A stretch of DNA of 64,000 bases, taken from the NCBI GenBank assembly GCA_047718615.1, contig JBDNRM010000001.1:23093-87092 (forward strand), in the 5' to 3' direction. This document shows positions 1 to 64,000 of this stretch, one piece after another. The DNA is from Bacillus sp. (in: firmicutes) (GTDB lineage Bacteria > Bacillota > Bacilli > Bacillales > Cytobacillaceae). Positions within the stretch are counted from its first letter, which is position 1, and each line of letters begins with the position of its first letter. Under the pieces are notes generated by a model. That model did not search any database and had not been told where the DNA came from. It worked only from the letters and a program-made list of their open reading frames with translations. The position numbers and the translations under genes were made by a program.

Positions 1-771
1 CTTATTTACACAGCGGCATCTGATGATACGGGAGAAATAACGATAATCGATAAGAACGGAAATGCTCTTTTTACTACATCGCTTGCAAGCTATGATGCTG
101 ATTTTTTATGGAATCCTTTTAATGAGAATGAATTATTAGTTTCTGCTTTTACGGATGAATGGAAAAGTAAAGTATCTTTATTATCCATTCATCAAAAACA
201 ACTCCTTCCATTGAAGAATATCAATCCCTTTTCGCAATGGTTAAATAAGGAGGAGCTCGCCTATTTAGATTGGGAAAAGGATGATGCTTCCTTTGAAGCT
301 CCTATAAAAGCAAAAAATGTACAAACAAATCATGAAGTGGATTACAATCTATCCAATGTTTTTTCGATGCATGTTTTTAAAGAGGCAGTCGTGGCCATTT
401 CAACCGATTCGAATGATATTGATACGGCAGTTTATTCCTTTTATCAGCATGATTTTCGTAAAAATAGCAGTTTTTCGGCACCACATTTATCGAAATACAC
501 AGATTGGCTTATCCCGTATTTTGATTTGCATAATACAAGTTTCTATACATTTATACCAAAGGAAAGCGGCAGTGCAGATACATATAATAGTGGATTTGAT
601 TTTATGTCAATCAATACAAAAACGGGAACAAAAAAACAAGTTGTTAAACAGCCATTAGAAAATCAGCCAATACAGCTATCGCCAAAAAGTGATTGGTGTT
701 TATATGGGTATTATTTGGAGCAAATTATAAATGTAAAAACAGGAGAAATTTTTTCTTTGACAAGTGTCTAA
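1..771 (+). CDS. YqgU-like protein, 5'-partial (frame open from base 1)
   Basis: Frame of the 211..771 ORF stays open back to the window start; sits directly upstream of yqgV-yqgX as in Bacillus. Confidence 0.6.
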   Translation, partial: LIYTAASDDTGEITIIDKNGNALFTTSLASYDADFLWNPFNENELLVSAFTDEWKSKVSLLSIHQKQLLPLKNINPFSQWLNKEELAYLDWEKDDASFEAPIKAKNVQTNHEVDYNLSNVFSMHVFKEAVVAISTDSNDIDTAVYSFYQHDFRKNSSFSAPHLSKYTDWLIPYFDLHNTSFYTFIPKESGSADTYNSGFDFMSINTKTGTKKQVVKQPLENQPIQLSPKSDWCLYGYYLEQIINVKTGEIFSLTSV

Positions 772-876
772 TGAACGGTGAAAAAATCATCTTTCATAAG
801 AGAAAGTATAGATAGTTGAGAAACTTCTTGAACTATGACAAGATAAAGGAAAACAGATTTTAAGGAGAGATGAAAG

Positions 877-1194
877 TTGGCTATTGTTGATGTAACGGTA
901 ATCCCAATTGGAACAGAAACGCCTAGTGTTAGTAAATATGTAGCGGATATCCATAAAATTCTGCAAAGCTATGAAGAAAAGGGAGAAATTCGCTATCAGC
1001 TTACGCCGATGAATACGATCATCGAAGGGGAGCTACCGAAATTATTTGAAGTAATCCAGGCAATGCATGAAGCTCCTTTTTCAAAAGGATTAGTACGAGT
1101 GGCAACAAATATCCGTATTGATGACCGCAGAGATATTGAAAGAAAAATGGAAGATAAAGTGGAGCGGGTTATGAGCCATTTATCAACAAAATAA
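877..1194 (+). CDS. yqgV: MTH1187 family thiamine-binding protein
   Basis: MAIVDVTVIPIGTETPSVSKYVA...YQLTPMNTIIEG...RIDDRRD motifs; synteny. Confidence 0.9.
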   Translation: MAIVDVTVIPIGTETPSVSKYVADIHKILQSYEEKGEIRYQLTPMNTIIEGELPKLFEVIQAMHEAPFSKGLVRVATNIRIDDRRDIERKMEDKVERVMSHLSTK

Positions 1195-1220
1195 TAAACG
1201 CTAACAAGAGGTGCAGGTAG

Positions 1221-1856
1221 ATGGAATATAAACAAATTCCCCTAGGTCCAATTCAAACAAATTGTTATTTAGTCTGGGATGATGACAAAAATTGTTTAGT
1301 TATAGATCCAGGGGCAAATGGAGATAAATTAATAGCCATTATTTCGAAATTAGAATTGACACCAGTTGCCATTCTACTAACACATGCTCATTTCGATCAT
1401 ATTGGGGCAGTGGAATCGGTTAGAACAGAGTACAGCATTCCAGTGTATGTTCATAATAAAGAAGATGAGTGGTTAATCAATCCAAAGTTAAACGGCAGTG
1501 CTGCGTTTAAACTGCCAACTCCAATTGTCGCAAAGCCGGCAGATTATTTCCTTGATGAGAACCCTTCTATGACTGTCGGAGATTTTACATTTGCGGTATT
1601 GGAAACTCCTGGACATTCTCCAGGTGGTGTGACGTTCTATTTTAAAAAAGAAGGCGTGGCATTTGTTGGTGATGCATTATTTCATGAGAGTGTTGGACGA
1701 ACCGATTTGATTGGGGGCAATTCACGAACTCTTCTTGCAAGCATTCATGATAAGCTGCTTGTATTGCCTGAAGATACGTTGATTTTATCTGGACATGGCA
1801 GAAGTACTACTATTGCACATGAAATGGATCATAATCCATACTTAAATGGTTTCTAA
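1221..1856 (+). CDS. yqgX: MBL-fold metallo-hydrolase
   Basis: THAHFDHIG, TPGHSPGG, GD and GHG metal-binding motifs; synteny. Confidence 0.9.
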   Translation: MEYKQIPLGPIQTNCYLVWDDDKNCLVIDPGANGDKLIAIISKLELTPVAILLTHAHFDHIGAVESVRTEYSIPVYVHNKEDEWLINPKLNGSAAFKLPTPIVAKPADYFLDENPSMTVGDFTFAVLETPGHSPGGVTFYFKKEGVAFVGDALFHESVGRTDLIGGNSRTLLASIHDKLLVLPEDTLILSGHGRSTTIAHEMDHNPYLNGF

Positions 1857-1880
1857 AGGAACTGGTTTTTTCGAATAGGA

Positions 1881-1932
1881 AGGGGGTATCCAAATGTCGA
1901 AGAATCGACTTATTGGATACCCCCTCTTTTTT
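1881..1932 (+). terminator. Intrinsic terminator after yqgX
   Basis: AGGGGGTATCCAA / TTGGATACCCCCT 13-bp stem followed by a T run. Confidence 0.8.
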
Positions 1933-2011
1933 CATGTATTATATAGAAAAGCTAGGTTTTTATGCTTTTAGATACCTTATTTTCGCAGGTGCTTTTTGTT
2001 TCTCTCATCTA

Positions 2012-2707
2012 TTAAACAGAAACTTTATAAGCACATTGATGGCATCCTGAAATAATATTTTGTTTCTCAACTAACTGTACATCTTGGAAAAGGGCTTCAA
2101 ACATGCCAACAAAAAAATGTTGATGCATGTTGCATACTTTTTCTTTATGGTCCATAGCCACCTCTTTATATGGACAATTAAAAATTTCAAAATAAAGAGA
2201 GGTTTGATCTTCATTCCATTCTAAAGCTGGCATTTGTCCAGTTATTAAACTGGCATTTTGCAATAGTCGAATTTTATCATCATTTGTAAGGGTAGTTGCA
2301 TTACTAGTGAATCGAACAATTTCCTGTTCCATCATTTCTTTTCCAAATTGTTTGCCAGATTCAAAAAGAGCTTTGCGGCCTTCTGGTCCAATTTTATCCA
2401 TAGACTTTAATAAAATTTTGCTTAATAATTGATAATCCCTAAATGGAAAGCTCAATTGAATTACTTCATTTGATAATCGATACAATCTGCTTGGACGTCC
2501 GCCTTTACCCGTTTTTTTTGTCTCTGAATAAAGCATTCGAACATCTTCTAATTTAGATAAATGCAGTCTTGCAACATTGGGATGTATGGCAAATTCATCG
2601 GCAATTTCCTGAACTGTGACATCTTGATGACGGTTTGTTATATATTGATAAATATAAAAACGAGTTGGATCAGACAATACATTGGTAACTTTTAACGTAT
2701 TTTCCAT
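2012..2707 (-). CDS. ArsR-like winged-HTH transcriptional regulator with C-terminal Cys/His metal site
   Basis: N-terminal LSDPTRFYIY...VQEIADEFAIHPNVARLHLSKLE...GRP; C-terminal NCPY...CNMH...C. Confidence 0.8.
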   Translation of the reverse strand: MENTLKVTNVLSDPTRFYIYQYITNRHQDVTVQEIADEFAIHPNVARLHLSKLEDVRMLYSETKKTGKGGRPSRLYRLSNEVIQLSFPFRDYQLLSKILLKSMDKIGPEGRKALFESGKQFGKEMMEQEIVRFTSNATTLTNDDKIRLLQNASLITGQMPALEWNEDQTSLYFEIFNCPYKEVAMDHKEKVCNMHQHFFVGMFEALFQDVQLVEKQNIISGCHQCAYKVSV

Positions 2708-3045
2708 CGCTTTTTTCCCCTCCGTATTCTATTTTCTTCATTATAGTATAGCAATCTACCATAAACACCGTAAAAACTATAAGTTTATAAAATGTTCACA
2801 TCTAAGCAATAAATATGTTCATAAAATATACATATTCATTATTGATAAAGTAAACAAGTTGATAAACGTGTATATTAGACGAGAATAAGCCTGCTCATTT
2901 TAAATAGATGGGCAGGCTTTTCTTTGGTTGTAGTATAAAATGTTTGCAAGAGTGTTTATTATCCAAAATTATCCATAAATATCCGGTGAAACATGAAGCA
3001 TCTTTATTAACTGGCGGATTTTCCTGTTTAGATTCGGAAAGGATG

Positions 3046-3130
3046 AATCAGGATCAAAACAGCAAAGAAAAGAGGAGAGTTTGTCCGGAAAAAGGGCAAT
3101 CAGGATCAAAACAGCAGAGAAAAGAGGGGA
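3046..3130. repeat. Imperfect 33-bp direct repeat (period 52) in host intergenic DNA
   Basis: AATCAGGATCAAAACAGCA(A/G)AGAAAAGAGG(A/G)GA at 3046-3078 and 3098-3130. Confidence 0.8.
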
Positions 3131-3233
3131 GCCTGTCCCTTAGTGGGAGGCAGGCTCCAGAATTTAAAAAACTTTTTTTAGGGAGTTACTTGTTAATCAA
3201 CAAGCCTGAAATGTTTGCTTGTTTTTTGGTTGA

Positions 3234-3305
3234 CTGGGCTAGCTGGATTCGAACCAACGAGTGACGGAGTCAAAGTCCGTTGCCTTACCACTTGGCTATA
3301 GCCCA
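3234..3305 (-). tRNA. tRNA-Gln(TTG)
   Basis: Reverse complement TGGGCTATAGCCAAGTGGTAAGGCAACGGACTTTGACTCCGTC...GGTTCGAATCCAGCTAGCCCAG; anticodon at 3271-3273; CCA not encoded. Confidence 0.97.
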
Positions 3306-3404
3306 ATAGTGAGTACTTTTGCTTCCATGTAAAAACTAGTATAGGAAGAATGGAAAGCTTTTATACATTTTTTTATTAAATAGTGTTGCATTCTCAATAA
3401 GTCC

Positions 3405-3440
3405 GCAGCCGGAATACACTTCGCTTTCCGTGGGGAGGGC
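3405..3440 (-). repeat. Fragment of a Bacillaceae-1-like interspersed repeat
   Basis: Minus strand reads CCCCACGGAAAGCGAAGTGTATTCCGGCTGC, resembling the 3' part of that element as I recall it. Confidence 0.4.
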
Positions 3441-3575
3441 ATTGAAAAAATAAATGACAATATTAACAGAGTCTTTAATAAAAATAAAATAATAGTGTAT
3501 TTCCGTAAAATTCACATAAATAACCTTTTCGAGGAAATAGTAAAAATAAATAAAATTCCTCTGAAAGGTTGAAGA

Positions 3576-4043
3576 ATGGATATAAACATATTTACATTTA
3601 TATTAATATATTTACTCCTTTTTATCGTTTATTGGATAATACCTAAAGTTTTAACACCGATTGAACGGACGGGCTGCTACTTAATTAGCGTGATTATAGT
3701 ACATGATTGGGTAAATATTGCAACCGTAAATTTACATATACTAGAGCTTTCTCAACAATTTTATAAAAGTATGATCTTTTCAATAAATAAAATTTTCTTA
3801 TTCCCGATAACCTTACTTCTTTTTTTAGAAGTGTTTTTGTTTGTAAATAATAGGACAAAAAAAATAGTAGTGATGATTTTAGGAATCAGCACCATTTTAT
3901 TTTTAGATTTTTCCAATAAAAGACTTGGAATTATTACCTACACAAATTGGACAAGCTGGAATACTCTTTTGTTTTGGCTGTCTTTTTCTATTCTTTTATA
4001 CAGTGTATTTCGGTTGTTTCATTATCTTCAAAAAGAAAGGTGA
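3576..4043 (+). CDS. Hypothetical multi-pass membrane protein
   Basis: Several hydrophobic helices; GAAAGG RBS-like site upstream. Confidence 0.7.
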   Translation: MDINIFTFILIYLLLFIVYWIIPKVLTPIERTGCYLISVIIVHDWVNIATVNLHILELSQQFYKSMIFSINKIFLFPITLLLFLEVFLFVNNRTKKIVVMILGISTILFLDFSNKRLGIITYTNWTSWNTLLFWLSFSILLYSVFRLFHYLQKER

Positions 4044-4562
4044 GTGATGAGGATGTTTTTATACTTGCCAGAAAAGTTTGATGAAAACGAATGGTTTATA
4101 GTGATATCGACCTTAATCGCACTAATTATTGTGAAAATATTGCCGAAGCGTTTTCCAATTATCATTACCATATTGCTTTGTCTTTTTATTAGTGCAGTTT
4201 CCAAGATAGTGGATCATCTACTCTCAGGCTCCACATTAGTGAATTTATATGATTTTAATGATTCAACTAAATATGAATATTTCGACCTATTTTTACAATG
4301 GATTTTGTATCCAATAATCGGTTATTTATTTGTTTATTGGTATGATTATTGGAAGGAAAAAAGAAGAAATACTCTTTTATTAATAGTCGTTATTATTGTT
4401 ATATCCACTATCTATGAAGCAATATCTGTGAAATTTAAAGTGTTTGATTTCAGAGAATGGTACAGTTACTTATCCGCCGCCTTTTACAGCTTTGCTTTTC
4501 CCATTACTATTTTTTATTATCATGTATTAAAAAAATGGTATGAAAAGATAAACAGAATTTAA
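4044..4562 (+). CDS. Hypothetical multi-pass membrane protein
   Basis: Hydrophobic helices; abuts the previous gene. Confidence 0.7.
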   Translation: MMRMFLYLPEKFDENEWFIVISTLIALIIVKILPKRFPIIITILLCLFISAVSKIVDHLLSGSTLVNLYDFNDSTKYEYFDLFLQWILYPIIGYLFVYWYDYWKEKRRNTLLLIVVIIVISTIYEAISVKFKVFDFREWYSYLSAAFYSFAFPITIFYYHVLKKWYEKINRI

Positions 4563-4783
4563 ATGGTTACTAGTGGGGAGAATTGGAGCTATATTTCGTT
4601 TTTGACAAAACAATGGAATACAATTAGAAGCTGAAGAGCTTTATGAAAAAAGTGAGTAAGGAGATAAGGCAGCCTCCTTAGTACTAGATAAAATAAATAA
4701 AAAAATAAAAGAGGAAAGAAGGATAAACGAAAAAAATGTCGAAATAAATTAATAAAATAACGAAAGGTGGTGCTTTATGCATC

Positions 4784-5431
4784 GTGATATCGATTGAAGC
4801 ATTAGCAAACCGTATTGTTAGAGAGGCGGTTGAAGATGAAGCGACAGATATACATATTATCCCGAAACAAAAAGAATCTCATCTCCAGTTCCGCATCTCT
4901 AATAAACTCCACACTAGACATATCCTTCCCTCAAAAGATTGTGACAAATTAATTTCCCATTTTAAATTCACGGCATCTATGGACATTGGCGAACGAAGGC
5001 GACCTCAAAATGGATCGTATTCGACAACGATAAAAGGACAGCATATTGGACTGCGTCTTTCCACACTCCCGTCTATTCCACATGAAAGCTTAGTTATTCG
5101 CATTTTACAAGAAAAAAATGATATCCCCATTTCTAAAATCAGTTTGTTTCCAGACGCTTCACGAAAATTAATTGCTTTATTAAAGCATGCTCACGGGCTT
5201 GTGATTTTCACTGGTCCGACCGGCTCAGGTAAAACGACAACCTTATATTCTCTTCTTAACGAAAATGCGCATCTGTATCATCGAAATGTTATTAGCTTAG
5301 AAGATCCAATTGAGAAAACACAAGAAAACGTTCTGCAGATTCAGGTGAATGAAAAAGCAGGCATTACGTATTCGACTGGACTAAAAGCAATCCTGCGCCA
5401 TGATCCTGATATGATTATGGTCAAAGCTTAG
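4784..5431 (+). pseudogene. comGA: ComGA competence pilus ATPase, 5' fragment interrupted by the prophage
   Basis: ATDIHIIP, DIGERRRPQNG, Walker A GPTGSGKTTT, SLEDPIE; Walker B RHDPDMIMV is followed by KA-stop instead of the expected GEIRD. Confidence 0.93.
5404..5422 (+). other. attL core (maximal extent)
   Basis: TCCTGATATGATTATGGTC; identity with the copy at 48661 starts exactly here; the 3' limit is inferred from loss of the comGA GE codons. Confidence 0.85.
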
Positions 5432-5475
5432 TAATCCCTATAAAACTAGCATTCTGGGGGATTAATCATTAGGCT

Positions 5476-5494
5476 CGACCACATTTTGACCACG
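5476..5494 (+). promoter_or_regulatory. Putative integrase arm-type sites (left arm)
   Basis: CGACCACA and TGACCACG, matching the three TGACCACA copies at 48505-48532. Confidence 0.6.
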
Positions 5495-6616
5495 TTACTT
5501 TTCATTTACCTTTTTAGAGAACACATTTGCAACATCTGACTGCAATCCTATAGAAGCATGACTATAAGTATCCAACGTTATTTTTACAGAAGAATGACCT
5601 AAACGGTCAGCCACTATTTTAGGATTTGTGTTAAGTTCCAAAAGCAAAGTAGCATGAGTGTGTCTCATATCATGAAATCTAATTTTAGGAACGCCAGCAA
5701 TATTTATATATTTTCTAAATGGTCTATTTAAACTGGTTGGTCTAAATGGTTTTCCATCCGGATGACAGAAAATCAATCCGTTGTCCTGATATTCTGGACC
5801 GAACTTCAACCTGTAGGCATTGTTTTTGTTAATCCGTTCCTTTAAAATAGAGGAGACAAAAGAATCTATGGCAACTTTCCTATATGAAGAAGGTGTTTTC
5901 AGTAATCCAATCTGAACACCTTTTTTTGTTTCTGTAATACTCTGACGTATATTGATAATATTCTTGGAGAAGTCTGGGTCTATTCGTCTTAACCCCATAA
6001 CTTCTCCTTTTCTTAATCCAGTAAAGGCAGCAACTGTGAAAACATCATAATAAAATTCATCGTATTTTTTTGTAATGTTTAAAAAATGATTTAACTCTTC
6101 GAAGGACCAGGTATTTTTTTTCTTATTCTTAGGGTTGCTAATCGTAATGTTTTCTAAAGGACTTTTAGAAATTATTTCTAAATGTACAGCATGTTTAAAA
6201 ATCATTTTAGCAACGGATAATACCTTATGGGCTGTATCTGGTTGTAAACTATCTAACAATTTACTAACAAAAGCTTGTCCATGAACAGGTTTGATTTCCT
6301 GGATTTTATTGTTCCCAAAAAAAGGATTGATCCACTTATTAATCTTGATTGAATATTGTTCTGATGTTGTTTCTTTCAATTTATATTTGTAGCTTTCATA
6401 CCAATCAAGAGAAAACTCTTTGAATGTTAATTCTTTTGGTGCAATCCAAGAACCATTATTCACTTCATAGACAAGTTCGTTCAATGCAGTTTCAGCTTCT
6501 TTTTTCGTCTTGAAACCACTCTTTGTTTTTTGCTTCCGTTTCCCCGTAATCGGATCTTTTCCTATATCAACAGTATAACTCCATTTATCGCCCCTTTTGC
6601 GAACATAACCTTTCAT
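5495..6616 (-). CDS. int: Tyrosine integrase with N-terminal arm-binding domain
   Basis: MKGYVRKRGDKWSYTVDIGKDP N-terminus; TGLRKGE, FHDMRHTHAT, RLGH...TLDTYSH catalytic motifs; start placed at ATG 6616 rather than 6661. Confidence 0.95.
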   Translation of the reverse strand: MKGYVRKRGDKWSYTVDIGKDPITGKRKQKTKSGFKTKKEAETALNELVYEVNNGSWIAPKELTFKEFSLDWYESYKYKLKETTSEQYSIKINKWINPFFGNNKIQEIKPVHGQAFVSKLLDSLQPDTAHKVLSVAKMIFKHAVHLEIISKSPLENITISNPKNKKKNTWSFEELNHFLNITKKYDEFYYDVFTVAAFTGLRKGEVMGLRRIDPDFSKNIINIRQSITETKKGVQIGLLKTPSSYRKVAIDSFVSSILKERINKNNAYRLKFGPEYQDNGLIFCHPDGKPFRPTSLNRPFRKYINIAGVPKIRFHDMRHTHATLLLELNTNPKIVADRLGHSSVKITLDTYSHASIGLQSDVANVFSKKVNEK

Positions 6617-6717
6617 TGAGAAATCTCTCCCTTTTTTCGGCTTGTCCCTACAAGAAGGCAATCTTTCACTTTGATAATAACGTCAGCTGGCAACTCTTCA
6701 ACATAGATGATCTTCAC
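6613..6717 (-). CDS. 34-aa ORF translationally coupled to the integrase
   Basis: GGGGTGAGGAG RBS, GTG start, MKIIYVEELPADVIIKVKDCLLVGTSRKKGEISQ; TGA overlaps the integrase ATG. Confidence 0.55.
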   Translation of the reverse strand: MKIIYVEELPADVIIKVKDCLLVGTSRKKGEISQ

Positions 6718-6891
6718 AATAATCTACTCCTCACCCCAATATCAGAACAAAACAGAACGTACGTTTCTATTTTTGTTAATTCTAATATATCATGGTTCAT
6801 GGTAGTGAAGGTGATTATTTTGTCGAAAAAAAATAGGTATATGATGACATATTTCGACAATTCAATATGAACGCTTATATATCAAGGGATT

Positions 6892-7230
6892 TTACTCACT
6901 AATTTTTGTCATATTTTTGACTATTTCAGCCCATTGCTTGACTTGTTCTGGAGTAATCCCTTCTTTTTCTAATTGTTCACCTAAAACCATCCATTCGCCG
7001 CCAGCATCTTTTATTTCTTGAGGTACATCTTTTTTGTTATCGATTAAATCACCAATATCTACTTCTAAAACGTTTGCAATCTTAACCAACATTTCAAGAC
7101 TTGGTTTTGCTGCTTCATTTTCGAGTTTAGATATAAACGACTTGGTGACATCTACTTTTTCACCTAGTTGTTCTTGGTTTAATTTCATTAATTTTCTATA
7201 TTTTTTAATATTTTCTCCATAACCCTTCAC
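6892..7230 (-). CDS. Prophage repressor, XRE HTH plus SinR/SinI-like C-terminal domain
   Basis: HTH LNQEQLGEKVDVTKSFISKLEN; C-terminal EWMVLGEQLEKEGITPEQVKQW; divergent from the cro-like gene. Confidence 0.85.
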   Translation of the reverse strand: MKGYGENIKKYRKLMKLNQEQLGEKVDVTKSFISKLENEAAKPSLEMLVKIANVLEVDIGDLIDNKKDVPQEIKDAGGEWMVLGEQLEKEGITPEQVKQWAEIVKNMTKISE

Positions 7231-7356
7231 AATAACACCACCTTGAATACAAAATAACTCATTTATATTATGCCTTAAAACTTATGTAAATTGAATGGTT
7301 TATCAACATTTTATAAACCGCACTCAAATTAATTCGAATTATTTTCTATAAACTTG

Positions 7357-7386
7357 TTGACTAATAATTCAACTTAAATGTATAAT
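7357..7386 (+). promoter_or_regulatory. SigmaA-type lytic promoter with an operator in the spacer
   Basis: TTGACT-N18-TATAAT; ATAATTCAACTTA (7364-7376) recurs inverted at 7627-7639. Confidence 0.7.
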
Positions 7387-7428
7387 GAAATAGAAGTTGA
7401 GTGATAATGAAACTAAACAGAAAGTGAG

Positions 7429-7629
7429 GTGGAATTATTGGTCAACAACATTAGAGATATCAGAATAAAAAGAGGATTAACTCAAAAGGAATTTGCTTCC
7501 ATGTTAAATATTTCCTACGATTATTTGAATAAACTTGAAAGGGGGAAAAAAACTCCAAGTCTAACTTTAGCTGTAAGAATGGCTAGATCATTGGATTGTA
7601 AACTAGATGATATTTTTTTTATCGATTAA
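7429..7629 (+). CDS. Cro-like XRE HTH regulator
   Basis: LTQKEFASMLNISYDYLNKLERG HTH; position in the immunity switch. Confidence 0.85.
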   Translation: MELLVNNIRDIRIKRGLTQKEFASMLNISYDYLNKLERGKKTPSLTLAVRMARSLDCKLDDIFFID

Positions 7630-7664
7630 GTTGAATTATAAGTAAACTTTGAGGGGGTAGTTGA

Positions 7665-7850
7665 ATGGAAAAAAAAGATTTTCCGTTAATGATGACAGCT
7701 AATGAAATTTCGCAAATTTTAGGTGTTAGCAAACGAGTAGCATATGAAATCATGGATGAGAAAGATTTTCCGTTAATTCGTGTAAGAAGAACTAAACGTG
7801 TTAACCGTGATGATTTCTTTAAATGGTTAGATAAAAAGAAGGTGTCCTAA
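7665..7850 (+). CDS. Excisionase-like HTH_17 protein
   Basis: MTANEISQILGVSKRVAYE...FPLIRVRRTKRVNRDDFFKWL. Confidence 0.75.
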   Translation: MEKKDFPLMMTANEISQILGVSKRVAYEIMDEKDFPLIRVRRTKRVNRDDFFKWLDKKKVS

Positions 7851-7851
7851 A

Positions 7852-8271
7852 TTGCCAGTTTCTCACATGCATTTATTTGAAAGAGTAAAAGGAAATAAAA
7901 TCAGATATGAGATTTTGGAAAGAGATAATTACCAATGTGTATTATGTGGCAGCACTGAAGAATTAGAAGTTCATCATATGTTAGCACTTTACTTAGGAGG
8001 GAAATCAGTCACAGATAATTTAATAACTTTATGTTCATTCTGTCATCTATATGCACCAGAGACAGGAACAGAAGCAAATAAAAGGTATCTAAAGCAAAGA
8101 AATAAAGTTGCTTATGAACAATTAATGCAAATTCCTGATTTAAACGCAATGGTTGTTGTTGCTTGTGTTGAATTCATCAAATCAAGGTTCAATGAATATA
8201 TCGAGAAAGGATTCATAAACAAGGAGCAAGCAGAAGAAATACTTTTTTATGAATCAGAAAAATTATTTTGA
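7852..8271 (+). CDS. HNH endonuclease
   Basis: RDNYQCVLCG...LEVHH...GG...NLITLCSFCH. Confidence 0.85.
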   Translation: MPVSHMHLFERVKGNKIRYEILERDNYQCVLCGSTEELEVHHMLALYLGGKSVTDNLITLCSFCHLYAPETGTEANKRYLKQRNKVAYEQLMQIPDLNAMVVVACVEFIKSRFNEYIEKGFINKEQAEEILFYESEKLF

Positions 8272-8284
8272 GGAGTGAGTATAG

Positions 8285-8416
8285 GTGAAAGTGACAATTA
8301 TTAAAGGTCCGATGTTTGAGAAGGCAGAAAAGAAAGCTCACGCTTTATTGTATCAGATCATCAGACAAAAAATGATTGAAGATGAAATGAAAAAATCCCA
8401 AAAGGAGGATAAGTAA
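8285..8416 (+). CDS. Small hypothetical protein (43 aa)
   Basis: GAGGAG RBS, GTG start, fills the gap between co-oriented genes. Confidence 0.5.
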   Translation: MKVTIIKGPMFEKAEKKAHALLYQIIRQKMIEDEMKKSQKEDK

Positions 8417-8417
8417 T

Positions 8418-8705
8418 ATGAACAAACAAAAATTCATGGAGTTTGTATCTAAAGCTTATGACAAAGGTTTTTACATCACAATAGCTGATTACTCTCCTCA
8501 GACAACAAAAGCAGAAGCAATGGAAGTAGCTGCAGAGTTAAGTGAAGTTTTAGAACTTCCAGTTCACAAAGAAGATTATAAATCCACTCATTCTTACGAA
8601 GTGGGTAGCGTTAACGAAAAAATCAGAGGGCATTTCTTTTATGGTCCAGTTAATTTTCTTGATGAAGATGTCGATCTGAGTGGCGGTGAGGATGTTGCAG
8701 TCTGA
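8418..8705 (+). CDS. Hypothetical phage protein
   Basis: AAGGAGG RBS; early operon. Confidence 0.7.
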   Translation: MNKQKFMEFVSKAYDKGFYITIADYSPQTTKAEAMEVAAELSEVLELPVHKEDYKSTHSYEVGSVNEKIRGHFFYGPVNFLDEDVDLSGGEDVAV

Positions 8706-8898
8706 AATATTCTCTTATATCAATGCTCGTTATGAAAATGACGGTGTCCTCGTTGATGCAGATGAAGTGTACGAATCGTTTCAGACTGATTTTGATAATG
8801 GTGTCCCAATCACACTAATTGATGAAGTTATGGAAGATTTCTTATCTATCCATTCTATAGAAAATATCCAAATTAAATGGGAGGGTAAAATCGCATGA
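8680..8898 (+). CDS. Hypothetical acidic phage protein
   Basis: ORF overlapping its neighbours in the early operon. Confidence 0.6.
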   Translation: MAVRMLQSEIFSYINARYENDGVLVDADEVYESFQTDFDNGVPITLIDEVMEDFLSIHSIENIQIKWEGKIA

Positions 8899-9470
8899 AA
8901 AATTTAGAAACAGTGTTAGAAGAATTAGAAGTATTGGAGCAAGTGGAGGAACAAAAGAATTTCATCGTTAACAACTTGGATTCTGCAACAGAAGCAAGCA
9001 GACGCATCGCTTATTTCGAAGAAAAGAAACAGGAGATCGACGCAATCATCGAAAACCAAGTTGCTCCTTTTCTTGCAAAAATCGAAAAAATCAAAGAGTG
9101 GGGGGAGGAAGCCAAGAAAGAGTTTATTGATAAGCAATCGTATTACACCACTACATTAGAAGTGTATTTACGTGAAGAAGTTGCTCAACAAGAAGAAGCT
9201 GGTAAGAAAGCGAAGAAATCAATCAAACTCCCTTATGGAAAAATCTCATTAAAGAAACAGCAGCCGGAGTTTAAAAAGGATGAAGATACATTACTGGAGT
9301 TCGCTATCAGTCAAGGATATGCAAAAAACAAATGGTCAACAGAATGGGCAGAGTTGAAGAAACAATGTGTTGTCCATGAAGGTAAATTGGTGTTCAAAGA
9401 TACTGGAGAATTTGTTCCTGGTGTAGAAGTTGTGGAGAAAGATGAAAAATTCGAGTTCAAACTAACATAA
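8895..9470 (+). CDS. Mu Gam-like host-nuclease inhibitor
   Basis: Coiled-coil N-terminus then KSIKLPYGKISLKKQQPEF; adjacent to ERF. Confidence 0.75.
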   Translation: MKNLETVLEELEVLEQVEEQKNFIVNNLDSATEASRRIAYFEEKKQEIDAIIENQVAPFLAKIEKIKEWGEEAKKEFIDKQSYYTTTLEVYLREEVAQQEEAGKKAKKSIKLPYGKISLKKQQPEFKKDEDTLLEFAISQGYAKNKWSTEWAELKKQCVVHEGKLVFKDTGEFVPGVEVVEKDEKFEFKLT

Positions 9471-9537
9471 GGCAAATAAGTACGCCAACTTATTTGCCCC
9501 ATTGGAAAATATGTCACGGTAATTATAACACAAGGAG

Positions 9538-10224
9538 ATGGATAGTGTGTCTGAAACTAATAAATCTTTAGTAAAAAAATTATCCGAAGTAATGCGCCAA
9601 GTTAAATACATCGAGAAAAAGGGTTTTAATAAATTCCATAAATATAAATATGCTACTGAATCCGATGTTGCGGAAAAGGTTCGTGAAGTCCTTGCTGATC
9701 AAAACGTCATGATGGTACCTAATTTACTGAATCATACTACCAGAGAACATACAACAGCTGCAGGGAAAACGGAATACATTGTATCAGTTGATATGGAGTT
9801 TAATTTCTATGATGGAGATAGCGGGGAACATATTGCATTTCGTATGAGTGGAGACGGTCAGGATGCTGGAGACAAAGCAATTTACAAAGCCATTACAGGT
9901 GCTCAAAAGTATGCCCTTATGAAAGTATTTATGATTCCAACTGGAGACGATCCAGAAGCTGATAGCGGCACTGACGATAAAAATGAATCTCCTAATTCAA
10001 ACAATAATCAATCACCTAGCAAAAATGCTCCTATGGCTTCTGATAAGCAATTGAATTTCGTTAATAAGCTTCTAAAAGATGTTTCAACTGCCAAAAACAT
10101 TACAGAAGATGAAGCTTATAAAACGCTGAAAAAACATATGAAAAAAGATATGGAATGGTTTACTGCCGATGATGCCAGCGACGCAATACAACTTCTATCT
10201 AATTCATTAAAAAAAGGAGCTTAA
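9538..10224 (+). CDS. ERF family single-strand annealing protein
   Basis: KKGFNKFHKYKYATESDV and GQDAGDKAIYKAITGAQKYALMKVFMIPTGDDPE motifs. Confidence 0.9.
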   Translation: MDSVSETNKSLVKKLSEVMRQVKYIEKKGFNKFHKYKYATESDVAEKVREVLADQNVMMVPNLLNHTTREHTTAAGKTEYIVSVDMEFNFYDGDSGEHIAFRMSGDGQDAGDKAIYKAITGAQKYALMKVFMIPTGDDPEADSGTDDKNESPNSNNNQSPSKNAPMASDKQLNFVNKLLKDVSTAKNITEDEAYKTLKKHMKKDMEWFTADDASDAIQLLSNSLKKGA

Positions 10225-10609
10225 TTGCTCCTTTGACAACTATGGAGACAAAGGAAGGTGAGAAATTGATTAAATTCATTAAACGACTTATCTGTAAGTA
10301 CAGAGGTCATGATTGGGAGACTTATACCATTAGTACAGGTTATTGGAGTAACGATATTGAACAATCAGGATACTGCAAACGTTGTAAATTGGATACTCAT
10401 GGCGAGTATGAGTAATGTCGCCATACGATCATTAAACGAAACAGGAGTGGTTGCATGGAAGCTGTCAAATACAAGCAGCCAGAAGCTACATACATCGAAG
10501 AACAGGAAGAATGTATCTTATTGGAGGATAAACATTGGATATGGCCCGTAATCTTTTGGGCTGTATTCCTTATCATAACGATTCTAATGGGGATGGGGGT
10601 TGTTGAAGG

Positions 10610-10906
10610 ATGAAAAAAGGCGATTCTGTTACTGATTTTAACGGTCATTCCTATTTTATACACGATATTAATGGCCCTTTAGTAAAAATAGCTCATTACT
10701 TCAAATACAAAGTAAAAGGCATCTATGAATTTAAAATTGATTTGGCCTATAGAATGGATTTAATCCAAGCAGATTTGGAAGGATACAGCGAGGAAGAGAT
10801 CAATTTCCTTATCAATCTAGCATTAGATACAAACGATAAGGAATGGTTCCAGGAGCTTATGAGAAAGCGAGAATCATTGAAAGGTAAGGAAATAATGAAT
10901 GAGTAA
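10610..10906 (+). CDS. IDEAL-domain protein
   Basis: C-terminal INLALDTNDKEWFQEL. Confidence 0.7.
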   Translation: MKKGDSVTDFNGHSYFIHDINGPLVKIAHYFKYKVKGIYEFKIDLAYRMDLIQADLEGYSEEEINFLINLALDTNDKEWFQELMRKRESLKGKEIMNE

Positions 10907-11276
10907 TCAAATCATAGTAATCTGTCCATATTGTAACACTCCGAGTATTTTTATGAGCAGCAAAGAATTTTATGCAAACGATTATAAAACTAATTTATAC
11001 GTATGCAGTCCATGTGATGCTTATGTCGGAACACATGGAAACACCAGACAACCATTAGGAACCTTGGCTAATAGGAATCTCCGTGAAATGAGAAAAAGAG
11101 CTCATTCTTTATTTGATCCATTATGGAAAAAGAGAAAAATGAGTCGTTCAGCAGCCTATAGTTGGATGCAACAAGTAATGGATTTACCACCTGAGAAAGC
11201 ACATATAGGTATGTTTAACATAGAGCAATGCGAGAAGTTAATAAGCCTTGTGAAGCAATATAGAAATATCAAGTAA
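10899..11276 (+). CDS. DUF3268-like zinc-finger protein
   Basis: CPYC...CSPCDAYVGTH...PLGTLAN...RKRAH..FDPLW. Confidence 0.75.
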   Translation: MSNQIIVICPYCNTPSIFMSSKEFYANDYKTNLYVCSPCDAYVGTHGNTRQPLGTLANRNLREMRKRAHSLFDPLWKKRKMSRSAAYSWMQQVMDLPPEKAHIGMFNIEQCEKLISLVKQYRNIK

Positions 11277-11317
11277 TCAAAATTTGTATTGCGTTTCATT
11301 AAAAAGGGGGATTTAAA

Positions 11318-11980
11318 GTGATTAATAAAAATCTGGAATTTGAATTTGTCCATAAAGATTTATATGGAGTAGCGATAGAAGTAGTTAAAAAATTTGTTGG
11401 AGATGGTCTTTCTCGTCCTATTCTTAGCTATGCATTACACACCAAAGAAGGCGATATATTAGCAACAAATTCACACAAAGCAATTCATATTAGGGAGATA
11501 CATGGATTTAATGAAGATTACCTAGTAAACCCTAAAAATTACATGTTTGCAAAAGGAACTTATCCGGATCTCTACAATGTAATTGGAAGTGATTCACATA
11601 AAAAATCAATTACATTAAATAAAGAACAAATAAAATTATGGCTCCAACTTTTTAAGTCTATTAACAATACTCTAAAAATGATGAAAAGCAATATTATAAA
11701 CAAAGCTGTAAAAATGAGTTTTTTAGAAAACTCTGTGACTATTGAAGTCATGGTTGATTCGGAAAACAGCTTTAAAACGATATTGCCGACTACAGAATTA
11801 GTTAAACCTGATTTCGATAAGATTACCTTTTCAGTTGAGATGATGAGGGATGCACTAGAGGCGCATTTTAAGTTAAACTCCGAGCTGATTAATATATATT
11901 TCCATGGTCAAATGAGACCAATAATCATGAATGATGAATCTATTGTTAAGACAATAATTTTGCCAGTAAGAACTTATTAA
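11318..11980 (+). CDS. DNA polymerase III beta-clamp-like protein (220 aa)
   Basis: SRPILSY, ATNSHK and RPII...IILPVRTY resemble DnaN motifs. Confidence 0.6.
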   Translation: MINKNLEFEFVHKDLYGVAIEVVKKFVGDGLSRPILSYALHTKEGDILATNSHKAIHIREIHGFNEDYLVNPKNYMFAKGTYPDLYNVIGSDSHKKSITLNKEQIKLWLQLFKSINNTLKMMKSNIINKAVKMSFLENSVTIEVMVDSENSFKTILPTTELVKPDFDKITFSVEMMRDALEAHFKLNSELINIYFHGQMRPIIMNDESIVKTIILPVRTY

Positions 11981-12019
11981 CACAAGAATTATTAAGTTTC
12001 ATAGAAAGGAGGGAAAGAC

Positions 12020-12475
12020 TTGCAACGTATTTTAGATGCATGCTGCGGCAGTCGGATGTTCTGGTTCGACAAGCAGCATGAAGATGTTGTGTACATGGAT
12101 AATCGCCAATTAAGCGACACGTTATGTGATGGAAGACAGTTAATTGTAGCGCCAGATATAATTGCAGATTTTAGAAATATGCCATTTGAAGATAACTCCT
12201 TTTATCTCGTCGTATTCGATCCACCACATTTATTAAAGGCTGGCGAAGATTCTTGGTTGGCCAAAAAGTACGGAAAACTTGGCCAAGATTGGCAGAGAGA
12301 TATTGCAGCTGGATTTAATGAATGCATGCGAGTGCTTAAACCGAATGGAACACTTATTTTTAAGTGGAATGAGGATCAAATAAGATTACCAGCAATCCTT
12401 AAAGCTATTGATGCAAAACCGTTGTTTGGAAATCGCAGAAGCAAAACGCATTGGCTAGTATTTATGAAAAATTAA
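12020..12475 (+). CDS. Orphan SAM-dependent (probably DNA amino-) methyltransferase
   Basis: ILDACCGSRMFW motif I and VVFDPPH catalytic motif. Confidence 0.85.
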   Translation: MQRILDACCGSRMFWFDKQHEDVVYMDNRQLSDTLCDGRQLIVAPDIIADFRNMPFEDNSFYLVVFDPPHLLKAGEDSWLAKKYGKLGQDWQRDIAAGFNECMRVLKPNGTLIFKWNEDQIRLPAILKAIDAKPLFGNRRSKTHWLVFMKN

Positions 12476-12786
12476 GTTTCATAGGCGGTGAACAAATGTA
12501 TAACAGCCAGGTACACCTATTCGCACCGACATTGGAGCAACTGATTGAAGAACTGATCAGTGAGCGAGTCGAAAAGTATTTCATCGAAAGAACAATCAAG
12601 CTCGGAGATACACCTTTCCATTACTGCAAAGTGCTTACGAAAAACCATGTGTATGACGTATCAGTAACAGAAGGTTATGAGCATGAATCGGAAGTTAACC
12701 ACGTTGTTAGTAGAAAAAATTTGAGTAAAAGGTTTATAAAAGGATATTTCAACGATTGGAAACTAAAGAGTAAAGGAGTCAACTAA
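12451..12786 (+). CDS. Hypothetical protein (likely start ATG 12496)
   Basis: GGCGGTG RBS before MYNSQV. Confidence 0.6.
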   Translation: MASIYEKLSFIGGEQMYNSQVHLFAPTLEQLIEELISERVEKYFIERTIKLGDTPFHYCKVLTKNHVYDVSVTEGYEHESEVNHVVSRKNLSKRFIKGYFNDWKLKSKGVN

Positions 12787-13166
12787 AGAGGTGAGTAAGA
12801 CAATAATCAAGGATTTACGTCGTATTGAATTTTTTACAAGAAAATCAAAGGAGCTGGAGGCGATCCATCCATCCAAGATGGACGCTCGCTGGCGCAGGCG
12901 CTGTATCCGGTTGATGAATTATAAGGCTGCTATGCATAAGTGGATTAAGTGATAGTAGACAACTTATATAAGGAGTTGGAGTAATGAAATGTTATTACTG
13001 CCATCAAGTATGTGAAGGTTTAGTTTTTGAGCAGGGGAATTTTTCTATTGTTGCTCATAGAGATTGCGCAGTTAAGAAGCTAGAAAAAGATTGCGATTTA
13101 ATTATACGAAGTAAATAGATAGTGCGTAGTAGATAACTATTATGCGTTGGAAAGGGAGAGACGAAT

Positions 13167-13538
13167 ATGAAAACAGAACACGAAATTCAACAAAATAACA
13201 TTACGGAATTGCTAAAATTGATTGACCAGAATCCCGAATTGCCAATTGTGCCTATGGTTGATGGTCAACTTTGCGGTGATGATTGGAGTTACTATATGGG
13301 CAAGTGGGGACAGGCGGAAATTGACGAAGTTTACCAGGGAGATGAACGAGTTTACTTTAAATCTTCCGATGAAGAAGAGTTAATTGGAGAACGTGGAGAG
13401 TTTATTTTTGATAACGAATATCCAAGCCGAAAATCCTTAACTGATGAAGAAGAAAAAATAGTCGAAAAGAAGGCTGAAGAATACGTAGAAAGTCTTCCTT
13501 GGAAAAAAGTCATAGTAGTTTCAATTGAATTACCATAA
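13167..13538 (+). CDS. Hypothetical phage protein
   Basis: AAAGGGAG RBS; early accessory region. Confidence 0.7.
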   Translation: MKTEHEIQQNNITELLKLIDQNPELPIVPMVDGQLCGDDWSYYMGKWGQAEIDEVYQGDERVYFKSSDEEELIGERGEFIFDNEYPSRKSLTDEEEKIVEKKAEEYVESLPWKKVIVVSIELP

Positions 13539-13750
13539 TGGATAGTACGAAACTTATGCGTGACATAAAAGAAGGAGATATTTGTATGGGTTTTATTATC
13601 AAGTGTACTAATTGTGGGCAATTATCAGAATTAGAAGACGGGTTTTTCAAAAAGGCAAATGAAATCCAAGTTTATGATTCTGGTGAATTTTTAGTATCGA
13701 TTAAGTGTACTGGATGTGGGAATGAAGTTGTTAGTAATTATGAAGAATAA
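13538..13750 (+). CDS. Small CxxC-CxxC zinc-ribbon protein
   Basis: CTNCG and CTGCG motifs. Confidence 0.55.
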   Translation: MDSTKLMRDIKEGDICMGFIIKCTNCGQLSELEDGFFKKANEIQVYDSGEFLVSIKCTGCGNEVVSNYEE

Positions 13751-13862
13751 TTTGCATTACGAAAATATGGCCCGAGATTTGTCCGATTCTTGGGCCGAAC
13801 TGGACCGAGAAAACAATTCGTAAACTGGGAAACAAAATGATAGTTCTGTTGATTAAGAAAGG

Positions 13863-14246
13863 GTGGAGAACATGGAGATTACAGTAAATGAACAACCTCA
13901 ACGTTTTTATTTAGCTATTAATAATAAATGGGAGCCTGCAGTTGGTCATGAAATTAAAGTGGGGGAATACAGATTTTGCGCTATACCATTGAGCAATAGG
14001 ATTAACATTTCGGAAGTGACGTCTGGTGCAAGGGTGCTAAATATTCCGATGACTTTAGAAATTACAATGGCAACAGCATCAAAAGAGGGTTCAGTTAAGT
14101 TTTTTTATAAAGTCGGCGAATCGTTAAAGCGAATTATTGGGCGTGCATTTGATTTTAATGAACAACTTGCAAATATGAAGAAAACAGCATTTGAACGTTT
14201 GGGTGAAATGCCACCAATTGAAAATGTTGATGTGGAGGCGATCTGA
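13863..14246 (+). CDS. Hypothetical phage protein
   Basis: ORF in the co-oriented early region. Confidence 0.65.
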   Translation: MENMEITVNEQPQRFYLAINNKWEPAVGHEIKVGEYRFCAIPLSNRINISEVTSGARVLNIPMTLEITMATASKEGSVKFFYKVGESLKRIIGRAFDFNEQLANMKKTAFERLGEMPPIENVDVEAI

Positions 14247-14486
14247 TTGGCTAATAAGGTCCACAAATTAAAGTTATGGCCAGAATACTTTGCTGCTGTT
14301 GCAGATGGTACAAAGCCATTTGAAATCAGAAAAAATGACCGTGATTTTCAAGTAGACGATACATTGTTATTACAAGAATTTTTACCAGAAAGACAAGCGT
14401 TCACTGGTAGGTTCGTATCGAAGAAAATTATCTACATTACAGATTTTGCTCAGCAGGACGGCTATGTTGTTATGGGGATTAAATAA
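14247..14486 (+). CDS. ASCH/DUF3850 domain protein
   Basis: HKLKLWPEYFAAVADGTKPFEIRKNDRDFQVDD. Confidence 0.85.
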   Translation: MANKVHKLKLWPEYFAAVADGTKPFEIRKNDRDFQVDDTLLLQEFLPERQAFTGRFVSKKIIYITDFAQQDGYVVMGIK

Positions 14487-14752
14487 GGGAGGGATCATTA
14501 AGGCCAGGTACAGGGGTTAGAAAAGTTTTACCTATAGTAGGAGACATTCACATAACTGGCATAGTCAATGTAAGTGGATATATGGAGTTCTTAGTATTGC
14601 AGAGTACTAAACTATCGCTGGTACTTAAAATGGCAAATAGCATTGTTCTAGCGGTGGAGGAAGTGTTAAGAGAATGATTGTTTATTCTTGCAAGGAATGT
14701 GATCAAATACAGATTGATTACAAGGTCATACCTAAATTAAAGTGTCCCTGCT

Positions 14753-15049
14753 GTGGCAAATACATGGATGCGGAAGAGGAGGAATAAGGTGAGTTTTATT
14801 TTTGAAAAGCATTATACAGAGAAGTTCGAAGTTACACTTGTATGGAAAAATTTCATGAGTTATAAAGCATTCAGTAGCGTTAGAAAGGATAAACCAAAAT
14901 GCGAATTATGTAATTCTTCATTCAATGAAAGTCATACAGTACATTTAGCTTTTGTTAAAGGAAAGGCTAATAAATTAATTTGTACCAATTGTGCAGATAA
15001 AGCAGTAGCTGGTGGAGCTGAAGAAAGAGTGAGAGAAAAATTTGTTTAA
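14753..15049 (+). CDS. Zinc-finger hypothetical protein (likely start GTG 14789)
   Basis: CELC and CTNC motifs; GAGGAGG RBS. Confidence 0.55.
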   Translation: MANTWMRKRRNKVSFIFEKHYTEKFEVTLVWKNFMSYKAFSSVRKDKPKCELCNSSFNESHTVHLAFVKGKANKLICTNCADKAVAGGAEERVREKFV

Positions 15050-15072
15050 CAAAAAAAGAGGATGCACGAATA

Positions 15073-15288
15073 TTATCCTTGCATCCTCCCCGGATCACGT
15101 TGTTTCTTTTTCTCAACAAGTTCTAAATATCTAAGACCATAACGGACAAGTTCATCAACAGCTATGCTGCGGTTATTCTTTCTTTTGTTAAAACGGTAAT
15201 CTTCTACCAAATTTAATGTATCAGGGTTCCAGGATATAGTAGTAGTCGGTTTAGATGAATCAATTCTTACATGCATATTTGTGTACAC
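15073..15288 (-). CDS. Ribbon-helix-helix-like DNA-binding protein
   Basis: TTTISWNPDTLNLVEDYRF...NRSIAVDELVRYGL pattern. Confidence 0.55.
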   Translation of the reverse strand: MYTNMHVRIDSSKPTTTISWNPDTLNLVEDYRFNKRKNNRSIAVDELVRYGLRYLELVEKKKQRDPGRMQG

Positions 15289-15342
15289 TCCTTTTATTTT
15301 GGATTTACGTAATACGGTAATAAGTTATTGCAATGGTTTTGT

Positions 15343-15585
15343 TTAATCGGTTTCATCTACTAGAACGAAAAGATCACCAATATCACATTCAAGAATTTCG
15401 CAAATGGCAGCAATTGTATCGTAATGGATTTGGTTATTATCGTTCTTGTGTAATCGATCTAAAGTTTTTCGTGCAGTAGGGTGGCCGGCGTTTTTTAACA
15501 TACGTTCTAGCTCAGCGATAGAGCGAATTTCCCTTTCTGCCATCAAAATAGCTAATCTATTTTTTACTTTCATGATATATAACAT
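15343..15585 (-). CDS. Cro/C1-type HTH regulator (HTH_26-like)
   Basis: VKNRLAILMAER...DTIAAICEILECDIGDLF. Confidence 0.8.
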   Translation of the reverse strand: MLYIMKVKNRLAILMAEREIRSIAELERMLKNAGHPTARKTLDRLHKNDNNQIHYDTIAAICEILECDIGDLFVLVDETD

Positions 15586-15720
15586 CCTTTCACTTTTTTA
15601 TACTTTGTTATTATATATACTTAACAATATACTAAAAAGTTTCATTTTATGTCAATTAAATTTTACCAAATTATGAAGATATGATAGGATGTGTTAATTT
15701 TTGCTTGTCAAAATTGGTAA

Positions 15721-15755
15721 GAAGTTATAATATTATTATATGAAGTTATAATATT
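15721..15755 (+). promoter_or_regulatory. Tandem 14-bp operator-like repeats between divergent HTH genes
   Basis: GAAGTTATAATATT at 15721-15734 and 15742-15755 (21-bp period), each containing TATAAT. Confidence 0.65.
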
Positions 15756-15777
15756 TGCCTTCGGGGGAGGTGATTCG

Positions 15778-15996
15778 ATGAAGGTGAAACATCAATTAAA
15801 AGTTCTTATGGCGAAGCACAACATCAATTCGGTAAAGGAATTAAGCAGGCAAACAGGGATATTTTATGGAACCTTACTTAACTTCTATCATCAACGCTAC
15901 GAAGCTTTTAATGCACCGTTGATTGCTACATTATGTGAGTTTTTCGGATGCAGGATTCAAGATTTACTTGTTTTAGAAAAAGAAAAAGTTTCTTAA
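15778..15996 (+). CDS. Cro/C1-type HTH regulator (HTH_26-like)
   Basis: LKVLMAKHNINSVKELSRQTGI...IATLCEFFGCRIQDLL; paralogous to 15343..15585. Confidence 0.8.
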   Translation: MKVKHQLKVLMAKHNINSVKELSRQTGIFYGTLLNFYHQRYEAFNAPLIATLCEFFGCRIQDLLVLEKEKVS

Positions 15997-16083
15997 AAGG
16001 AGATGATATTGCGAAAGGTTTGGTGGAAGTTCACTTCAAGAACCTTTACATTAGTGTTATCAAAATGAATTGGAGGAAAGTGA

Positions 16084-16818
16084 ATGGATCAATTGCAAAA
16101 GGTTTTCAATTATGGACAAAGTCTTATTCGTACAGTCATAAAGGATAATGAGGTCTGGTTTGTTGCAAAGGATATTTGTGAAGTATTAGAAATTAATAAT
16201 CCCAGTCAAGCTCTTTCAAGGTTAGATGAGGATGAAAAGAATACCATCATTTTAAATGAGGGTATTGGTAACCCAGAAAAATCTATAGTTAATGAATCTG
16301 GATTATATAGTCTAATACTTGGAAGTCGAAAAACTGAAGCGAAAGTCTTTAAGAGATGGGTAACTCATGATGTTCTTCCTACAATACGAAAGACTGGTGG
16401 TTATGTAGCAAATGATGATTTATTCGTGGATACTTATCTAAAACATGCGGATGAATCCACAAAACTTTTATTTAAAGTTACTCTTGAAACTGTCAGAAAA
16501 CAAAATGAAGAAATAGCTGTTATGTCACCAAAAGCAGAATATTTCGATGCTCTTGTTGATCGCAATCTTTTAACTAACTTTAGAGATACTGCTAAAGAAC
16601 TACATGTAAAACAAGGTTTTTTTATAAATTGGCTTCTTGATAATAAGTATGTTTATCGAGATCAAAGAAAGAAATTAAAACCATATATGCAATATGTTCC
16701 AAATCTCTTTGAATTAAAAGATTGGGAGAAAAACGGAAAAGCGGATGCACAAACACTTATTACTCCTAAAGGGAAAGAAACATTTCGTTTGCTACTCCAA
16801 GAAAAGAAAAAAGCCTAA
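16084..16818 (+). CDS. BRO-N / ANT(KilAC) antirepressor
   Basis: FNYGQSLIRTV...WFVAKDIC...NESGLYSLIL.SRK.EAK.FKRWVT..VLP.IRKTGGY; PKAEYFDALVD...FRDTAK. Confidence 0.9.
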   Translation: MDQLQKVFNYGQSLIRTVIKDNEVWFVAKDICEVLEINNPSQALSRLDEDEKNTIILNEGIGNPEKSIVNESGLYSLILGSRKTEAKVFKRWVTHDVLPTIRKTGGYVANDDLFVDTYLKHADESTKLLFKVTLETVRKQNEEIAVMSPKAEYFDALVDRNLLTNFRDTAKELHVKQGFFINWLLDNKYVYRDQRKKLKPYMQYVPNLFELKDWEKNGKADAQTLITPKGKETFRLLLQEKKKA

Positions 16819-16947
16819 CGTTGGCAGACGTTAGACAAGTATTTCGATCAGTTTATAAATATTATGCTCTTGTAGCCCATTATATACCAAAAATACCTTG
16901 TTGGCTACAGGAGCGTACGTTCTAAATAACACATAGAAGGTGGTTTT

Positions 16948-17679
16948 ATGGCTAGGCCTCAAAAAGAAGGATTAGACTACTTTCCTTTGGATGTTGATAT
17001 AGATCAAGACGATAAGGTTGCATTAATAGAGGCGCAGCACGGAGTTACTGGCTTTGCCATTGTAATCAAACTTCTTATGAAAATATATAAGAATGGCTAT
17101 TATTACAACTGGACTGAAAAGGAACAATTACTCTTTTCTAGGTCTATTAATGTAGACATTAACTCGATTAATGATGTCATAAACGATTGCTTAAAGTGGG
17201 AATTGTTTTCTAAAACTGTTTTTGAAAAACAAGCTATCCTTACATCTAAAGGCATTCAGCTTAGATATTTAGAGGCTGTTTCTAGGAGGCAGGAAGTGAA
17301 AATACCAAAAAGTCACTTACTTATTTGTGGTGATAAGGTTAATGACTACAAAAACTTAGTTATTGATAACATTAACGATGAAAATGACGACATTAATCCC
17401 CAAAGTAAAGTAAAGAAAAGAATAGTAAAGAAGAGAAAAGAAGAGAAACATAAATATGCTGAATTTGTCTCGATGCTTCCTTCAGAACATAAAAAACTTT
17501 TAGATCAATTCGGACAAGCAGGGACTGATGATCGAATTGAACGTCTGAATCTTTACAAAGGATCAACAGGCAAAAAGTATAAGAGTGATTACTTAACTAT
17601 CTTGAATTGGGAACGGAAGAATTCTAACGACAAGGGAGGAAGTAAGGTTGAAACCGATCAATACTCTAATCTCTTCTAA
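16948..17679 (+). CDS. Replication initiator, DUF4373 family
   Basis: MARPQKEGLDYFPLDVD...LTSKGIQLRY; directly upstream of the helicase loader. Confidence 0.85.
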   Translation: MARPQKEGLDYFPLDVDIDQDDKVALIEAQHGVTGFAIVIKLLMKIYKNGYYYNWTEKEQLLFSRSINVDINSINDVINDCLKWELFSKTVFEKQAILTSKGIQLRYLEAVSRRQEVKIPKSHLLICGDKVNDYKNLVIDNINDENDDINPQSKVKKRIVKKRKEEKHKYAEFVSMLPSEHKKLLDQFGQAGTDDRIERLNLYKGSTGKKYKSDYLTILNWERKNSNDKGGSKVETDQYSNLF

Positions 17680-18433
17680 GATTCAATTTGCAGGAGAGAG
17701 AACGTGTGAAATCTGTGGCTGTATAGTGCCTATCATCATTCGTGCAGGAAAAGAATATAGCCATTGTCTGGCTTGTGATAATAAGGTTTTAGAAAAAGAA
17801 ATGGAGGATTTCCGCAAGAAGTCAGAAGCGGAAGCCTTCTTCTGGAATAACAGCCTGGTACCAAGTGATACGGAAAAGGCAGTATTTGATAATTACGAAC
17901 CTAAGAACCAAACACAAGAGGATGCCTATTTTAAAGCGAAATGGTATGCGGAGCACTTTCATAAGCTGATTGCCGAAAAAGGCTTTAATTCACTCTTATT
18001 TCAAGGCTCATACGGTATAGGAAAATCTCATTTATCTCACTCGATAGCAATGCAATTGAAACAAAAACAATGCAAAGTGATCTTCGCAGACGTTCCAATG
18101 CTTATGAAGAAGATACAGAGCACATATGGAAGCTATAAAGATTCACAGATTACTATTTTTGAAAATATAGCAAAGGCTGATTTAGTTATATTAGATGATC
18201 TTGGAGCTGAGTATGTAAAAAGCAAAAATGGTGAAGAGTCATGGGCGGTAGATACGCTCTTCTCCATCATCGGTTCAAGAGTAGAAAAGCCGAACATCTT
18301 CACCACGAATTATGATGCGAACGGATTAATTAACAAATATGGAACTCATGGTGGAAGAATTGTTTCTAGAATGTTTAAAGGCACCAAATCAATCAAAATG
18401 ACTGGTGACGATTATCGGGTGACTGGCTTATGA
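17648..18433 (+). CDS. DnaC/IstB-like helicase loader ATPase
   Basis: N-terminal CxxC; Walker A GSYGIGKS, Walker B LVILDDLG, FTTN. Confidence 0.9.
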   Translation: MKPINTLISSKIQFAGERTCEICGCIVPIIIRAGKEYSHCLACDNKVLEKEMEDFRKKSEAEAFFWNNSLVPSDTEKAVFDNYEPKNQTQEDAYFKAKWYAEHFHKLIAEKGFNSLLFQGSYGIGKSHLSHSIAMQLKQKQCKVIFADVPMLMKKIQSTYGSYKDSQITIFENIAKADLVILDDLGAEYVKSKNGEESWAVDTLFSIIGSRVEKPNIFTTNYDANGLINKYGTHGGRIVSRMFKGTKSIKMTGDDYRVTGL

Positions 18434-18741
18434 TAGCAGCACAAACCGAAGAAGGAAAAGATAAAAGAGCTATTAATCAGATTGAAAAACAATATATGAC
18501 GGAAGAAAGAAAAAAGGTATACATTGCCTTGGAATTAGAGAATTTTATTTGGGATAAAGAAGATGTAAAAGAGCTGGACTTGATGTATAAGAACGGAAAA
18601 AGCGACCTGGAAATAGCAGCATATTTCCAACGTCCTTGGGTTGATATACATGTATTGATATTGGATAGGTTGCTCAAAGGGAAAATCAAAGAAAGAACAA
18701 ACGCAGTCTTGCTAAAGCCGGCAAAGAAAGTGGTGAGCTGA
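18430..18741 (+). CDS. Hypothetical HTH-like phage protein
   Basis: YIALELENFIWD...LEIAAYFQRP...ILDR. Confidence 0.6.
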   Translation: MIAAQTEEGKDKRAINQIEKQYMTEERKKVYIALELENFIWDKEDVKELDLMYKNGKSDLEIAAYFQRPWVDIHVLILDRLLKGKIKERTNAVLLKPAKKVVS

Positions 18742-19077
18742 ATGGATATAAAGGTGCTTAAAAAGATGGATGATCTGCTGGAACAGTGTAAATCCTGCGA
18801 AAAGAGCCAACAGTATTTCACACCGGAATTATGCGAAGGTTGCAACATCTATAAACAGTTACGGGAAATCGGTGATTCTCTTGGGAAAATTGATACAGCT
18901 AAACCAAAACCACTCAAAATAACGATTGAAGAGTTTGTTCAACATCGATATATCGGCAAGTTAAAATACAAAGAAATCGCAAGCTTGTATGGGTTGAACT
19001 ATTTTCAGATTAACGGATTTTATCAACGTCACAAAAAGAAAATAAATAAGTATCTGGAAGAGAAGGGGATTAATTAA
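18742..19077 (+). CDS. Cys-rich / HTH hypothetical protein
   Basis: CKSC...CEGC then a helix-turn-helix-like segment. Confidence 0.55.
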   Translation: MDIKVLKKMDDLLEQCKSCEKSQQYFTPELCEGCNIYKQLREIGDSLGKIDTAKPKPLKITIEEFVQHRYIGKLKYKEIASLYGLNYFQINGFYQRHKKKINKYLEEKGIN

Positions 19078-19928
19078 TGAACCTTAAGCGGAAAGGGATA
19101 CTTAATCAAATAGACCATTTAACTGATAACTATTGCGATCCGTGTCATCTGGAATTAAAAGATAAACACATTTATTGTCGCAAAGAATGCAGTGTAGGAA
19201 AGAATCTACAGAAACTTGGTCGCTGGTTGGATGAAGAGGCAAAGGAACGAAGAATACAAAATATCTTATCTAAAGGTCAAAACATAAAGAAGTCAGATAT
19301 AAAAAAACTAAAAGAATACGGTGTATCAGATTCTAAAATCCAACAAGCATTAAGAAAGGGAGTTGAAGTAGTGGGGAAATCGAAAATAAATATGACGGTG
19401 GAAGAATTCGTACAATGGAAACATGTTAAAAAATTCTCATATGTGGAGATTGGTAAAAAATTCGGTGTAGGAGATGCAGCGATTCACATGTGGAAAAGCA
19501 AAAGAGCAAAAGAAATTGAAGCAGCTGTAAAGGCGCTGGATTCATGTGAAACGCAAACAGATAAGATTCCCCCTAAACAAGATAAAAAGCCTGAATATGA
19601 CCATGCTATGAAGGAATTAGCTACTAAACTAACAAACAGGGAAACTGCATTAGTAGAAAAAGATAAATTGATTGCAAGTCTAAAAGCGAAAGTAGAGGAA
19701 TTAGAATCTATTTCTGAAGCCTGCGGTGATGTGGAAGAAGAAACAGCTGGTTTAAGAGAAGAAGTAACTTCCTTGCAAGATTCTTTATCAAAAGAAATTG
19801 AATTAACACGCGAATTAACAGCTAGATTGGAAGAATTGACACTTAGATTAGAGCAAAAACAATCTACTCCTGATTTATATGCAGAAGAAAACAAGGCACT
19901 AAGAAACTTGGTGAGATTATGGATCTAG
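19077..19928 (+). CDS. Zinc-finger plus coiled-coil phage protein
   Basis: CDPC...CRKECSVG N-terminus, long C-terminal coiled coil. Confidence 0.6.
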   Translation: MNLKRKGILNQIDHLTDNYCDPCHLELKDKHIYCRKECSVGKNLQKLGRWLDEEAKERRIQNILSKGQNIKKSDIKKLKEYGVSDSKIQQALRKGVEVVGKSKINMTVEEFVQWKHVKKFSYVEIGKKFGVGDAAIHMWKSKRAKEIEAAVKALDSCETQTDKIPPKQDKKPEYDHAMKELATKLTNRETALVEKDKLIASLKAKVEELESISEACGDVEEETAGLREEVTSLQDSLSKEIELTRELTARLEELTLRLEQKQSTPDLYAEENKALRNLVRLWI

Positions 19929-20419
19929 GATTTCATCCATATTCCAAACAACAGCAGCTGGCAGGACATCAGAAAAGTAAAGATAAACCCAAACATAAAG
20001 AAAAGCGTCCAAAGAAGAAAAAAAATCCATATTTATACAGAGGGAGAATTATCCCATCAAGAAAAGAGCGAACAAAAATTATAAAAAAAGACTATGATCG
20101 CATGATTGAAGAGTTTGGAGATTATTGTATGATGTGTGGTCATACGCCGATTTTTGCTCATCATCTAGTATTTCGGAGTCATATAGGTACAGGGAATTGG
20201 CGAAACCTAGCGCCGTTGTGTAAAAAGTGTCATGATCGAGCTCACGAGGATTTTGATTTTGCTGAGTATTTAAGACAAATGAGGTCAGAGCGCTTTGGAG
20301 AGCATTTCGGAAAAGATAAATATTCCTTGTTCATGGAAGGTCTTATACCTAATACAGATGACGGAACATATGAGACATTTATGATTAAGGAGGAAATTAA
20401 AGCTAATGGTAAAAATTAA
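19919..20419 (+). CDS. HNH endonuclease
   Basis: CMMCG...AHH...G.GNWRNLAPLCKKCH. Confidence 0.8.
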   Translation: MDLGFHPYSKQQQLAGHQKSKDKPKHKEKRPKKKKNPYLYRGRIIPSRKERTKIIKKDYDRMIEEFGDYCMMCGHTPIFAHHLVFRSHIGTGNWRNLAPLCKKCHDRAHEDFDFAEYLRQMRSERFGEHFGKDKYSLFMEGLIPNTDDGTYETFMIKEEIKANGKN

Positions 20420-20981
20420 ATGTTGCTGTTGCGAAAAAGAATTTGCAGAATTTCCTTCAAGGATAAAACAGGGTAAAAGGAATTTTTGTTCACCGGAATG
20501 CTCAAAGATTTATCGTAGGCATTATAATATTCGGAAATTCGCAATTGATTATGAAGTAGACAAAAATGGTTGTTTCATTTGTACATCCCACAAACCGGGT
20601 AAACGAGGATATCCAAGGATGCATGAAAAACTAATATTTAGACACGTGTATGAGCAGATGTTTGAACCGTTAGAAAAAGGAGATTTGATTAGACATTTGT
20701 GTGATAACAAAATGTGTATTAATCCAGAGCATCTCAGAAAAGGGTCACAACTAGAAAATATGCAGGATGCTATTAGAAATGGAAAATTCAAAGTAGGTTC
20801 ACATAACAAAAAAGCTAAACATGATGAGCTTGAAATATATGGCGTGAAAGTATTGATTTATTATACGGATTTAACAAATGCAGAAATTGAACACATTACA
20901 AAAATACCAAAATCAATAATATCTTCTGTTAGATCAGGTAATCATTGGAAGCATGTTAAGGTAAGTGGTTTCAATGATTAG
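20406..20981 (+). CDS. HNH homing-endonuclease-like protein
   Basis: IRHLCDNKMCINPEHLRKGSQLENMQD His-Me finger, N-terminal CxxC, C-terminal HTH. Confidence 0.85.
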   Translation: MVKIKCCCCEKEFAEFPSRIKQGKRNFCSPECSKIYRRHYNIRKFAIDYEVDKNGCFICTSHKPGKRGYPRMHEKLIFRHVYEQMFEPLEKGDLIRHLCDNKMCINPEHLRKGSQLENMQDAIRNGKFKVGSHNKKAKHDELEIYGVKVLIYYTDLTNAEIEHITKIPKSIISSVRSGNHWKHVKVSGFND

Positions 20982-21218
20982 AAGAGTGACTCAACATGGT
21001 GCCCGAACAAAGGACAATGAAGAGTTGGTAATCATTACAGTATTTGAACCAAACATAAATAAACAAGCAGTAAGGAAGCTTATACCATACAGCAAGAAGC
21101 ACCAAGTACTTATACAGACGGGCGATTCTTACGAATTTAAGTAAAAATGCATAAATAAACCCATTATCCATTGTAGTAAATAGTAATAAGAACATGCAAC
21201 CGAACAGGAGGAAAAAGT

Positions 21219-21401
21219 TTGACAAAGAAAATGGAAGATTCCAAATTAGGTACGTCATTTGTTGTTACTGGTTTAGCCAATATGGTTGAAGAGGAAGGAT
21301 TAACCCCTCGTGAATCGTTTGAAATTCTGGAAGATATCAAAAGGCAAACATTTCATGCCCTTAGTGAGATGTATAGCGAGAAGTGGGGGAATAAGGCATG
21401 A
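21219..21401 (+). CDS. Hypothetical protein
   Basis: AGGAGG RBS, TTG start. Confidence 0.6.
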
Positions 21402-21853
21402 TGAATCGCGTTGTCCTTGTAGGGCGGTTAACAAAAGATCCAGAGCTTCGCTACACTGCAAATGGTGTAGCAGTAGGAAGTTTCACATTAGCAGTGAACC
21501 GTACTTTTACGAATCAGCAAGGTGAAAGAGAAGCAGATTTCATTAACTGTGTAGTTTGGAAAAAGGCTGCTGAAAATGTAGCTAACTTCCTGAAAAAAGG
21601 CTCCCTAGCTGGAGTAGATGGCAGAGTCCAAACTCGTAACTATGAGGGTCAGGATGGCAAACGAGTATTTGTCGTGGAAGTTGTGGCCGAATCAGTGCAG
21701 TTTTTAGATACAAGAAGCAATAACGATCAATCTGCAGATAGAAGAAATCAAAATCAATCAAACCAACAAAATAACAATCAAAGAAGATATGTGGAAGATT
21801 CGTTTGCACCAGGTGGACAAATAGATATTTCGGATGATGATTTACCATTCTAG
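21398..21853 (+). CDS. ssb: Single-stranded DNA-binding protein
   Basis: [19 protein letters not shown]... and acidic DDDLPF tail. Confidence 0.97.
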
Positions 21854-21973
21854 AAGGCGGTAGGAAACCTATGAATCTTAAAAAAGCAAATTTGGGACAA
21901 TTACTATTCTTGTCCCGGATCCCTAAATATAGATATGCAGCCATTAAAGAATTGGACAGGAGAGTGCCGAGAA

Positions 21974-22336
21974 ATGAAATTAAATGAATACCAAGAAATG
22001 AGCAAAAGAACGATGCCTACAGTTGGAGACGTTATTATCCAAGATGGCTGTGAAGTAGTACTAACTGAATCACTAATAAAAGCCAATTATGCAATGGGCA
22101 TATCAGGGGAAGCAGGCGAAGTTACAGATTTATTGAAAAAGCAACTCTTCCATGGGCATGCGATAGATCCTAAAAAGGTCAAAAAAGAATTAGGAGACGT
22201 AATGCATTATGCAGCTGGACTTGCTACTTTGTACGGTTTTACTTTAGAGGAAGTTACGACAGAAAACATAGATAAACTTATGAAACGTTATCCTGAAGGC
22301 TTTTCATCTGAACGGAGCGTGAACAGAGTTGAGTAG
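21974..22336 (+). CDS. MazG-like nucleotide pyrophosphohydrolase
   Basis: LNEYQ...GISGEAGEV.DLLKK...ELGDV..Y...N..KL.KRYP.GF. Confidence 0.85.
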   Translation: MKLNEYQEMSKRTMPTVGDVIIQDGCEVVLTESLIKANYAMGISGEAGEVTDLLKKQLFHGHAIDPKKVKKELGDVMHYAAGLATLYGFTLEEVTTENIDKLMKRYPEGFSSERSVNRVE

Positions 22337-22451
22337 CGACGAAATGATCTCCATCCTCGATATGTTAACAGGCTATTCTTACGAATACTTAAAGAGTCTT
22401 TCTCCAGAACAACTAACCAAACTATACGAAGAAAAGACTGGTACCAAATGA
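22329..22451 (+). CDS. BH0509-like small protein (40 aa)
   Basis: EMISILDMLTGYSYEYLKSLSPEQLTKLYEE; its TGA overlaps the next ATG. Confidence 0.55.
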   Translation: MSSDEMISILDMLTGYSYEYLKSLSPEQLTKLYEEKTGTK

Positions 22452-22840
22452 GCAAATAGAAAATAGATGGTCATCAATTCGATAGCAAAATAGAAGCTAA
22501 GTATTATGAGCAGTTAAAGTGGTTAAAGGCGAATAAGCAGATTAAAAGCTTTCGCCTTCAACCAAGGTACTTGCTGCAGGATAAGTTTAAGAAGAATGGC
22601 AAGACATACAGAAAAACTGAGTATATAGCAGACTTTGAAATTATTAATTTGGACGGAAGCATAGAAGTGATTGACGTAAAAGGGGTAGTTACGCCGGTTT
22701 TCCTTTTAAAAAGAAAATTATTCGAACGGTTATACATGTGCAGATTAACAGTGCTGGTCCACAAAGTAAAATATGGTGGATTTATTGAACTGGATGAATA
22801 TTACCGATTGAAAAGGAAAGAGAAGAAGGTGAATAGATGA
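22448..22840 (+). pseudogene. DUF1064 family endonuclease with in-frame TAG at codon 4
   Basis: ATG AGC AAA TAG then IDGHQFDSKIEAKYY...LQPRYLL...YIADF...IDVKG in the same frame as ORF 22571..22840. Confidence 0.75.
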
Positions 22841-23325
22841 ACCAACCTATTCAGGAAGAGATTTTATCACCGCAAGAAATAAAGGTAGCAATGAAGAACG
22901 AACTTCCAAAAGGAGCTAGTCTTGCTATTACTACCCATAACGATTTATTAAAATCCATAAATGCTATGGAAGATCACTTAGATGCCCTTACACCTTTTCA
23001 AATTGCCAAATTAGAACATTATTATAACCGAGCAGAAAGAGAAGCGTGGAAGATCGCAGGCTATTATAAAAGCCAATATCAGTTTTACTTCGGAAGAGCA
23101 TCAACAGAGCGTGGACAAAGTTATGTGTATGAGAGAGAAACAAACAAGCGTGCCATCAATGACTCCAACTATGCCAGCCGGATTGTAGAGGGGATTAACT
23201 TAGAAAAGTCAGGCATCTATGAAGGATACTATGTAACATGGAAAGGCATAGCGGTTAGTTATCAGGGAATGCAGAACACGTTAAAAGATATGATAAAAGC
23301 CATTGCAAAAGAGGGTGGGGAATAG
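22837..23325 (+). CDS. Hypothetical phage protein
   Basis: Coupled to its neighbours, upstream of the late regulator. Confidence 0.7.
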   Translation: MNQPIQEEILSPQEIKVAMKNELPKGASLAITTHNDLLKSINAMEDHLDALTPFQIAKLEHYYNRAEREAWKIAGYYKSQYQFYFGRASTERGQSYVYERETNKRAINDSNYASRIVEGINLEKSGIYEGYYVTWKGIAVSYQGMQNTLKDMIKAIAKEGGE

Positions 23326-23703
23326 ATGTTAGATACCTTTATTCTATATAACGATTTATGTTTAGAAATAGAAGTGCTGCAGGAGCAATTACAACTAACG
23401 GAATCAGAAAGAGAACAATGGTGGATGGGTGGCAGGCTGTTTCACACGGTACCAATGGATAATGCTGCTGAACGATTCGATAACCTGACAATCAAGTTTG
23501 AGAAGATCAGCAGTTTATTAGAAAAGAAAACAGAAGCAAAGCGTAAGATGGAAGAAGCAATGCGTAAGTTTGAAGGGCTCCCAAGAAAGATTGCTTATAT
23601 GAGGTATATACAAGGGAAAACATTAAAAGAAATATCATTGGAATTAGATTACAGTTATGACTATGTAAGAGAGGTAATGAGCAAGCTGAAAAAGGCAATG
23701 TAA
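23326..23703 (+). CDS. Late-gene activator, sigma70 region-4-like HTH (RinA/ArpU-type position)
   Basis: RYIQGKTLKEISLELDYSYDYVR C-terminal HTH; last gene before the packaging module. Confidence 0.75.
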   Translation: MLDTFILYNDLCLEIEVLQEQLQLTESEREQWWMGGRLFHTVPMDNAAERFDNLTIKFEKISSLLEKKTEAKRKMEEAMRKFEGLPRKIAYMRYIQGKTLKEISLELDYSYDYVREVMSKLKKAM

Positions 23704-23704
23704 A

Positions 23705-23749
23705 ACCCACAAACTACCCACAGACTTATTGATTTATCAGTGTTATGAT
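23705..23749 (+). promoter_or_regulatory. Putative late promoter with activator direct repeats
   Basis: ACCCACA at 23705 and 23716 (11-bp period), poor -35, extended -10 TGTTATGAT at 23741-23749. Confidence 0.6.
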
Positions 23750-23850
23750 AGTAGTATAAAAAATTATATCTGATTGAAATGCTCACTCGCAGTATGGACT
23801 TAGTCCACTGTTTCATCGCAGGGGCGAGTGGATGAAGCAGAATAGACAAG

Positions 23851-23877
23851 AAGACATCCACTAGGGTGTCTTTTTTT
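23851..23877 (+). terminator. Intrinsic terminator in the late leader
   Basis: AAGACATCC-ACTA-GGGTGTCTT stem-loop followed by Ts. Confidence 0.75.
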
Positions 23878-23987
23878 GTTGTCTGTAAACTAGATATTAA
23901 GTAAACCTATAAGTCTTACTAAAGGGTCGCAACCTTACTTGTAGTATTAATATCTGGTTTAGAAACAACAAGCAAGGAGTTGAGTAA

Positions 23988-24200
23988 ATGGCATTAGTAA
24001 TCATAACAGTTCTCATCCTAATAACATTCGTGACATACGTAAAGCTAAGTATGGACCATCAACAAAAACTAATAAATAAAATAATCGCAGGCAGCTACAA
24101 AGAATACAAATTAGAGCAAAGAGCAGATGAAGCACATACAGCCAATATAGAGTTAGTAAAGAAACAGCAGGAAGAAGAGATAGATCCAGATTATTTATAA
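23988..24200 (+). CDS. Small membrane-anchored phage protein
   Basis: N-terminal TM helix, LINKIIAGSYKEYK. Confidence 0.65.
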   Translation: MALVIITVLILITFVTYVKLSMDHQQKLINKIIAGSYKEYKLEQRADEAHTANIELVKKQQEEEIDPDYL

Positions 24201-24216
24201 GGATGAGGTTGGTATC

Positions 24217-24699
24217 ATGGATATTTCTTATAAACAAAGTGTTGAAATATTAAAAGAACCTATATTGCATGAATTCATCGGAAATGAAAAAGCGTTTGAG
24301 CTATATGTAAAAGAATGTTTACCGGAAATATTCAAAAACATGAAATTGCCGGAAATAAGAAGTATTAAACAGCAACATCAAATTAAAGTAGATGGCATTC
24401 AAATAAGGTTAGATTTAATAGTTCAGCATATAGATGAATCAATGAGCGTGATAGAAGTTAAATGTCCTAATAAGAAGCATCCAGCTACTTCGACAGTTGA
24501 ACAAATGAAAGCGATAGGGCAGGTATTGTTATATAAGAGTATTATCAAAAGTGTATATGGCCACGAACCTAGATTGTTCCTTGTAGATAATAAAATACAC
24601 TATAGAACGATGTTGGCTTTCAGTGAAATGAAACTGCCTATAACATTAATTGAATTGCAAAGAAATAGAGTTTTTATTCCTTATAACGTTAATAATTAA
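24217..24699 (+). CDS. PD-(D/E)xK-like nuclease-fold protein
   Basis: IRLDLIV...VIEVK...AIGQVLLY motif pattern. Confidence 0.6.
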   Translation: MDISYKQSVEILKEPILHEFIGNEKAFELYVKECLPEIFKNMKLPEIRSIKQQHQIKVDGIQIRLDLIVQHIDESMSVIEVKCPNKKHPATSTVEQMKAIGQVLLYKSIIKSVYGHEPRLFLVDNKIHYRTMLAFSEMKLPITLIELQRNRVFIPYNVNN

Positions 24700-24734
24700 A
24701 GATTAGTTTTTTATTGGGGGCGAGGTGTTATGTA

Positions 24735-25118
24735 ATGAACGAGCAACAAAAGAGATTTGCGGATTATTATATTCAATTAGGGAATGCGAGTGAAGCTTAC
24801 CGTAAAGCTGGTTACAAAGCGAAAACAGTTAGCTCCATTACAACTAATGCGAATAGATTGCTGACAAATGCTGACATAGTAAAATACATTGAAGAAAGAA
24901 ATAAACTACTTACGAGTGACAGAATAGCTGATATGGAAGAAGTAAAACAATTTTGGACTGATACTATGCGTAATGATAACAACGAGATGAAAGACCGTTT
25001 AAAGGCTTCTGAATATATATCGAAAACAAACGGAGCTTTCTTGGAGAAGGTACAGCACAGCGGCGGTTTAGATAACAGCCTTACGGTTGTATTTGATCCT
25101 GGGATGGATGATGAATGA
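24735..25118 (+). CDS. terS: Terminase small subunit
   Basis: MNEQQKRFADYYIQLGNASEAYRKAGY...RLLTN..I..YI; GAGGTG RBS. Confidence 0.9.
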   Translation: MNEQQKRFADYYIQLGNASEAYRKAGYKAKTVSSITTNANRLLTNADIVKYIEERNKLLTSDRIADMEEVKQFWTDTMRNDNNEMKDRLKASEYISKTNGAFLEKVQHSGGLDNSLTVVFDPGMDDE

Positions 25119-26548
25119 AAATAGTCATTCCATACAAACCACAGCCAAGGCAGATTATTTATCATAAAGCTAAAGCTGATGAAATATTATACGGTGGTGC
25201 AGCTGGTGGAGGTAAGTCGGAAGCTACGATTATGGATACTCTCAAATACGGTATGAAGTATGAGGGCAGCAGACAAATTATATTCCGTCGTACATTCCCC
25301 GATTTACAGCGTTCCATTATCAGCAGAAGCTTACAAGTATATCCAAAAGAGATAGCCAAATATAATTCTTCCAAGCATGAATGGACATTGATTAACGGTT
25401 CTATCATCGAGTTAGCGTATTGGGATAATGATTCCAACTACATGAACTATCAAGGTGCAGAGTATGACGTTATCAGATGGGAAGAATTAACGCAGTTTGA
25501 AGAGAAATGGTATAAATATATGCTTTCCCGTTTGCGTGGCTCTAAGCCATATCCTAGAAGCGTGAGAAGCACTACAAACCCCGGGGGTGTTGGTCACTCG
25601 TGGGTTAAAAAGCGTTTTATTGATGTGGGACCACCTGAAACAGTACATTCCATTCCGGTTACTGACGAAAATGATAATGCTATTATGCATCCATTAACAG
25701 GGGAACCAGTAATCAATAAGGTGATGTTTATCCCTGCGACTGTACATGACAATCAAGAGTTGATTAAAAATGATCCTGGTTATCTCATTCGTTTAATGAG
25801 TCTCGATGACAAAGAACGTAAGCAGTTATTAGAAGGGGATTGGGATACATTCTCCGGACAATATTTCAGCGAGTTTACCCGTTCTATTCATGTGGTGGAG
25901 CCATTTACCATACCAAACGATTGGAAAAGGTTCTGCATGCTGGATGAAGGGTATAACGATCCTTTTGTTTGTTTATGGGGAGCGATCGATCCTGACGCAA
26001 ACATTTATATATATCGTGAGTTTATTAAATCAAAGTTGCTATCAAGTGAGCAGGCAACGAAAGTAAAAGGGTTATCAGAAGGTGAGAGGATTGATTACCG
26101 GGTGGCTGATACATCTTTCTGGAACAAAGGGAAAGCAAGTGGTAAGAGTCCAGCGGAAGTATTTGCGGAACTTAGCGTTCCTTTAATTCAAGCGACAAAG
26201 GAAAGAGTCAATGGCTGGAAGCGTGTAAGAGAATGGCTGCATGTATATGACGATGTAGACCAGGTAAGCGGTGAGAAATATAAGAATGCCAAGTTGAAGA
26301 TATTCAATAACTGCTTGGGATTAATCGAAGCATTACCTTCTATGATTGTAGATGAAAAGAATCCCGAAGATATAGCAGCACATTCATTAGATCATGCACC
26401 TGACGCTTTAAGGTACGGTTTAATGAGCAGGCCACATCCTAATATACCGGATAACACAGTGCCTGATGTACGACAATTTGACCACCCAAGCGAATGGGAA
26501 GATGCCACAGGCGAAACTTATTATGAAGATGATGGAGGGTATTTATAA
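25115..26548 (+). CDS. terL: Terminase large subunit
   Basis: YGGAAGGGKS Walker A, WEELTQF Walker B, TTNPGG, C-terminal RNase H-like nuclease with DHAPDALRY. Confidence 0.95.
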   Translation: MKIVIPYKPQPRQIIYHKAKADEILYGGAAGGGKSEATIMDTLKYGMKYEGSRQIIFRRTFPDLQRSIISRSLQVYPKEIAKYNSSKHEWTLINGSIIELAYWDNDSNYMNYQGAEYDVIRWEELTQFEEKWYKYMLSRLRGSKPYPRSVRSTTNPGGVGHSWVKKRFIDVGPPETVHSIPVTDENDNAIMHPLTGEPVINKVMFIPATVHDNQELIKNDPGYLIRLMSLDDKERKQLLEGDWDTFSGQYFSEFTRSIHVVEPFTIPNDWKRFCMLDEGYNDPFVCLWGAIDPDANIYIYREFIKSKLLSSEQATKVKGLSEGERIDYRVADTSFWNKGKASGKSPAEVFAELSVPLIQATKERVNGWKRVREWLHVYDDVDQVSGEKYKNAKLKIFNNCLGLIEALPSMIVDEKNPEDIAAHSLDHAPDALRYGLMSRPHPNIPDNTVPDVRQFDHPSEWEDATGETYYEDDGGYL

Positions 26549-26820
26549 TGAAATTTGGAAAAGCGATTGAAGCAGTAAAAACAGGTGAGAAAATATTTAG
26601 ACTAGGATGGAATGGAAAAGGAATGTTTGTGGTTTATCAAAAAGGCTATCCTCAAGGAATTCCATGTAATAAACAGACAGCGGAAGCGTGGGGATTGAAT
26701 GAAGGGGATTTATTCAAAGTAGAACCATATCTTCAAATCAAAACAGCGCAAGGATCTCATGCTATGTGGGTACCGTCAATTGGTGACATTTTAGCAGAAG
26801 ATTGGGAAGTTATTAAGTAA
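26548..26820 (+). CDS. DUF2829 / Tad2-like Thoeris anti-defence protein
   Basis: MKFGKAIEA.K.G....R.GWNGKGMF...W.PS..DILAEDW family signature. Confidence 0.8.
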   Translation: MKFGKAIEAVKTGEKIFRLGWNGKGMFVVYQKGYPQGIPCNKQTAEAWGLNEGDLFKVEPYLQIKTAQGSHAMWVPSIGDILAEDWEVIK

Positions 26821-26848
26821 TGTCAGAGCGGTGAAAGGGTTGATATGA

Positions 26849-27082
26849 ATGGATTTGATTTGTTTAATCAGAGGTGCACTTTCTAGTATTAAATCGTTCT
26901 TTTGTACTGGTGATAGTACTCCTATAAGCGGTCATGTATTCGTAGTTGAAGAAATTCATGAAAATGTAACTGTAGTAATTAGTAAATGTGAAATATGTGA
27001 AAAACAAGATATTTCTTGGGGTAGAGGAAAATCAATCGAAAAGATTAAAGAATTTAATTCTCATATACACGAAAAGGTGTGA
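26849..27082 (+). CDS. Small hypothetical protein (Cys/His motifs)
   Basis: GAAAGG RBS; CTG...GH...CEIC. Confidence 0.55.
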   Translation: MDLICLIRGALSSIKSFFCTGDSTPISGHVFVVEEIHENVTVVISKCEICEKQDISWGRGKSIEKIKEFNSHIHEKV

Positions 27083-27324
27083 CAAATATGATTAACTTTT
27101 TGGAAAAGAAAGCAGAAAAAGAAGGAGTTATCACTCCGAAGGCGATTGTTGAAGATACGTTAGAGAATATTGACAGGATAGAACAGATATTTATTGCTGT
27201 AAGAACAAAAAATGGAGAATATTTGCATGCTGTTAATACAACATGCTTTCAAGAAACATTAGGGTTAATTGAAATAAGCAAGCATAACTTTATTCAAGGA
27301 TATGTAGATGAGCAAGAGGGTTAG
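27079..27324 (+). CDS. Small hypothetical protein
   Basis: Coupled ORF between terL and portal. Confidence 0.6.
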   Translation: MTNMINFLEKKAEKEGVITPKAIVEDTLENIDRIEQIFIAVRTKNGEYLHAVNTTCFQETLGLIEISKHNFIQGYVDEQEG

Positions 27325-27334
27325 ACCGAATGAA

Positions 27335-27537
27335 AGGGGTGATACCCATTGATTAGTTTTAAACGTAGTGATAATGATAATTACATTTATATTGTATATA
27401 GAATAAACCGTTTCGGTGAAAAAGAGCTATGGAGAGTGTTCGGCACTTTACGGGAAGCGGCTAAATATTGTAAGAAAACAAAATGGGATAAGTTTGTTTA
27501 TGACAAACACTTAGTAGGATAGGGGTGATACCCATTG
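27335..27537 (+). repeat. 17-bp direct repeat of RBS plus start codon
   Basis: AGGGGTGATACCCATTG at 27335-27351 and 27521-27537 (the second includes the portal start). Confidence 0.9.
27349..27522 (+). CDS. 57-aa hypothetical protein (not in the ORF track)
   Basis: TTG start within AGGGGTGATACCCATTG; MISFKRSDNDNYIYIVYRINRFGEKELWRVFGTLREAAKYC... Confidence 0.6.
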   Translation: MISFKRSDNDNYIYIVYRINRFGEKELWRVFGTLREAAKYCKKTKWDKFVYDKHLVG

Positions 27538-29298
27538 GAATTAGAAAAGATAGATCCTAATCAGCAATTAGATGAGCAGAAGCTAATACAGCGGATTACA
27601 GCGCATTTTAACGAAGCTAGGATGATTAAAGCTGCAGAAGAAAAGAAATGGCGGCAGCAGGAAGATTATTATCAAGGTGATCAGTGGAAGAGTAAGCCTG
27701 CATACAAAGGGCAAATACAACCCGTTACAAATCATTGCTTTTCTATCGTAGAGAGCATTGTTCCCCAGCTGACAGATAACCGTCCACAAATAATGTGTCT
27801 GCCGCAGGAGCAAGATGACGAGCAAAGCGCAGATGTTTTGTCAGAGGTTATTGATTACATTTGGGATAGAACAGATATGGATTATAAGTTGCAGTTAAAC
27901 GAACGTACACGCATTAAGCATGGTATGGCGATATACAAAGTGTTTTGGGATCCGGAAGCGATGAACAAACTTGGTGATGTAGATATTATCAATGTTCCTA
28001 TCGATCAATTTTTTATCTCTCCACGTGCCAAGAGCGTACAGGATAGCGATTATGTAATCTATGCTACGCAAAAGTCTACGGAATATATTGAGAAGCGCTA
28101 CAAAAAAAAGGTGCAGTCTGATAAGAAGTATGATGAAATTGCCGTATTTGACCAACAAGAAGAGACAGGCAAACAAGATAATAAAGTATTGCTTATCGAG
28201 TATTGGACGAAAGAAAACGGTCAATTAAGGCTTATAACGATTGCTGGTGAAACAGTATTAAGGGATGAGTTAGGATTTTATGACCATGGCTTATATCCGT
28301 TTGTAGCTGTACCTGCATTCCCGGTTGAAAAGAAATTCTGGGCAATGGGTGTTCTATCACAGATTATTTCCCCTCAGCAGGTGGTTAACATACTAGATCA
28401 ACAGATTATAGACAATGCTCGTTTAGGTGGCAATGGAACAATCTATAATCAGATGGGTTCGGGGCTAAACTCAAATGCTGTTACTAATCTTCCTTATAAA
28501 ATATTAAATGTAAATGATATTAACATGGTTAGGGTGGAACCAGGCAGAGAAATGCCAGGCTTCATCCAAAACCATTTAGAAGTGAAGAAAAGGGATGCTG
28601 AAAGTGTCAGCGGTATTCACGATGTATCCCAAGGGAAAGCACCAAGCGGAATTACGGCAGCTAGTGCTATTTTGGCGTTACAAGAAAGTGCGAACCAACG
28701 TATAAGATTACTTGGTCGTACGTTAGAAGCTGGATTAAAAGAGATTGGCGAGTTGATTATTGCTCTTGTTAAGGAGTTTTATACAGAGGATAGAACAATC
28801 CGTATTCTTGGTGATGACAAGAAAGTTACTTTTAAAACGTTCAATGCTAATAGTATTAAACGGGAACGTGAATACACTGAATTCCTTCCAGAAGGTGGAC
28901 AACAAAAAGTAGTAATTGAAATAGATCCTGACTTTGATATTCGTGTGGAAGTCGGTTCATCCATGCAGTATTCAAAAGCATTCATGTATGAGCAAGCAAA
29001 AGAGTTATTCCAAATGGGTGTTATCGATGATCAAGCGCTGTTAGAAACGGTTAAATTTCCAAAAGCAGAGGACGTATTACAGCGGAAACAGCAAATGATA
29101 CAGCAACAACAAATGATGGAACAACAGGCTGCTATGGCTCAACAAGGAGCAATGCCTCCTGCGCCACCACAAGAACAGCCGGTTCCAACGATGGAAGAGC
29201 TTATAGCTTCACTGTCACCAGAAGATAAGGAAATATTTGATAATGCTTCACCAGAAGAACAACGAAATATGATGCACGAAATTATGGGCCAAGGATGA
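27535..29298 (+). CDS. Portal protein (P22-like size and position)
   Basis: 587 aa after terL; YYQGDQW, GIHDVSQG, ASAI.ALQE; Gln-rich C-terminal helix. Confidence 0.85.
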   Translation: MELEKIDPNQQLDEQKLIQRITAHFNEARMIKAAEEKKWRQQEDYYQGDQWKSKPAYKGQIQPVTNHCFSIVESIVPQLTDNRPQIMCLPQEQDDEQSADVLSEVIDYIWDRTDMDYKLQLNERTRIKHGMAIYKVFWDPEAMNKLGDVDIINVPIDQFFISPRAKSVQDSDYVIYATQKSTEYIEKRYKKKVQSDKKYDEIAVFDQQEETGKQDNKVLLIEYWTKENGQLRLITIAGETVLRDELGFYDHGLYPFVAVPAFPVEKKFWAMGVLSQIISPQQVVNILDQQIIDNARLGGNGTIYNQMGSGLNSNAVTNLPYKILNVNDINMVRVEPGREMPGFIQNHLEVKKRDAESVSGIHDVSQGKAPSGITAASAILALQESANQRIRLLGRTLEAGLKEIGELIIALVKEFYTEDRTIRILGDDKKVTFKTFNANSIKREREYTEFLPEGGQQKVVIEIDPDFDIRVEVGSSMQYSKAFMYEQAKELFQMGVIDDQALLETVKFPKAEDVLQRKQQMIQQQQMMEQQAAMAQQGAMPPAPPQEQPVPTMEELIASLSPEDKEIFDNASPEEQRNMMHEIMGQG

Positions 29299-29328
29299 GA
29301 GTTCTTTGGCCTTTTATAATACAAAAAT

Positions 29329-29385
29329 TCGCCAACCATAGCGAAGGAGGATTCATTTTATGTCAATTATCGCCAACCATAGCGA
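29329..29385 (+). repeat. 16-bp direct repeat forming twin hairpins around the scaffold RBS
   Basis: TCGCCAACCATAGCGA at 29329-29344 and 29370-29385. Confidence 0.9.
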
Positions 29386-30184
29386 CTTATTAAGATTGGA
29401 TTTACAAGAGTTTAGTGAGGATTTAGCGCCTGCTGATCCAGTTGATACGACACCTGTTGATACACCTGATCCAGTAGATACGGAACCAAGTGATCCTGCT
29501 GCCATACAGGAGACTATTCCACAAGCATTTAAGGTTAAATACAACAAAGAAGAAATGGAAATACCTTATGATCAAGCGCCAGATTATATCCAAAAAGGAC
29601 TTAATTATGATAAGGTGCAGCAACGTTCTACAGAGTATGAACAACATTTAACTAAACTGGCTAATTTGTCTGGCTATACATCTACAGATGAAATGATTCA
29701 GGCATTACAAGAGCTAGAACAGCAACAGCAAGTGCAGCAACAAGCACAGCAAATGGGAATTGACGAGGAAACATACAGTAAATATTTCTCTCCTGTTAAC
29801 GATGAACTATCCCAGCTTAAATCACAGCTGCAGGAGTTTGAAACGAAAGAGATTCAACGCCAAATTGATGCTGATCTAAATGAATTGAGACAACAAGAGG
29901 ATTTTTCACAGCACGAACAATCTATGTATGAGATAGCCACACAATATGGCATGCCGTTAAAAGAAGCTTATGAGTTTGCTAGTCTTAGAGCGTTAAAAAG
30001 CCAATTACCGACTATTCAGCAACAGTCTGAACAAAAGGTATTAGATCAAATAAAAGCACGCCAAGGAAAGCACGTGGAGACTTCTGATAACAATGTAGCT
30101 ATTGGGTTAGATTTAACACCACAAGAAATAGAGATAGCAAGTAAAATGGGCATTTCGCCTGAAGAATATGCTAAATACAAATAG
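29360..30184 (+). CDS. Capsid scaffolding protein
   Basis: Acidic helical protein between portal and capsid; VKYNKEE...YIQKG.NYDK; LTPQE...A.KMG.S.EEYAKYK. Confidence 0.8.
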   Translation: MSIIANHSDLLRLDLQEFSEDLAPADPVDTTPVDTPDPVDTEPSDPAAIQETIPQAFKVKYNKEEMEIPYDQAPDYIQKGLNYDKVQQRSTEYEQHLTKLANLSGYTSTDEMIQALQELEQQQQVQQQAQQMGIDEETYSKYFSPVNDELSQLKSQLQEFETKEIQRQIDADLNELRQQEDFSQHEQSMYEIATQYGMPLKEAYEFASLRALKSQLPTIQQQSEQKVLDQIKARQGKHVETSDNNVAIGLDLTPQEIEIASKMGISPEEYAKYK

Positions 30185-30195
30185 GAGTGATATAA

Positions 30196-31033
30196 ATGTC
30201 ATTAGGTAGAGCAGATAGCCCACAATGGGGTAGATTATTAGAACCAGGTTTAAGAAAGATTTTCTTCGAAAACTATCCGGAGAAATCAGAGCAATTTAAT
30301 CAGATTTTCCAAGTGAATAATTCCAAGAAACAAAAGGAATATGACTTAATCTTAGGAGGATTCACACCATGGGCAAGCAAAGCGGAAAAAGATCCACTTA
30401 CTTATCAAGATCCAGCAAACGGATATGAAATCACGTACACTCATGATGCGTTTGCAAGTGGATTTAAAGTAACTCGTGAAATGAATGATGATGAACAATA
30501 CAATGTAATCAATAAACTGCCGAAAGCATTGGCACATTCCGGACGTACAAAAGTTGATACAGACGCTGCTAAAGTATTAAATTCCGGTTTTGACGGTGTT
30601 ACTCGCCCGATATATGATGGGAAAGCATTATTTGCAGCAGATCATCCATTAAAAGGTGGCGGCACTGCATCCAATCTAATAACTGGTGCTCTTACTGATG
30701 CAAACTTAAAGATTGCTATTCAAGCAATGCACAGTGCTCCTGATGAAACAGGAAATAAAATTCAGTACAAACCATCTAAATTAATTGTGCCAAGATCATT
30801 AGAGTTCGTCGCACGTGAAATTGTTGGTTCAGAGCGTAAAAGCGGTACTGACTTCAACGACATGAACACATTGAAAGGTTCTCTTGAAGTTGTAGTTTAT
30901 GACTACTTAACTGACAGTGACGCTTGGTTCATCCAAGATCCAAATGTAAGTGAGTTAAACTTCTTCTGGAGGGTGAAACCGGAGTTCAAGCATGAAGAGG
31001 ACTTCGATACACTAGAAGCGAAATATCGCGGGT
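30196..31033 (+). CDS. Major capsid protein, exon 1
   Basis: LLEPGLRKIF...; PSKLIVP..LE..A; DAWF; reading frame resumes after the group I intron. Confidence 0.9.
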
Positions 31034-31257
31034 TAACTGCATAGCCCCTATAATCAGTGATGGTTATAGCAAACCGTGAATATGCTGGAAACTCCTTAGA
31101 GCCTTCAATACGAGCGCAAGCCGTGACAATTTGAAGGATTGGACAATCAGCAGGGACAGCCATTTAGGAAGCCCTCAACGACTACCAAGCGGCATCTTAT
31201 GAAGATGATGGTATAGTCTACTCCCTATAAAATATGGCGAAAGCCAGGGTATTAAGG
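31034..31257 (+). ncRNA. Group I self-splicing intron, 224 nt, no internal ORF
   Basis: 5' exon ends in U with P1 GGGT/GCCC; P2 with GNRA loop; P4 TGCTG/CAGCA; P7 GACTA/TAGTC; P8 CATCTT/AAGATG; P9 TGGC-GAAA-GCCA; terminal G; splicing restores the frame. Confidence 0.92.
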
Positions 31258-31319
31258 ACATGCGTTACAGTTATGGAGTATCGAACTTCAGAGGAATTGT
31301 AGGAAGCACAGGAGCATAA
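31258..31319 (+). CDS. Major capsid protein, exon 2 (spliced product 299 aa)
   Basis: GGG T|AC ATG gives ...KYRGYMRYSYGVSNFRGIVGSTGA-stop. Confidence 0.9.
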
Positions 31320-31403
31320 TATTTATCCCTTTAACGTAGCGGATAATGAGCTTCAAATGGTATAATATAGGTAGAATAAATCACTGCCTATATTATATCT
31401 GAG

Positions 31404-31943
31404 GTGAAAATATTGGGGCGTTATGAAGCTAATCATTCATGGATTCAAAATATTGATGAAGAATACATCATTACTCTGTATACAAAAGATAATATGAGTC
31501 TTACAGCTATTTCAAAACTATTAGGTTACGACAGGGGTACTGTTAAAAGACGTCTTGAAAAGAATGGTGTTGACATTGTTAGAAAGCCCCGTTCTGACAA
31601 ATCGAAAGATAATAGTCCTGCTATTAGGAAAGTCTACTATAAATATGGACTTCAAGCTGAAAGACGAGGATATAATTTCGATATTCCTTATGAATTTTTC
31701 ACCTATTTAACTTCACAAAAATGTCATTATTGTGGAAATAAGCCATTATCAAAAGAAATCACTAGAAGTGGACATGTTTATGTGTTTAATGGTTTAGATC
31801 GAATTGATAATAACAAACATTATACTTTGGACAATGTGATTCCATGTTGTAAGATTTGTAATCAAATGAAAAGTAATTTGGAACATCATGTCTTTATAGA
31901 ACAAGTAAGGAAAATATATTTGAAGTATCAACAAGAACTTTAA
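31404..31943 (+). CDS. Free-standing HNH/His-Me endonuclease with N-terminal HTH (likely start TTG 31413)
   Basis: CHYCG...NGLDRIDN..Y..DNVIPCCKICNQMK; GAGGTG RBS 6 nt before the TTG. Confidence 0.8.
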   Translation: MKILGRYEANHSWIQNIDEEYIITLYTKDNMSLTAISKLLGYDRGTVKRRLEKNGVDIVRKPRSDKSKDNSPAIRKVYYKYGLQAERRGYNFDIPYEFFTYLTSQKCHYCGNKPLSKEITRSGHVYVFNGLDRIDNNKHYTLDNVIPCCKICNQMKSNLEHHVFIEQVRKIYLKYQQEL

Positions 31944-31957
31944 AGGAGCTGGATCAT

Positions 31958-32086
31958 ATGGCTAAATTACCTACTAGCGAAGATGGGAAGTTATTAGCGC
32001 AATATATTAATGAAAAACTTTCTGAGATGAAAGAAGAGATCATTAAAGAAATTAAAGAATCTAAAAAAGAGACAAAAACAAAGTAG
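31958..32086 (+). CDS. 42-aa hypothetical protein after the capsid gene
   Basis: AAAGGAG RBS; MAKLPTSEDGKLLAQYINEKL...; followed by a terminator. Confidence 0.6.
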   Translation: MAKLPTSEDGKLLAQYINEKLSEMKEEIIKEIKESKKETKTK

Positions 32087-32111
32087 GCAGGGAAATTCCC
32101 TGTCTTTTTTT
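32085..32111 (+). terminator. Intrinsic terminator of the head operon
   Basis: AGGCAGGG...CCCTGTCT plus T run. Confidence 0.8.
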
Positions 32112-32124
32112 ATGAGGTGATGGA

Positions 32125-32676
32125 ATGAACCTTCGAGACATGATTAATGAGGTATTGAAAGATATTGATGATTACCTTTCTGATTCAGATATTACCGGCT
32201 GGATTAACAGAGCATTGGATGACCTGACACCAGTAGCAAAATATCAAAAAATGAGCGTAGTTTCATTGGTTGCAACAGATAAAAGTATCTTATTACCGGA
32301 TGATGTAGAAGAAATCGTTTTGTTAACGGACGATGAACAGGACTATAACGAAATTAATTTGAAAGATAAAACAGGATGCGGCTATAAAAAGTGGGGAAAC
32401 GTTTTAAGTTTTCAGCCTGTTTTTGATATAGATAAAGACTTCACCTTATATTATTATGCGAAATTACCGCACCTTGCAGCTGATACAGATATACCGGTCA
32501 TACGATCTGATTTCCATGATTTATTAGTCTTGTATGCTACTGCAAAAGCCAAGTACAAAGACGAGGTTATGGAAATGCATCAAGGTACCATGCAGGAATA
32601 CTTGGAGAGAAAACGCCAGTATATTGCTGCAGTGTCGAGTGATAATAACGAAGCATACCAAGTGAAGCTTCTGTAA
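32125..32676 (+). CDS. Head-tail adaptor (P22 gp4 / T7 gp11-like position)
   Basis: Helical N-terminus, WINRAL.DL, YYA...L..D.D.P.I..DFHDLLVLYA. Confidence 0.7.
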   Translation: MNLRDMINEVLKDIDDYLSDSDITGWINRALDDLTPVAKYQKMSVVSLVATDKSILLPDDVEEIVLLTDDEQDYNEINLKDKTGCGYKKWGNVLSFQPVFDIDKDFTLYYYAKLPHLAADTDIPVIRSDFHDLLVLYATAKAKYKDEVMEMHQGTMQEYLERKRQYIAAVSSDNNEAYQVKLL

Positions 32677-32688
32677 GGGGGTAAATAG

Positions 32689-32943
32689 ATGGCTAGAGGA
32701 AATATGCGCCCACAACCATGGGTGAAGAATATAGAAGTATATACGGACTTCTCGGGCGGTTTAAATTCTGTTACAGACCATACAAAAATGGCTGATAAAG
32801 AGGTAGCTGAATTGGTTAATATGGATATTTCTCCAAGAGGAACATTGCGGAGGCGGTCAGGAATGATTTTTCACCAGCGCAGAGCCAATTGGGGAGACAT
32901 CAAAGGGAAAACATGGGGAGAATTGAATGAAATGGAGGTGTGA
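32689..32943 (+). CDS. N-terminal segment of the tail nozzle, encoded as a separate ORF
   Basis: DFSGGLN...E...LVN.DI..RG.LRRR.G is the typical nozzle N-terminus. Confidence 0.7.
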   Translation: MARGNMRPQPWVKNIEVYTDFSGGLNSVTDHTKMADKEVAELVNMDISPRGTLRRRSGMIFHQRRANWGDIKGKTWGELNEMEV

Positions 32944-33893
32944 CGATGGCAGAATATACAGATAATCTTAATTTGTTCGAGCCAGGTTCTGATGACAACA
33001 TTGGAATCGAATCTTCGCTAAAGGATAATTTCGATAAGATAGATTCTAAACTTGGAGATGGATTAAAAGATGCATCCGGTCAAGTGCATACATCACTAGG
33101 GACGAGATTAAACAGCGAACAAACAGATTATGAAACAACAAAATCAATCGTTACAGACCTATCCCAAAAGGAATACAACGTCATAAAAGACGATTTTACG
33201 AATCAAACACTTGCTAATAGGGGAAATGTATTGGTTGCTCCTGAAAACACGATGGCAGCCTTCCAACATGCTCTAGAAGCTGGATATTGGGGCATTAAAA
33301 CTGATTTACGTAAATCATCCGATAATAAATGGGTATTAATCACAGATGAAACAGTAGATCGTACTTCAAATGGGTTCGGTGCGGTATCAGGAAAGAATTT
33401 AACGCAGCTGAAAGCACTTGATTTTGGTAATAAATTTGATTCGTTTTATACGGATGAAAAGATACCGACACTAGAAGAATTCCTTTGGTTCTGTAGAAAA
33501 AATAACATCGTTGCTTATATCGAGTTACGGATTGATATAACAAACGGTGAAGCATCTGAACTAGCCACTATAATTGATAACTACTTTATGACCAATCGAA
33601 CATGTATCATTTCCAATAATTCAACCAATCTAACCAAATTTAGAGCTTACTCACAGTTATTGCCATTAGGACTAGCTACTGGTACAGTGACTCAAACATA
33701 TGTCAATTACGCAAAAGATATTAAAAACTGTTTACTCTTTGTAAGAGCATCTGATTTGACAATCGATTCTGTTAAATTAGCAACTGCAGCCAAGATAAGT
33801 GTGGATGCTTGGTACGCATACTCTTACGATGACGTAGAAACAGCATTTAAAAACGGAGCTCGAAGGGTTGCTAGCTCCAATGTAAATTATTAA
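32940..33893 (+). CDS. Tail fibre/spike with degenerate GDPD (glycerophosphodiesterase) domain
   Basis: YTDNLNLFEP...NFDKID anchor; NRG....PENTMAAF..A, D.RKSSD, D.T.DRT, IPTLEE. Confidence 0.8.
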   Translation: MTMAEYTDNLNLFEPGSDDNIGIESSLKDNFDKIDSKLGDGLKDASGQVHTSLGTRLNSEQTDYETTKSIVTDLSQKEYNVIKDDFTNQTLANRGNVLVAPENTMAAFQHALEAGYWGIKTDLRKSSDNKWVLITDETVDRTSNGFGAVSGKNLTQLKALDFGNKFDSFYTDEKIPTLEEFLWFCRKNNIVAYIELRIDITNGEASELATIIDNYFMTNRTCIISNNSTNLTKFRAYSQLLPLGLATGTVTQTYVNYAKDIKNCLLFVRASDLTIDSVKLATAAKISVDAWYAYSYDDVETAFKNGARRVASSNVNY

Positions 33894-33904
33894 GGAGTGA
33901 TGAT

Positions 33905-34699
33905 ATGCAGCCGAATGCAACGTGCACTTATACATTTAAGCCTGGCCACCATGATTTATTAAAGATGGTCGCGAGAGACAAACGATTAGATGGAAACGGA
34001 TCATTAAGCGTTTCTAACGGAATATTAAAATGTAAGTCTAATAGTATCACAGAACGTGCTTATGTATTTTGGAACACTTACTTACCATTAGGTGGATGGA
34101 TGGAAGTACAGTTCGTAGCAAAAGCCGTATCTGGTTCAGGAAATGTCTCTGGGGATGTGTATGAAGAGAACGATTTCGTGGTAGAAGGTGACATAGATCC
34201 TATATCAAGCAATGTTGATATTACAGGAGATTGGAAGCCGTATCGATTTATCATACAAGGAGGCATGAGCAACCGTTATGCCCGTTTGGTCTTTGGGCTA
34301 TGGAAGAGTGTTGTTGGAGAAGTATGGTTCCGAAATATTAATATTAAAGTGTATAACTCTAATATTGTTCCAGAGCAACGATTTGCTGTTATAAAGGGAT
34401 ATAAAAACAATTGGTACTTAGATGATAAAGTGGGACGTTTCGGAAATCAAGGTGTATCAAGTGTAGAAGTAGAGGATGATCGTTTGGTTGTTACGATAGC
34501 GGGACCACGAACATGGGGAATGCCTGTTATGACAGCGCACCTGCAACATCGAAATAATCCAGGATATAGAGCAGAAGTTTATACATGGGATAGCTTTACT
34601 CAATGCAGGATTTACATTGTAAATAAGGATGGAAACGTTGTTTCTCCAACATCGATCCAAGAAGAATTAACCATATCCTTTATGGCTTACGCTAGATAG
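33905..34699 (+). CDS. Putative carbohydrate-binding, beta-rich virion protein
   Basis: Beta-rich with DWKPYRF and GEVWFRNI jelly-roll-like segments; position in the tail module. Confidence 0.45.
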   Translation: MQPNATCTYTFKPGHHDLLKMVARDKRLDGNGSLSVSNGILKCKSNSITERAYVFWNTYLPLGGWMEVQFVAKAVSGSGNVSGDVYEENDFVVEGDIDPISSNVDITGDWKPYRFIIQGGMSNRYARLVFGLWKSVVGEVWFRNINIKVYNSNIVPEQRFAVIKGYKNNWYLDDKVGRFGNQGVSSVEVEDDRLVVTIAGPRTWGMPVMTAHLQHRNNPGYRAEVYTWDSFTQCRIYIVNKDGNVVSPTSIQEELTISFMAYAR

Positions 34700-34709
34700 G
34701 GGTGAATAC

Positions 34710-36494
34710 ATGGCAACATGGGGAATTTTAAAAAAGAATACATCTATTCCTAGTAATCGTAACGGTTATGGACAAGGGTATTTCCGTTTTTACAAAGAAG
34801 ATAGCAGCTACGAAGCTATTATCGCTGTAAATGGACGTTTAATAAGAGAAGGTGGCGATTTACCTATTGAGGGGTTGCCTGATGGTTTTCAAACGGAACG
34901 TATGATTGAAGCGGTGCAGTGGAATGGAATACTTTACATTGCAACTGGAACAAAATTAGTTGAATATAACGGTGTTACAGCAAAGGTAGTTGATCCATAC
35001 AAGGTGCTGCCGTTAGAAGCTCTTTATGTTGGGACCAATGCATTAGCTGATGATCCTGAAAATTACATGCAAGACGGACAAGAAACGTATTTACGAGTGG
35101 ACGGAGCAGTTCCATCGTTGCAAAAAGGGGTTGCTAATACAAAAACAACCTTTACAGCATTTGTTTCTAAACCTGAAGGGGTAACAATCGAATATAAATG
35201 GCAGTATCGTTTATCTAATAGCGATACTTTTTTATTGGGTAAAAATTGGAGCACAGATAAAACTTGGGATTTCACTCCTAAAAACGTTGGTAATTACACC
35301 ATTCAGGTTTCTGCAAGAGTGCAGGGAACAGCAGAAGAACCAAATGTTGATGCACCAGAAGTTTATCAAATTCCTATTTATACTGTCACTTCTTATGATG
35401 AAAACGAAAAAGCAGACACTTCGCAAATTCATACATGCAATCGCATCCTACTTCATTGGAGTAGGCTAATCGTTTATGGAGACACGAAGAACGCAAGAAA
35501 CATCTATATTTCGCATTTAAACAATTCAAGGTATTTTCCTACCAATCACACTTTAGAATTCGAAAGCGGAGAACAAGAAGCGTTACAAAAGATTGTGAGA
35601 TATAGAGATTATCTTGTAGCATTTTTACCAACTTCTATACAAGCTTTATACGGACAATCTCCTGAAGATTTTAAACGTGTGGTTGTGCACACGGGATTGG
35701 GCTGTGTTGCTCCCGAAACACCTAAAGTAATGGGTAATTACATTGCTTTTTTATCGAAGCAAGGAGTGCAAATTTTAAAGTCTGCGGGTTTAACAGAAGA
35801 GAAAATAAACGTTGAAAAAATAGATAGCAATATTGATAACTTAATACCTGTTGATAGTACTGCATGTGCTGTTGTTTACAATAATCAGTATCATATTTGC
35901 TTCCCTAAAAATAAAACAAGGTTTCGTTTTTATTATGAACTTGGAGTTTGGACAAAAGATGAATCACCACATATGGACTTTTCTCGTTTGTTTGAATGGG
36001 ATGGAGATTTAGTAGGACAGTCGACGGAAACAGGGAATATTGTTATGTTTATTGGTTCTGTTTTTAATGATTTAGGATTTGTATATGAAGATCGAGTCAT
36101 AACAAAATCTTTCGATTTTAACGAACATCATAACCACAAAAAATATAAAGAGCTTCAATTGATGTTAGGAAGAGGAAATAGTGATGTGGATTTATCAGTG
36201 CTGGTTAATGTAGATGATAATCCCGTTTTTAACACGATAGAAGGTAAATCCGAGATTGTAGAAGGAACCGTACGTTGGAAAGAAGTTTTATTGACTAACA
36301 TTTCATTAGATGCTGGAACAGTATTTGGAGCATGGGAACTAGGAGTATCTGCTTTTGATAATACAAAGCAAAGCAAAGTTAGTATTCCATTATCTGCTAA
36401 AGGATACGTTACGTCCATTGATATAAGACATACCGGAGATGGACCAAATGTTATTTTAAGTTTGGGGATAATATTTAAAATTAAAAAACCGTAG
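34710..36494 (+). CDS. Tail nozzle / tubular protein B-like, main body
   Basis: Beta-propeller-like repeats (EAVQWNGILYIATG, RLIVYG, IYISHLN..YFP, GCVAP.T); lacks its own DFSGG N-terminus. Confidence 0.7.
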   Translation: MATWGILKKNTSIPSNRNGYGQGYFRFYKEDSSYEAIIAVNGRLIREGGDLPIEGLPDGFQTERMIEAVQWNGILYIATGTKLVEYNGVTAKVVDPYKVLPLEALYVGTNALADDPENYMQDGQETYLRVDGAVPSLQKGVANTKTTFTAFVSKPEGVTIEYKWQYRLSNSDTFLLGKNWSTDKTWDFTPKNVGNYTIQVSARVQGTAEEPNVDAPEVYQIPIYTVTSYDENEKADTSQIHTCNRILLHWSRLIVYGDTKNARNIYISHLNNSRYFPTNHTLEFESGEQEALQKIVRYRDYLVAFLPTSIQALYGQSPEDFKRVVVHTGLGCVAPETPKVMGNYIAFLSKQGVQILKSAGLTEEKINVEKIDSNIDNLIPVDSTACAVVYNNQYHICFPKNKTRFRFYYELGVWTKDESPHMDFSRLFEWDGDLVGQSTETGNIVMFIGSVFNDLGFVYEDRVITKSFDFNEHHNHKKYKELQLMLGRGNSDVDLSVLVNVDDNPVFNTIEGKSEIVEGTVRWKEVLLTNISLDAGTVFGAWELGVSAFDNTKQSKVSIPLSAKGYVTSIDIRHTGDGPNVILSLGIIFKIKKP

Positions 36495-36504
36495 GTGATA
36501 AAAT

Positions 36505-38316
36505 ATGGCTCGAATAGAAGAAGGTATTTTTCGTAATTGGGCAAATGGAGATCGAATGTCCCCCGATGATTATAAAAGAGAAAGAGAAATATTACGTGTA
36601 GCAATTAATGATATTGATGCAAACGTTGGAATATTGCAGCCAGTAAGTATAGAAGGAATAAAAAATGAAATTAATACGGCTAAAGGGGACGAACTTTCTT
36701 TAGATGCTCGTTTTACAAAAACAGAAACAAATATAGGTGATATATCTCAAATTGAACAATCTAATATTATTGATGCGTTGAAAGATAAAGAACAAAAATT
36801 AGTAACAGTTAATGAACAGTTGGCGACTATTGGTAATCAAATGAAAGAACAAGAAAATTTATTAGATACTGTTAAATCAAAATTTTTGCCAAATAAAGTA
36901 TCTAAATTCCAGCAAAACTTTCATTTGAATCCAGTGGACGGGTTTATGAATGATATTCAGTCCGCTTTCTTCCGTAATGGAGAATGGCATTTCTATTTCC
37001 TTTTCAATAAAGATTTTAAACATGGTGGGAATGGGACAGAATGGTATCATGTTACGACAAAAGATTGGGTAAGCTTTGAAAATCATGGGGTTGCTATTCC
37101 TAAATACACTACCCCACAAGGGGACGTAGCTTCCGGAACCATTTATGAGGACTATGATAATACCTTAGGGTTTGGGATGAATGCGGTTATCGCCTACCTA
37201 ACATCGTACGGAAATGCGGGTCAAACAACAAACATATGGTACTCAAACGATAACGGTTTTACTTTTAAACCCTATAAGTTTAACCCAATTCAAAATAACC
37301 CTACTGGAAGTGCAGACTTCCGTGACCCGTATGTTTTTAGAATAGATGGTATTTTTTACATGTATCTAGCAGAAGGCGGCAAGTTTGGTATTTACAAGTC
37401 AACGAACGGTATTAATTTCTCTTATTTACATTCTATCATGATAGGAGGACTAGGATTATTAGAATGTCCTAATTTATTTTTAATGGATGTAGATGGCGAC
37501 CCTAACCATAAAAGGTGGGTATTGTTCTTTGGTGCGAATGGTGGCGATGAGGTTTCGACTGGTACATACTATATATCCGGTATGACTACTAATGGTGTAT
37601 TTACTCCCGAAACACCAGCGAAACGATTAGACAGCGGACCCGATTATTACGGTGCTAAAATATTCACAAAAGAAGATGATAACCCGAATGATGTCTTATT
37701 ATCCACAGCATGGATAGGGAATTGGGGATATACAACAAAAGTACCGTTTGAAGGGTTCGGCGGTAGCATGAGCTTATGCCGTGAATTACGATTAAAATCA
37801 CACGACGGATATACGATAGAAACCAAATTACTTCCTTCTTTTCGAGATTATTTAAGTAATGCGGTAACAGGTTATGCGATAGATATTAATAATGATAGAC
37901 GTATACTACCTTTCCTAAATGGGGAAAAATTTTACTTAAAAGCGATATTTAGAAAAAAAGATAATCCTATTACTAGTAAGTTCGGTGTGGTAATAAGAGG
38001 TGAAAACTATACGACTACATGGACGTATAACCCACCAAACCAACAATATGATGTGTCACGAGAATGTAATGATTTCCCTAACAATAGTATTTTTGATAAA
38101 AAAAGGTTTGTAAATTTACCTTTTAACGGGGAATGGATGGAAGTACATTTTGTTGTGGATTCTACATCAGTAGAAATAGTGTTACCCGACGATACCATTT
38201 ATACGATGGCTAAATATGGGACGGTAGGAAAAGAGGATATACTTTTATATTGTGACGGGGAATGTATAGTGGACTATGAATATTATGATATTTTAAAAAC
38301 AGCACAGGGGGAATAA
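36505..38316 (+). CDS. Tail spike with GH32 levanase-like domain
   Basis: N-terminal virion anchor and coiled coil; FMND, FRDP and LECP catalytic motifs; GNGTEW.H and GVAIPKY as in LevB-type enzymes. Confidence 0.85.
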   Translation: MARIEEGIFRNWANGDRMSPDDYKREREILRVAINDIDANVGILQPVSIEGIKNEINTAKGDELSLDARFTKTETNIGDISQIEQSNIIDALKDKEQKLVTVNEQLATIGNQMKEQENLLDTVKSKFLPNKVSKFQQNFHLNPVDGFMNDIQSAFFRNGEWHFYFLFNKDFKHGGNGTEWYHVTTKDWVSFENHGVAIPKYTTPQGDVASGTIYEDYDNTLGFGMNAVIAYLTSYGNAGQTTNIWYSNDNGFTFKPYKFNPIQNNPTGSADFRDPYVFRIDGIFYMYLAEGGKFGIYKSTNGINFSYLHSIMIGGLGLLECPNLFLMDVDGDPNHKRWVLFFGANGGDEVSTGTYYISGMTTNGVFTPETPAKRLDSGPDYYGAKIFTKEDDNPNDVLLSTAWIGNWGYTTKVPFEGFGGSMSLCRELRLKSHDGYTIETKLLPSFRDYLSNAVTGYAIDINNDRRILPFLNGEKFYLKAIFRKKDNPITSKFGVVIRGENYTTTWTYNPPNQQYDVSRECNDFPNNSIFDKKRFVNLPFNGEWMEVHFVVDSTSVEIVLPDDTIYTMAKYGTVGKEDILLYCDGECIVDYEYYDILKTAQGE

Positions 38317-38318
38317 AA

Positions 38319-38690
38319 ATGAGTTTTATTAAAGAAGTTGCAACAGCAGCCGTAAGAATAGGAAAGAAGTATAACATCCTTCCCTCTCTTATTCTAGCAC
38401 AAGCCTGTTTAGAATCGAATTTTGGAAGAAGTGGTTTAGCTGTACAAGGAAAGAATTTATTCGGAGTGAAAGGAACGTATGAGGGGCAAGGGGTCACTAT
38501 GTTTAAAAATACTGTAGGATCTATGATTGCCGGGAAAGCATTTGGCTTTCCTATTGGGATTAGTGGAGCTTTAGGATTTGCTTCTTCTTTTATAAAATTC
38601 AGTTCGGAATTTTCGATTAAACCGAAAGAAATTCCAGATGGATTAAAAGACTATGCCTATCTTTATTATGCACATAATGAACTTGTATAA
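38319..38690 (+). pseudogene. Chimeric remnant: GH73 glucosaminidase N-terminus fused to an unrelated C-terminus
   Basis: ILPSLILAQACLES..G.S.LA...NLFGVKG, then loss of similarity near 38501 and no YATD motif. Confidence 0.6.
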
Positions 38691-38708
38691 GTCGAGGAGG
38701 AAATTTAG

Positions 38709-38909
38709 ATGAAAAAAATCCACGCCCCATCTAAATTCTTTAATTGGGGCATATTTTCTTTTAAAACTATTGATATTTTTTTATTTGTACTATTTATATC
38801 AACAATTAAATTTTTTGTAGATAACAAAATAGAGTATGCGATTTTTTGTGTCTCATTAATGATATGGAACGAGATTCACAAAAATAATCGTATTAATGAT
38901 GTTGCATAG
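38709..38909 (+). CDS. Small hydrophobic hypothetical protein
   Basis: GAGGAGG RBS, two TM-like segments, very AT-rich. Confidence 0.5.
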   Translation: MKKIHAPSKFFNWGIFSFKTIDIFLFVLFISTIKFFVDNKIEYAIFCVSLMIWNEIHKNNRINDVA

Positions 38910-38926
38910 GATACTACTGCGACGTA

Positions 38927-38954
38927 AGCACTTCTTTATGAAGTGCTATTTTTT
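38927..38954 (+). terminator. Intrinsic terminator
   Basis: AGCACTTC-TTTAT-GAAGTGCT plus T run. Confidence 0.7.
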
Positions 38955-38972
38955 ATGCAAGGAGGAAAGAAA

Positions 38973-39857
38973 ATGGCATGGAAAAAACCGAAAGCTATTG
39001 ATATAAATGGCTATAAAACAAAAGCAACTTCCATTAATGACCTATCTAAAAACTATGGCATGGACTATTCCCGTGGATATGCCCAACAACAAGCACAAGC
39101 GGTGGCAGATGCTAAAAGAACTGGATTAAACAATCAAATGCGACAAGTGGATGATGGTGTAAAAACATCTAACGATGCCTTATCTAGAGATTACTTCCAG
39201 AAATATTTACAGCAAGCACAAGGACAAGCGGGCGCAGGTTTAAACAGCGGTATTCAAGCTGATCAGAACCTGCGTTTAAATATGAACAGACAAGCATCAT
39301 TAGCGGATGTTTATCGTAATGCTGCCACGCAAAAAGCTGGTTTAAGTTCACAACTTGCAGCTGTAGGTAATGAACAGGCTGCCAATGAAAATCAAATTTA
39401 TAATGATCGATTACAGCAGGCTTATCAGAATGCTATGAGTGATACATCTCGCAGACAAAGTGAAAATCAATCCTTATTAAATGCAGAACAGCAACAAAGA
39501 GGTCAGGACATTAATAGTGACCAATGGGCGCAATCTTTCGATAAGTCGAACGAACAATGGGACAAGAATTTTAAAAACCAAAACAGCCAGTGGCAGAAAT
39601 CATTTGATACACAGAATAGCCAATGGCAAAAATCATTTGATCAACAAGCGAAAGAATACAAAGACAATAAAGCATGGCGTGAATACACTTTCAACAATAT
39701 GAGCGCTTCAGATAAGGCTCAATTTGAGTGGACAAAGAAAACATATGGTGAAGATGCTGCGTGGAGAATGTACGAGCTAGAGTACAACGGAGAATTACAA
39801 AAGTCACAGAATAATGCTCAATTAGAATATTACAAGAGTTTGGGTTTAACGGAGTAA
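38973..39857 (+). CDS. Gln/Asn-rich ejection (pilot-like) protein, short form 294 aa
   Basis: AAGGAGG RBS before ATG 38973; Q/A/N-rich helices; 11-residue QWxxSF repeats. Confidence 0.65.
   Translation: MAWKKPKAIDINGYKTKATSINDLSKNYGMDYSRGYAQQQAQAVADAKRTGLNNQMRQVDDGVKTSNDALSRDYFQKYLQQAQGQAGAGLNSGIQADQNLRLNMNRQASLADVYRNAATQKAGLSSQLAAVGNEQAANENQIYNDRLQQAYQNAMSDTSRRQSENQSLLNAEQQQRGQDINSDQWAQSFDKSNEQWDKNFKNQNSQWQKSFDTQNSQWQKSFDQQAKEYKDNKAWREYTFNNMSASDKAQFEWTKKTYGEDAAWRMYELEYNGELQKSQNNAQLEYYKSLGLTE
39842..39848 (+). other. Predicted -1 ribosomal frameshift site G_GGT_TTA
   Basis: Perfect X_XXY_YYZ heptamer in the 0 frame two codons before the stop; -1 frame open to 40231. Confidence 0.75.
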
Positions 39858-40231
39858 CGGGAGGGGGTGATAGCACTTATAAAAACAACTATAAAACACA
39901 GCAACAATCCAATAAGAGCGGTTCTTTTAAAACATATCAATCACATTTACAGCAAGCTATCCAAAAAGGCGTTCCGTCTAATTGGGCAACTGCCCTTACA
40001 GAGTTAGTTGGAAGAGAATCTTCATGGAATCCTAGTGCGAAGAATCCAACTAGCACAGCGCATGGATATGGACAATTTTTAAATTCTACCGTTGCTAATT
40101 ACCAAAAGAAAATGGGATTGAATTATGGAAACCCTGTTGATCAGTTAGTAATGATGGCACAGTATGTTAAAGATAGATACAAGACGCCTGAAAAAGCATT
40201 GCAATTTTGGGACAAGAATCACTGGTATTAG
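39848..40231 (+). CDS. Lytic transglycosylase (SLT-like) domain in the -1 frame, no start codon of its own
   Basis: LVGRESSWNPSAKNPTSTAHGYGQFL...YVKDRYKTPEKALQFWDKNHWY; no ATG/GTG/TTG upstream of the catalytic Glu in this frame. Confidence 0.85.
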   Translation, partial: NGVTGGGDSTYKNNYKTQQQSNKSGSFKTYQSHLQQAIQKGVPSNWATALTELVGRESSWNPSAKNPTSTAHGYGQFLNSTVANYQKKMGLNYGNPVDQLVMMAQYVKDRYKTPEKALQFWDKNHWY

Positions 40232-40253
40232 TTCTAATTGAAAAGGCGGTGCC

Positions 40254-43200
40254 ATGATGGCATATAACTTCAACCGAGAAAAATATAAAAAAATATTAGA
40301 TAACATGTACGGGGCCGGATCTTTTGATTCCGGTCTTTCTAATGCTCGAGAGATAGGGAGATCAAAAGCACAAGCAGAGATTGGGCAGGCAAATTTTAAT
40401 TCTTATTTAAAACAAAAGCAAAAAGACCAAGAAGAAAACGACTATGATTTACAACGTGAAAAAGCAACAGATAGCTTAGTAGATAGCGATCTAAAAAAAT
40501 ATATTAAAGACAGACTAAAATCAGGGCAAGGCTACCCAACAGAAGATGAAATCAACGCTTTCAGAAGCGATAAAACCACTAAATATGAGCATCCACGTGA
40601 TTATGCATTAAACAAACCAACATTAGCAGAAGACATCAGCATGTCTGATTTAAATAAAGAAGTAAAGAAAAATCAAGCGAAAAAGCAAGAACAGAAAAAG
40701 GCTGATACTAGCGGATTGGTCAACTTCTTCAAGAAGATGGGAAAAGATACGGACGGTAACGGTCATTCCCAAGGTGTTGATAAATTAATGGGAGCTTTAG
40801 AAATACTGGATAGACCAGGTGATGCAGTCCGTACAGGTATTAAGGAAAAAACAGAGGGAAAAAGTTTTTGGAAAGGTGCTGCAGCCGGACTAACAGGAAA
40901 AAAAAACACATCAGGGAAAGAATTAAATAAATCATTAGGCTTTGATCCTGATACAGATAACAAGGATAAGGTTCTTTCCAACATATTAGGGAATCAATTG
41001 ATTAAAAAGCTTCCACTTGGTGATATTGCCGCACCCTTTGTTAGCAAGAAAGCAAAAAACAAAATAGGGAAAGAAGCAGCGGGCGTTGGTTCTGAATTAG
41101 CATTGGACCCGTTAAATTTAATTGGTTCAGGCGCTATTGGTAAAGGTGCGGAGATATTAGGTAAATTCGGTAAAGGTGTAAGAACAGCAGAAAGAGTAGC
41201 AGAAGAAGCGCGTCCAGTGGAAGAAATTTTAGATATTCCTAGTTCTATAAAAACAGCCACCAATAATGTAGCAGATGTTCCGAAACCTAAGGCATTAAGC
41301 CAATATGATATGGATTTTAATAACGCTGTAGATGAACAATATCAATACCTTAAAAATTCTATGGGTAAAGGTGTTCAACCAGGCGGATTGGTTCGAGATC
41401 AAGAAGGATATGTAACAGGAGCGTTTGGTCGAGTTTCTAACAATCCTAAATGGTATCAAGATTTCTATAAGGTGAATAATCGTAAACCAAACAATACTGA
41501 ATTACGTGAATTAGCTGAACAACATGTGAGAGATGGTTTTAGTGATGAAGTGGGGGATGTTCCTGCTTGGAAACCGAAACAGATACAAGAAATCGATGAC
41601 CAAATAGATGAATTGAATAAATTGTTAATTGAATCTCCTGACCAAGAGCCAGCAATTAGACCGATATTAGAAGCTTTAAAGGAAGATAAGGATGGTATTT
41701 TCCAACAATTAAAAACACCTATAAAACAAGGTGGATCTAAAGATTTTGAAGCTATTAGTCCATCAGAAAGAGATGGTGGATCGTTAATTAGAATTAATGA
41801 ATCTAATATCGATCATTCTCTAGGTGATGCTTCAACATTTAGTGCGAAAGTAAATAGAACTAAACAAAAGAATAATAAGGGATTATTAAGCGATTTACGA
41901 ACACAATTTATTGATGATTTAGCACCATTAGAAAAATTAGAAAAGAAAATAACAGGTAAACTACCAAGTGCGGAGAATAGTTTATATAAACAGGCTAGAT
42001 TATTTAAAGGTAGTCCAGAAAAAGCGCACCAAATAGTAAAAGATCAACTTAATCCAATTATCAATAATATTAAGAGCAAGGGGATTAATCCAAAAGATTT
42101 AGGTGATTATGCTTTAGCTGTACATGCAAAAGATGTTAACGCAAAAGGAATTAATTCTGGTTTTACTAATGCGGAAATTGATGATGTTATTAATCGTTTA
42201 GGTTCCAACGATATGGAAGCAGCAAGAAACGAACTATTGAAAGTAAATAACAATACCCTTGATACATTGTCAAAAGGTGATAATCCAGTAATAAGCAAAG
42301 AATCTGTTCAGGCAATGAATGAAAAGTGGCCAAATTACATGTCGTTATTCCGTGCTTTTGATGATGATAAAATTGAATTTAGCAATGGATTAAGCAAAGC
42401 ATTAACCAATGGCAGCAGCCCTATAAAAAAATTAGAGGGATCCAGCAGAGAAGTGATCGATCCATTAGAGAGCATGATAAAAAATATTTTCAAAGCTACT
42501 AATGTTGCTGATAAGAATAATGTCGTTTCGAAATTAGGTGTTCTAGCAAAACAAGATACGGAAGGTAATTTCATTCGTCAAATACCTGACAATGAAGATA
42601 CTGGACGTTTGAATGTTATAAGCGCCATGGATAATGGAAAAAAAGTAAAATATGAAGTTCCGCCAGATGTTTATAGAGCCATGATGAATCTGGACAAGGA
42701 GTCTACGAATACATTAATAAAAATATTACAAAAGCCTGCATCTACTTTAAGAGCCGGCGCCACATTAACACCTGAATTTAGTTTGCGTAACCCATTACGT
42801 GACGTTCCGCAAGCGTTCATTGTTTCTAAATCAGGTTTTAACCCTATTGTCGACTTTCCGGTAGGATTATGGCAGTCAATTTGGAAAGGCCGCACGATAA
42901 AAATAGGGAACAAAGAATTTAAAACCGCTGGGGATTTATACAAACAATTTATCAAAGAAAACGGCGGATATGGTAACATAGTATCAATGGATAGAAAATT
43001 ACACCAAGAAACCCTTAAAAAGGCATTATCTGAGTCCAATACGCATTATGTAGATGTACTAAATCCAAATACGTTTAAATCTCTTTTAAAGAGCCTTTCT
43101 AACCCTTTAAACACATTGAGAAATGTAGCAGATATAAGTGAATCAGCTACAAAAGTTGGTGAATTTAGAGCGGCATTACGTTCTGGAGCATCACCACAAG

Positions 43201-44294
43201 AAGCAGCCTATAGAGCTAGGGACATTATGGACTTTGCAAGAGCAGGAGTTAGTGTAAGGGAAGCTAATAAAGTTGTAGCTTTCTTAAATGCTAATATCCA
43301 AGGTAAAAGTAAACTATGGAGAGCATTTCAGGAGAATCCAAGTAAAGTGATTGGCAAATCGATCGCTTCTGTTACTTTACCCACAATAGCAGCTATAGTT
43401 GCTCAAAATACCATGGCTAATGAAAGGCAAAGAGAAGTTCTAGATGATGCACCACAATATCTAAAAGATACCTTTTATTTAGTTCCAATTCCGGGTACTG
43501 ATCAAATTGCACGGATCCCTAAACCATTTGATTTAGCTTTTGCTTTTTCTAATACGTTTGAACGAGCAATGGATTATGCAATGAAAAATGATAAAGAAGC
43601 ATTTGACGGATTCTTAAAACAAGGCTTTTCTGCAATGTCTGTACCAACTATGCTTACGGGAATAGCGCCGATTGTAGAAGGAATGGCAAACTATTCTTTC
43701 TTCAGACAAGGTCCTATCATCCCGCAACGAGAACAGAATATGGATTATCCTGATCAATATGATATTAACTCATCTGAGACAGCAAAATTTGTTGGCAAAC
43801 AGATAAATAGGCTTACTGGAGGTGATGGTGCATTCAAAAATTTCGGTTCTCCAAGAGTAATTGACAATACAATCCAAGGGTTTACTGGTGGTTTAGGTAC
43901 TTATGCAACAAACGTCGTGGATTTATTACTTGATAGTGCCAATCTTACAGATAATCCCGAACGTCCATCGAAAGGTATTGATCAAAAAGCTGTAACAAAA
44001 GCATTTTTAGTTAATCAGTCGGGTTCAGGTGCTTCCTTAGATAAGCTATATACATTAAGGGAGAAACTTAACAAAGCAAAAGGATCTGCAAAAGAAAATG
44101 ATTCACGCTTTGATGATACGACTAAATTAAAAATGATTAATGATGCAGCAAAGGAAATCAGCGATATTAATAAACAAATACGTTCAATTCAAAATTCTTA
44201 TGATTATACTGCCGATCAAAAGAAGAAAGCGCTGGATGAACTTATTCAGCAACGAAATGAAATTGCCCGTCAAACAGTAAAAAGTATGGAGTGA
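40254..44294 (+). CDS. Large ejection / polyvalent protein with C-terminal LPD38-like domain
   Basis: 1346 aa at the end of the structural module; MDFARAG, RIPKPFD, PIIP...QYD..SSE motifs. Confidence 0.7.
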   Translation: MMAYNFNREKYKKILDNMYGAGSFDSGLSNAREIGRSKAQAEIGQANFNSYLKQKQKDQEENDYDLQREKATDSLVDSDLKKYIKDRLKSGQGYPTEDEINAFRSDKTTKYEHPRDYALNKPTLAEDISMSDLNKEVKKNQAKKQEQKKADTSGLVNFFKKMGKDTDGNGHSQGVDKLMGALEILDRPGDAVRTGIKEKTEGKSFWKGAAAGLTGKKNTSGKELNKSLGFDPDTDNKDKVLSNILGNQLIKKLPLGDIAAPFVSKKAKNKIGKEAAGVGSELALDPLNLIGSGAIGKGAEILGKFGKGVRTAERVAEEARPVEEILDIPSSIKTATNNVADVPKPKALSQYDMDFNNAVDEQYQYLKNSMGKGVQPGGLVRDQEGYVTGAFGRVSNNPKWYQDFYKVNNRKPNNTELRELAEQHVRDGFSDEVGDVPAWKPKQIQEIDDQIDELNKLLIESPDQEPAIRPILEALKEDKDGIFQQLKTPIKQGGSKDFEAISPSERDGGSLIRINESNIDHSLGDASTFSAKVNRTKQKNNKGLLSDLRTQFIDDLAPLEKLEKKITGKLPSAENSLYKQARLFKGSPEKAHQIVKDQLNPIINNIKSKGINPKDLGDYALAVHAKDVNAKGINSGFTNAEIDDVINRLGSNDMEAARNELLKVNNNTLDTLSKGDNPVISKESVQAMNEKWPNYMSLFRAFDDDKIEFSNGLSKALTNGSSPIKKLEGSSREVIDPLESMIKNIFKATNVADKNNVVSKLGVLAKQDTEGNFIRQIPDNEDTGRLNVISAMDNGKKVKYEVPPDVYRAMMNLDKESTNTLIKILQKPASTLRAGATLTPEFSLRNPLRDVPQAFIVSKSGFNPIVDFPVGLWQSIWKGRTIKIGNKEFKTAGDLYKQFIKENGGYGNIVSMDRKLHQETLKKALSESNTHYVDVLNPNTFKSLLKSLSNPLNTLRNVADISESATKVGEFRAALRSGASPQEAAYRARDIMDFARAGVSVREANKVVAFLNANIQGKSKLWRAFQENPSKVIGKSIASVTLPTIAAIVAQNTMANERQREVLDDAPQYLKDTFYLVPIPGTDQIARIPKPFDLAFAFSNTFERAMDYAMKNDKEAFDGFLKQGFSAMSVPTMLTGIAPIVEGMANYSFFRQGPIIPQREQNMDYPDQYDINSSETAKFVGKQINRLTGGDGAFKNFGSPRVIDNTIQGFTGGLGTYATNVVDLLLDSANLTDNPERPSKGIDQKAVTKAFLVNQSGSGASLDKLYTLREKLNKAKGSAKENDSRFDDTTKLKMINDAAKEISDINKQIRSIQNSYDYTADQKKKALDELIQQRNEIARQTVKSME

Positions 44295-44298
44295 TGTC

Positions 44299-44481
44299 AT
44301 GGCTTGGTATCATTGGATTGCAGTTTATGCTATAATAATAGCAGGGATATTATTTACAATAATTCCTGATAAATCCATTTGGATATGGTTGGTTATTATT
44401 ATACTAGGCATAAGTGGCGCCTTATTAGGATTGCTGCTTCCACATAAAGAAGATAAATATGCGATGAAGAAAGAGGACTAA
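44299..44481 (+). CDS. Small two-TM membrane protein
   Basis: Two hydrophobic helices and a basic tail; followed by a terminator. Confidence 0.6.
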   Translation: MAWYHWIAVYAIIIAGILFTIIPDKSIWIWLVIIILGISGALLGLLLPHKEDKYAMKKED

Positions 44482-44499
44482 TTTTAGTCTTCTTTTTTT
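44471..44499 (+). terminator. Intrinsic terminator
   Basis: AAGAGGACTA / TAGTCTTCTT plus Ts. Confidence 0.7.
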
Positions 44500-44525
44500 A
44501 TTGACAAAATTAGGAGGTAATTAAT

Positions 44526-44954
44526 TTGAAACACAACACAGATACATTATGGGTAGTTATGACAGGCGGCACTATATCTAGTGCGGCTTATTTGTTTGGG
44601 GGGATAGATAAGTTGTTAATTGCATTTGTCATTTTAATGTCGTTGGATTACATCACTGGAATTATGGCTGCTTTTTATGACAAGAAAGTTTCGTCTAAAA
44701 CAGCTTTTAAGGGGTTGATGAAAAAAGGAGCTATGTTTTCACTCATCATTGTAGCAACTCAGTTAGACATCATTTTAGGTAACCAAGGGTTGTTTATCAG
44801 ATATGCAATTCTGATGTTTTTAATCGGTACTGAGGGAATAAGCTTAGTTGAAAATCTCGGCCGTCTTGATGTTAAGGTTCCAAAAGTTTTATCCAATGCG
44901 TTTATCCAATTAAAAGATAAAAATAACGAGAATGAAAAAGGAGAGGATCAATGA
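44526..44954 (+). CDS. Holin (phage holin family 4-like)
   Basis: LDYITG..AA......SS....KGL.KK...E..S..EN.GRL...VP. Confidence 0.9.
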   Translation: MKHNTDTLWVVMTGGTISSAAYLFGGIDKLLIAFVILMSLDYITGIMAAFYDKKVSSKTAFKGLMKKGAMFSLIIVATQLDIILGNQGLFIRYAILMFLIGTEGISLVENLGRLDVKVPKVLSNAFIQLKDKNNENEKGEDQ

Positions 44955-45670
44955 TGAAAATTATGTTAGATGCAGGACATGGAAAAAACACGCCAGGTAA
45001 ACGTACGCCGGATGGAATGCGCGAGTGGGAATTTAATGCTAAGACGGCTCAATATGTAAAAGATTATCTTGGAGATTATCAAGGAATTGAAACAAAATTT
45101 GCTCATGATACTACTGGTAAAGTCGATATACCTTTAACATCTCGTACAAATGCAGCTAACGCTTGGAAAGCAGATGTCTACGTATCGATCCATGCTAATG
45201 CTGCAGGAAGCGGATGGAGTTCGGCGCATGGGATTGAAACATTTACGTATACAACTAAACCTAAAGAAGCTGTTGCGCTTGCAAAAAAAGTGCAAAATGC
45301 GATTGTAAAAGCTACAGGCCTTACTAATCGTGGTGTAAAAGCAGCAGACCTACATGTTGTTAGGGAAACACACATGACAGCCATACTTATCGAATGCGGT
45401 TTTATGACAAATAAGGCAGAAGCAGCATTATTAAAATCAGATGCATATCGTAAAAAAGTTGCTCGTGCTGTTGTGGATGGTTTAGCAGATCAGTACAACT
45501 TAAAGAAAAAAAATAAACCAAAACCAGCACCAAAAAAAGACGAGCCTAAAAAAGATTCTAAGAGCATTCATAAAGTACAAGTTGGTGCTTTTGCAGATGA
45601 ACAAAACGCAGAGAAATTAGCTGCAGAACTAAAGAAAAAAGGATATCCAGTGCATATTGTAGAAGAATAA
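44951..45670 (+). CDS. Endolysin: Amidase_3 plus SPOR domain
   Basis: LDAGHG, E.EFN, VSIHANA, LIECGFMTN; VQVGAF..E.NAE.L. Confidence 0.95.
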   Translation: MMKIMLDAGHGKNTPGKRTPDGMREWEFNAKTAQYVKDYLGDYQGIETKFAHDTTGKVDIPLTSRTNAANAWKADVYVSIHANAAGSGWSSAHGIETFTYTTKPKEAVALAKKVQNAIVKATGLTNRGVKAADLHVVRETHMTAILIECGFMTNKAEAALLKSDAYRKKVARAVVDGLADQYNLKKKNKPKPAPKKDEPKKDSKSIHKVQVGAFADEQNAEKLAAELKKKGYPVHIVEE

Positions 45671-45706
45671 GCAAATACTATTCTTACAGCATGATACCTT
45701 CGCAAA

Positions 45707-45737
45707 GACCCTTCTCATAAAGAGAGGGGTTATTTTT
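45707..45737. terminator. Terminator between convergent endolysin and HTH genes
   Basis: GACCCTTCTC / GAGAGGGGTT stem. Confidence 0.7.
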
Positions 45738-45748
45738 GTTTAACTGCA

Positions 45749-45952
45749 TTATTCATCTATCACCTCATACAAATCATCTACTCTACAATTGAATAATTTG
45801 GCTAGAATATAGGCTTTATCTATAGGGATGTAACTATGCCCAGTTTCGTAATTTCGATATTGTTTGACGCTAACACTTACTTGTTCAGCTAAAAAAGCTT
45901 TTTTATAACCACTCTTTTCACCAAGAATCTTGATGTTACTTTTTATTTTCAT
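45749..45952 (-). CDS. XRE HTH regulator divergent from the FtsK operon
   Basis: FLAEQVSVSVKQYRNYETG.S.IP...AY.LAKLFNCRVDDLY. Confidence 0.85.
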   Translation of the reverse strand: MKIKSNIKILGEKSGYKKAFLAEQVSVSVKQYRNYETGHSYIPIDKAYILAKLFNCRVDDLYEVIDE

Positions 45953-46037
45953 TCTTAATCACCTGTTTTATGTATTCCACTCTTTTGGCATATTTCCTTT
46001 TGGAAATTTAATTAGCTTATTCGTGTAAATTTAATTA

Positions 46038-46067
46038 GCATAATAGACATGCTAACCTTCATACCAT
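46038..46067 (+). promoter_or_regulatory. SigmaE-like (mother-cell sporulation) promoter for the FtsK operon
   Basis: GCATAAT-N15-CATACCAT against the B. subtilis sigmaE consensus (about tCATAtt-N15-CATAcanT); overlapped by repeats. Confidence 0.55.
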
Positions 46068-46225
46068 TTACTATACCAAATTTATTACCACCCTAGTAGC
46101 TTGATCGAGCATATGCCAGATCTCTTTATATCAGTATCTAAAGCTATCATTTTTCCATGCTAGATGAGTGGGATAGATTATAAATAATCTATAAAGAGGT
46201 GGCGTAGGAAAGGAGGAAAAACGGG

Positions 46226-47521
46226 TTGATCTTTGAAGCAGTCACAACAGCACTCATGGGAGGGCTTGCTCTACAAGCTCACCTGTCCAAAAGTGGAATG
46301 GGTAATGACTCTAAAAAATTAAACAAAATATTTGCTCTCACAGGATTAAATGTAAAAGACGGCAAACAAACATTGACCACTCAACTTGTAAAGAAAAGAA
46401 ATTATGAATGGGGGACAGAATATCGCTATCGAATACCTTTAGGAAGGAGTTTCGAGGATTATGTATCTAAACAAAAATCAATTGAAGCTGGGATAAATTC
46501 ACGTACAGTAAAGATACTGATAGGAGATCTAAAACAGCTAAAATTAGACTCTAAAATCATTTCGAATATAAGAAGTCTATATAAGAAGAAACTAACGGAG
46601 AGGAAGGAAATAGAACTATCATACGACGGAATGTTAGTTATACGAGTTTACAATGAACCGATGCCAACGCTGGTAGAAATGTTTGAAGGGAAAGAGTGGT
46701 CAGTGCCGATTGGAATTATGAGAGAAAAGAATAAATCCATACTGCATGACTTTGAAAGAATCCCACATTTTGCACTAGGAGGAGCAACAAGATATGGTAA
46801 ATCTAACTTAATAAATGGAATCATCATTTCCCTTATCATACAGCAGCCAAACAATGTTAAATTGCATCTCATTGACTTAAAAGGTGGAGTGGAGTTATGC
46901 GACTATGAAAACATCAAGCAGACAGTATCAATTGCATATGAGCCTGATCAAGCAAAAGAAGTGCTTGAAAATGCTTATAACAAAATGAGGGAGATGCAGC
47001 AGAGAGTAAGAAAATTAGGGAAGAAGAATGTCCAGGAAGCGGGAATAAAAGAAAGGCATTTTATTTTTATCGATGAGGTAGGCGAATTAAATCCTGACGA
47101 AGCGGTAGATCGTGATGAAAGGGACCTGAAAAAAGATTGTCAGAGATATATGAGTCAAATATCAAGACTAGGAGCGGGGTTAGGATTCCGATTGATTCTT
47201 GCTACACAATATCCGACTGGTGATGTTATACCTCGCCAATGTAAACAAAATAGCGATGCAAAGCTGTGCTTTCGAGTCCAGTCTTCCACAGCATCAAGAG
47301 TGGTATTAGATGGAGAGGGAGCAGAAAAACTTCCAGAAATAAAAGGTCGTGCCATTTACCAAACAGCTGATAAAAAAGTCATTGTTCAAACCCCACTAAT
47401 CACTTCTGAAATTATTCATTCCATTATTGATACCCATGTAAGAGAGGTGAATCCAGTTGAAGCAGCTAAGCAAGCGCCAAGAAGCAATCCTATTGTCATT
47501 GAAAAAACTGGACTTTCTTAA
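46226..47521 (+). CDS. FtsK/SpoIIIE-family ATPase (coupling-protein-like)
   Basis: Walker A GATRYGKS, IDLKGG, Walker B FIFIDE, LILATQ.P, A.RV.LD..GAE.L...GRAI. Confidence 0.9.
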   Translation: MIFEAVTTALMGGLALQAHLSKSGMGNDSKKLNKIFALTGLNVKDGKQTLTTQLVKKRNYEWGTEYRYRIPLGRSFEDYVSKQKSIEAGINSRTVKILIGDLKQLKLDSKIISNIRSLYKKKLTERKEIELSYDGMLVIRVYNEPMPTLVEMFEGKEWSVPIGIMREKNKSILHDFERIPHFALGGATRYGKSNLINGIIISLIIQQPNNVKLHLIDLKGGVELCDYENIKQTVSIAYEPDQAKEVLENAYNKMREMQQRVRKLGKKNVQEAGIKERHFIFIDEVGELNPDEAVDRDERDLKKDCQRYMSQISRLGAGLGFRLILATQYPTGDVIPRQCKQNSDAKLCFRVQSSTASRVVLDGEGAEKLPEIKGRAIYQTADKKVIVQTPLITSEIIHSIIDTHVREVNPVEAAKQAPRSNPIVIEKTGLS

Positions 47522-48050
47522 TAGGAATCAGTTGCAAACCATCCACAAACTGGGAAAAGTTCGTAATGCAAATAGAATCCTAAAAGAACTGTCTCCATAC
47601 TTAGAAAGTTATAGGGAAGAGTATTCATCTATTTACTACTTAAATGCCGAGGGAAGGGCATATGTGAACTCTAATAAGGTGAGAAGAAAGAATCCATTTG
47701 TTAATCACACAATTTTGAGAAATAACTTCTATATTTTCGCGAAATATCCAACAGAATGGACAAATGAAGTCAAAATAAGCGATGGAATTACAAATTTAGT
47801 GACAGATACCTGGTTTAAAGTGAGCGGTAAATATCATTTTTTAGAAGTGGACTCATTACAAAAGATGAAAGAAAATCGTGCCAAAGTGAATAATTATGTC
47901 GCCTTATTTAAAGCAGGACATTTAGCAAAACATTTTGGATATTTTCCACCATTGATATGGATCACAACTACTGATTTGAGAAAAAAACAGCTTAAAGAAC
48001 TGTGTAAGGAAATACCTTGTGCTGTATATACAAATGATGAAATTAAATAG
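47457..48050 (+). CDS. Replication-relaxation (MOBC-like) nuclease/relaxase
   Basis: N-terminal wHTH (L.R.QLQ.IH), NH.ILRN, D-x12-E-V-D...K...Y motif. Confidence 0.8.
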   Translation: MKQLSKRQEAILLSLKKLDFLNRNQLQTIHKLGKVRNANRILKELSPYLESYREEYSSIYYLNAEGRAYVNSNKVRRKNPFVNHTILRNNFYIFAKYPTEWTNEVKISDGITNLVTDTWFKVSGKYHFLEVDSLQKMKENRAKVNNYVALFKAGHLAKHFGYFPPLIWITTTDLRKKQLKELCKEIPCAVYTNDEIK

Positions 48051-48063
48051 GAGGATGGTTCAT

Positions 48064-48486
48064 ATGCAAACAATAGCATTTAATCAATTTATGGATAGCA
48101 GTTATAAGATGAAAGAAAAGAAGAAATCAAATGTAGGTAAGATAGCTAGAAGGGTCGGAACTACTATAGCAGTACCTTTATTTTTAGCGAAACCTGTGTT
48201 TGCTGCATCAACTACAAACGACGTTGTGCCAGTAGGCGCAAAAGAATGGATGGGAGAACAAACCTTATCTATGTTGGCGCATGCTTTGGATCCATTGGTG
48301 GACGTGTTAGTCGCTTTATCTTTCCCGATAGCTTCAGTAATTATTGTTGGCGGCTGTTTCTTTTTTATGCTAGGCAATTCAGAAAAAGCATGGTCCACAA
48401 TTCAAAATGCAGGATTAGGATATGTATTGATACAAATTTCCCCATTAATATTAAGTGTGTTGAAACAGATTGGAAATGCAGTATAA
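48064..48486 (+). CDS. TrbC/VirB2 pilin-like membrane protein
   Basis: AGGAGG RBS; basic N-region, PVFA-A signal-peptidase-like site, then two hydrophobic helices. Confidence 0.55.
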   Translation: MQTIAFNQFMDSSYKMKEKKKSNVGKIARRVGTTIAVPLFLAKPVFAASTTNDVVPVGAKEWMGEQTLSMLAHALDPLVDVLVALSFPIASVIIVGGCFFFMLGNSEKAWSTIQNAGLGYVLIQISPLILSVLKQIGNAV

Positions 48487-48504
48487 AAAATAAAGGTCAA
48501 TCGG

Positions 48505-48532
48505 TGACCACATGACCACACGATTGACCACA
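48505..48532 (+). promoter_or_regulatory. Putative integrase arm-type sites (right arm)
   Basis: TGACCACA at 48505, 48513 and 48525. Confidence 0.65.
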
Positions 48533-48660
48533 CACTAATATGAATTAGCGTTAATTACTATAAGTTAATTAGGAAGGGGGCAATAGATTTTACTGTTGAT
48601 ATTACTGTATTTTGAGTTATTTTGTTCATTGGGGTGAACTATCGTGAATTATTGATATAG

Positions 48661-48679
48661 TCCTGATATGATTATGGTC
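48661..48679 (+). other. attP-like junction core between the tandem copies
   Basis: Phage right end + TCCTGATATGATTATGGTC + phage left end; no comGA sequence on either side. Confidence 0.9.
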
Positions 48680-48751
48680 AAAGCTTAGTAATCCCTATAA
48701 AACTAGCATTCTGGGGGATTAATCATTAGGCTCGACCACATTTTGACCACG

Positions 48752-49873
48752 TTACTTTTCATTTACCTTTTTAGAGAACACATTTGCAACATCTGACTGC
48801 AATCCTATAGAAGCATGACTATAAGTATCCAACGTTATTTTTACAGAAGAATGACCTAAACGGTCAGCCACTATTTTAGGATTTGTGTTAAGTTCCAAAA
48901 GCAAAGTAGCATGAGTGTGTCTCATATCATGAAATCTAATTTTAGGAACGCCAGCAATATTTATATATTTTCTAAATGGTCTATTTAAACTGGTTGGTCT
49001 AAATGGTTTTCCATCCGGATGACAGAAAATCAATCCGTTGTCCTGATATTCTGGACCGAACTTCAACCTGTAGGCATTGTTTTTGTTAATCCGTTCCTTT
49101 AAAATAGAGGAGACAAAAGAATCTATGGCAACTTTCCTATATGAAGAAGGTGTTTTCAGTAATCCAATCTGAACACCTTTTTTTGTTTCTGTAATACTCT
49201 GACGTATATTGATAATATTCTTGGAGAAGTCTGGGTCTATTCGTCTTAACCCCATAACTTCTCCTTTTCTTAATCCAGTAAAGGCAGCAACTGTGAAAAC
49301 ATCATAATAAAATTCATCGTATTTTTTTGTAATGTTTAAAAAATGATTTAACTCTTCGAAGGACCAGGTATTTTTTTTCTTATTCTTAGGGTTGCTAATC
49401 GTAATGTTTTCTAAAGGACTTTTAGAAATTATTTCTAAATGTACAGCATGTTTAAAAATCATTTTAGCAACGGATAATACCTTATGGGCTGTATCTGGTT
49501 GTAAACTATCTAACAATTTACTAACAAAAGCTTGTCCATGAACAGGTTTGATTTCCTGGATTTTATTGTTCCCAAAAAAAGGATTGATCCACTTATTAAT
49601 CTTGATTGAATATTGTTCTGATGTTGTTTCTTTCAATTTATATTTGTAGCTTTCATACCAATCAAGAGAAAACTCTTTGAATGTTAATTCTTTTGGTGCA
49701 ATCCAAGAACCATTATTCACTTCATAGACAAGTTCGTTCAATGCAGTTTCAGCTTCTTTTTTCGTCTTGAAACCACTCTTTGTTTTTTGCTTCCGTTTCC
49801 CCGTAATCGGATCTTTTCCTATATCAACAGTATAACTCCATTTATCGCCCCTTTTGCGAACATAACCTTTCAT
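48752..49873 (-). CDS. int: Tyrosine integrase (copy 2)
   Basis: Identical to 5495..6616. Confidence 0.95.
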   Translation of the reverse strand: MKGYVRKRGDKWSYTVDIGKDPITGKRKQKTKSGFKTKKEAETALNELVYEVNNGSWIAPKELTFKEFSLDWYESYKYKLKETTSEQYSIKINKWINPFFGNNKIQEIKPVHGQAFVSKLLDSLQPDTAHKVLSVAKMIFKHAVHLEIISKSPLENITISNPKNKKKNTWSFEELNHFLNITKKYDEFYYDVFTVAAFTGLRKGEVMGLRRIDPDFSKNIINIRQSITETKKGVQIGLLKTPSSYRKVAIDSFVSSILKERINKNNAYRLKFGPEYQDNGLIFCHPDGKPFRPTSLNRPFRKYINIAGVPKIRFHDMRHTHATLLLELNTNPKIVADRLGHSSVKITLDTYSHASIGLQSDVANVFSKKVNEK

Positions 49874-50148
49874 TGAGAAATCTCTCCCTTTTTTCGGCTT
49901 GTCCCTACAAGAAGGCAATCTTTCACTTTGATAATAACGTCAGCTGGCAACTCTTCAACATAGATGATCTTCACAATAATCTACTCCTCACCCCAATATC
50001 AGAACAAAACAGAACGTACGTTTCTATTTTTGTTAATTCTAATATATCATGGTTCATGGTAGTGAAGGTGATTATTTTGTCGAAAAAAAATAGGTATATG
50101 ATGACATATTTCGACAATTCAATATGAACGCTTATATATCAAGGGATT

Positions 50149-50487
50149 TTACTCACTAATTTTTGTCATATTTTTGACTATTTCAGCCCATTGCTTGACT
50201 TGTTCTGGAGTAATCCCTTCTTTTTCTAATTGTTCACCTAAAACCATCCATTCGCCGCCAGCATCTTTTATTTCTTGAGGTACATCTTTTTTGTTATCGA
50301 TTAAATCACCAATATCTACTTCTAAAACGTTTGCAATCTTAACCAACATTTCAAGACTTGGTTTTGCTGCTTCATTTTCGAGTTTAGATATAAACGACTT
50401 GGTGACATCTACTTTTTCACCTAGTTGTTCTTGGTTTAATTTCATTAATTTTCTATATTTTTTAATATTTTCTCCATAACCCTTCAC
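50149..50487 (-). CDS. SinR-like prophage repressor (copy 2)
   Basis: Identical to 6892..7230. Confidence 0.85.
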   Translation of the reverse strand: MKGYGENIKKYRKLMKLNQEQLGEKVDVTKSFISKLENEAAKPSLEMLVKIANVLEVDIGDLIDNKKDVPQEIKDAGGEWMVLGEQLEKEGITPEQVKQWAEIVKNMTKISE

Positions 50488-50685
50488 AATAACACCACCT
50501 TGAATACAAAATAACTCATTTATATTATGCCTTAAAACTTATGTAAATTGAATGGTTTATCAACATTTTATAAACCGCACTCAAATTAATTCGAATTATT
50601 TTCTATAAACTTGTTGACTAATAATTCAACTTAAATGTATAATGAAATAGAAGTTGAGTGATAATGAAACTAAACAGAAAGTGAG

Positions 50686-50886
50686 GTGGAATTATTGGTC
50701 AACAACATTAGAGATATCAGAATAAAAAGAGGATTAACTCAAAAGGAATTTGCTTCCATGTTAAATATTTCCTACGATTATTTGAATAAACTTGAAAGGG
50801 GGAAAAAAACTCCAAGTCTAACTTTAGCTGTAAGAATGGCTAGATCATTGGATTGTAAACTAGATGATATTTTTTTTATCGATTAA
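50686..50886 (+). CDS. Cro-like regulator (copy 2)
   Basis: Identical to 7429..7629. Confidence 0.85.
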   Translation: MELLVNNIRDIRIKRGLTQKEFASMLNISYDYLNKLERGKKTPSLTLAVRMARSLDCKLDDIFFID

Positions 50887-50921
50887 GTTGAATTATAAGT
50901 AAACTTTGAGGGGGTAGTTGA

Positions 50922-51107
50922 ATGGAAAAAAAAGATTTTCCGTTAATGATGACAGCTAATGAAATTTCGCAAATTTTAGGTGTTAGCAAACGAGTAGCAT
51001 ATGAAATCATGGATGAGAAAGATTTTCCGTTAATTCGTGTAAGAAGAACTAAACGTGTTAACCGTGATGATTTCTTTAAATGGTTAGATAAAAAGAAGGT
51101 GTCCTAA
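50922..51107 (+). CDS. Excisionase-like protein (copy 2)
   Basis: Identical to 7665..7850. Confidence 0.75.
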   Translation: MEKKDFPLMMTANEISQILGVSKRVAYEIMDEKDFPLIRVRRTKRVNRDDFFKWLDKKKVS

Positions 51108-51108
51108 A

Positions 51109-51528
51109 TTGCCAGTTTCTCACATGCATTTATTTGAAAGAGTAAAAGGAAATAAAATCAGATATGAGATTTTGGAAAGAGATAATTACCAATGTGTATT
51201 ATGTGGCAGCACTGAAGAATTAGAAGTTCATCATATGTTAGCACTTTACTTAGGAGGGAAATCAGTCACAGATAATTTAATAACTTTATGTTCATTCTGT
51301 CATCTATATGCACCAGAGACAGGAACAGAAGCAAATAAAAGGTATCTAAAGCAAAGAAATAAAGTTGCTTATGAACAATTAATGCAAATTCCTGATTTAA
51401 ACGCAATGGTTGTTGTTGCTTGTGTTGAATTCATCAAATCAAGGTTCAATGAATATATCGAGAAAGGATTCATAAACAAGGAGCAAGCAGAAGAAATACT
51501 TTTTTATGAATCAGAAAAATTATTTTGA
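51109..51528 (+). CDS. HNH endonuclease (copy 2)
   Basis: Identical to 7852..8271. Confidence 0.85.
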   Translation: MPVSHMHLFERVKGNKIRYEILERDNYQCVLCGSTEELEVHHMLALYLGGKSVTDNLITLCSFCHLYAPETGTEANKRYLKQRNKVAYEQLMQIPDLNAMVVVACVEFIKSRFNEYIEKGFINKEQAEEILFYESEKLF

Positions 51529-52151
51529 GGAGTGAGTATAGGTGAAAGTGACAATTATTAAAGGTCCGATGTTTGAGAAGGCAGAAAAGAAAGCTCACGC
51601 TTTATTGTATCAGATCATCAGACAAAAAATGATTGAAGATGAAATGAAAAAATCCCAAAAGGAGGATAAGTAATATGAACAAACAAAAATTCATGGAGTT
51701 TGTATCTAAAGCTTATGACAAAGGTTTTTACATCACAATAGCTGATTACTCTCCTCAGACAACAAAAGCAGAAGCAATGGAAGTAGCTGCAGAGTTAAGT
51801 GAAGTTTTAGAACTTCCAGTTCACAAAGAAGATTATAAATCCACTCATTCTTACGAAGTGGGTAGCGTTAACGAAAAAATCAGAGGGCATTTCTTTTATG
51901 GTCCAGTTAATTTTCTTGATGAAGATGTCGATCTGAGTGGCGGTGAGGATGTTGCAGTCTGAAATATTCTCTTATATCAATGCTCGTTATGAAAATGACG
52001 GTGTCCTCGTTGATGCAGATGAAGTGTACGAATCGTTTCAGACTGATTTTGATAATGGTGTCCCAATCACACTAATTGATGAAGTTATGGAAGATTTCTT
52101 ATCTATCCATTCTATAGAAAATATCCAAATTAAATGGGAGGGTAAAATCGC

Positions 52152-52727
52152 ATGAAAAATTTAGAAACAGTGTTAGAAGAATTAGAAGTATTGGAGCAAG
52201 TGGAGGAACAAAAGAATTTCATCGTTAACAACTTGGATTCTGCAACAGAAGCAAGCAGACGCATCGCTTATTTCGAAGAAAAGAAACAGGAGATCGACGC
52301 AATCATCGAAAACCAAGTTGCTCCTTTTCTTGCAAAAATCGAAAAAATCAAAGAGTGGGGGGAGGAAGCCAAGAAAGAGTTTATTGATAAGCAATCGTAT
52401 TACACCACTACATTAGAAGTGTATTTACGTGAAGAAGTTGCTCAACAAGAAGAAGCTGGTAAGAAAGCGAAGAAATCAATCAAACTCCCTTATGGAAAAA
52501 TCTCATTAAAGAAACAGCAGCCGGAGTTTAAAAAGGATGAAGATACATTACTGGAGTTCGCTATCAGTCAAGGATATGCAAAAAACAAATGGTCAACAGA
52601 ATGGGCAGAGTTGAAGAAACAATGTGTTGTCCATGAAGGTAAATTGGTGTTCAAAGATACTGGAGAATTTGTTCCTGGTGTAGAAGTTGTGGAGAAAGAT
52701 GAAAAATTCGAGTTCAAACTAACATAA
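52152..52727 (+). CDS. Gam-like nuclease inhibitor (copy 2)
   Basis: Identical to 8895..9470. Confidence 0.75.
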   Translation: MKNLETVLEELEVLEQVEEQKNFIVNNLDSATEASRRIAYFEEKKQEIDAIIENQVAPFLAKIEKIKEWGEEAKKEFIDKQSYYTTTLEVYLREEVAQQEEAGKKAKKSIKLPYGKISLKKQQPEFKKDEDTLLEFAISQGYAKNKWSTEWAELKKQCVVHEGKLVFKDTGEFVPGVEVVEKDEKFEFKLT

Positions 52728-52794
52728 GGCAAATAAGTACGCCAACTTATTTGCCCCATTGGAAAATATGTCACGGTAATTATAACACAAGGAG

Positions 52795-53481
52795 ATGGAT
52801 AGTGTGTCTGAAACTAATAAATCTTTAGTAAAAAAATTATCCGAAGTAATGCGCCAAGTTAAATACATCGAGAAAAAGGGTTTTAATAAATTCCATAAAT
52901 ATAAATATGCTACTGAATCCGATGTTGCGGAAAAGGTTCGTGAAGTCCTTGCTGATCAAAACGTCATGATGGTACCTAATTTACTGAATCATACTACCAG
53001 AGAACATACAACAGCTGCAGGGAAAACGGAATACATTGTATCAGTTGATATGGAGTTTAATTTCTATGATGGAGATAGCGGGGAACATATTGCATTTCGT
53101 ATGAGTGGAGACGGTCAGGATGCTGGAGACAAAGCAATTTACAAAGCCATTACAGGTGCTCAAAAGTATGCCCTTATGAAAGTATTTATGATTCCAACTG
53201 GAGACGATCCAGAAGCTGATAGCGGCACTGACGATAAAAATGAATCTCCTAATTCAAACAATAATCAATCACCTAGCAAAAATGCTCCTATGGCTTCTGA
53301 TAAGCAATTGAATTTCGTTAATAAGCTTCTAAAAGATGTTTCAACTGCCAAAAACATTACAGAAGATGAAGCTTATAAAACGCTGAAAAAACATATGAAA
53401 AAAGATATGGAATGGTTTACTGCCGATGATGCCAGCGACGCAATACAACTTCTATCTAATTCATTAAAAAAAGGAGCTTAA
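52795..53481 (+). CDS. ERF recombinase (copy 2)
   Basis: Identical to 9538..10224. Confidence 0.9.
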   Translation: MDSVSETNKSLVKKLSEVMRQVKYIEKKGFNKFHKYKYATESDVAEKVREVLADQNVMMVPNLLNHTTREHTTAAGKTEYIVSVDMEFNFYDGDSGEHIAFRMSGDGQDAGDKAIYKAITGAQKYALMKVFMIPTGDDPEADSGTDDKNESPNSNNNQSPSKNAPMASDKQLNFVNKLLKDVSTAKNITEDEAYKTLKKHMKKDMEWFTADDASDAIQLLSNSLKKGA

Positions 53482-54574
53482 TTGCTCCTTTGACAACTAT
53501 GGAGACAAAGGAAGGTGAGAAATTGATTAAATTCATTAAACGACTTATCTGTAAGTACAGAGGTCATGATTGGGAGACTTATACCATTAGTACAGGTTAT
53601 TGGAGTAACGATATTGAACAATCAGGATACTGCAAACGTTGTAAATTGGATACTCATGGCGAGTATGAGTAATGTCGCCATACGATCATTAAACGAAACA
53701 GGAGTGGTTGCATGGAAGCTGTCAAATACAAGCAGCCAGAAGCTACATACATCGAAGAACAGGAAGAATGTATCTTATTGGAGGATAAACATTGGATATG
53801 GCCCGTAATCTTTTGGGCTGTATTCCTTATCATAACGATTCTAATGGGGATGGGGGTTGTTGAAGGATGAAAAAAGGCGATTCTGTTACTGATTTTAACG
53901 GTCATTCCTATTTTATACACGATATTAATGGCCCTTTAGTAAAAATAGCTCATTACTTCAAATACAAAGTAAAAGGCATCTATGAATTTAAAATTGATTT
54001 GGCCTATAGAATGGATTTAATCCAAGCAGATTTGGAAGGATACAGCGAGGAAGAGATCAATTTCCTTATCAATCTAGCATTAGATACAAACGATAAGGAA
54101 TGGTTCCAGGAGCTTATGAGAAAGCGAGAATCATTGAAAGGTAAGGAAATAATGAATGAGTAATCAAATCATAGTAATCTGTCCATATTGTAACACTCCG
54201 AGTATTTTTATGAGCAGCAAAGAATTTTATGCAAACGATTATAAAACTAATTTATACGTATGCAGTCCATGTGATGCTTATGTCGGAACACATGGAAACA
54301 CCAGACAACCATTAGGAACCTTGGCTAATAGGAATCTCCGTGAAATGAGAAAAAGAGCTCATTCTTTATTTGATCCATTATGGAAAAAGAGAAAAATGAG
54401 TCGTTCAGCAGCCTATAGTTGGATGCAACAAGTAATGGATTTACCACCTGAGAAAGCACATATAGGTATGTTTAACATAGAGCAATGCGAGAAGTTAATA
54501 AGCCTTGTGAAGCAATATAGAAATATCAAGTAATCAAAATTTGTATTGCGTTTCATTAAAAAGGGGGATTTAAA

Positions 54575-55237
54575 GTGATTAATAAAAATCTGGAATTTGA
54601 ATTTGTCCATAAAGATTTATATGGAGTAGCGATAGAAGTAGTTAAAAAATTTGTTGGAGATGGTCTTTCTCGTCCTATTCTTAGCTATGCATTACACACC
54701 AAAGAAGGCGATATATTAGCAACAAATTCACACAAAGCAATTCATATTAGGGAGATACATGGATTTAATGAAGATTACCTAGTAAACCCTAAAAATTACA
54801 TGTTTGCAAAAGGAACTTATCCGGATCTCTACAATGTAATTGGAAGTGATTCACATAAAAAATCAATTACATTAAATAAAGAACAAATAAAATTATGGCT
54901 CCAACTTTTTAAGTCTATTAACAATACTCTAAAAATGATGAAAAGCAATATTATAAACAAAGCTGTAAAAATGAGTTTTTTAGAAAACTCTGTGACTATT
55001 GAAGTCATGGTTGATTCGGAAAACAGCTTTAAAACGATATTGCCGACTACAGAATTAGTTAAACCTGATTTCGATAAGATTACCTTTTCAGTTGAGATGA
55101 TGAGGGATGCACTAGAGGCGCATTTTAAGTTAAACTCCGAGCTGATTAATATATATTTCCATGGTCAAATGAGACCAATAATCATGAATGATGAATCTAT
55201 TGTTAAGACAATAATTTTGCCAGTAAGAACTTATTAA
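54575..55237 (+). CDS. Beta-clamp-like protein (copy 2)
   Basis: Identical to 11318..11980. Confidence 0.6.
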   Translation: MINKNLEFEFVHKDLYGVAIEVVKKFVGDGLSRPILSYALHTKEGDILATNSHKAIHIREIHGFNEDYLVNPKNYMFAKGTYPDLYNVIGSDSHKKSITLNKEQIKLWLQLFKSINNTLKMMKSNIINKAVKMSFLENSVTIEVMVDSENSFKTILPTTELVKPDFDKITFSVEMMRDALEAHFKLNSELINIYFHGQMRPIIMNDESIVKTIILPVRTY

Positions 55238-55276
55238 CACAAGAATTATTAAGTTTCATAGAAAGGAGGGAAAGAC

Positions 55277-55732
55277 TTGCAACGTATTTTAGATGCATGC
55301 TGCGGCAGTCGGATGTTCTGGTTCGACAAGCAGCATGAAGATGTTGTGTACATGGATAATCGCCAATTAAGCGACACGTTATGTGATGGAAGACAGTTAA
55401 TTGTAGCGCCAGATATAATTGCAGATTTTAGAAATATGCCATTTGAAGATAACTCCTTTTATCTCGTCGTATTCGATCCACCACATTTATTAAAGGCTGG
55501 CGAAGATTCTTGGTTGGCCAAAAAGTACGGAAAACTTGGCCAAGATTGGCAGAGAGATATTGCAGCTGGATTTAATGAATGCATGCGAGTGCTTAAACCG
55601 AATGGAACACTTATTTTTAAGTGGAATGAGGATCAAATAAGATTACCAGCAATCCTTAAAGCTATTGATGCAAAACCGTTGTTTGGAAATCGCAGAAGCA
55701 AAACGCATTGGCTAGTATTTATGAAAAATTAA
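55277..55732 (+). CDS. Orphan methyltransferase (copy 2)
   Basis: Identical to 12020..12475. Confidence 0.85.
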   Translation: MQRILDACCGSRMFWFDKQHEDVVYMDNRQLSDTLCDGRQLIVAPDIIADFRNMPFEDNSFYLVVFDPPHLLKAGEDSWLAKKYGKLGQDWQRDIAAGFNECMRVLKPNGTLIFKWNEDQIRLPAILKAIDAKPLFGNRRSKTHWLVFMKN

Positions 55733-57503
55733 GTTTCATAGGCGGTGAACAAATGTATAACAGCCAGGTACACCTATTCGCACCGACATTGGAGCAACTG
55801 ATTGAAGAACTGATCAGTGAGCGAGTCGAAAAGTATTTCATCGAAAGAACAATCAAGCTCGGAGATACACCTTTCCATTACTGCAAAGTGCTTACGAAAA
55901 ACCATGTGTATGACGTATCAGTAACAGAAGGTTATGAGCATGAATCGGAAGTTAACCACGTTGTTAGTAGAAAAAATTTGAGTAAAAGGTTTATAAAAGG
56001 ATATTTCAACGATTGGAAACTAAAGAGTAAAGGAGTCAACTAAAGAGGTGAGTAAGACAATAATCAAGGATTTACGTCGTATTGAATTTTTTACAAGAAA
56101 ATCAAAGGAGCTGGAGGCGATCCATCCATCCAAGATGGACGCTCGCTGGCGCAGGCGCTGTATCCGGTTGATGAATTATAAGGCTGCTATGCATAAGTGG
56201 ATTAAGTGATAGTAGACAACTTATATAAGGAGTTGGAGTAATGAAATGTTATTACTGCCATCAAGTATGTGAAGGTTTAGTTTTTGAGCAGGGGAATTTT
56301 TCTATTGTTGCTCATAGAGATTGCGCAGTTAAGAAGCTAGAAAAAGATTGCGATTTAATTATACGAAGTAAATAGATAGTGCGTAGTAGATAACTATTAT
56401 GCGTTGGAAAGGGAGAGACGAATATGAAAACAGAACACGAAATTCAACAAAATAACATTACGGAATTGCTAAAATTGATTGACCAGAATCCCGAATTGCC
56501 AATTGTGCCTATGGTTGATGGTCAACTTTGCGGTGATGATTGGAGTTACTATATGGGCAAGTGGGGACAGGCGGAAATTGACGAAGTTTACCAGGGAGAT
56601 GAACGAGTTTACTTTAAATCTTCCGATGAAGAAGAGTTAATTGGAGAACGTGGAGAGTTTATTTTTGATAACGAATATCCAAGCCGAAAATCCTTAACTG
56701 ATGAAGAAGAAAAAATAGTCGAAAAGAAGGCTGAAGAATACGTAGAAAGTCTTCCTTGGAAAAAAGTCATAGTAGTTTCAATTGAATTACCATAATGGAT
56801 AGTACGAAACTTATGCGTGACATAAAAGAAGGAGATATTTGTATGGGTTTTATTATCAAGTGTACTAATTGTGGGCAATTATCAGAATTAGAAGACGGGT
56901 TTTTCAAAAAGGCAAATGAAATCCAAGTTTATGATTCTGGTGAATTTTTAGTATCGATTAAGTGTACTGGATGTGGGAATGAAGTTGTTAGTAATTATGA
57001 AGAATAATTTGCATTACGAAAATATGGCCCGAGATTTGTCCGATTCTTGGGCCGAACTGGACCGAGAAAACAATTCGTAAACTGGGAAACAAAATGATAG
57101 TTCTGTTGATTAAGAAAGGGTGGAGAACATGGAGATTACAGTAAATGAACAACCTCAACGTTTTTATTTAGCTATTAATAATAAATGGGAGCCTGCAGTT
57201 GGTCATGAAATTAAAGTGGGGGAATACAGATTTTGCGCTATACCATTGAGCAATAGGATTAACATTTCGGAAGTGACGTCTGGTGCAAGGGTGCTAAATA
57301 TTCCGATGACTTTAGAAATTACAATGGCAACAGCATCAAAAGAGGGTTCAGTTAAGTTTTTTTATAAAGTCGGCGAATCGTTAAAGCGAATTATTGGGCG
57401 TGCATTTGATTTTAATGAACAACTTGCAAATATGAAGAAAACAGCATTTGAACGTTTGGGTGAAATGCCACCAATTGAAAATGTTGATGTGGAGGCGATC
57501 TGA

Positions 57504-57743
57504 TTGGCTAATAAGGTCCACAAATTAAAGTTATGGCCAGAATACTTTGCTGCTGTTGCAGATGGTACAAAGCCATTTGAAATCAGAAAAAATGACCGTG
57601 ATTTTCAAGTAGACGATACATTGTTATTACAAGAATTTTTACCAGAAAGACAAGCGTTCACTGGTAGGTTCGTATCGAAGAAAATTATCTACATTACAGA
57701 TTTTGCTCAGCAGGACGGCTATGTTGTTATGGGGATTAAATAA
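57504..57743 (+). CDS. ASCH/DUF3850 protein (copy 2)
   Basis: Identical to 14247..14486. Confidence 0.85.
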   Translation: MANKVHKLKLWPEYFAAVADGTKPFEIRKNDRDFQVDDTLLLQEFLPERQAFTGRFVSKKIIYITDFAQQDGYVVMGIK

Positions 57744-58599
57744 GGGAGGGATCATTAAGGCCAGGTACAGGGGTTAGAAAAGTTTTACCTATAGTAGGAG
57801 ACATTCACATAACTGGCATAGTCAATGTAAGTGGATATATGGAGTTCTTAGTATTGCAGAGTACTAAACTATCGCTGGTACTTAAAATGGCAAATAGCAT
57901 TGTTCTAGCGGTGGAGGAAGTGTTAAGAGAATGATTGTTTATTCTTGCAAGGAATGTGATCAAATACAGATTGATTACAAGGTCATACCTAAATTAAAGT
58001 GTCCCTGCTGTGGCAAATACATGGATGCGGAAGAGGAGGAATAAGGTGAGTTTTATTTTTGAAAAGCATTATACAGAGAAGTTCGAAGTTACACTTGTAT
58101 GGAAAAATTTCATGAGTTATAAAGCATTCAGTAGCGTTAGAAAGGATAAACCAAAATGCGAATTATGTAATTCTTCATTCAATGAAAGTCATACAGTACA
58201 TTTAGCTTTTGTTAAAGGAAAGGCTAATAAATTAATTTGTACCAATTGTGCAGATAAAGCAGTAGCTGGTGGAGCTGAAGAAAGAGTGAGAGAAAAATTT
58301 GTTTAACAAAAAAAGAGGATGCACGAATATTATCCTTGCATCCTCCCCGGATCACGTTGTTTCTTTTTCTCAACAAGTTCTAAATATCTAAGACCATAAC
58401 GGACAAGTTCATCAACAGCTATGCTGCGGTTATTCTTTCTTTTGTTAAAACGGTAATCTTCTACCAAATTTAATGTATCAGGGTTCCAGGATATAGTAGT
58501 AGTCGGTTTAGATGAATCAATTCTTACATGCATATTTGTGTACACTCCTTTTATTTTGGATTTACGTAATACGGTAATAAGTTATTGCAATGGTTTTGT

Positions 58600-58842
58600 T
58601 TAATCGGTTTCATCTACTAGAACGAAAAGATCACCAATATCACATTCAAGAATTTCGCAAATGGCAGCAATTGTATCGTAATGGATTTGGTTATTATCGT
58701 TCTTGTGTAATCGATCTAAAGTTTTTCGTGCAGTAGGGTGGCCGGCGTTTTTTAACATACGTTCTAGCTCAGCGATAGAGCGAATTTCCCTTTCTGCCAT
58801 CAAAATAGCTAATCTATTTTTTACTTTCATGATATATAACAT
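58600..58842 (-). CDS. HTH regulator (copy 2)
   Basis: Identical to 15343..15585. Confidence 0.8.
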   Translation of the reverse strand: MLYIMKVKNRLAILMAEREIRSIAELERMLKNAGHPTARKTLDRLHKNDNNQIHYDTIAAICEILECDIGDLFVLVDETD

Positions 58843-59034
58843 CCTTTCACTTTTTTATACTTTGTTATTATATATACTTAACAATATACTAAAAAGTTTC
58901 ATTTTATGTCAATTAAATTTTACCAAATTATGAAGATATGATAGGATGTGTTAATTTTTGCTTGTCAAAATTGGTAAGAAGTTATAATATTATTATATGA
59001 AGTTATAATATTTGCCTTCGGGGGAGGTGATTCG

Positions 59035-59253
59035 ATGAAGGTGAAACATCAATTAAAAGTTCTTATGGCGAAGCACAACATCAATTCGGTAAAGGAATTA
59101 AGCAGGCAAACAGGGATATTTTATGGAACCTTACTTAACTTCTATCATCAACGCTACGAAGCTTTTAATGCACCGTTGATTGCTACATTATGTGAGTTTT
59201 TCGGATGCAGGATTCAAGATTTACTTGTTTTAGAAAAAGAAAAAGTTTCTTAA
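59035..59253 (+). CDS. HTH regulator (copy 2)
   Basis: Identical to 15778..15996. Confidence 0.8.
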   Translation: MKVKHQLKVLMAKHNINSVKELSRQTGIFYGTLLNFYHQRYEAFNAPLIATLCEFFGCRIQDLLVLEKEKVS

Positions 59254-59340
59254 AAGGAGATGATATTGCGAAAGGTTTGGTGGAAGTTCACTTCAAGAAC
59301 CTTTACATTAGTGTTATCAAAATGAATTGGAGGAAAGTGA

Positions 59341-60075
59341 ATGGATCAATTGCAAAAGGTTTTCAATTATGGACAAAGTCTTATTCGTACAGTCATAAAG
59401 GATAATGAGGTCTGGTTTGTTGCAAAGGATATTTGTGAAGTATTAGAAATTAATAATCCCAGTCAAGCTCTTTCAAGGTTAGATGAGGATGAAAAGAATA
59501 CCATCATTTTAAATGAGGGTATTGGTAACCCAGAAAAATCTATAGTTAATGAATCTGGATTATATAGTCTAATACTTGGAAGTCGAAAAACTGAAGCGAA
59601 AGTCTTTAAGAGATGGGTAACTCATGATGTTCTTCCTACAATACGAAAGACTGGTGGTTATGTAGCAAATGATGATTTATTCGTGGATACTTATCTAAAA
59701 CATGCGGATGAATCCACAAAACTTTTATTTAAAGTTACTCTTGAAACTGTCAGAAAACAAAATGAAGAAATAGCTGTTATGTCACCAAAAGCAGAATATT
59801 TCGATGCTCTTGTTGATCGCAATCTTTTAACTAACTTTAGAGATACTGCTAAAGAACTACATGTAAAACAAGGTTTTTTTATAAATTGGCTTCTTGATAA
59901 TAAGTATGTTTATCGAGATCAAAGAAAGAAATTAAAACCATATATGCAATATGTTCCAAATCTCTTTGAATTAAAAGATTGGGAGAAAAACGGAAAAGCG
60001 GATGCACAAACACTTATTACTCCTAAAGGGAAAGAAACATTTCGTTTGCTACTCCAAGAAAAGAAAAAAGCCTAA
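59341..60075 (+). CDS. BRO-N/ANT antirepressor (copy 2)
   Basis: Identical to 16084..16818. Confidence 0.9.
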   Translation: MDQLQKVFNYGQSLIRTVIKDNEVWFVAKDICEVLEINNPSQALSRLDEDEKNTIILNEGIGNPEKSIVNESGLYSLILGSRKTEAKVFKRWVTHDVLPTIRKTGGYVANDDLFVDTYLKHADESTKLLFKVTLETVRKQNEEIAVMSPKAEYFDALVDRNLLTNFRDTAKELHVKQGFFINWLLDNKYVYRDQRKKLKPYMQYVPNLFELKDWEKNGKADAQTLITPKGKETFRLLLQEKKKA

Positions 60076-60204
60076 CGTTGGCAGACGTTAGACAAGTATT
60101 TCGATCAGTTTATAAATATTATGCTCTTGTAGCCCATTATATACCAAAAATACCTTGTTGGCTACAGGAGCGTACGTTCTAAATAACACATAGAAGGTGG
60201 TTTT

Positions 60205-60936
60205 ATGGCTAGGCCTCAAAAAGAAGGATTAGACTACTTTCCTTTGGATGTTGATATAGATCAAGACGATAAGGTTGCATTAATAGAGGCGCAGCACGGA
60301 GTTACTGGCTTTGCCATTGTAATCAAACTTCTTATGAAAATATATAAGAATGGCTATTATTACAACTGGACTGAAAAGGAACAATTACTCTTTTCTAGGT
60401 CTATTAATGTAGACATTAACTCGATTAATGATGTCATAAACGATTGCTTAAAGTGGGAATTGTTTTCTAAAACTGTTTTTGAAAAACAAGCTATCCTTAC
60501 ATCTAAAGGCATTCAGCTTAGATATTTAGAGGCTGTTTCTAGGAGGCAGGAAGTGAAAATACCAAAAAGTCACTTACTTATTTGTGGTGATAAGGTTAAT
60601 GACTACAAAAACTTAGTTATTGATAACATTAACGATGAAAATGACGACATTAATCCCCAAAGTAAAGTAAAGAAAAGAATAGTAAAGAAGAGAAAAGAAG
60701 AGAAACATAAATATGCTGAATTTGTCTCGATGCTTCCTTCAGAACATAAAAAACTTTTAGATCAATTCGGACAAGCAGGGACTGATGATCGAATTGAACG
60801 TCTGAATCTTTACAAAGGATCAACAGGCAAAAAGTATAAGAGTGATTACTTAACTATCTTGAATTGGGAACGGAAGAATTCTAACGACAAGGGAGGAAGT
60901 AAGGTTGAAACCGATCAATACTCTAATCTCTTCTAA
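60205..60936 (+). CDS. DUF4373 replication initiator (copy 2)
   Basis: Identical to 16948..17679. Confidence 0.85.
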   Translation: MARPQKEGLDYFPLDVDIDQDDKVALIEAQHGVTGFAIVIKLLMKIYKNGYYYNWTEKEQLLFSRSINVDINSINDVINDCLKWELFSKTVFEKQAILTSKGIQLRYLEAVSRRQEVKIPKSHLLICGDKVNDYKNLVIDNINDENDDINPQSKVKKRIVKKRKEEKHKYAEFVSMLPSEHKKLLDQFGQAGTDDRIERLNLYKGSTGKKYKSDYLTILNWERKNSNDKGGSKVETDQYSNLF

Positions 60937-61690
60937 GATTCAATTTGCAGGAGAGAGAACGTGTGAAATCTGTGGCTGTATAGTGCCTATCATCATTCGT
61001 GCAGGAAAAGAATATAGCCATTGTCTGGCTTGTGATAATAAGGTTTTAGAAAAAGAAATGGAGGATTTCCGCAAGAAGTCAGAAGCGGAAGCCTTCTTCT
61101 GGAATAACAGCCTGGTACCAAGTGATACGGAAAAGGCAGTATTTGATAATTACGAACCTAAGAACCAAACACAAGAGGATGCCTATTTTAAAGCGAAATG
61201 GTATGCGGAGCACTTTCATAAGCTGATTGCCGAAAAAGGCTTTAATTCACTCTTATTTCAAGGCTCATACGGTATAGGAAAATCTCATTTATCTCACTCG
61301 ATAGCAATGCAATTGAAACAAAAACAATGCAAAGTGATCTTCGCAGACGTTCCAATGCTTATGAAGAAGATACAGAGCACATATGGAAGCTATAAAGATT
61401 CACAGATTACTATTTTTGAAAATATAGCAAAGGCTGATTTAGTTATATTAGATGATCTTGGAGCTGAGTATGTAAAAAGCAAAAATGGTGAAGAGTCATG
61501 GGCGGTAGATACGCTCTTCTCCATCATCGGTTCAAGAGTAGAAAAGCCGAACATCTTCACCACGAATTATGATGCGAACGGATTAATTAACAAATATGGA
61601 ACTCATGGTGGAAGAATTGTTTCTAGAATGTTTAAAGGCACCAAATCAATCAAAATGACTGGTGACGATTATCGGGTGACTGGCTTATGA
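60905..61690 (+). CDS. DnaC/IstB-like loader (copy 2)
   Basis: Identical to 17648..18433. Confidence 0.9.
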   Translation: MKPINTLISSKIQFAGERTCEICGCIVPIIIRAGKEYSHCLACDNKVLEKEMEDFRKKSEAEAFFWNNSLVPSDTEKAVFDNYEPKNQTQEDAYFKAKWYAEHFHKLIAEKGFNSLLFQGSYGIGKSHLSHSIAMQLKQKQCKVIFADVPMLMKKIQSTYGSYKDSQITIFENIAKADLVILDDLGAEYVKSKNGEESWAVDTLFSIIGSRVEKPNIFTTNYDANGLINKYGTHGGRIVSRMFKGTKSIKMTGDDYRVTGL

Positions 61691-63175
61691 TAGCAGCACA
61701 AACCGAAGAAGGAAAAGATAAAAGAGCTATTAATCAGATTGAAAAACAATATATGACGGAAGAAAGAAAAAAGGTATACATTGCCTTGGAATTAGAGAAT
61801 TTTATTTGGGATAAAGAAGATGTAAAAGAGCTGGACTTGATGTATAAGAACGGAAAAAGCGACCTGGAAATAGCAGCATATTTCCAACGTCCTTGGGTTG
61901 ATATACATGTATTGATATTGGATAGGTTGCTCAAAGGGAAAATCAAAGAAAGAACAAACGCAGTCTTGCTAAAGCCGGCAAAGAAAGTGGTGAGCTGAAT
62001 GGATATAAAGGTGCTTAAAAAGATGGATGATCTGCTGGAACAGTGTAAATCCTGCGAAAAGAGCCAACAGTATTTCACACCGGAATTATGCGAAGGTTGC
62101 AACATCTATAAACAGTTACGGGAAATCGGTGATTCTCTTGGGAAAATTGATACAGCTAAACCAAAACCACTCAAAATAACGATTGAAGAGTTTGTTCAAC
62201 ATCGATATATCGGCAAGTTAAAATACAAAGAAATCGCAAGCTTGTATGGGTTGAACTATTTTCAGATTAACGGATTTTATCAACGTCACAAAAAGAAAAT
62301 AAATAAGTATCTGGAAGAGAAGGGGATTAATTAATGAACCTTAAGCGGAAAGGGATACTTAATCAAATAGACCATTTAACTGATAACTATTGCGATCCGT
62401 GTCATCTGGAATTAAAAGATAAACACATTTATTGTCGCAAAGAATGCAGTGTAGGAAAGAATCTACAGAAACTTGGTCGCTGGTTGGATGAAGAGGCAAA
62501 GGAACGAAGAATACAAAATATCTTATCTAAAGGTCAAAACATAAAGAAGTCAGATATAAAAAAACTAAAAGAATACGGTGTATCAGATTCTAAAATCCAA
62601 CAAGCATTAAGAAAGGGAGTTGAAGTAGTGGGGAAATCGAAAATAAATATGACGGTGGAAGAATTCGTACAATGGAAACATGTTAAAAAATTCTCATATG
62701 TGGAGATTGGTAAAAAATTCGGTGTAGGAGATGCAGCGATTCACATGTGGAAAAGCAAAAGAGCAAAAGAAATTGAAGCAGCTGTAAAGGCGCTGGATTC
62801 ATGTGAAACGCAAACAGATAAGATTCCCCCTAAACAAGATAAAAAGCCTGAATATGACCATGCTATGAAGGAATTAGCTACTAAACTAACAAACAGGGAA
62901 ACTGCATTAGTAGAAAAAGATAAATTGATTGCAAGTCTAAAAGCGAAAGTAGAGGAATTAGAATCTATTTCTGAAGCCTGCGGTGATGTGGAAGAAGAAA
63001 CAGCTGGTTTAAGAGAAGAAGTAACTTCCTTGCAAGATTCTTTATCAAAAGAAATTGAATTAACACGCGAATTAACAGCTAGATTGGAAGAATTGACACT
63101 TAGATTAGAGCAAAAACAATCTACTCCTGATTTATATGCAGAAGAAAACAAGGCACTAAGAAACTTGGTGAGATT

Positions 63176-63676
63176 ATGGATCTAGGATTTCATCCATATT
63201 CCAAACAACAGCAGCTGGCAGGACATCAGAAAAGTAAAGATAAACCCAAACATAAAGAAAAGCGTCCAAAGAAGAAAAAAAATCCATATTTATACAGAGG
63301 GAGAATTATCCCATCAAGAAAAGAGCGAACAAAAATTATAAAAAAAGACTATGATCGCATGATTGAAGAGTTTGGAGATTATTGTATGATGTGTGGTCAT
63401 ACGCCGATTTTTGCTCATCATCTAGTATTTCGGAGTCATATAGGTACAGGGAATTGGCGAAACCTAGCGCCGTTGTGTAAAAAGTGTCATGATCGAGCTC
63501 ACGAGGATTTTGATTTTGCTGAGTATTTAAGACAAATGAGGTCAGAGCGCTTTGGAGAGCATTTCGGAAAAGATAAATATTCCTTGTTCATGGAAGGTCT
63601 TATACCTAATACAGATGACGGAACATATGAGACATTTATGATTAAGGAGGAAATTAAAGCTAATGGTAAAAATTAA
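63176..63676 (+). CDS. HNH endonuclease (copy 2)
   Basis: Identical to 19919..20419. Confidence 0.8.
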   Translation: MDLGFHPYSKQQQLAGHQKSKDKPKHKEKRPKKKKNPYLYRGRIIPSRKERTKIIKKDYDRMIEEFGDYCMMCGHTPIFAHHLVFRSHIGTGNWRNLAPLCKKCHDRAHEDFDFAEYLRQMRSERFGEHFGKDKYSLFMEGLIPNTDDGTYETFMIKEEIKANGKN

Positions 63677-64000
63677 ATGTTGCTGTTGCGAAAAAGAATT
63701 TGCAGAATTTCCTTCAAGGATAAAACAGGGTAAAAGGAATTTTTGTTCACCGGAATGCTCAAAGATTTATCGTAGGCATTATAATATTCGGAAATTCGCA
63801 ATTGATTATGAAGTAGACAAAAATGGTTGTTTCATTTGTACATCCCACAAACCGGGTAAACGAGGATATCCAAGGATGCATGAAAAACTAATATTTAGAC
63901 ACGTGTATGAGCAGATGTTTGAACCGTTAGAAAAAGGAGATTTGATTAGACATTTGTGTGATAACAAAATGTGTATTAATCCAGAGCATCTCAGAAAAGG
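63663..64000 (+). CDS. HNH homing-endonuclease-like protein (copy 2, 3'-partial)
   Basis: Matches the start of 20406..20981; runs off the window. Confidence 0.8.
   Translation, partial: MVKIKCCCCEKEFAEFPSRIKQGKRNFCSPECSKIYRRHYNIRKFAIDYEVDKNGCFICTSHKPGKRGYPRMHEKLIFRHVYEQMFEPLEKGDLIRHLCDNKMCINPEHLRK

What the first reader, a model, noticed from the sequence alone, without database searches (positions are those of the whole stretch)
31034..31943. Intron plus adjacent free-standing HNH nuclease: candidate collaborative homing
Seen: the intron has no ORF, yet an HNH gene with an N-terminal HTH starts about 90 bp after the capsid stop, between the capsid gene and its small downstream gene. Established: collaborative homing between an ORF-less intron and a neighbouring free-standing endonuclease is described in cyanophage S-PM2 (F-CphI/psbA) and in T3/T7-like phages. 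Inference: this nuclease cuts intron-less capsid alleles near the insertion site, and the intron protects its own genome.
Basis: partly seen in the sequence, partly recalled or inferred. Interest (0 to 1): 0.7.

Follow-up and report, generated by a model that had tools for sequence, protein, structure and literature searches.

The report
Capsid intron travelling with neighbouring nuclease gene
A Bacillus-type prophage has a small self-splicing intron in its capsid gene and a separate DNA-cutting enzyme gene just after it; the two are gained or lost together as one 0.9-kb block, a new example of a known selfish-DNA partnership whose cutting site is still unproven.

Summary
A 224-nt group I intron with no ORF (31034-31257) splits the Mu gpT-like capsid gene 62 nt before its stop. 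A free-standing gene for an HTH plus PacI-type HNH nuclease (31413-31943, 176 aa) starts 93 nt after the capsid stop.

- Among close relatives (capsid at least 72% identical), intron and HNH go together. A contig 93-99% identical to Bacillus phage PK1 downstream has both. PK1, the window's nearest relative (94% capsid) and five others have neither.
- The block that differs includes exon 2.
- The six nearest HNH homologues all sit just after a capsid gene. Five of them, in a more distant phage clade, have no intron and an intact insertion site. So this HNH family does not need the intron to avoid cutting its own genome.
- In that clade the HNH-linked nucleotide pattern starts 6 nt after the insertion site.

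My reading is that the HNH drives joint gene conversion of itself and the intron (about 0.55). Whether it cuts exactly at the insertion site (collaborative homing) or nearby (trans homing) is open. This is a new member of a known kind, of moderate interest.

The parts
30196..31033 (+). Major capsid gene, exon 1 (Mu gpT-like, HK97 fold); ends in ...CGCGGGT, the U of the P1 U.G pair
   Evidence: Pfam PF10124 E 1e-20 and PF25209; 80-94% identical to uninterrupted capsids of PK1, L133 and L135
31034..31257 (+). Group I intron with no ORF, 224 nt. P1 is GGGU|UA/UAGCCC. It has P2-P9 with a P3/P7 pseudoknot and a terminal G at 31257
   Evidence: Rfam RF00028 45.7 bits, E 8e-11; covariation on alignment A1; homologous introns in Bacillus phage WH1 DNA pol III alpha, Lak, Acinetobacter and Staphylococcus phages and 66 IMG/VR contigs; exact absence in intron-less alleles
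31258..31319 (+). Capsid exon 2 (62 nt including the TAA stop); part of the block that moves with the intron and the HNH
   Evidence: Splicing restores ...YMRYSYGVSNFRGIVGSTGA*. L060 exon 2 is only 75% identical to PK1, while downstream DNA is 93-99% identical. Ser codon AGY and the GGAGCATAA end are shared only by the two intron-bearing alleles among the six compared
31358..31366 (+). Extended -10 promoter-like element TGGTATAAT, the HNH cassette's own promoter (inferred)
   Evidence: A promoter-like -10 stands at the equivalent position in all seven cassettes read. L062 has a full TTGACA-17-TATAAT. The consensus scan did not list this site because its -35 is weak
31350..31405 (+). Strong hairpin: a 16-bp stem (31359-31374 with 31384-31399) plus 6 outer pairs (31350-31355 with 31400-31405). 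It contains the -10 and sequesters the GAGGTG Shine-Dalgarno of the HNH gene
   Evidence: RNA fold -29.8 kcal/mol, z -5.7. A comparable hairpin is present in all six other cassettes, z -3.7 to -6.5
31413..31943 (+). Free-standing endonuclease gene, 176 aa (longest ORF from GTG 31404). Residue numbers below follow that 179-aa ORF. N-terminal three-helix HTH (about residues 19-53), C-terminal PacI-type His-Me/HNH domain with C107xxC110, D132-R-x-D135, Y140, N144, C148-C149xxC152-N153
   Evidence: purifying selection, dN/dS 0.08-0.33; absent from the nearest relatives
31958..32086 (+). Small conserved 42-aa gene (MAKLPTSEDGK...). In relatives that lack the HNH it follows the capsid terminator directly. 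Its first ~50 nt belong to the exchanged block in L060
32085..32112 (+). Intrinsic terminator after the small gene
32125..32676 (+). SU10-type head-tail adaptor gene; the backbone flank used to place relatives
   Evidence: Pfam PF24175 E 2e-16; identity table

Best explanation
The intron and the HNH gene belong to one selfish block of about 0.9-1 kb: intron, capsid exon 2, a promoter/hairpin leader, the HNH gene and the first ~50 nt of the next gene.

Proposed mechanism:
1. The HNH is a free-standing homing-type endonuclease with an HTH for site recognition and a PacI-type His-Me finger for cutting.
2. When this phage meets a relative that lacks the block, the enzyme cuts or nicks that relative's DNA in, or just after, the last ~70 bp of the capsid gene.
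3. Repair from the donor copies the HNH gene and, with it, exon 2 and the intron.
4. The intron has no endonuclease of its own. It stays harmless by self-splicing and is mobilised in trans.

Whether the cut falls exactly at the intron insertion site is undecided. If it does, the intron also shields the donor (collaborative homing in the strict sense, about 0.4 of this reading). If it falls some tens of bases away, this is trans homing as with T4 mobE (about 0.6).

Shown: both elements exist, the protein is intact and under selection, the elements are present or absent together on two backbones, and exon 2 moves with them. Inferred: nuclease activity, the target site, the direction of transfer, and the regulation by promoter and hairpin.
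For: 1. Real intron and exact restoration of the capsid reading frame.
2. The HNH is intact. All PacI-type catalytic and zinc residues are invariant in 11 homologues, including Y140, which has the same spacing as the catalytic Tyr of PacI. The model's best PDB match is PacI. dN/dS is 0.08-0.33.
3. The HNH is optional, as expected of a mobile gene.
   - It is absent from PK1, L216, L133, L135, L004/L008, L005 and L006.
   - It is absent from 400 genomes of the same order.
   - In the distant clade it is absent from 54 of 59 distinct capsid loci counted.
4. All six nearest homologues (49-63% identical) lie immediately downstream of a capsid gene of SU10-like phages. This implies a target in or beside the conserved capsid 3' end. 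HNH identity and capsid identity are not congruent: L062 and L066 share 80% capsid but 49% HNH identity.
5. Joint polymorphism on two backbones.
   - L060 has the same intron, exon 2 and HNH. Its adaptor is 97% identical in protein to PK1, which has neither element.
   - The window's closest capsid relative, L133 (94%), has neither.
   - The window and L060 blocks align continuously from intron to HNH at 70-78% nucleotide identity.
6. In the five intron-less genomes that carry the HNH, HNH-associated nucleotides lie only from +18 to +65, counted from the K codon of KYRG. The insertion site is at +12/+13.
   - Example: Arg codon CGT in 5/5 against 11/52.
   - Permutation test: +12..+69 gives 0/1000; -69..0 gives P 0.43.
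7. Precedents.
   - Collaborative homing of S-PM2 psbA/F-CphI: PMC6083498, PMC3984707.
   - Trans homing by T4 mobE within co-conversion distance: PMC2790892.
Against: - No cleavage or splicing data exist.
- Five genomes carry the HNH with no intron and an intact insertion site, so the intron is not required for immunity in this family.
- The intron and the HNH are 146 nt apart, so co-occurrence could be plain linkage.
- There are only two independent intron-plus-HNH cases, and for L060 exon 1 is not on the contig.
- The window and L060 blocks have diverged about as much (70-78% nucleotide identity) as the window and PK1 capsid regions (69.7%). Old vertical inheritance with repeated block loss is therefore not excluded.
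- The haplotype boundary near the insertion site could simply be decay of linkage about 60 nt from the HNH cassette. It rests on five genomes, and no single site survives correction for 309 positions.
- The one PacI-like phage HNH tested so far (Skunavirus phi93) showed no marker exclusion (PMC12724721).
- None of 80 IMG/VR relatives of this nuclease domain has an intron of this family within 3 kb.
Confidence: 0.55

Rival explanations
1. Strict collaborative homing. The HNH recognises the uninterrupted ...CGCGGGT/ACATGCGTTA... sequence and cuts there. The intron splits this site and is what makes the donor genome immune. Intron-less carriers of related HNHs would be immune through synonymous changes next to the site, such as CGT instead of AGA.
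For: - Same layout as S-PM2 psbA/F-CphI (PMC6083498).
- The intron lies 62 nt from the gene end, so resolution between the intron and the HNH is unlikely.
- Perfect co-occurrence in the close clade.
- The HNH-associated haplotype begins 6 nt after the insertion site. All five intron-less carriers of this HNH family have CGT where most HNH-less genomes of their clade have AGA.
Against: - L061 carries an HNH 55% identical to the window's and has CGCGGGTATATGCGTTACAGT uninterrupted. This is one base away from the window's spliced junction.
- Close-clade genomes without the HNH already have CGT, so CGT cannot be a general immunity mark.
- The association statistics rest on five genomes.
Confidence: 0.25
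2. Two independent selfish insertions in a hotspot, linked only by proximity. The capsid 3' end attracts introns, the intergenic space attracts endonuclease genes, and ordinary homologous recombination exchanges the whole neighbourhood. The HNH neither cuts near the intron nor helps it spread.
For: - A relative (L134, capsid 83% identical) has a different group I intron with its own HNH_3 gene 59 nt upstream in the same capsid gene, and no free-standing HNH.
- This intron family sits in many unrelated phage genes, nearly always without this HNH.
- The HNH occurs without the intron in five genomes.
- Block divergence is similar to backbone divergence.
Against: - No genome was seen with this intron and without the HNH.
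- Both elements are missing together from the nearest relatives on two backbones.
- The HNH protein is under purifying selection and always lies next to the capsid gene, so it does something tied to this locus.
Confidence: 0.15
3. The HNH is kept for a function other than its own homing. It could be a weapon against co-infecting relatives or resident prophages, cutting their capsid genes as the PhiPA3 intron endonuclease does. Or it could be an HTH-based regulator. In either case the intron would be unrelated or only a shield.
For: - Long-term purifying selection.
- The cassette has its own promoter and a leader hairpin.
- The HTH resembles sigma region 4.
- PHROGs lists weak matches to Srd and sigma-decoy families.
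- Precedent: PMC11620839, seen in the list (abstract only).
Against: - The gene is dispensable: the nearest relatives lack it.
- The catalytic residues are invariant, which argues against a purely regulatory protein.
- Interference and homing are not exclusive, so this is more an added benefit than a true rival.
Confidence: 0.05

Closest known systems
Collaborative homing: Synechococcus phage S-PM2 psbA intron plus free-standing F-CphI (Zeng, Bonocora & Shub 2009; PMC6083498). Also T3/T7-like DNA polymerase introns with a neighbouring HNH gene (Bonocora & Shub 2009; paper not held)
   Same: A group I intron of about 210-225 nt with no ORF sits in a highly conserved part of an essential or highly expressed gene. 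A free-standing endonuclease gene lies directly downstream of that gene. The two are found together.
   Different: - Cleavage at the insertion site and protection by the intron are demonstrated there and untested here.
- The nuclease here is PacI-like (D-R-x-D...Y...N). It is not of the F-CphI DHHRN/Endo VII family, because the invariant His is Arg here.
- The host gene is a capsid gene of a temperate Bacillus-type SU10-like phage.
- Related HNH genes here also occur without any intron.
Trans homing: T4 mobE mobilising the nrdB intron with defunct I-TevIII (Wilson & Edgell 2009, PMC2790892)
   Same: A free-standing HNH-type endonuclease lies within co-conversion distance of an intron that cannot move by itself. 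The intervening exon sequence is co-converted. Expression of the endonuclease gene is restrained by RNA structure.
   Different: There the nick is mapped about 700 bp from the intron, not at its insertion site, and dependence on mobE was shown genetically. Here the distance is 146 nt and nothing is mapped.
PacI restriction endonuclease (PDB 3ldy/3m7k; His-Me finger group 20 of PMC5714182) and PacI-like HNH genes of lactococcal Skunavirus phages (PMC12724721)
   Same: ββα-metal fold with two Cys pairs. The catalytic His is replaced, with a conserved Tyr five residues after D-R-x-D. An HTH-like domain lies N-terminal to the nuclease.
   Different: Sequence identity is only about 20%. PacI is a bacterial rare-cutting restriction enzyme. 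No PacI-like enzyme has been shown to be a homing endonuclease, and the one Skunavirus member tested was inactive in marker exclusion.
Group I introns in phage capsid genes (Tuc2009 and mycobacteriophage LittleE, PMC3706429). ICP1 terminase intron with an adjacent T5orf172 endonuclease gene (PMC10448857)
   Same: Self-splicing introns in virion structural genes. In ICP1 the endonuclease gene lies beside the intron rather than inside it.
   Different: The LittleE intron carries its own endonuclease gene. For ICP1 the authors favour turnover of endonuclease genes as the origin. None of these involves this HNH family.

Membership tests
Group I intron (Rfam RF00028) | Match to the covariance model at the curated threshold | tested here: inconclusive
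   45.7 bits against a gathering score of 50; E 8e-11 over 271 nt, full-length match 1-253. The searches of 3 kb and 64 kb missed it through the speed filters.
Group I intron (Rfam RF00028) | Conserved core helices P3-P9 with the P3/P7 pseudoknot, supported by covariation | tested here: met
   90.6% of cells paired against 34-44% for slid partners. 34 of 61 pairs have compensatory changes. P2, P3, P4, P5a, P6, P8 and P9a all covary. P7 is invariant.
Group I intron (Rfam RF00028) | U at the end of the 5' exon paired with G in P1; G as the last intron base; excision restores the host reading frame | tested here: met
   GGGU|UA/UAGCCC and G at 31257, read from the sequence. The spliced ORF equals the uninterrupted homologues.
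Group I intron (Rfam RF00028) | Self-splicing shown on RNA | not testable with these tools
Collaborative homing pair (S-PM2 psbA/F-CphI type) | An ORF-less intron and a free-standing endonuclease gene beside the interrupted gene | tested here: met
Collaborative homing pair (S-PM2 psbA/F-CphI type) | The endonuclease cleaves intron-less alleles at the intron insertion site | not testable with these tools
   Only indirect evidence: the HNH-linked haplotype begins 6 nt after the site.
Collaborative homing pair (S-PM2 psbA/F-CphI type) | The intron is what protects the donor genome from its own endonuclease | tested here: inconclusive
   Five genomes with a related HNH (49-55% identical) have no intron and an intact site. 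The specificity of each enzyme is unknown.
Collaborative homing pair (S-PM2 psbA/F-CphI type) | The intron and the endonuclease gene are inherited together | tested here: met
   Close clade: both elements in 2 genomes (the second known only from the intron's 3' part onward), neither in 7, and no genome with only one of the two. An eighth, L134, has a different intron and no free-standing HNH. Linkage alone could also give this.
Trans homing (T4 mobE / nrdB intron type) | A functional free-standing endonuclease gene within co-conversion distance (under about 2 kb) of an intron that cannot move by itself | tested here: met
   The intron end is 146 nt from the HNH ORF. Exon 2 is co-exchanged. That the HNH is functional is inferred from conservation.
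F-CphI / DHHRN (Endo VII motif) homing endonucleases | Central DHDH with an invariant first His (H41 of T4 Endo VII) between CX2-4C and CX2C (PMC6083498) | tested here: not met
   The motif here is L-D-R-I-D. Arg133 is invariant in 11 homologues. The PHROG label 'endonuclease VII' is therefore only a loose name.
PacI-like His-Me finger nucleases (group 20, PMC5714182) | ββα-metal fold, two Cys pairs, no catalytic His, a conserved Tyr in the loop, an N-terminal HTH-like domain | tested here: met
   phmmer to 3ldy gives E 0.007, aligning D-R-x-D, Y and N. Foldseek gives E 1.5e-4, probability 1.0. The residues are invariant. HTH helices at residues 19-53.
Packaging-associated HNH (HK97 gp74 / GVE2-like, next to terminase) | Present in all related phages and adjacent to the terminase or portal genes | tested here: not met
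   It lies between the capsid and adaptor genes and is absent from the nearest relatives.

The most novel reading that the evidence does not exclude
One family of free-standing PacI-type endonucleases targets the invariant Y-M-R-Y codons at the end of SU10-like capsid genes and has solved self-immunity in two ways. The first is synonymous recoding next to the cut site (CGT for AGA) in one phage clade. [quoted passage not shown] If so, this would be a natural series showing how a collaborative homing pair arises, and the first homing function for the Tyr-type (PacI-like) His-Me finger.
Probability: 0.25. Interest if true: 0.7.

Novelty: new member of a known kind. Interest (0 to 1): 0.5.

Why it matters
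Collaborative and trans homing are the proposed routes by which introns and endonuclease genes first come together, but few natural pairs have been described.

This locus offers a tractable pair:
- A cultured recipient without the block exists (Bacillus phage PK1), and a near-identical backbone carries the block.
- The nuclease class has no known homing member.
- Relatives hold the nuclease without the intron.

The origin and the immunity question can therefore be tested directly.

There is also a practical point for annotation. The capsid gene is called truncated (282 aa), and the standard Rfam scan misses the intron unless the search space is small.

Tried and rejected
- Rfam at default settings found no intron. 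Only the 271-nt search did.
- A search for a truncated PK1-like capsid protein to reach L060's exon 1 found none.
- A scan of JGI metagenomes for the intron 3' end joined to capsid exon 2 gave 0 matches. None of 66 IMG/VR contigs with the intron 17-mer has the capsid context.
- General association of this nuclease domain with this intron family: 0 of 80 IMG/VR loci. Only one of 66 intron loci has an HNH relative nearby, and it lies 2 kb away on the other strand.
- A broad co-conversion tract seen as raised third-codon-position identity among HNH carriers: not found. Only site-wise association downstream of the insertion site appeared.
- Identity profile of the window against L133, to look for a tract upstream of the intron: the baseline divergence of about 13% is too high to see one.
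- F-CphI family membership: rejected, because the His is absent.
- A packaging-HNH role: rejected, because the gene is optional and not next to the terminase.
- The original paper by Bonocora & Shub (2009) is not held. My account of the T3-like case rests on reviews (PMC3984707, PMC10448857).
All are full length, so they lack the intron.
Full report
WHAT IS THERE

The window lies in a 43,257-bp SU10/PK1-like prophage of a 35%-GC Bacillus-type genome.

Capsid gene and intron
- The Mu gpT-like major capsid ORF (30196-31044) stops prematurely at ...KYRGLTA*.
- Removing 31034-31257 joins ...CGCGGGT to ACATGCG... This gives a 299-aa capsid protein ending EAKYRG|YMRYSYGVSNFRGIVGSTGA.
- Uninterrupted capsid genes read the same residues across the junction. 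These are Bacillus phage PK1 (80% identical), L133 (94%), L135, L216, three prophages of the same bacterial family and more than 100 more distant contigs.

The 224-nt insert is a genuine group I intron.
- Rfam RF00028 matches it end to end at 45.7 bits, E 8e-11 (gathering score 50), when only 271 nt are searched. The larger searches lost it in the speed filters.
- BLAST finds homologous introns in the DNA pol III alpha gene of Bacillus phage WH1 (78%). It also finds them in Lak, Acinetobacter, Pseudomonas, Clostridioides (annotated Intron_gpI) and Twort-like Staphylococcus phages.
- A 17-mer of the intron core occurs in 66 IMG/VR contigs.
- On an alignment of nine family members, my P1-P9 structure with the P3/P7 pseudoknot has 90.6% of cells paired, against 34-44% for slid controls. 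34 of 61 pairs show compensatory changes.
- P1 is GGGU|UA/UAGCCC with the U.G pair at the splice site, and the last base is G.
- The intron has stops in all frames.
- Its closest full-length relatives (84%) interrupt a tape-measure gene. The family therefore moves between unrelated phage genes.

The HNH gene
- Its longest ORF starts at GTG 31404. The real start is probably TTG 31413, 6 nt after GAGGTG. This gives 176 aa, as in the database protein P0001, and places the start 93 nt after the capsid stop.
- The structure model (pLDDT 84) shows a three-helix HTH (residues 19-53, numbered from the 179-aa ORF), a linker and a ββα-metal domain.
- The best PDB match by sequence (3ldy, E 0.007) and by fold (E 1.5e-4, probability 1.0) is the restriction enzyme PacI.
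- The motif C107xxC110 ... G-L-D132-R-x-D135 ... Y140 ... N144 ... P-C148-C149xxC152-N153 ... K156 is invariant in 11 homologues.
- As in PacI, the usual catalytic His is missing. A Tyr stands five residues after D-R-x-D, and in PacI this Tyr takes over the His role (PMC5714182).
- The protein is therefore not a member of the F-CphI/DHHRN (Endo VII) family, which requires that His (PMC6083498).
- dN/dS between homologues is 0.08-0.33, so the protein is kept functional.

WHERE ELSE IT OCCURS

HNH homologues
- The six nearest homologues (49-63% identical) all lie immediately downstream of the major capsid gene of SU10-like phages, before the small gene and the adaptor.
- No homologue exists in 400 genomes of the same order. 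No close one exists in GenBank phages or IMG/VR, although the nuclease domain itself is common there at 45% identity or less.

Close clade (capsid at least 72% identical)
- L060 carries the closest HNH (63%). Its first 130 nt are the 3' part of the same intron, followed by exon 2, a homologous leader and the HNH. The window and L060 align continuously over this stretch at 78% nucleotide identity and over the HNH at 70%.
- Downstream, L060 is PK1. From about 50 nt into the small gene onward it is 93-99% identical in DNA, and the adaptor is 97% identical in protein. PK1 and its 99% twin L216 have neither the intron nor the HNH.
- L060's exon 2 is only 75% identical to PK1's. It shares with the window a Ser AGY codon and the GGAGCATAA end, which none of the four intron-less alleles compared has.
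- The window's nearest relative, L133, also has neither element, and nor do L135, L004/L008, L005 and L006.
- Tally for this clade: both elements in 2 genomes, neither in 7, and no genome with only one of the two.
- One more relative, L134, has a different group I intron (Rfam E 6e-8) carrying its own I-HmuI-type HNH_3 gene. It sits 59 nt upstream in the same capsid gene, and L134 has no free-standing HNH.

Distant clade (capsids of 338-345 aa, about 50% identical)
- Five genomes (L061, L062/L063, L064, L065, L066) have the HNH in the same place. Their capsid genes are uninterrupted, and the insertion-site sequence is intact.
- L061 reads CGCGGGTATATGCGTTACAGT, one base away from the window's spliced junction.
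- Most members of that clade lack the HNH.

- The co-occurrence test is passed within the close clade, and on two different backbones. This shows that intron, exon 2 and HNH are exchanged as one block.
- Two elements 146 nt apart would also stay together through linkage alone. The direction (gain by L060 or loss by PK1) cannot be read without L060's exon 1.
- The HNH carriers that lack the intron show that this endonuclease family can live beside an intact insertion site. The intron is therefore not a general requirement for self-immunity.

One new observation bears on the cut site.
- I compared the five intron-less HNH carriers with 52-54 HNH-less genomes of the same clade.
- Nucleotides associated with the HNH lie only between +18 and +65, counted from the K codon of KYRG. 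The insertion site is at +12/+13.
- Examples: Arg codon CGT in 5/5 against 11/52, although these genomes otherwise mostly use AGA or AGG; and AGG in 4/5 against 4/52.
- A label-permutation test gives 0/1000 for +12..+69, P 0.43 for the 69 nt just upstream, and P 0.07-0.12 further upstream.
- This fits a break near the insertion site with repair running from there through the HNH gene. It also fits immunity changes beside the site.
- It equally fits simple decay of linkage about 60 nt from the cassette. It rests on five genomes, and no single position survives correction for 309 tests. I treat it as a lead only.

REGULATION (INFERRED)

- Each of the seven cassettes has a sigma-A-type promoter. 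L062 has TTGACA-17-TATAAT, and the window has TGGTATAAT at 31358-31366.
- The -10 of this promoter abuts or lies within a strong hairpin that is followed by the Shine-Dalgarno.
- In the window the fold (-29.8 kcal/mol, z -5.7) pairs 31350-31355 with the SD at 31400-31405.
- Transcripts reading through from the capsid gene would contain the whole hairpin, which masks the SD. Transcripts starting about 7 nt after the -10 would lack its 5' arm.
- I recall a similar arrangement for T4 homing endonuclease genes, and RNA structure restraining mobE is reported in PMC2790892. This comparison is from memory and was not tested.

MOST LIKELY MECHANISM

- The HNH is a free-standing homing-type endonuclease that breaks HNH-less capsid loci in or just after the last ~70 bp of the capsid gene.
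- Repair from the donor copies the HNH, exon 2 and the intron. The intron is mobilised in trans and stays harmless by splicing (confidence 0.55).
- Within this reading I put about 0.4 on a cut at the insertion site with the intron as shield (collaborative homing). I put about 0.6 on a nearby cut (trans homing, as for T4 mobE, PMC2790892).
- Rivals: unrelated neighbours held together by linkage (0.15), and an HNH kept mainly for competition or regulation (0.05).

NOVELTY

- The kind of arrangement is known: S-PM2, T3-like phages, T4 mobE and the ICP1 terminase (PMC3984707, PMC2790892, PMC10448857).
- Notes from this scan list a dozen other capsid introns with a neighbouring free-standing HNH (unchecked).
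- New here are the nuclease class, the comparative evidence for block exchange on two backbones, and the natural series of relatives.
  - The nuclease is PacI-like. No member of that class has a demonstrated homing role, and the one Skunavirus member tested was inactive (PMC12724721).
  - The series of relatives has four states: the HNH alone, the HNH plus the intron, neither element, or a different intron with an internal endonuclease gene.
- I rate it a new member of a known kind, interest 0.5.

LIMITS

- Only two independent intron-plus-HNH genomes are known.
- The look-up caps left about ten close-clade capsids unchecked for the HNH.

Noticed in passing
window 5404-64000 (C1:28496-115027 of the assembly): The 43,257-bp prophage is present as a perfect head-to-tail dimer (99.995% identity over 43,275 bp; the two copies overlap by 18 bp, probably the att core), flanked by host DNA. 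It is either a tandem double lysogen or an assembly of replicating or concatemeric phage DNA. An integrase-sized ORF (5495-6661, minus strand) lies at the left end, and a tRNA gene lies at 3234-3305.
   Followed up: partly
L134 4780-5567 (JGI 3300080651, Ga0671532_0000294): A relative with an 83% identical capsid has a different group I intron of about 790 nt (Rfam E 6e-8). It carries an I-HmuI-type HNH_3 gene and is inserted after ...TGGAGGGT, 59 nt upstream of the window's insertion site (equivalent to window 30974/30975). The last ~120 nt of this capsid gene are thus an intron hotspot. The same contig has a tyrosine-recombinase gene between the portal and scaffold genes.
   Followed up: partly
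window 31350-31405; L060 196-300; L061 2003-2140; L062 4918-5005; L064, L065, L066: Every HNH cassette has a sigma-A-like promoter whose -10 abuts or lies inside a strong hairpin (z -3.7 to -6.5) just before the Shine-Dalgarno. In the window the outer pairs mask the SD. This may be an insulation device: read-through capsid transcripts are blocked, while transcripts from the cassette's own promoter are translatable.
   Followed up: partly
window 31034-31257: Rfam's group I model misses this intron in a whole-window gathering search and in a 3-kb E-value search, but scores 45.7 bits (E 8e-11) when 271 nt are searched. Small phage introns of this family are probably under-annotated. The capsid gene is called as a truncated 282-aa protein.
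   Followed up: yes
L105 5080-5300, L123, L121, L125 (IMG/VR): The closest full-length relatives of the intron (77-84% identical, also without an ORF) interrupt a tail tape-measure gene. Another relative (78%) lies in the DNA pol III alpha gene of Bacillus phage vB_BceM_WH1, which is annotated as three separate CDSs.
   Followed up: partly
L061-L066 compared with L222-L301, capsid codon for the R of Y-M-R-Y: Intron-less phages that carry the HNH have CGT at this Arg codon (5/5), although most of their other Arg codons nearby are AGA or AGG. HNH-less relatives mostly have AGA (CGT in 11/52). This could be a co-conversion footprint or an immunity change.
   Followed up: partly
window 31404-31415: The longest HNH ORF starts at GTG 31404, inside the Shine-Dalgarno GAGGTG. 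TTG 31413 is the more likely start codon (176 aa).
   Followed up: yes

What the first reader, a model, noticed from the sequence alone, without database searches (positions are those of the whole stretch)
32689..36494. Tail nozzle gene split in two around a receptor-binding cassette, with an in-frame 10-bp repeat
Seen: the 84-aa ORF carries the nozzle-type N-terminus (DFSGGLN...LVN.D...RG.LRRR.G), and the 594-aa ORF 1.8 kb downstream begins near where that fold should continue (GQGYFRFY). Two fibre-like genes lie between them. AACATGGGGA occurs at 32910 and 34715, encoding TWG in both ORFs; deleting the 1,805 bp between the repeats gives one in-frame 666-aa protein. From my recollection of homologues, RRxG and QGxFxFY are only about a dozen residues apart. 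Inference: either a naturally split beta-propeller assembled from two chains, or a cassette that can be lost by recombination and switch host range.
Basis: partly seen in the sequence, partly recalled or inferred. Interest (0 to 1): 0.72.

Follow-up and report, generated by a model that had tools for sequence, protein, structure and literature searches.

The report
Split phage nozzle gene enclosing fibre genes
A prophage's tail-nozzle gene is naturally and stably divided into an 84-aa and a 594-aa chain; the break seems to lie inside a three-tryptophan tail-fibre docking site, and the genes for that fibre sit between the two halves, an arrangement shared by many unannotated Bacillus-type phages.

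Summary
ORF84 (32689-32943) is a nozzle N-terminus. ORF594 (34710-36494) is the rest of the nozzle. AACATGGGGA stands at 32910 and 34715, with a third copy at 34510.

The split is not a recent accident. At least 10 related loci, including the isolated Bacillus phage PK1, share this order: SU10-type adaptor, N-piece, fibre gene(s), C-piece, second fibre. Unsplit relatives have a 10-14-aa loop with no dock motif at the same point.

In 28 of 28 N-pieces two Trp lie exactly 8 residues apart just before the stop. In 52 of 52 C-pieces a Trp lies at residue 2-6. This resembles the solved SU10 nozzle fibre-dock loop (IWSDFQEITWDD...LVWRK), whose three Trp hold a trimeric fibre.

Every nested first gene carries one conserved N-terminal anchor, whatever its enzyme domain. 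Five unsplit loci lack that anchor.

I therefore read this as a two-chain nozzle whose break lies in a fibre dock, with the docked fibre's genes nested in the break.

The 10-bp repeat is a by-product of the Trp motif. It is not conserved as DNA in relatives, and no deletion junction appears in three metagenome assemblies. The state has changed at least 7 times on the nozzle tree, apparently by module replacement.

The parts
32125..32676 (+). Head-to-tail adaptor (183 aa), SU10 type. It starts the operon that holds the split nozzle.
   Evidence: Pfam PF24175 SU10_adaptor, E 2.3e-16. A terminator-like hairpin at 32085-32105 lies just upstream.
32689..32943 (+). Nozzle N-piece (84 aa). It carries the conserved nozzle N-terminus (DFSGGLN...RG.LRRRSGM) and a tail with two Trp, W68 and W76 (ANWGDIKGKTWGEL), followed by a stop 8 residues later.
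   Evidence: Aligns to the N-termini of unsplit nozzles. 81-86-aa homologues were found. In 28 of 28 N-pieces the two Trp are 8 residues apart. A GGGGGT ribosome-binding site lies 7 nt upstream.
32890..32928 (+). Codons for dock repeats 1 and 2 (WGDIKGKT-WGEL). W68 is at 32890-32892 and W76 at 32914-32916.
   Evidence: Read. Resembles SU10 gp17 IWSDFQEITWDD (W839, W847) (PMC9509320).
32910..32919 (+). 10-bp repeat copy 1 (AACATGGGGA = xTWG).
32946..33893 (+). Nested fibre A (315 aa from the ATG). It has a conserved N-terminal anchor (MAEYTDNLNLFEPG...NFDKID) followed by a GDPD domain.
   Evidence: Pfam GDPD, E 5e-23, and a PHROG tail-fibre family. The anchor is conserved in all split loci and absent from unsplit ones.
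33905..34699 (+). ORF264: an accessory protein with two beta-sandwich, carbohydrate-binding-like domains. It accompanies the short GDPD fibre in most relatives.
   Evidence: No Pfam or PHROG match. The AF2 model has pLDDT 80. Foldseek hits are CBM4 (1gui, 2e-6), CBM22 and the C-terminal domains of phage tailspikes. Homologues occupy the same position in 7 loci.
34510..34519 (+). 10-bp repeat copy 2, inside ORF264 (PRTWGMP).
   Evidence: The Trp is only semi-conserved in ORF264 homologues. Probably coincidental.
34710..36494 (+). Nozzle C-piece (594 aa). It starts MATWGIL (W4, the third dock Trp). The GQGYFRFY strand begins 18 residues after the Trp, followed by the propeller, a PKD-like insert and the C-terminal part.
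   Evidence: 36% identical over 97% of its length to API480 gp11. W4 is invariant. The unsplit homologue models as a podovirus nozzle. A ribosome-binding site (GGGGTGA) precedes the ATG.
34715..34724 (+). 10-bp repeat copy 3 (xTWG at the start of the C-piece).
36505..38316 (+). Fibre B (603 aa). Its N-terminal anchor (MARIEEGIFRNW...DYKREREILR) is present in both split and unsplit relatives. The C-terminal part is a GH32 levanase domain.
   Evidence: Pfam Glyco_hydro_32N, E 6e-54. Anchor B is found next to unsplit nozzles too. The distal domain is swapped between close relatives.

Best explanation
The nozzle (tail tubular protein B type) of this SU10-like temperate podovirus is made from two separately translated chains. 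The 84-aa N-piece supplies the conserved N-terminal segment that follows the adaptor. The 594-aa C-piece supplies the beta-propeller and the rest. The break lies in the surface loop between them, which is 10-14 residues long in unsplit relatives. In the split form that loop is replaced by an 8-residue Trp repeat: two copies at the C-terminus of the N-piece (W68, W76) and one at the N-terminus of the C-piece (W4). I infer that these three Trp form a pseudo-threefold fibre dock like the W839/W847/W857 dock loop of SU10 gp17. I also infer that the trimeric fibre encoded directly after the N-piece (here a GDPD protein) binds there through its conserved N-terminal anchor. ORF264 would be a carbohydrate-binding accessory. 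A second fibre (GH32), found in all relatives, would attach elsewhere. Shown here: the split, its conservation, the nozzle fold of an unsplit homologue, the Trp pattern, and the co-occurrence with the anchor. Inferred: two-chain assembly in the virion and fibre docking on the Trp. Because conserved nozzle sequence flanks it, the dock-plus-fibre block behaves as a module that has been exchanged between lineages.
For: One API480 gene covers both ORFs in one frame. The same gene order occurs in L004, L017-L024 and phage PK1 (L027). 52-54 of about 120 listed homologues are C-pieces, and about 20 N-piece clusters were found. The AF2 model of the unsplit Bacillus sp. J37 nozzle (pLDDT 84.6) matches cyanophage A4 tail tubular protein B, SU10 gp17, T7 gp12 and P22 gp10 at E 1e-20 to 1e-12. 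The adaptor is Pfam SU10_adaptor. In 28 of 28 N-pieces the Trp are 8 residues apart and the chain ends 3-12 residues later. In 52 of 52 C-pieces a Trp lies at residue 2-6, at a fixed 15 or 18 residues before QGYF. The SU10 dock sequence ERGPIWSDFQEITWDDPSIKELVWRK compares with L021 RRPIWSDIKGKTWGEL* followed by MVLWKD. The dock function in SU10 was solved by cryo-EM (PMC9509320). A profile of the N-piece tails has its best hit in 30 kb of SU10 exactly at W839. The anchor-A fibre is present in 11 of 11 split loci and 0 of 5 unsplit loci, and it carries GDPD, GDPD-483 or beta-helix domains. No full-length homologue has a continuous Trp dock at this site. The genes are tightly packed with their own ribosome-binding sites and no convincing internal terminator.
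Against: There is no direct evidence that either chain is in the virion, or that the fibre binds the Trp. The family has no detectable sequence homology to SU10 gp17, and the anchor has none to SU10 gp16. The profile hit on the SU10 dock is not significant on its own (E 0.38), and my eye-matching of the motifs was post hoc. In SU10 the dock is one continuous loop near the C-terminal end of the propeller, whereas here it is near the N-terminus. The Trp segments might simply fasten the two chains together.
Confidence: 0.6

Rival explanations
1. The nozzle is two chains, but the Trp repeats are only a fastener. The tail of the N-piece and the head of the C-piece pair with each other, or pack into the nozzle, to hold the fragments together. 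The nested fibre attaches somewhere else.
For: The motif sits exactly at the two new termini and is invariant. WGDIKGKTWGEL could form a Trp-zipper-like hairpin, which is my inference only. No homology between the anchor and SU10 gp16 was detected.
Against: This does not explain why every split comes with an anchor-A fibre gene in the break. It also does not explain the resemblance to a dock whose function is solved.
Confidence: 0.2
2. The 10-bp direct repeats are a working recombination substrate. The 1,805-bp cassette is deleted at useful frequency, restoring a one-chain 666-aa nozzle and changing host range.
For: There are three copies of the 10-mer against 0.1 expected, and the outer pair is in frame. 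Split and unsplit states have changed at least 7 times on the tree.
Against: The closest relatives have no such repeat: the longest shared word between the N-piece tail and the C-piece head is 5-9 bp in eight of nine other loci, and 12 bp in L023. No joint appears in contigs from three runs. Unsplit relatives in the mixed clade have ordinary 12-aa loops with no Trp relic. The cassette co-diverges with the nozzle in close relatives. Ten bases is too short for efficient homologous recombination (general knowledge).
Confidence: 0.05
3. The nozzle gene was broken by an inserted cassette, and the prophage is defective.
For: The gene is interrupted. The prophage sits as a tandem dimer in an assembly, and no virions are known.
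Against: The same split is kept across relatives from 80% down to about 24% identity. Both pieces stay intact and motifs are invariant at both new termini. It also occurs in phage PK1, deposited in GenBank as a complete phage genome with a named Bacillus host.
Confidence: 0.03
4. One chain is restored after transcription or translation, by an intron, an intein, ribosomal bypassing or a frameshift.
For: According to an earlier, unchecked note, the same phage has a group I intron in its capsid gene. The repeat ends in GGA, as do the take-off and landing codons of T4 gene 60 (my recollection).
Against: Nothing in Rfam matches 32500-34900 at E <= 1. The interval holds two conserved protein genes with their own start signals. 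The frame relation between the N-piece and the next gene differs between relatives. 1.8 kb is far beyond any known bypass. No intein-sized sequence is present.
Confidence: 0.02

Closest known systems
Short-tail-fibre dock loop of the nozzle protein gp17 of Escherichia phage SU10 (Kuravirus; PMC9509320)
   Same: It is a podovirus nozzle with the same overall fold (Foldseek E 1e-18 for the unsplit homologue). The adaptor and portal are of SU10 type by Pfam. Three Trp are spaced 8 and about 10 residues apart, with a similar local sequence (IWSD.xxxTW[GD][DE] ... [LV]W[RK]). The fibre gene lies next to the nozzle gene.
   Different: In SU10 the dock is one continuous loop at residues 839-857 of a 1005-aa chain, and the fibre gene lies upstream of the nozzle gene. 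Here the dock is near the N-terminus, is divided two-plus-one between two polypeptides, and the fibre genes lie inside the break. No sequence homology is detectable outside the motif.
Unsplit nozzle genes of the same family: Paenibacillus phage API480 gp11 (663 aa), phage SV21, and a Bacillus sp. J37 prophage (644 aa)
   Same: They are homologous over the whole length (36-38% identity), with the same adaptor-nozzle-fibre B order.
   Different: They are a single chain with a 10-14-aa loop, no Trp repeat and no anchor-A fibre.
Genes-in-pieces in phages, such as Aeromonas phage Aeh1 nrdA split by the homing endonuclease gene mobE, and split DNA polymerase genes of T4-like phages (from my own knowledge)
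   Same: An essential gene is split by inserted DNA into two separately translated chains that must reassemble.
   Different: Here the insert is not a selfish endonuclease but the gene for a structural partner. Both new termini carry a conserved motif, which suggests the split itself is used.
Branched or multi-RBP podophages, such as Klebsiella KP32/K11 with an anchor-branching domain and a docking peptide (PMC13352976, abstract only)
   Same: Two different receptor-binding proteins sit on one short tail, each attached through a short conserved N-terminal peptide.
   Different: In those phages the second RBP docks on the first RBP. Here the extra fibre is inferred to dock on the nozzle itself, at a split.

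Membership tests
Podovirus nozzle / tail tubular protein B (T7 gp12, P22 gp10, SU10 gp17 fold) | Beta-propeller-centred nozzle fold | tested here: met
   The AF2 model of the unsplit homologue (L005, 38% identical to ORF594; pLDDT 84.6) has as top Foldseek hits 9k09_U (3e-20), SU10 7z4b (1e-18), T7 and P22 gp10. The window's own chains were not modelled.
Podovirus nozzle / tail tubular protein B | Conserved N-terminal signature (GGLN...RG...RRxG) at the start of the protein | tested here: met
   ORF84 aligns to the N-termini of full-length nozzles. The family profile gives a weak match to residues 7-75 of PDB 9k09_U 'Tail tubular protein B' (E 0.03).
Podovirus nozzle / tail tubular protein B | Gene directly downstream of the adaptor gene in the structural operon | tested here: met
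   The SU10_adaptor gene ends at 32676 and the N-piece starts at 32689.
Podovirus nozzle / tail tubular protein B | Hexamer below the adaptor in the virion | not testable with these tools
   Needs cryo-EM or virion proteomics.
SU10-type three-Trp fibre dock | Three Trp spaced about 8-10 residues apart on an exposed segment | tested here: met
   W68 and W76 in the N-piece plus W4 in the C-piece. The spacing of 8 holds in 28 of 28 N-pieces, and a Trp lies at residue 2-6 in 52 of 52 C-pieces. SU10 has W839, W847 and W857.
SU10-type three-Trp fibre dock | A single continuous loop of one chain | tested here: not met
   A stop codon follows 3-12 residues after the second Trp, and a new start lies 1-5 residues before the third.
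SU10-type three-Trp fibre dock | Loop emerges at blade 1 of the propeller | tested here: inconclusive
   In the J37 model the loop (residues 64-75) joins N-terminal strands 39-63 to the first long strand GQGYFRYY. In SU10 the dock is at the other end of the propeller sequence.
SU10-type three-Trp fibre dock | Each Trp contacts one subunit of a trimeric fibre N-terminus | not testable with these tools
   Only single-chain prediction was available. The support is indirect: the anchor-A fibre co-occurs with the split in 11 of 11 split loci and 0 of 5 unsplit loci.
SU10-type three-Trp fibre dock | Sequence homology to gp17 and gp16 | tested here: not met
   hhalign probability is below 1% for both. 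Only the short motif is alike.
Genes-in-pieces created by a homing endonuclease | The intervening ORF is a homing endonuclease | tested here: not met
   The intervening ORFs are a GDPD fibre and a CBM-like protein. The only HNH gene lies 1 kb upstream, at 31404-31943.
Self-splicing intron or intein | Intron RNA fold, or intein blocks, in the interval | tested here: not met
   No Rfam match at E <= 1. The interval is filled by conserved protein genes.
Repeat-mediated deletable / phase-variable cassette | Flanking DNA repeats conserved among relatives, and both forms present in populations | tested here: not met
   The repeat is absent in L017-L022, L004 and L024. Only the split form is present in contigs of runs X1-X3. 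Contigs cannot exclude rare variants.

The most novel reading that the evidence does not exclude
The fibre dock of these phages is built from the free ends of two polypeptides. The split is not tolerated damage but the device itself: it creates a plug-in site on the nozzle for an extra trimeric receptor-binding protein. Nesting the fibre genes between the two conserved nozzle halves makes dock plus fibre a portable module, which homologous recombination moves between phage lineages (at least 7 state changes on the tree).
Probability: 0.45. Interest if true: 0.78.

Novelty: new variant of a known kind. Interest (0 to 1): 0.66.

Why it matters
Nozzle proteins and Trp-based fibre docks are known. 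A nozzle gene that is stably split at the dock, with the docked fibre's genes nested in the break, is not described in the papers I could search, and it is not annotated in GenBank. In phage PK1 the N-piece has no CDS at all.

If the reading is right, it matters in four ways:
- **Assembly.** It gives a second, independent example of the three-Trp solution to mounting a threefold fibre on a single nozzle subunit. It also shows that the dock can be assembled from two chains.
- **Annotation.** It explains about fifty 'truncated' nozzle genes and about twenty orphan 80-aa ORFs in Bacillaceae prophages.
- **Engineering.** It points to a natural, recombination-friendly insertion site for adding or exchanging receptor-binding proteins in Gram-positive podophages.
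- **Evolution.** It shows how a structural gene can be split without loss of function.

Tried and rejected
- **Genome-contig scan** with a C-piece profile gave only 3 loci. A search of 269 same-family genomes found no close relative. Contexts therefore came from the look-up of encoding contigs.
- **ORF264 against the domain inserted in the same loop of P0083:** no similarity.
- **hhalign of the nozzle family against SU10 gp17, and of anchor A against SU10 gp16:** nothing significant.
- **The idea that N-piece residues 14-57 form a repeated propeller blade:** dropped. It came from a 7-stretch hit to P0138, but P0138 is a low-complexity IQ-repeat protein.
- **Programmed frameshift joining the N-piece to fibre A:** considered and rejected. 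There is no proper slippery heptamer in frame, and the frame relation differs between relatives.
- **My first split/full classification** miscounted N-terminally truncated gene calls, giving 12 state changes. After correction there are 8, of which 7 are forced by well-supported branches.
- **Raw reads were not available.** Only Logan contigs could be laid, and these cannot exclude rare deletion variants.
- **The third 10-mer, inside ORF264,** has no explanation beyond coincidence of preferred codons for T-W-G.


Full report
**What is in the sequence**

The window lies in a 43,257-bp prophage that is present as a perfect tandem dimer (window 5404-48660 and 48661 onward). The dimer is inserted at a 9-bp core, TCCTGATAT, in a gene whose flanks read like a comGA/PilB-type ATPase (my reading).

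After a terminator-like hairpin at 32085-32105, six genes are packed 10-12 nt apart or overlapping:
- a 183-aa adaptor (Pfam SU10_adaptor, E 2e-16);
- ORF84;
- a GDPD protein, 315 aa from the ATG at 32946;
- ORF264;
- ORF594;
- a 603-aa GH32 protein.

AACATGGGGA occurs three times in the 64-kb window, at 32910, 34510 and 34715, against 0.10 expected. Each copy is in the same codon phase and encodes xTWG in ORF84, ORF264 and ORF594 respectively. Removing 32910-34714 would give an in-frame 666-aa product.

**The two ORFs are halves of a nozzle**

By tblastn, ORF84 residues 3-60 and ORF594 residues 18-593 fall on one 663-aa gene (gp11) of Paenibacillus podovirus API480. They are in the same frame and six codons apart.

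Forty-nine of the 50 unsplit homologues I could measure have 10-14 residues between RRxG[MF] and QGYF; the exception, P0084, has a domain inserted in the loop (123 residues).

I modelled an unsplit relative from Bacillus sp. J37 (644 aa, 38% identical to ORF594). The model has pLDDT 84.6 and pTM 0.77. Its best PDB matches are cyanophage A4 tail tubular protein B (3e-20), SU10 nozzle gp17 (1e-18), T7 gp12, P22 gp10 and Sf6 gp8. In the model, short strands at 39-63 are followed by a loop at 64-75 and then the GQGYFRYY strand. The split falls in that loop.

**The split is old, common and intact**

Of the 120 best database relatives of ORF594, about 52-54 begin within 30 residues of the QGYF strand. 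They have no nozzle N-terminus.

Searches with ORF84 found about 20 clusters of 74-88-aa proteins.

I read ten further loci: L004, L017-L024, and the isolated Bacillus phage PK1 (L027). All have the same order: adaptor, N-piece, sometimes a 67-82-aa ORF (in L022 it lies before the N-piece), fibre gene(s), C-piece, second fibre.

What lies in the break varies:
- a GDPD protein of 315-325 aa plus a 264-285-aa protein (most loci);
- a single 483-aa GDPD protein (L023);
- a 637-aa pectate-lyase-like beta-helix protein (L024);
- an 806-aa beta-helix protein plus an acetyltransferase (PK1).

PK1's C-piece is only about 24% identical to ORF594. Its 74-aa N-piece is not annotated in GenBank. Pseudogenisation is therefore excluded.

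**What marks the break**

All 28 N-pieces end with two Trp exactly 8 residues apart (W..[IL]....W..[LI]), and a stop follows 3-12 residues later. All 52 genuine C-pieces have a Trp at residue 2-6, at a fixed 18 or 15 residues before QGYF.

The motif co-varies on the two sides of the break:
- window: ANWGDIKGKTWGEL..* and MATWGIL;
- L023: TTWSDIGDKKWSEITSG* and MKWSEV;
- L021: PIWSDIKGKTWGEL* and MVLWKD.

Unsplit relatives have no such motif. No full-length protein found with ORF84 carries it as a continuous loop. The same loop is an insertion hot spot in other lineages, holding a domain of about 115 aa in P0083 and P0084 and about 450 aa in P0161.

**The link to SU10**

The cryo-EM study of SU10 (PMC9509320) describes a 'short tail fiber dock loop' on the nozzle. 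It is an extension of propeller blade 1. In it Trp839, Trp847 and Trp857 form a pseudo-threefold star, and each Trp binds one subunit of the trimeric fibre gp16.

The SU10 sequence at that point is ERGPIWSDFQEITWDDPSIKELVWRKD. The first two Trp have the same 8-residue spacing, and the flanking residues are very similar to those in L021.

A 17-column profile of the N-piece tails, searched against all six frames of the first 30 kb of SU10, has its top hit at RGPIWSD (W839). The score alone is not significant (E 0.38).

The rest of the proteins show no detectable sequence homology. Common descent and convergence therefore cannot be told apart.

**The fibre that goes with the dock**

The first large gene in every break begins with one conserved anchor: MAEYT.NLNL.KPG..D...[VI][ED]..L..NF..ID. 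The anchor is the same whatever the distal domain.

It is present in 11 of 11 split loci. It is absent from the five unsplit loci L001, L005, L006, L028 and L029.

The downstream fibre B has a different anchor (MARI....[FL]K.W...D.....DY..ERE.LR), and that anchor occurs next to both split and unsplit nozzles.

By analogy with SU10, where long fibres sit on the adaptor and short fibres on the nozzle dock, I assign fibre A to the three-Trp dock and fibre B to the adaptor region. This assignment is an inference.

ORF264 models as two beta-sandwich domains (pLDDT 80). They resemble CBM4 and CBM22 modules and the C-terminal domains of phage tailspikes. It is probably a carbohydrate-binding accessory of the short GDPD fibre.

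**The 10-bp repeat and the deletion idea**

Two of the three copies are simply the codons of Trp repeats 2 and 3.

The DNA identity is not conserved. Between the N-piece tail and the C-piece head, the longest shared word is 9 bp (elsewhere) in L017, 7 bp in L018 and 5-7 bp in L019, L020, L004, L021, L022 and L024. Only L023 has 12 bp.

The third copy, in ORF264, sits on a Trp that is only partly conserved. I take it as coincidence.

Logan contigs from three runs of a food-fermentation metagenome study carry the split arrangement without any joint. Contigs cannot exclude rare variants.

No RNA family matches the interval.

**Evolution**

I built a tree from the sequence from QGYF onward (118 rows).
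- The window falls in a fully supported clade of 42 proteins, all of them split.
- A second clade of 23 interleaves split and unsplit forms. This gives at least 7 well-supported changes of state.
- The unsplit members of that second clade have ordinary 12-aa loops without Trp. The changes therefore look like replacement of the whole 5' module rather than deletion between repeats.

Among the window's closest relatives the nested genes are 80-85% identical, like the nozzle halves at 75-82%. Fibre B is only 26-31% identical. Recent host-range change in this lineage has therefore come from fibre B, not from the nested cassette.

**Verdict**

This is a real and conserved feature, and I found no description of it. 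It is a two-chain nozzle whose break coincides with a three-Trp motif resembling the SU10 fibre dock, with the genes of the presumed docked fibre nested in the break.
- Two-chain assembly is strongly implied by conservation.
- Docking on the Trp is a well-motivated inference that needs a co-fold, proteomics or cryo-EM.

Noticed in passing
window 5404-48660 and 48661-64000 (continues to C1:115018): The 43,257-bp prophage is present as a perfect head-to-tail dimer. It is flanked and joined by a 9-bp core, TCCTGATAT, and inserted in a gene whose flanks read ...ILRHDPDI/IMVGEIRDAETA..., which looks like a comGA/PilB-type ATPase. This is either a real tandem lysogen or an assembly artefact.
   Followed up: partly
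L027 5777-6001 (Bacillus phage PK1, OM112209, record about 35795-36019): A 74-aa nozzle N-piece ending ATWQDIGGKKWSEL is not annotated in GenBank. The nested cassette there also contains a NeuD/PglB-type acetyltransferase gene. The C-piece is listed as hypothetical from 39292, but a GTG at about 39244 gives a start reading TTWDKT.
   Followed up: partly
L026 7001-8545 (Bacillus phage 056SW001B and six related B. subtilis phage records, plus vB_BpsS-36): The same fibre anchor (MPEYTNNLGLYKP...) heads a 'tail fiber, WTA interaction' gene in a siphovirus. The gene lies between the capsid and head-to-tail adaptor genes. No double-Trp motif was found in that 14-kb stretch, so the anchor must use another dock there.
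   Followed up: partly
P0083 and P0084 (754-756 aa), P0161 (1011 aa): In other lineages the same nozzle loop carries in-frame inserted domains of about 115 or about 450 residues instead of a split. The loop is therefore a general insertion hot spot.
   Followed up: partly
window 36505-38316 compared with L017 8796-10901 and L018 8798-11092: Fibre B keeps its N-terminal anchor but has a completely different distal domain in the closest relatives (GH32 here, other 701-aa and 764-aa proteins there). Overall identity is 26-31%, against about 80% for the neighbouring genes.
   Followed up: partly
window 34510-34519: A third copy of AACATGGGGA lies inside ORF264 (PRTWGMP). It is in the same codon phase as the other two. 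The Trp is only semi-conserved in homologues, and I found no function for it.
   Followed up: yes
L019 5022-5225, L020 5018-5221, L021 5013-5225, L022 4684-4890: A small conserved ORF of 67-82 aa (MFIISCKV...FDGQVSLKPKE) lies beside the N-piece in several relatives but is absent from the window. It matches no family.
   Followed up: no
L023 and L028 (same JGI sample 3300080737): One metagenome holds two related phage contigs of 44-47 kb. One has a split nozzle and the other an unsplit one. The nozzles are 46% identical and the adaptors 45%.
   Followed up: partly

What the first reader, a model, noticed from the sequence alone, without database searches (positions are those of the whole stretch)
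38973..40231. Predicted -1 frameshift adds a lytic transglycosylase to an ejection protein
Seen: a complete SLT-like domain (RESSWNP.A.NP.STA.G.GQFL...Y...RY) occupies 39848-40231 in the -1 frame. That frame is closed upstream by TAA at 39812 and has no ATG/GTG/TTG before the catalytic Glu. The 0 frame reads G_GGT_TTA two codons before its stop, and the shifted frame starts with a linker-like NGVTGGGDS. Established: GGGUUUA is the -1 slippery heptamer of yeast L-A virus; phage -1 frameshifts are known mainly for tail chaperones and capsid/tail extensions. Inference: a 294-aa form and a roughly 419-aa muralytic form are made in a fixed ratio, so only some ejected subunits carry the enzyme.
Basis: partly seen in the sequence, partly recalled or inferred. 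Interest (0 to 1): 0.75.

Follow-up and report, generated by a model that had tools for sequence, protein, structure and literature searches.

The report
Frameshift-attached wall-cutting domain on phage protein
A prophage gene for a long helical virion protein carries a conserved ribosome-slipping site that most likely lets some ribosomes add a cell-wall-cutting domain, and relatives join the same two parts by a -1 slip, a +1 slip or an ordinary in-frame fusion, which annotators have missed.

Summary
ORF 38973-39857 (294 aa) carries G_GGT_TTA (39842-39848) in the 0-frame register. The -1 frame runs from there to 40231 and encodes an SLT-like domain, with no ATG/GTG/TTG before its catalytic Glu. 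The window alone is weak evidence, because such a heptamer falls in a 14-codon overlap about 10% of the time. The comparison with relatives is strong. Thirteen diverged lineages, including the lytic Bacillus megaterium phages Page and Pascal, show the same -1 layout at the same junction. Almost all keep a canonical heptamer (G_GGT_TTT/A, A_AAT_TTT or G_GAT_TTT). Their downstream lytic modules differ (SLT-like, M23, NlpC/P60, VgrG3-like lysozyme), lack usable starts and are under purifying selection (window vs L005: pN 0.12, pS 0.80). Four lineages use a +1 layout at the rare CCC_TAA. Eleven in-frame fusions keep the same heptamer, there followed by a -1 stop within two codons. In-frame homologues line up with the predicted 419-aa product. 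I conclude programmed -1 ribosomal frameshifting (confidence about 0.8). The 'ejection protein' role and the product ratio remain inferred. I found no publication describing this.

The parts
38959..38965 (+). Shine-Dalgarno AAGGAGG, 7 nt before the ATG of ORF0
   Evidence: read directly from the sequence
38973..39857 (+). 0-frame ORF, 294 aa. It encodes an all-helical, Gln/Asn-rich virion protein (PHROG 13399, function unknown). This is the short product.
   Evidence: AlphaFold model with pLDDT 78.8, including one 150-residue helix
39812..39814 (+). TAA that closes the -1 frame upstream and marks the 5' edge of the 14-codon overlap
39842..39848 (+). Slippery heptamer G_GGT_TTA in the 0-frame register, the proposed -1 shift site
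   Evidence: The same heptamer class is conserved at the homologous position in split and fused relatives.
39855..39857 (+). 0-frame stop TAA, two codons after the heptamer. In 12 of 13 split lineages the stop lies 2-3 codons after it.
39859..39867 (+). G-rich tract GGGAGGGGG, 10 nt after the heptamer. It encodes the Gly linker in the -1 frame. It is a candidate stimulator, unproven.
   Evidence: No significant hairpin. G-quadruplex prediction is inconsistent across relatives and absent in the window.
39848..40231 (+). -1 frame segment of 127 codons plus TAG. It encodes the linker NGVTGGGDS... and the SLT-like domain. Read after the shift, it gives the 419-aa long product.
   Evidence: Purifying selection against L005: pN 0.12, pS 0.80.
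39989..40228 (+). SLT-like / AggPromo_Cterm muralytic domain (residues 340-419 of the fused protein). The catalytic Glu codon is at 40016-40018.
   Evidence: NCBIfam NF052397, 66.6 bits. E57/S58 and 38 other columns are invariant in alignment A2. Foldseek top hits are MltE, MltF, phiKZ gp144 and Slt70.
40254..44294 (+). Neighbouring 1346-aa protein with an LPD38 domain. It is syntenic in all relatives and is context for the 'internal/ejected protein' inference.

Best explanation
This is one gene decoded in two ways. Most ribosomes translate 38973-39857 and stop, making a 294-aa helical virion protein. A fraction slip back one base on G_GGU_UUA (39842-39848). The P-site tRNA-Gly moves from GGU to GGG, and the A-site tRNA-Leu moves from UUA to UUU. 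These ribosomes continue in the -1 frame through a Gly-rich linker into an SLT-like peptidoglycan-cleaving domain, making a 419-aa protein. The shared N part would put both forms into the same virion assembly, so only some subunits would carry the enzyme that opens the Gram-positive wall at infection. Shown here: the layout, its conservation, the conserved heptamer register, the absence of independent starts, and purifying selection on the -1 ORF. Inferred: that the shift is ribosomal, its efficiency, the virion location and the benefit of mixed subunits.
For: (1) The heptamer sits in the canonical register, and the start-less -1 ORF holds a complete domain.
(2) L005 comes from another sample. 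It is 76% identical in the N part and 82% in the -1 ORF, and its junction TTG GGT TTA ACG GAG TAA CGGGAGGGGG is identical. For the -1 ORF, pN is 0.12 and pS is 0.80 over 125 codons.
(3) Twelve further lineages have a -1 layout at the same aligned junction. They are Pagevirus phages Page/Pascal and three further Pagevirus-like contigs, L018, L020/34, L023, L041, L024, L044, L006, L008, L035, L033 and L012, which carry G_GGT_TTT, G_GAT_TTT or A_AAT_TTT, and L010, which carries G_TCT_TTT.
(4) The conservation is at nucleotide level. In one search's 22 representatives plus L011, L029 and L054, the codon before Phe/Leu ends in T in 25/25. In every case read, Phe is TTT, never TTC. Among all loci read, the preceding base is G before every GGT (17/17) and every GAT (5/5), and A before every AAT (5/5), although the encoded residue varies (Ser, Ala, Thr, Leu, Gly, Met, Arg). 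Third positions in the nearby invariant YGEDAAWR motif vary freely.
(5) The downstream modules differ: SLT-like, M23 with or without SLT-like, NlpC/P60+SLT, VgrG3-like_C. Each Pfam domain starts 6-42 residues after the junction. At 10 of 19 split loci surveyed no ATG/GTG/TTG precedes the domain. For example, the VgrG3-like domain starts at residue 6 and the first ATG is at residue 45-47.
(6) All downstream ORFs are under purifying selection, with pN 0.08-0.29 against pS 0.57-0.82.
(7) In-frame homologues are colinear with the predicted trans-frame protein across the junction. P0014 reads ..FYKSGFNNVQEGGGYSNYKKT and the window reads ..YYKSLGL|NGVTGGGDSTYKNNYKT.
(8) Four lineages instead have a +1 layout at CCC_TAA. 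CCC is 3% of Pro codons in these genes, and CCC_stop is the known +1 site of Listeria phage tsh genes.
(9) On the N-part tree, the window's well-supported clade of four rows is entirely -1. The layout has therefore been kept over long branches.
Against: There is no direct evidence of the trans-frame protein. There is no proteomics or ribosome profiling. I found no stimulatory hairpin or pseudoknot downstream of the window's site (z = -0.04 and +1.29) and saw no upstream SD-like element. The efficiency of G_GGU_UUA in Bacillaceae is unknown. One heptamer in a 14-codon overlap is about 10% likely by chance. Some relatives have a P-site codon that re-pairs poorly (GAU to GGA; UCU to GUC in L010), so the exact slip mechanism may differ between lineages. 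Three in-frame lineages lack any heptamer (L017/28, L019, L031/46), so making two forms is not obligatory in the family.
Confidence: 0.8

Rival explanations
1. There are two separate genes. The muralytic ORF would be translated on its own by reinitiation or a non-canonical start after the 0-frame stop, helped by the SD-like GGGAGGGGG at 39859-39867.
For: A strong SD-like purine tract lies just after the stop here and in most relatives. Public annotation treats the Pagevirus lytic protein as a separate gene. A few relatives have a GTG a few codons after the junction (L010, L033, L013, L038).
Against: The window and L005 have no ATG/GTG/TTG in the first 60 codons of the -1 frame after the junction. 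In the window the first lies after the catalytic Glu, and no near-cognate start lies 5-13 nt after the SD-like tract. At 10 of 19 split loci any canonical start would truncate the catalytic domain. The GTGs in L010 and L033 abut the purine tract with zero spacing. The purine tract also occurs in the in-frame fusions, where it simply encodes the Gly linker. This model does not explain the conserved heptamer register or the CCC_TAA sites.
Confidence: 0.08
2. A sequencing or assembly indel, or a recent inactivating mutation, split a gene that is really in frame.
For: In-frame homologues exist. T and G runs near the junction are indel-prone. Reads could not be checked. Earlier notes of this scan record tape-measure/lysin splits that turned out to be single-base errors.
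Against: L005, from a different sequencing run, has the identical junction despite saturated synonymous divergence. Thirteen lineages share the -1 direction at the same codon, including at least six independently isolated, plaque-forming Pagevirus phages. The downstream ORFs show no decay. Both tandem copies in the contig are identical.
Confidence: 0.04
3. The frame change is made at the RNA level. RNA polymerase would slip on the T run and produce a subpopulation of mRNAs with one base more or less, and the ribosome would not slip.
For: The conserved core is a short T run (TTT or TTTT). Transcriptional slippage gives the same two-product outcome and is known in bacteria and phages (review PMC5009743).
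Against: The runs are only 3-4 T long. From my own knowledge, productive slippage normally needs about 7-9 identical bases. The conservation follows the X_XXY_YYZ codon register, including the base before the P-site codon. That register matters for tRNA re-pairing and not for polymerase slippage. The +1 lineages use CCC_TAA, a ribosomal P-site/stop motif.
Confidence: 0.04
4. The -1 ORF is an unexpressed relic of a former fusion, and only the 294-aa protein is made.
For: No expression data are available. No stimulatory RNA structure was found.
Against: pN is 0.12 against pS 0.80 between the window and L005, and every other pair gives similar values. Forty columns of the domain are invariant across 14 sequences, including the catalytic Glu-Ser. 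A relic would have accumulated stops and indels at this divergence.
Confidence: 0.02

Closest known systems
Frameshift- or fusion-attached C-terminal accessory domains on phage structural proteins. Examples are T7/T3 capsid 10A/10B and the Ig-like domains of Lactobacillus phage A2 and Listeria phages A118/A500/PSA, as reviewed in PMC5009743.
   Same: One structural gene gives a short form and a C-terminally extended form. Related phages attach the same kind of domain by -1, by +1 or in frame. The same pattern is seen here.
   Different: The added module here is a peptidoglycan hydrolase, not an Ig-like decoration. The carrier is a helical, probably internal or tail-tip protein, not the capsid or tail-tube subunit. 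The in-frame relatives also keep the slippery heptamer.
Lambda G/GT tail assembly chaperone -1 frameshift (G_GGA_AAG)
   Same: It is a -1 shift on a G_GGN_NNN-type heptamer near the end of the upstream ORF. From my own knowledge, no strong RNA stimulator is needed. The layout is conserved across phages and sets a product ratio.
   Different: G and GT are assembly chaperones that are absent from virions. Here both products are expected to be structural and the extension is enzymatic. There is no tape-measure context, because this is a podovirus-type module.
Listeria phage PSA/A118/A500 tsh +1 frameshift at CCC_UGA
   Same: Four relatives of this gene have the rare CCC directly before a stop, with the lytic module in the +1 frame. 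Rarity of CCC is noted for Listeria too (5% there, 3% here).
   Different: The stop is TAA, not TGA. The window itself uses the -1 route, not this one.
Tal (tail-associated lysin) of lactococcal phages Tuc2009 and TP901-1
   Same: Virions carry a mix of full-length subunits with an M23 lysin and truncated subunits. Full-length forms help against stationary-phase, cross-linked walls (PMC6115969). This is the best functional precedent for 'only some subunits carry the enzyme'.
   Different: There the two forms arise by proteolysis of one translation product, in a siphovirus baseplate protein. Here they would arise at translation.
T7 gp14-gp15-gp16 internal core / ejection proteins (gp16 has an N-terminal lytic transglycosylase)
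   Same: By gene order (my knowledge of T7; for the window), a helical protein and a giant protein follow the tail genes. A transglycosylase is attached to one of them.
   Different: I found no sequence or fold similarity. In T7 the enzyme is in frame on the giant protein, and no frameshift is involved.
Pagevirus (Bacillus megaterium phages Page, Pascal, Pony, Pavlov, Palmer, Pookie) 'hypothetical protein' plus 'lytic tail (fiber) protein' gene pair
   Same: These are homologues of the window's N part (46% identity over 97 residues; PHROG 13399). They have the same synteny and the same -1 layout, at TCG GGT TTT CTG GGG TAG.
   Different: Their lytic module is NlpC/P60+SLT. The four announcements held in the library (Page, Pascal, Pavlov, Palmer) contain no occurrence of 'frameshift'; Page and Pascal name a lytic tail protein, annotated in the records as a separate gene whose GTG start in Pascal lies inside the NlpC/P60 domain.

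Membership tests
Programmed -1 ribosomal frameshift site (X_XXY_YYZ type) | Slippery heptamer in the 0-frame codon register inside the overlap of the two frames | tested here: met
   G_GGT_TTA at 39842-39848. The overlap runs from 39815 to 39854.
Programmed -1 ribosomal frameshift site (X_XXY_YYZ type) | The downstream ORF is in the -1 frame, encodes a functional domain and cannot be started independently | tested here: met
   No ATG/GTG/TTG lies before Glu 40016. The domain passes NF052397. pN is 0.12 and pS 0.80 against L005.
Programmed -1 ribosomal frameshift site (X_XXY_YYZ type) | The heptamer and the frame layout are conserved in diverged homologues, beyond what codon usage predicts | tested here: met
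   Thirteen split lineages share the layout. NNT TTT/TTA occurs in 25/25 and the matching preceding base in 27/28. Control motif third positions vary.
Programmed -1 ribosomal frameshift site (X_XXY_YYZ type) | A stimulatory element (downstream hairpin or pseudoknot, or upstream SD-like sequence). This is common but not universal. | tested here: not met
   The window's downstream folds give z = -0.04 and +1.29. No hairpin is shared by relatives. G-quadruplex prediction is inconsistent and absent in the window.
Programmed -1 ribosomal frameshift site (X_XXY_YYZ type) | The trans-frame protein is observed | not testable with these tools
SLT / GH23-like lytic transglycosylase (NCBIfam AggPromo_Cterm NF052397) | Profile match above the curated cut-off | tested here: met
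   NF052397 scores 66.6 bits against a cut-off of 40, over residues 340-419.
SLT / GH23-like lytic transglycosylase (Pfam PF01464) | Pfam SLT gathering score | tested here: not met
   The window's protein has no Pfam hit at E <= 0.01. Of the homologous domains tested, L006's just passes (22.3 vs 21.3 bits) and L013's falls just short (20.8).
SLT / GH23-like lytic transglycosylase | Catalytic Glu-Ser motif and a lysozyme-like helical fold | tested here: inconclusive
   E57-S58 are invariant. The model has pLDDT 76. The top 30 PDB matches are all lytic transglycosylases, with probability up to 0.96 and TM about 0.5, but E-values are 0.27-2.6. Activity was not assayed.
Podovirus internal core / ejection proteins | Sequence or fold similarity to a characterised ejection protein | tested here: not met
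   PHROG 13399 has unknown function. The PDB sequence search found nothing. Foldseek against PDB and BFVD gave only generic long-helix matches.
Podovirus internal core / ejection proteins | Position in the late operon after the tail genes and next to a giant polyvalent protein; all-helical architecture | tested here: met
   The gene order is GH32 tail protein, this gene, then a 1346-aa LPD38 protein. The same synteny holds in relatives. The model is helical.
Podovirus internal core / ejection proteins | Presence in virions and ejection into the host | not testable with these tools
   This needs virion proteomics or ejection assays.
+1 frameshift at CCC_stop (Listeria phage tsh type); applies to relatives only | A rare CCC Pro codon directly before a stop, with the extension in the +1 frame | tested here: not met
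   The window itself does not have this. Relatives L013/36, L014, L030/32 and L038 do have it (ATH/ACT CCC TAA). CCC is 3% of Pro codons in these genes.

The most novel reading that the evidence does not exclude
The heptamer may be a family-wide, two-way ratio device. In split genes, such as the window's, the 0 frame gives the short protein and a -1 slip gives the long enzyme-bearing one. In the in-frame fusions the same conserved heptamer (G_GGT_TTT/A, A_AAT_TTT, G_GAT_TTT; 11 lineages) is followed in the -1 frame by a stop within 0-2 codons (TTT|TAA in 9). There a slip would make the short protein, as in dnaX tau/gamma. Nearly every member would then make both forms. Small changes of register at the junction would flip which form is the major one, and the layouts are interspersed on the tree. 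A third solution (+1 at CCC_TAA) has evolved at the same junction. This would be an evolvable dial for how many virion subunits carry a wall hydrolase.
Probability: 0.4. Interest if true: 0.8.

Novelty: new variant of a known kind. Interest (0 to 1): 0.68.

Why it matters
Recoding that adds a domain to a phage structural protein is known for capsid and tail decorations and for tail chaperones. I found no report of it being used to dose a virion-borne peptidoglycan hydrolase.

If it is real, three things follow. First, it corrects the annotation of a whole family of Bacillaceae podophages and prophages. In these, the lytic protein is currently called as a truncated separate gene, for instance with a start inside the NlpC/P60 domain or after the M23 HxxxD motif. 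Second, it gives a genetic counterpart to the proteolytic two-form Tal system of lactococcal phages. That makes 'how many lysin copies per virion is best' testable in culturable phages (Page and Pascal on B. megaterium). Third, one junction solved by a -1 slip, a +1 slip and in-frame fusion, with the heptamer kept even in the fusions, is a compact natural system for studying how frameshift sites arise and are maintained.

Tried and rejected
- **Read pile-up.** L005 from an independent run served as the substitute.
- **Close DNA or protein matches.** Megablast of the region against phage records found nothing. The single-protein scan of genome contigs found nothing. Alignment-based scans were needed instead.
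- **Pfam.** The fused protein gave no hit.
- **Identity of the N part.** The PDB sequence search gave only a spurious match. Foldseek against PDB and BFVD gave only generic long-helix hits. The 'ejection protein' identity could not be tested.
- **Downstream RNA stimulator.** The window has no significant fold, and only L008 reaches z = -2.8. ViennaRNA G-quadruplex folding predicts 2-layer quadruplexes in about 10 of 23 relatives but not in the window, with implausibly large energies. I treat this as inconclusive.
- **Independent start of the lytic ORF.** Rejected.
- **L024 (Lederbergia).** I first read it as an ordinary indel in the Gly-codon G run. This was wrong. It has G_GGT_TTT, and the -1 frame is open from the heptamer; only its 0-frame tail is longer.
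- **Tree of the N part.** It resolves too poorly to count origins exactly. Well-supported branches force at least 3 changes for the -1 state.
- **Literature.** Searches found no description of this frameshift.
Full report
**Observation.** ORF0 starts at ATG 38973, seven bases after AAGGAGG, and ends at TAA 39855-39857 (294 aa). Its last codons are TTG GGT TTA ACG GAG TAA, so G_GGT_TTA (39842-39848) lies in the X_XXY_YYZ register. The -1 frame is closed by TAA at 39812 and then stays open to TAG 40229-40231. It has no ATG, GTG or TTG before the catalytic Glu codon at 40016. A shift at the heptamer gives a 419-aa protein. In-frame XXXYYYZ heptamers occur at 0.72% per codon in this prophage's long ORFs. 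One inside a 14-codon overlap is therefore about 10% likely by chance. The window alone proves little.

**Context.** The window lies in contig C1 of a 4.87-Mb bacterial genome (family Bacillaceae, judging by named relatives). It covers a 43,257-bp prophage-like unit that is repeated head to tail, and both copies of this gene are identical. The neighbours are late structural genes. Upstream are a PKD/closure-like 594-aa protein, a GH32 tail protein and a glucosaminidase fragment. Downstream is a 1346-aa protein with an LPD38 domain. The nearest named phages are the Bacillus megaterium podophages of genus Pagevirus.

**What the two parts are.**
- The N part matches only PHROG 13399, which has no known function. 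It is predicted to be almost entirely helical, with one helix of about 150 residues (pLDDT 78.8). It has no informative match in PDB or BFVD.
- The C part passes NCBIfam NF052397 (AggPromo_Cterm, 66.6 bits against a cut-off of 40). It keeps an invariant Glu-Ser and 38 other invariant columns across 14 homologues.
- The C-part model finds only lytic transglycosylases (MltE, MltF, phiKZ gp144, Slt70) among its top 30 PDB matches, though E-values are weak. Pfam SLT does not reach threshold on this copy.
- 'SLT-like muralytic domain' is therefore reasonable. 'Ejection protein' is inferred from gene order and architecture only.

**Relatives with the -1 layout.** A protein search found both N-part-only proteins and full-length in-frame fusions. 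I fetched DNA for 40-odd loci and read the junction in each. Thirteen lineages have the -1 layout at the same aligned position, about 30-40 residues after an invariant YGEDAAWR motif:
- The window and L005 have TTG GGT TTA.
- The Pagevirus phages and L018 have TCG GGT TTT.
- L020/34, L023, L041, L024 and L044 have NNG GGT TTT.
- L006, L008, L035 and L033/43 have NNG GAT TTT.
- L012/25 has TTA AAT TTT.
- L010 has TTG TCT TTT and is the only non-canonical case.

In twelve of the thirteen the 0-frame stop follows two or three codons later. Seventeen further N-part-only proteins from the database end in ..F-L-P or close variants (..F-L-P-E..F-K-M-P).

**Other layouts at the same junction.** Four lineages (L013/36, L014, L030/32, L038) have the lytic module in the +1 frame. 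Their 0 frame ends in CCC TAA. Fourteen lineages are in-frame fusions.

**Why this is selection and not accident.**
- *Purifying selection.* The -1 ORF of the window against L005 has 82% amino-acid identity, with pN 0.12 and pS 0.80. Every other pair gives pN 0.08-0.29 against pS 0.57-0.82, including the +1 pair L013/L014.
- *No usable starts.* The downstream modules differ: SLT-like only, M23 with or without SLT-like, NlpC/P60+SLT, and VgrG3-like_C lysozyme. Each Pfam domain begins 6-42 residues after the junction. At 10 of the 19 split loci surveyed no canonical start precedes it. Annotated starts cut into the domains. In L006 the first Met lies after the M23 HxxxD motif. In Pascal the GTG start lies inside the NlpC/P60 domain.
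- *Nucleotide-level conservation.* In one search's 22 representatives plus L011, L029 and L054, the codon before Phe/Leu ends in T in 25 of 25. In every case read, Phe is TTT. Among all loci read, the base before that codon is G for every GGT (17/17) and every GAT (5/5), and A for every AAT (5/5), although the residue it belongs to varies. Codon usage in these genes is GGT 0.39, GAT 0.70, AAT 0.61 and TTT 0.63, and third-position G is 0.20. Third positions in the nearby YGEDAAWR motif vary freely.
- *The +1 site.* CCC makes up 3% of Pro codons in these genes, yet it precedes the stop in all four +1 lineages. CCC_stop is the established +1 site of Listeria phage tsh genes (PMC5009743).
- *Colinearity.* In-frame homologues are colinear with the predicted trans-frame product.
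- *Not an error.* L005 comes from a different sequencing run and has the identical junction, which argues against an assembly error.

**Mechanism.** The best reading is tandem -1 slippage on G_GGU_UUA. The P-site tRNA-Gly moves from GGU to GGG and the A-site tRNA-Leu moves from UUA to UUU. The next codon read is AAC, giving ..SLGL-NGVTGGGDS.. and then the SLT-like domain. I found no downstream hairpin in the window (z about 0). The conserved G-rich tract also encodes the Gly linker in the in-frame forms, so a stimulatory role is unproven. The lambda G/GT frameshift also works at a low level (products about 30:1, PMC5009743) and, from my own knowledge, needs no stimulator. A modest, fixed efficiency is therefore plausible. 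The shared helical N part would co-assemble both forms, so a minority of subunits would carry the hydrolase. This last step is inference. The functional precedent is Tal of Tuc2009/TP901-1, where mixed full-length and truncated forms, made by proteolysis, specialise virions for different wall states (PMC6115969).

**An unexpected extra.** Eleven of the fourteen in-frame lineages keep the same canonical heptamer in register. In these the -1 frame hits a stop immediately (TTT|TAA in nine) or after one or two codons. This suggests they too may make both forms, with the slip giving the short one, as in dnaX. On the N-part tree the layouts are interspersed. Well-supported branches force at least three changes, and parsimony gives eight. 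The statistics are confounded by amino-acid conservation of Phe-Asn, and three fusions lack the heptamer. I rate this reading at about 0.4.

**Comparison and novelty.** The closest known pattern is the attachment of Ig-like domains to capsid and tail proteins by -1, +1 or in-frame decoding (PMC5009743). The mechanism class is therefore known. What is new is the cargo (a peptidoglycan hydrolase module), the carrier, the family (Bacillaceae podophages and prophages, including Pagevirus) and the retention of the heptamer in the fusions. In the library search none of the four held Pagevirus genome announcements contains the word 'frameshift'; the Page and Pascal papers I read name a lytic tail protein, which the records annotate as a separate gene. 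Other searches found nothing on frameshifting in virion hydrolases. Earlier notes of this scan report similar -1 joins of anchors to wall hydrolases in unrelated phages. These are unchecked and not the same family.

**Limits.** I have no reads, no proteomics and no reporter data. The virion location of the N part is unproven.

Noticed in passing
window 38319-38690: This 123-aa ORF matches only the first 55 of 123 positions of the Pfam Glucosaminidase profile, then continues as a hydrophobic tail. It looks like a truncated or hybrid muramidase gene just upstream of the frameshift gene. L005 has a 98-aa ORF at the same place.
   Followed up: no
window 38927-38955: A terminator-like hairpin (AGCACTTC..GAAGTGCT plus a T run) lies directly upstream of the RBS of ORF0. 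The gene may therefore start a new transcription unit or sit behind an attenuator. The GTG 'start' at 38943 listed by the ORF finder lies inside this hairpin.
   Followed up: partly
window 39839-39845: A second in-frame XXXYYYZ heptamer, T_TTG_GGT, overlaps the first by three bases. It is not conserved in L005 (AGC TTG), so it is probably incidental.
   Followed up: partly
window 39867-40007: This 46-aa ORF is in the third frame and starts at a GTG that abuts the GGGAGGGGG tract. With zero spacing to the SD-like tract and no sign of a real protein, it is most likely spurious.
   Followed up: no
window 5300-48560 and 48560-64000: The whole ~43,257-bp prophage-like unit is repeated head to tail with no mismatches from about position 6000 on. 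This is either a tandem lysogen or an assembled concatemer.
   Followed up: partly
L030 and L032 (two contigs of Metabacillus kandeliae GX 13764): This one genome holds two related prophages, both with the +1 CCC_TAA junction. In L030 the M23 module diverges from L032 after about 73 codons and stops at codon 80, so that copy's lytic module is disrupted.
   Followed up: partly
L006 vs L033, L008 vs L035, L001 vs L018: The downstream lytic modules are much more similar than the upstream N parts (for example 73% against 36% amino-acid identity). The junction therefore seems to be a module-exchange point.
   Followed up: partly
L020, L023, L034/L048, L041: In these -1 lineages the attached module is a full T6SS VgrG3-like C-terminal lysozyme domain (Pfam PF21277, E = 8e-52). 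A phage virion protein thus shares a type VI effector-type muramidase.
   Followed up: partly
L001 6459 (Pascal) and L002 6564 (Page): The GenBank starts of the 'lytic tail fiber protein' differ between these close relatives. Pascal's GTG start falls inside the NlpC/P60 domain, and Page's annotated start lies about 35 codons further downstream. This is consistent with there being no real start.
   Followed up: partly
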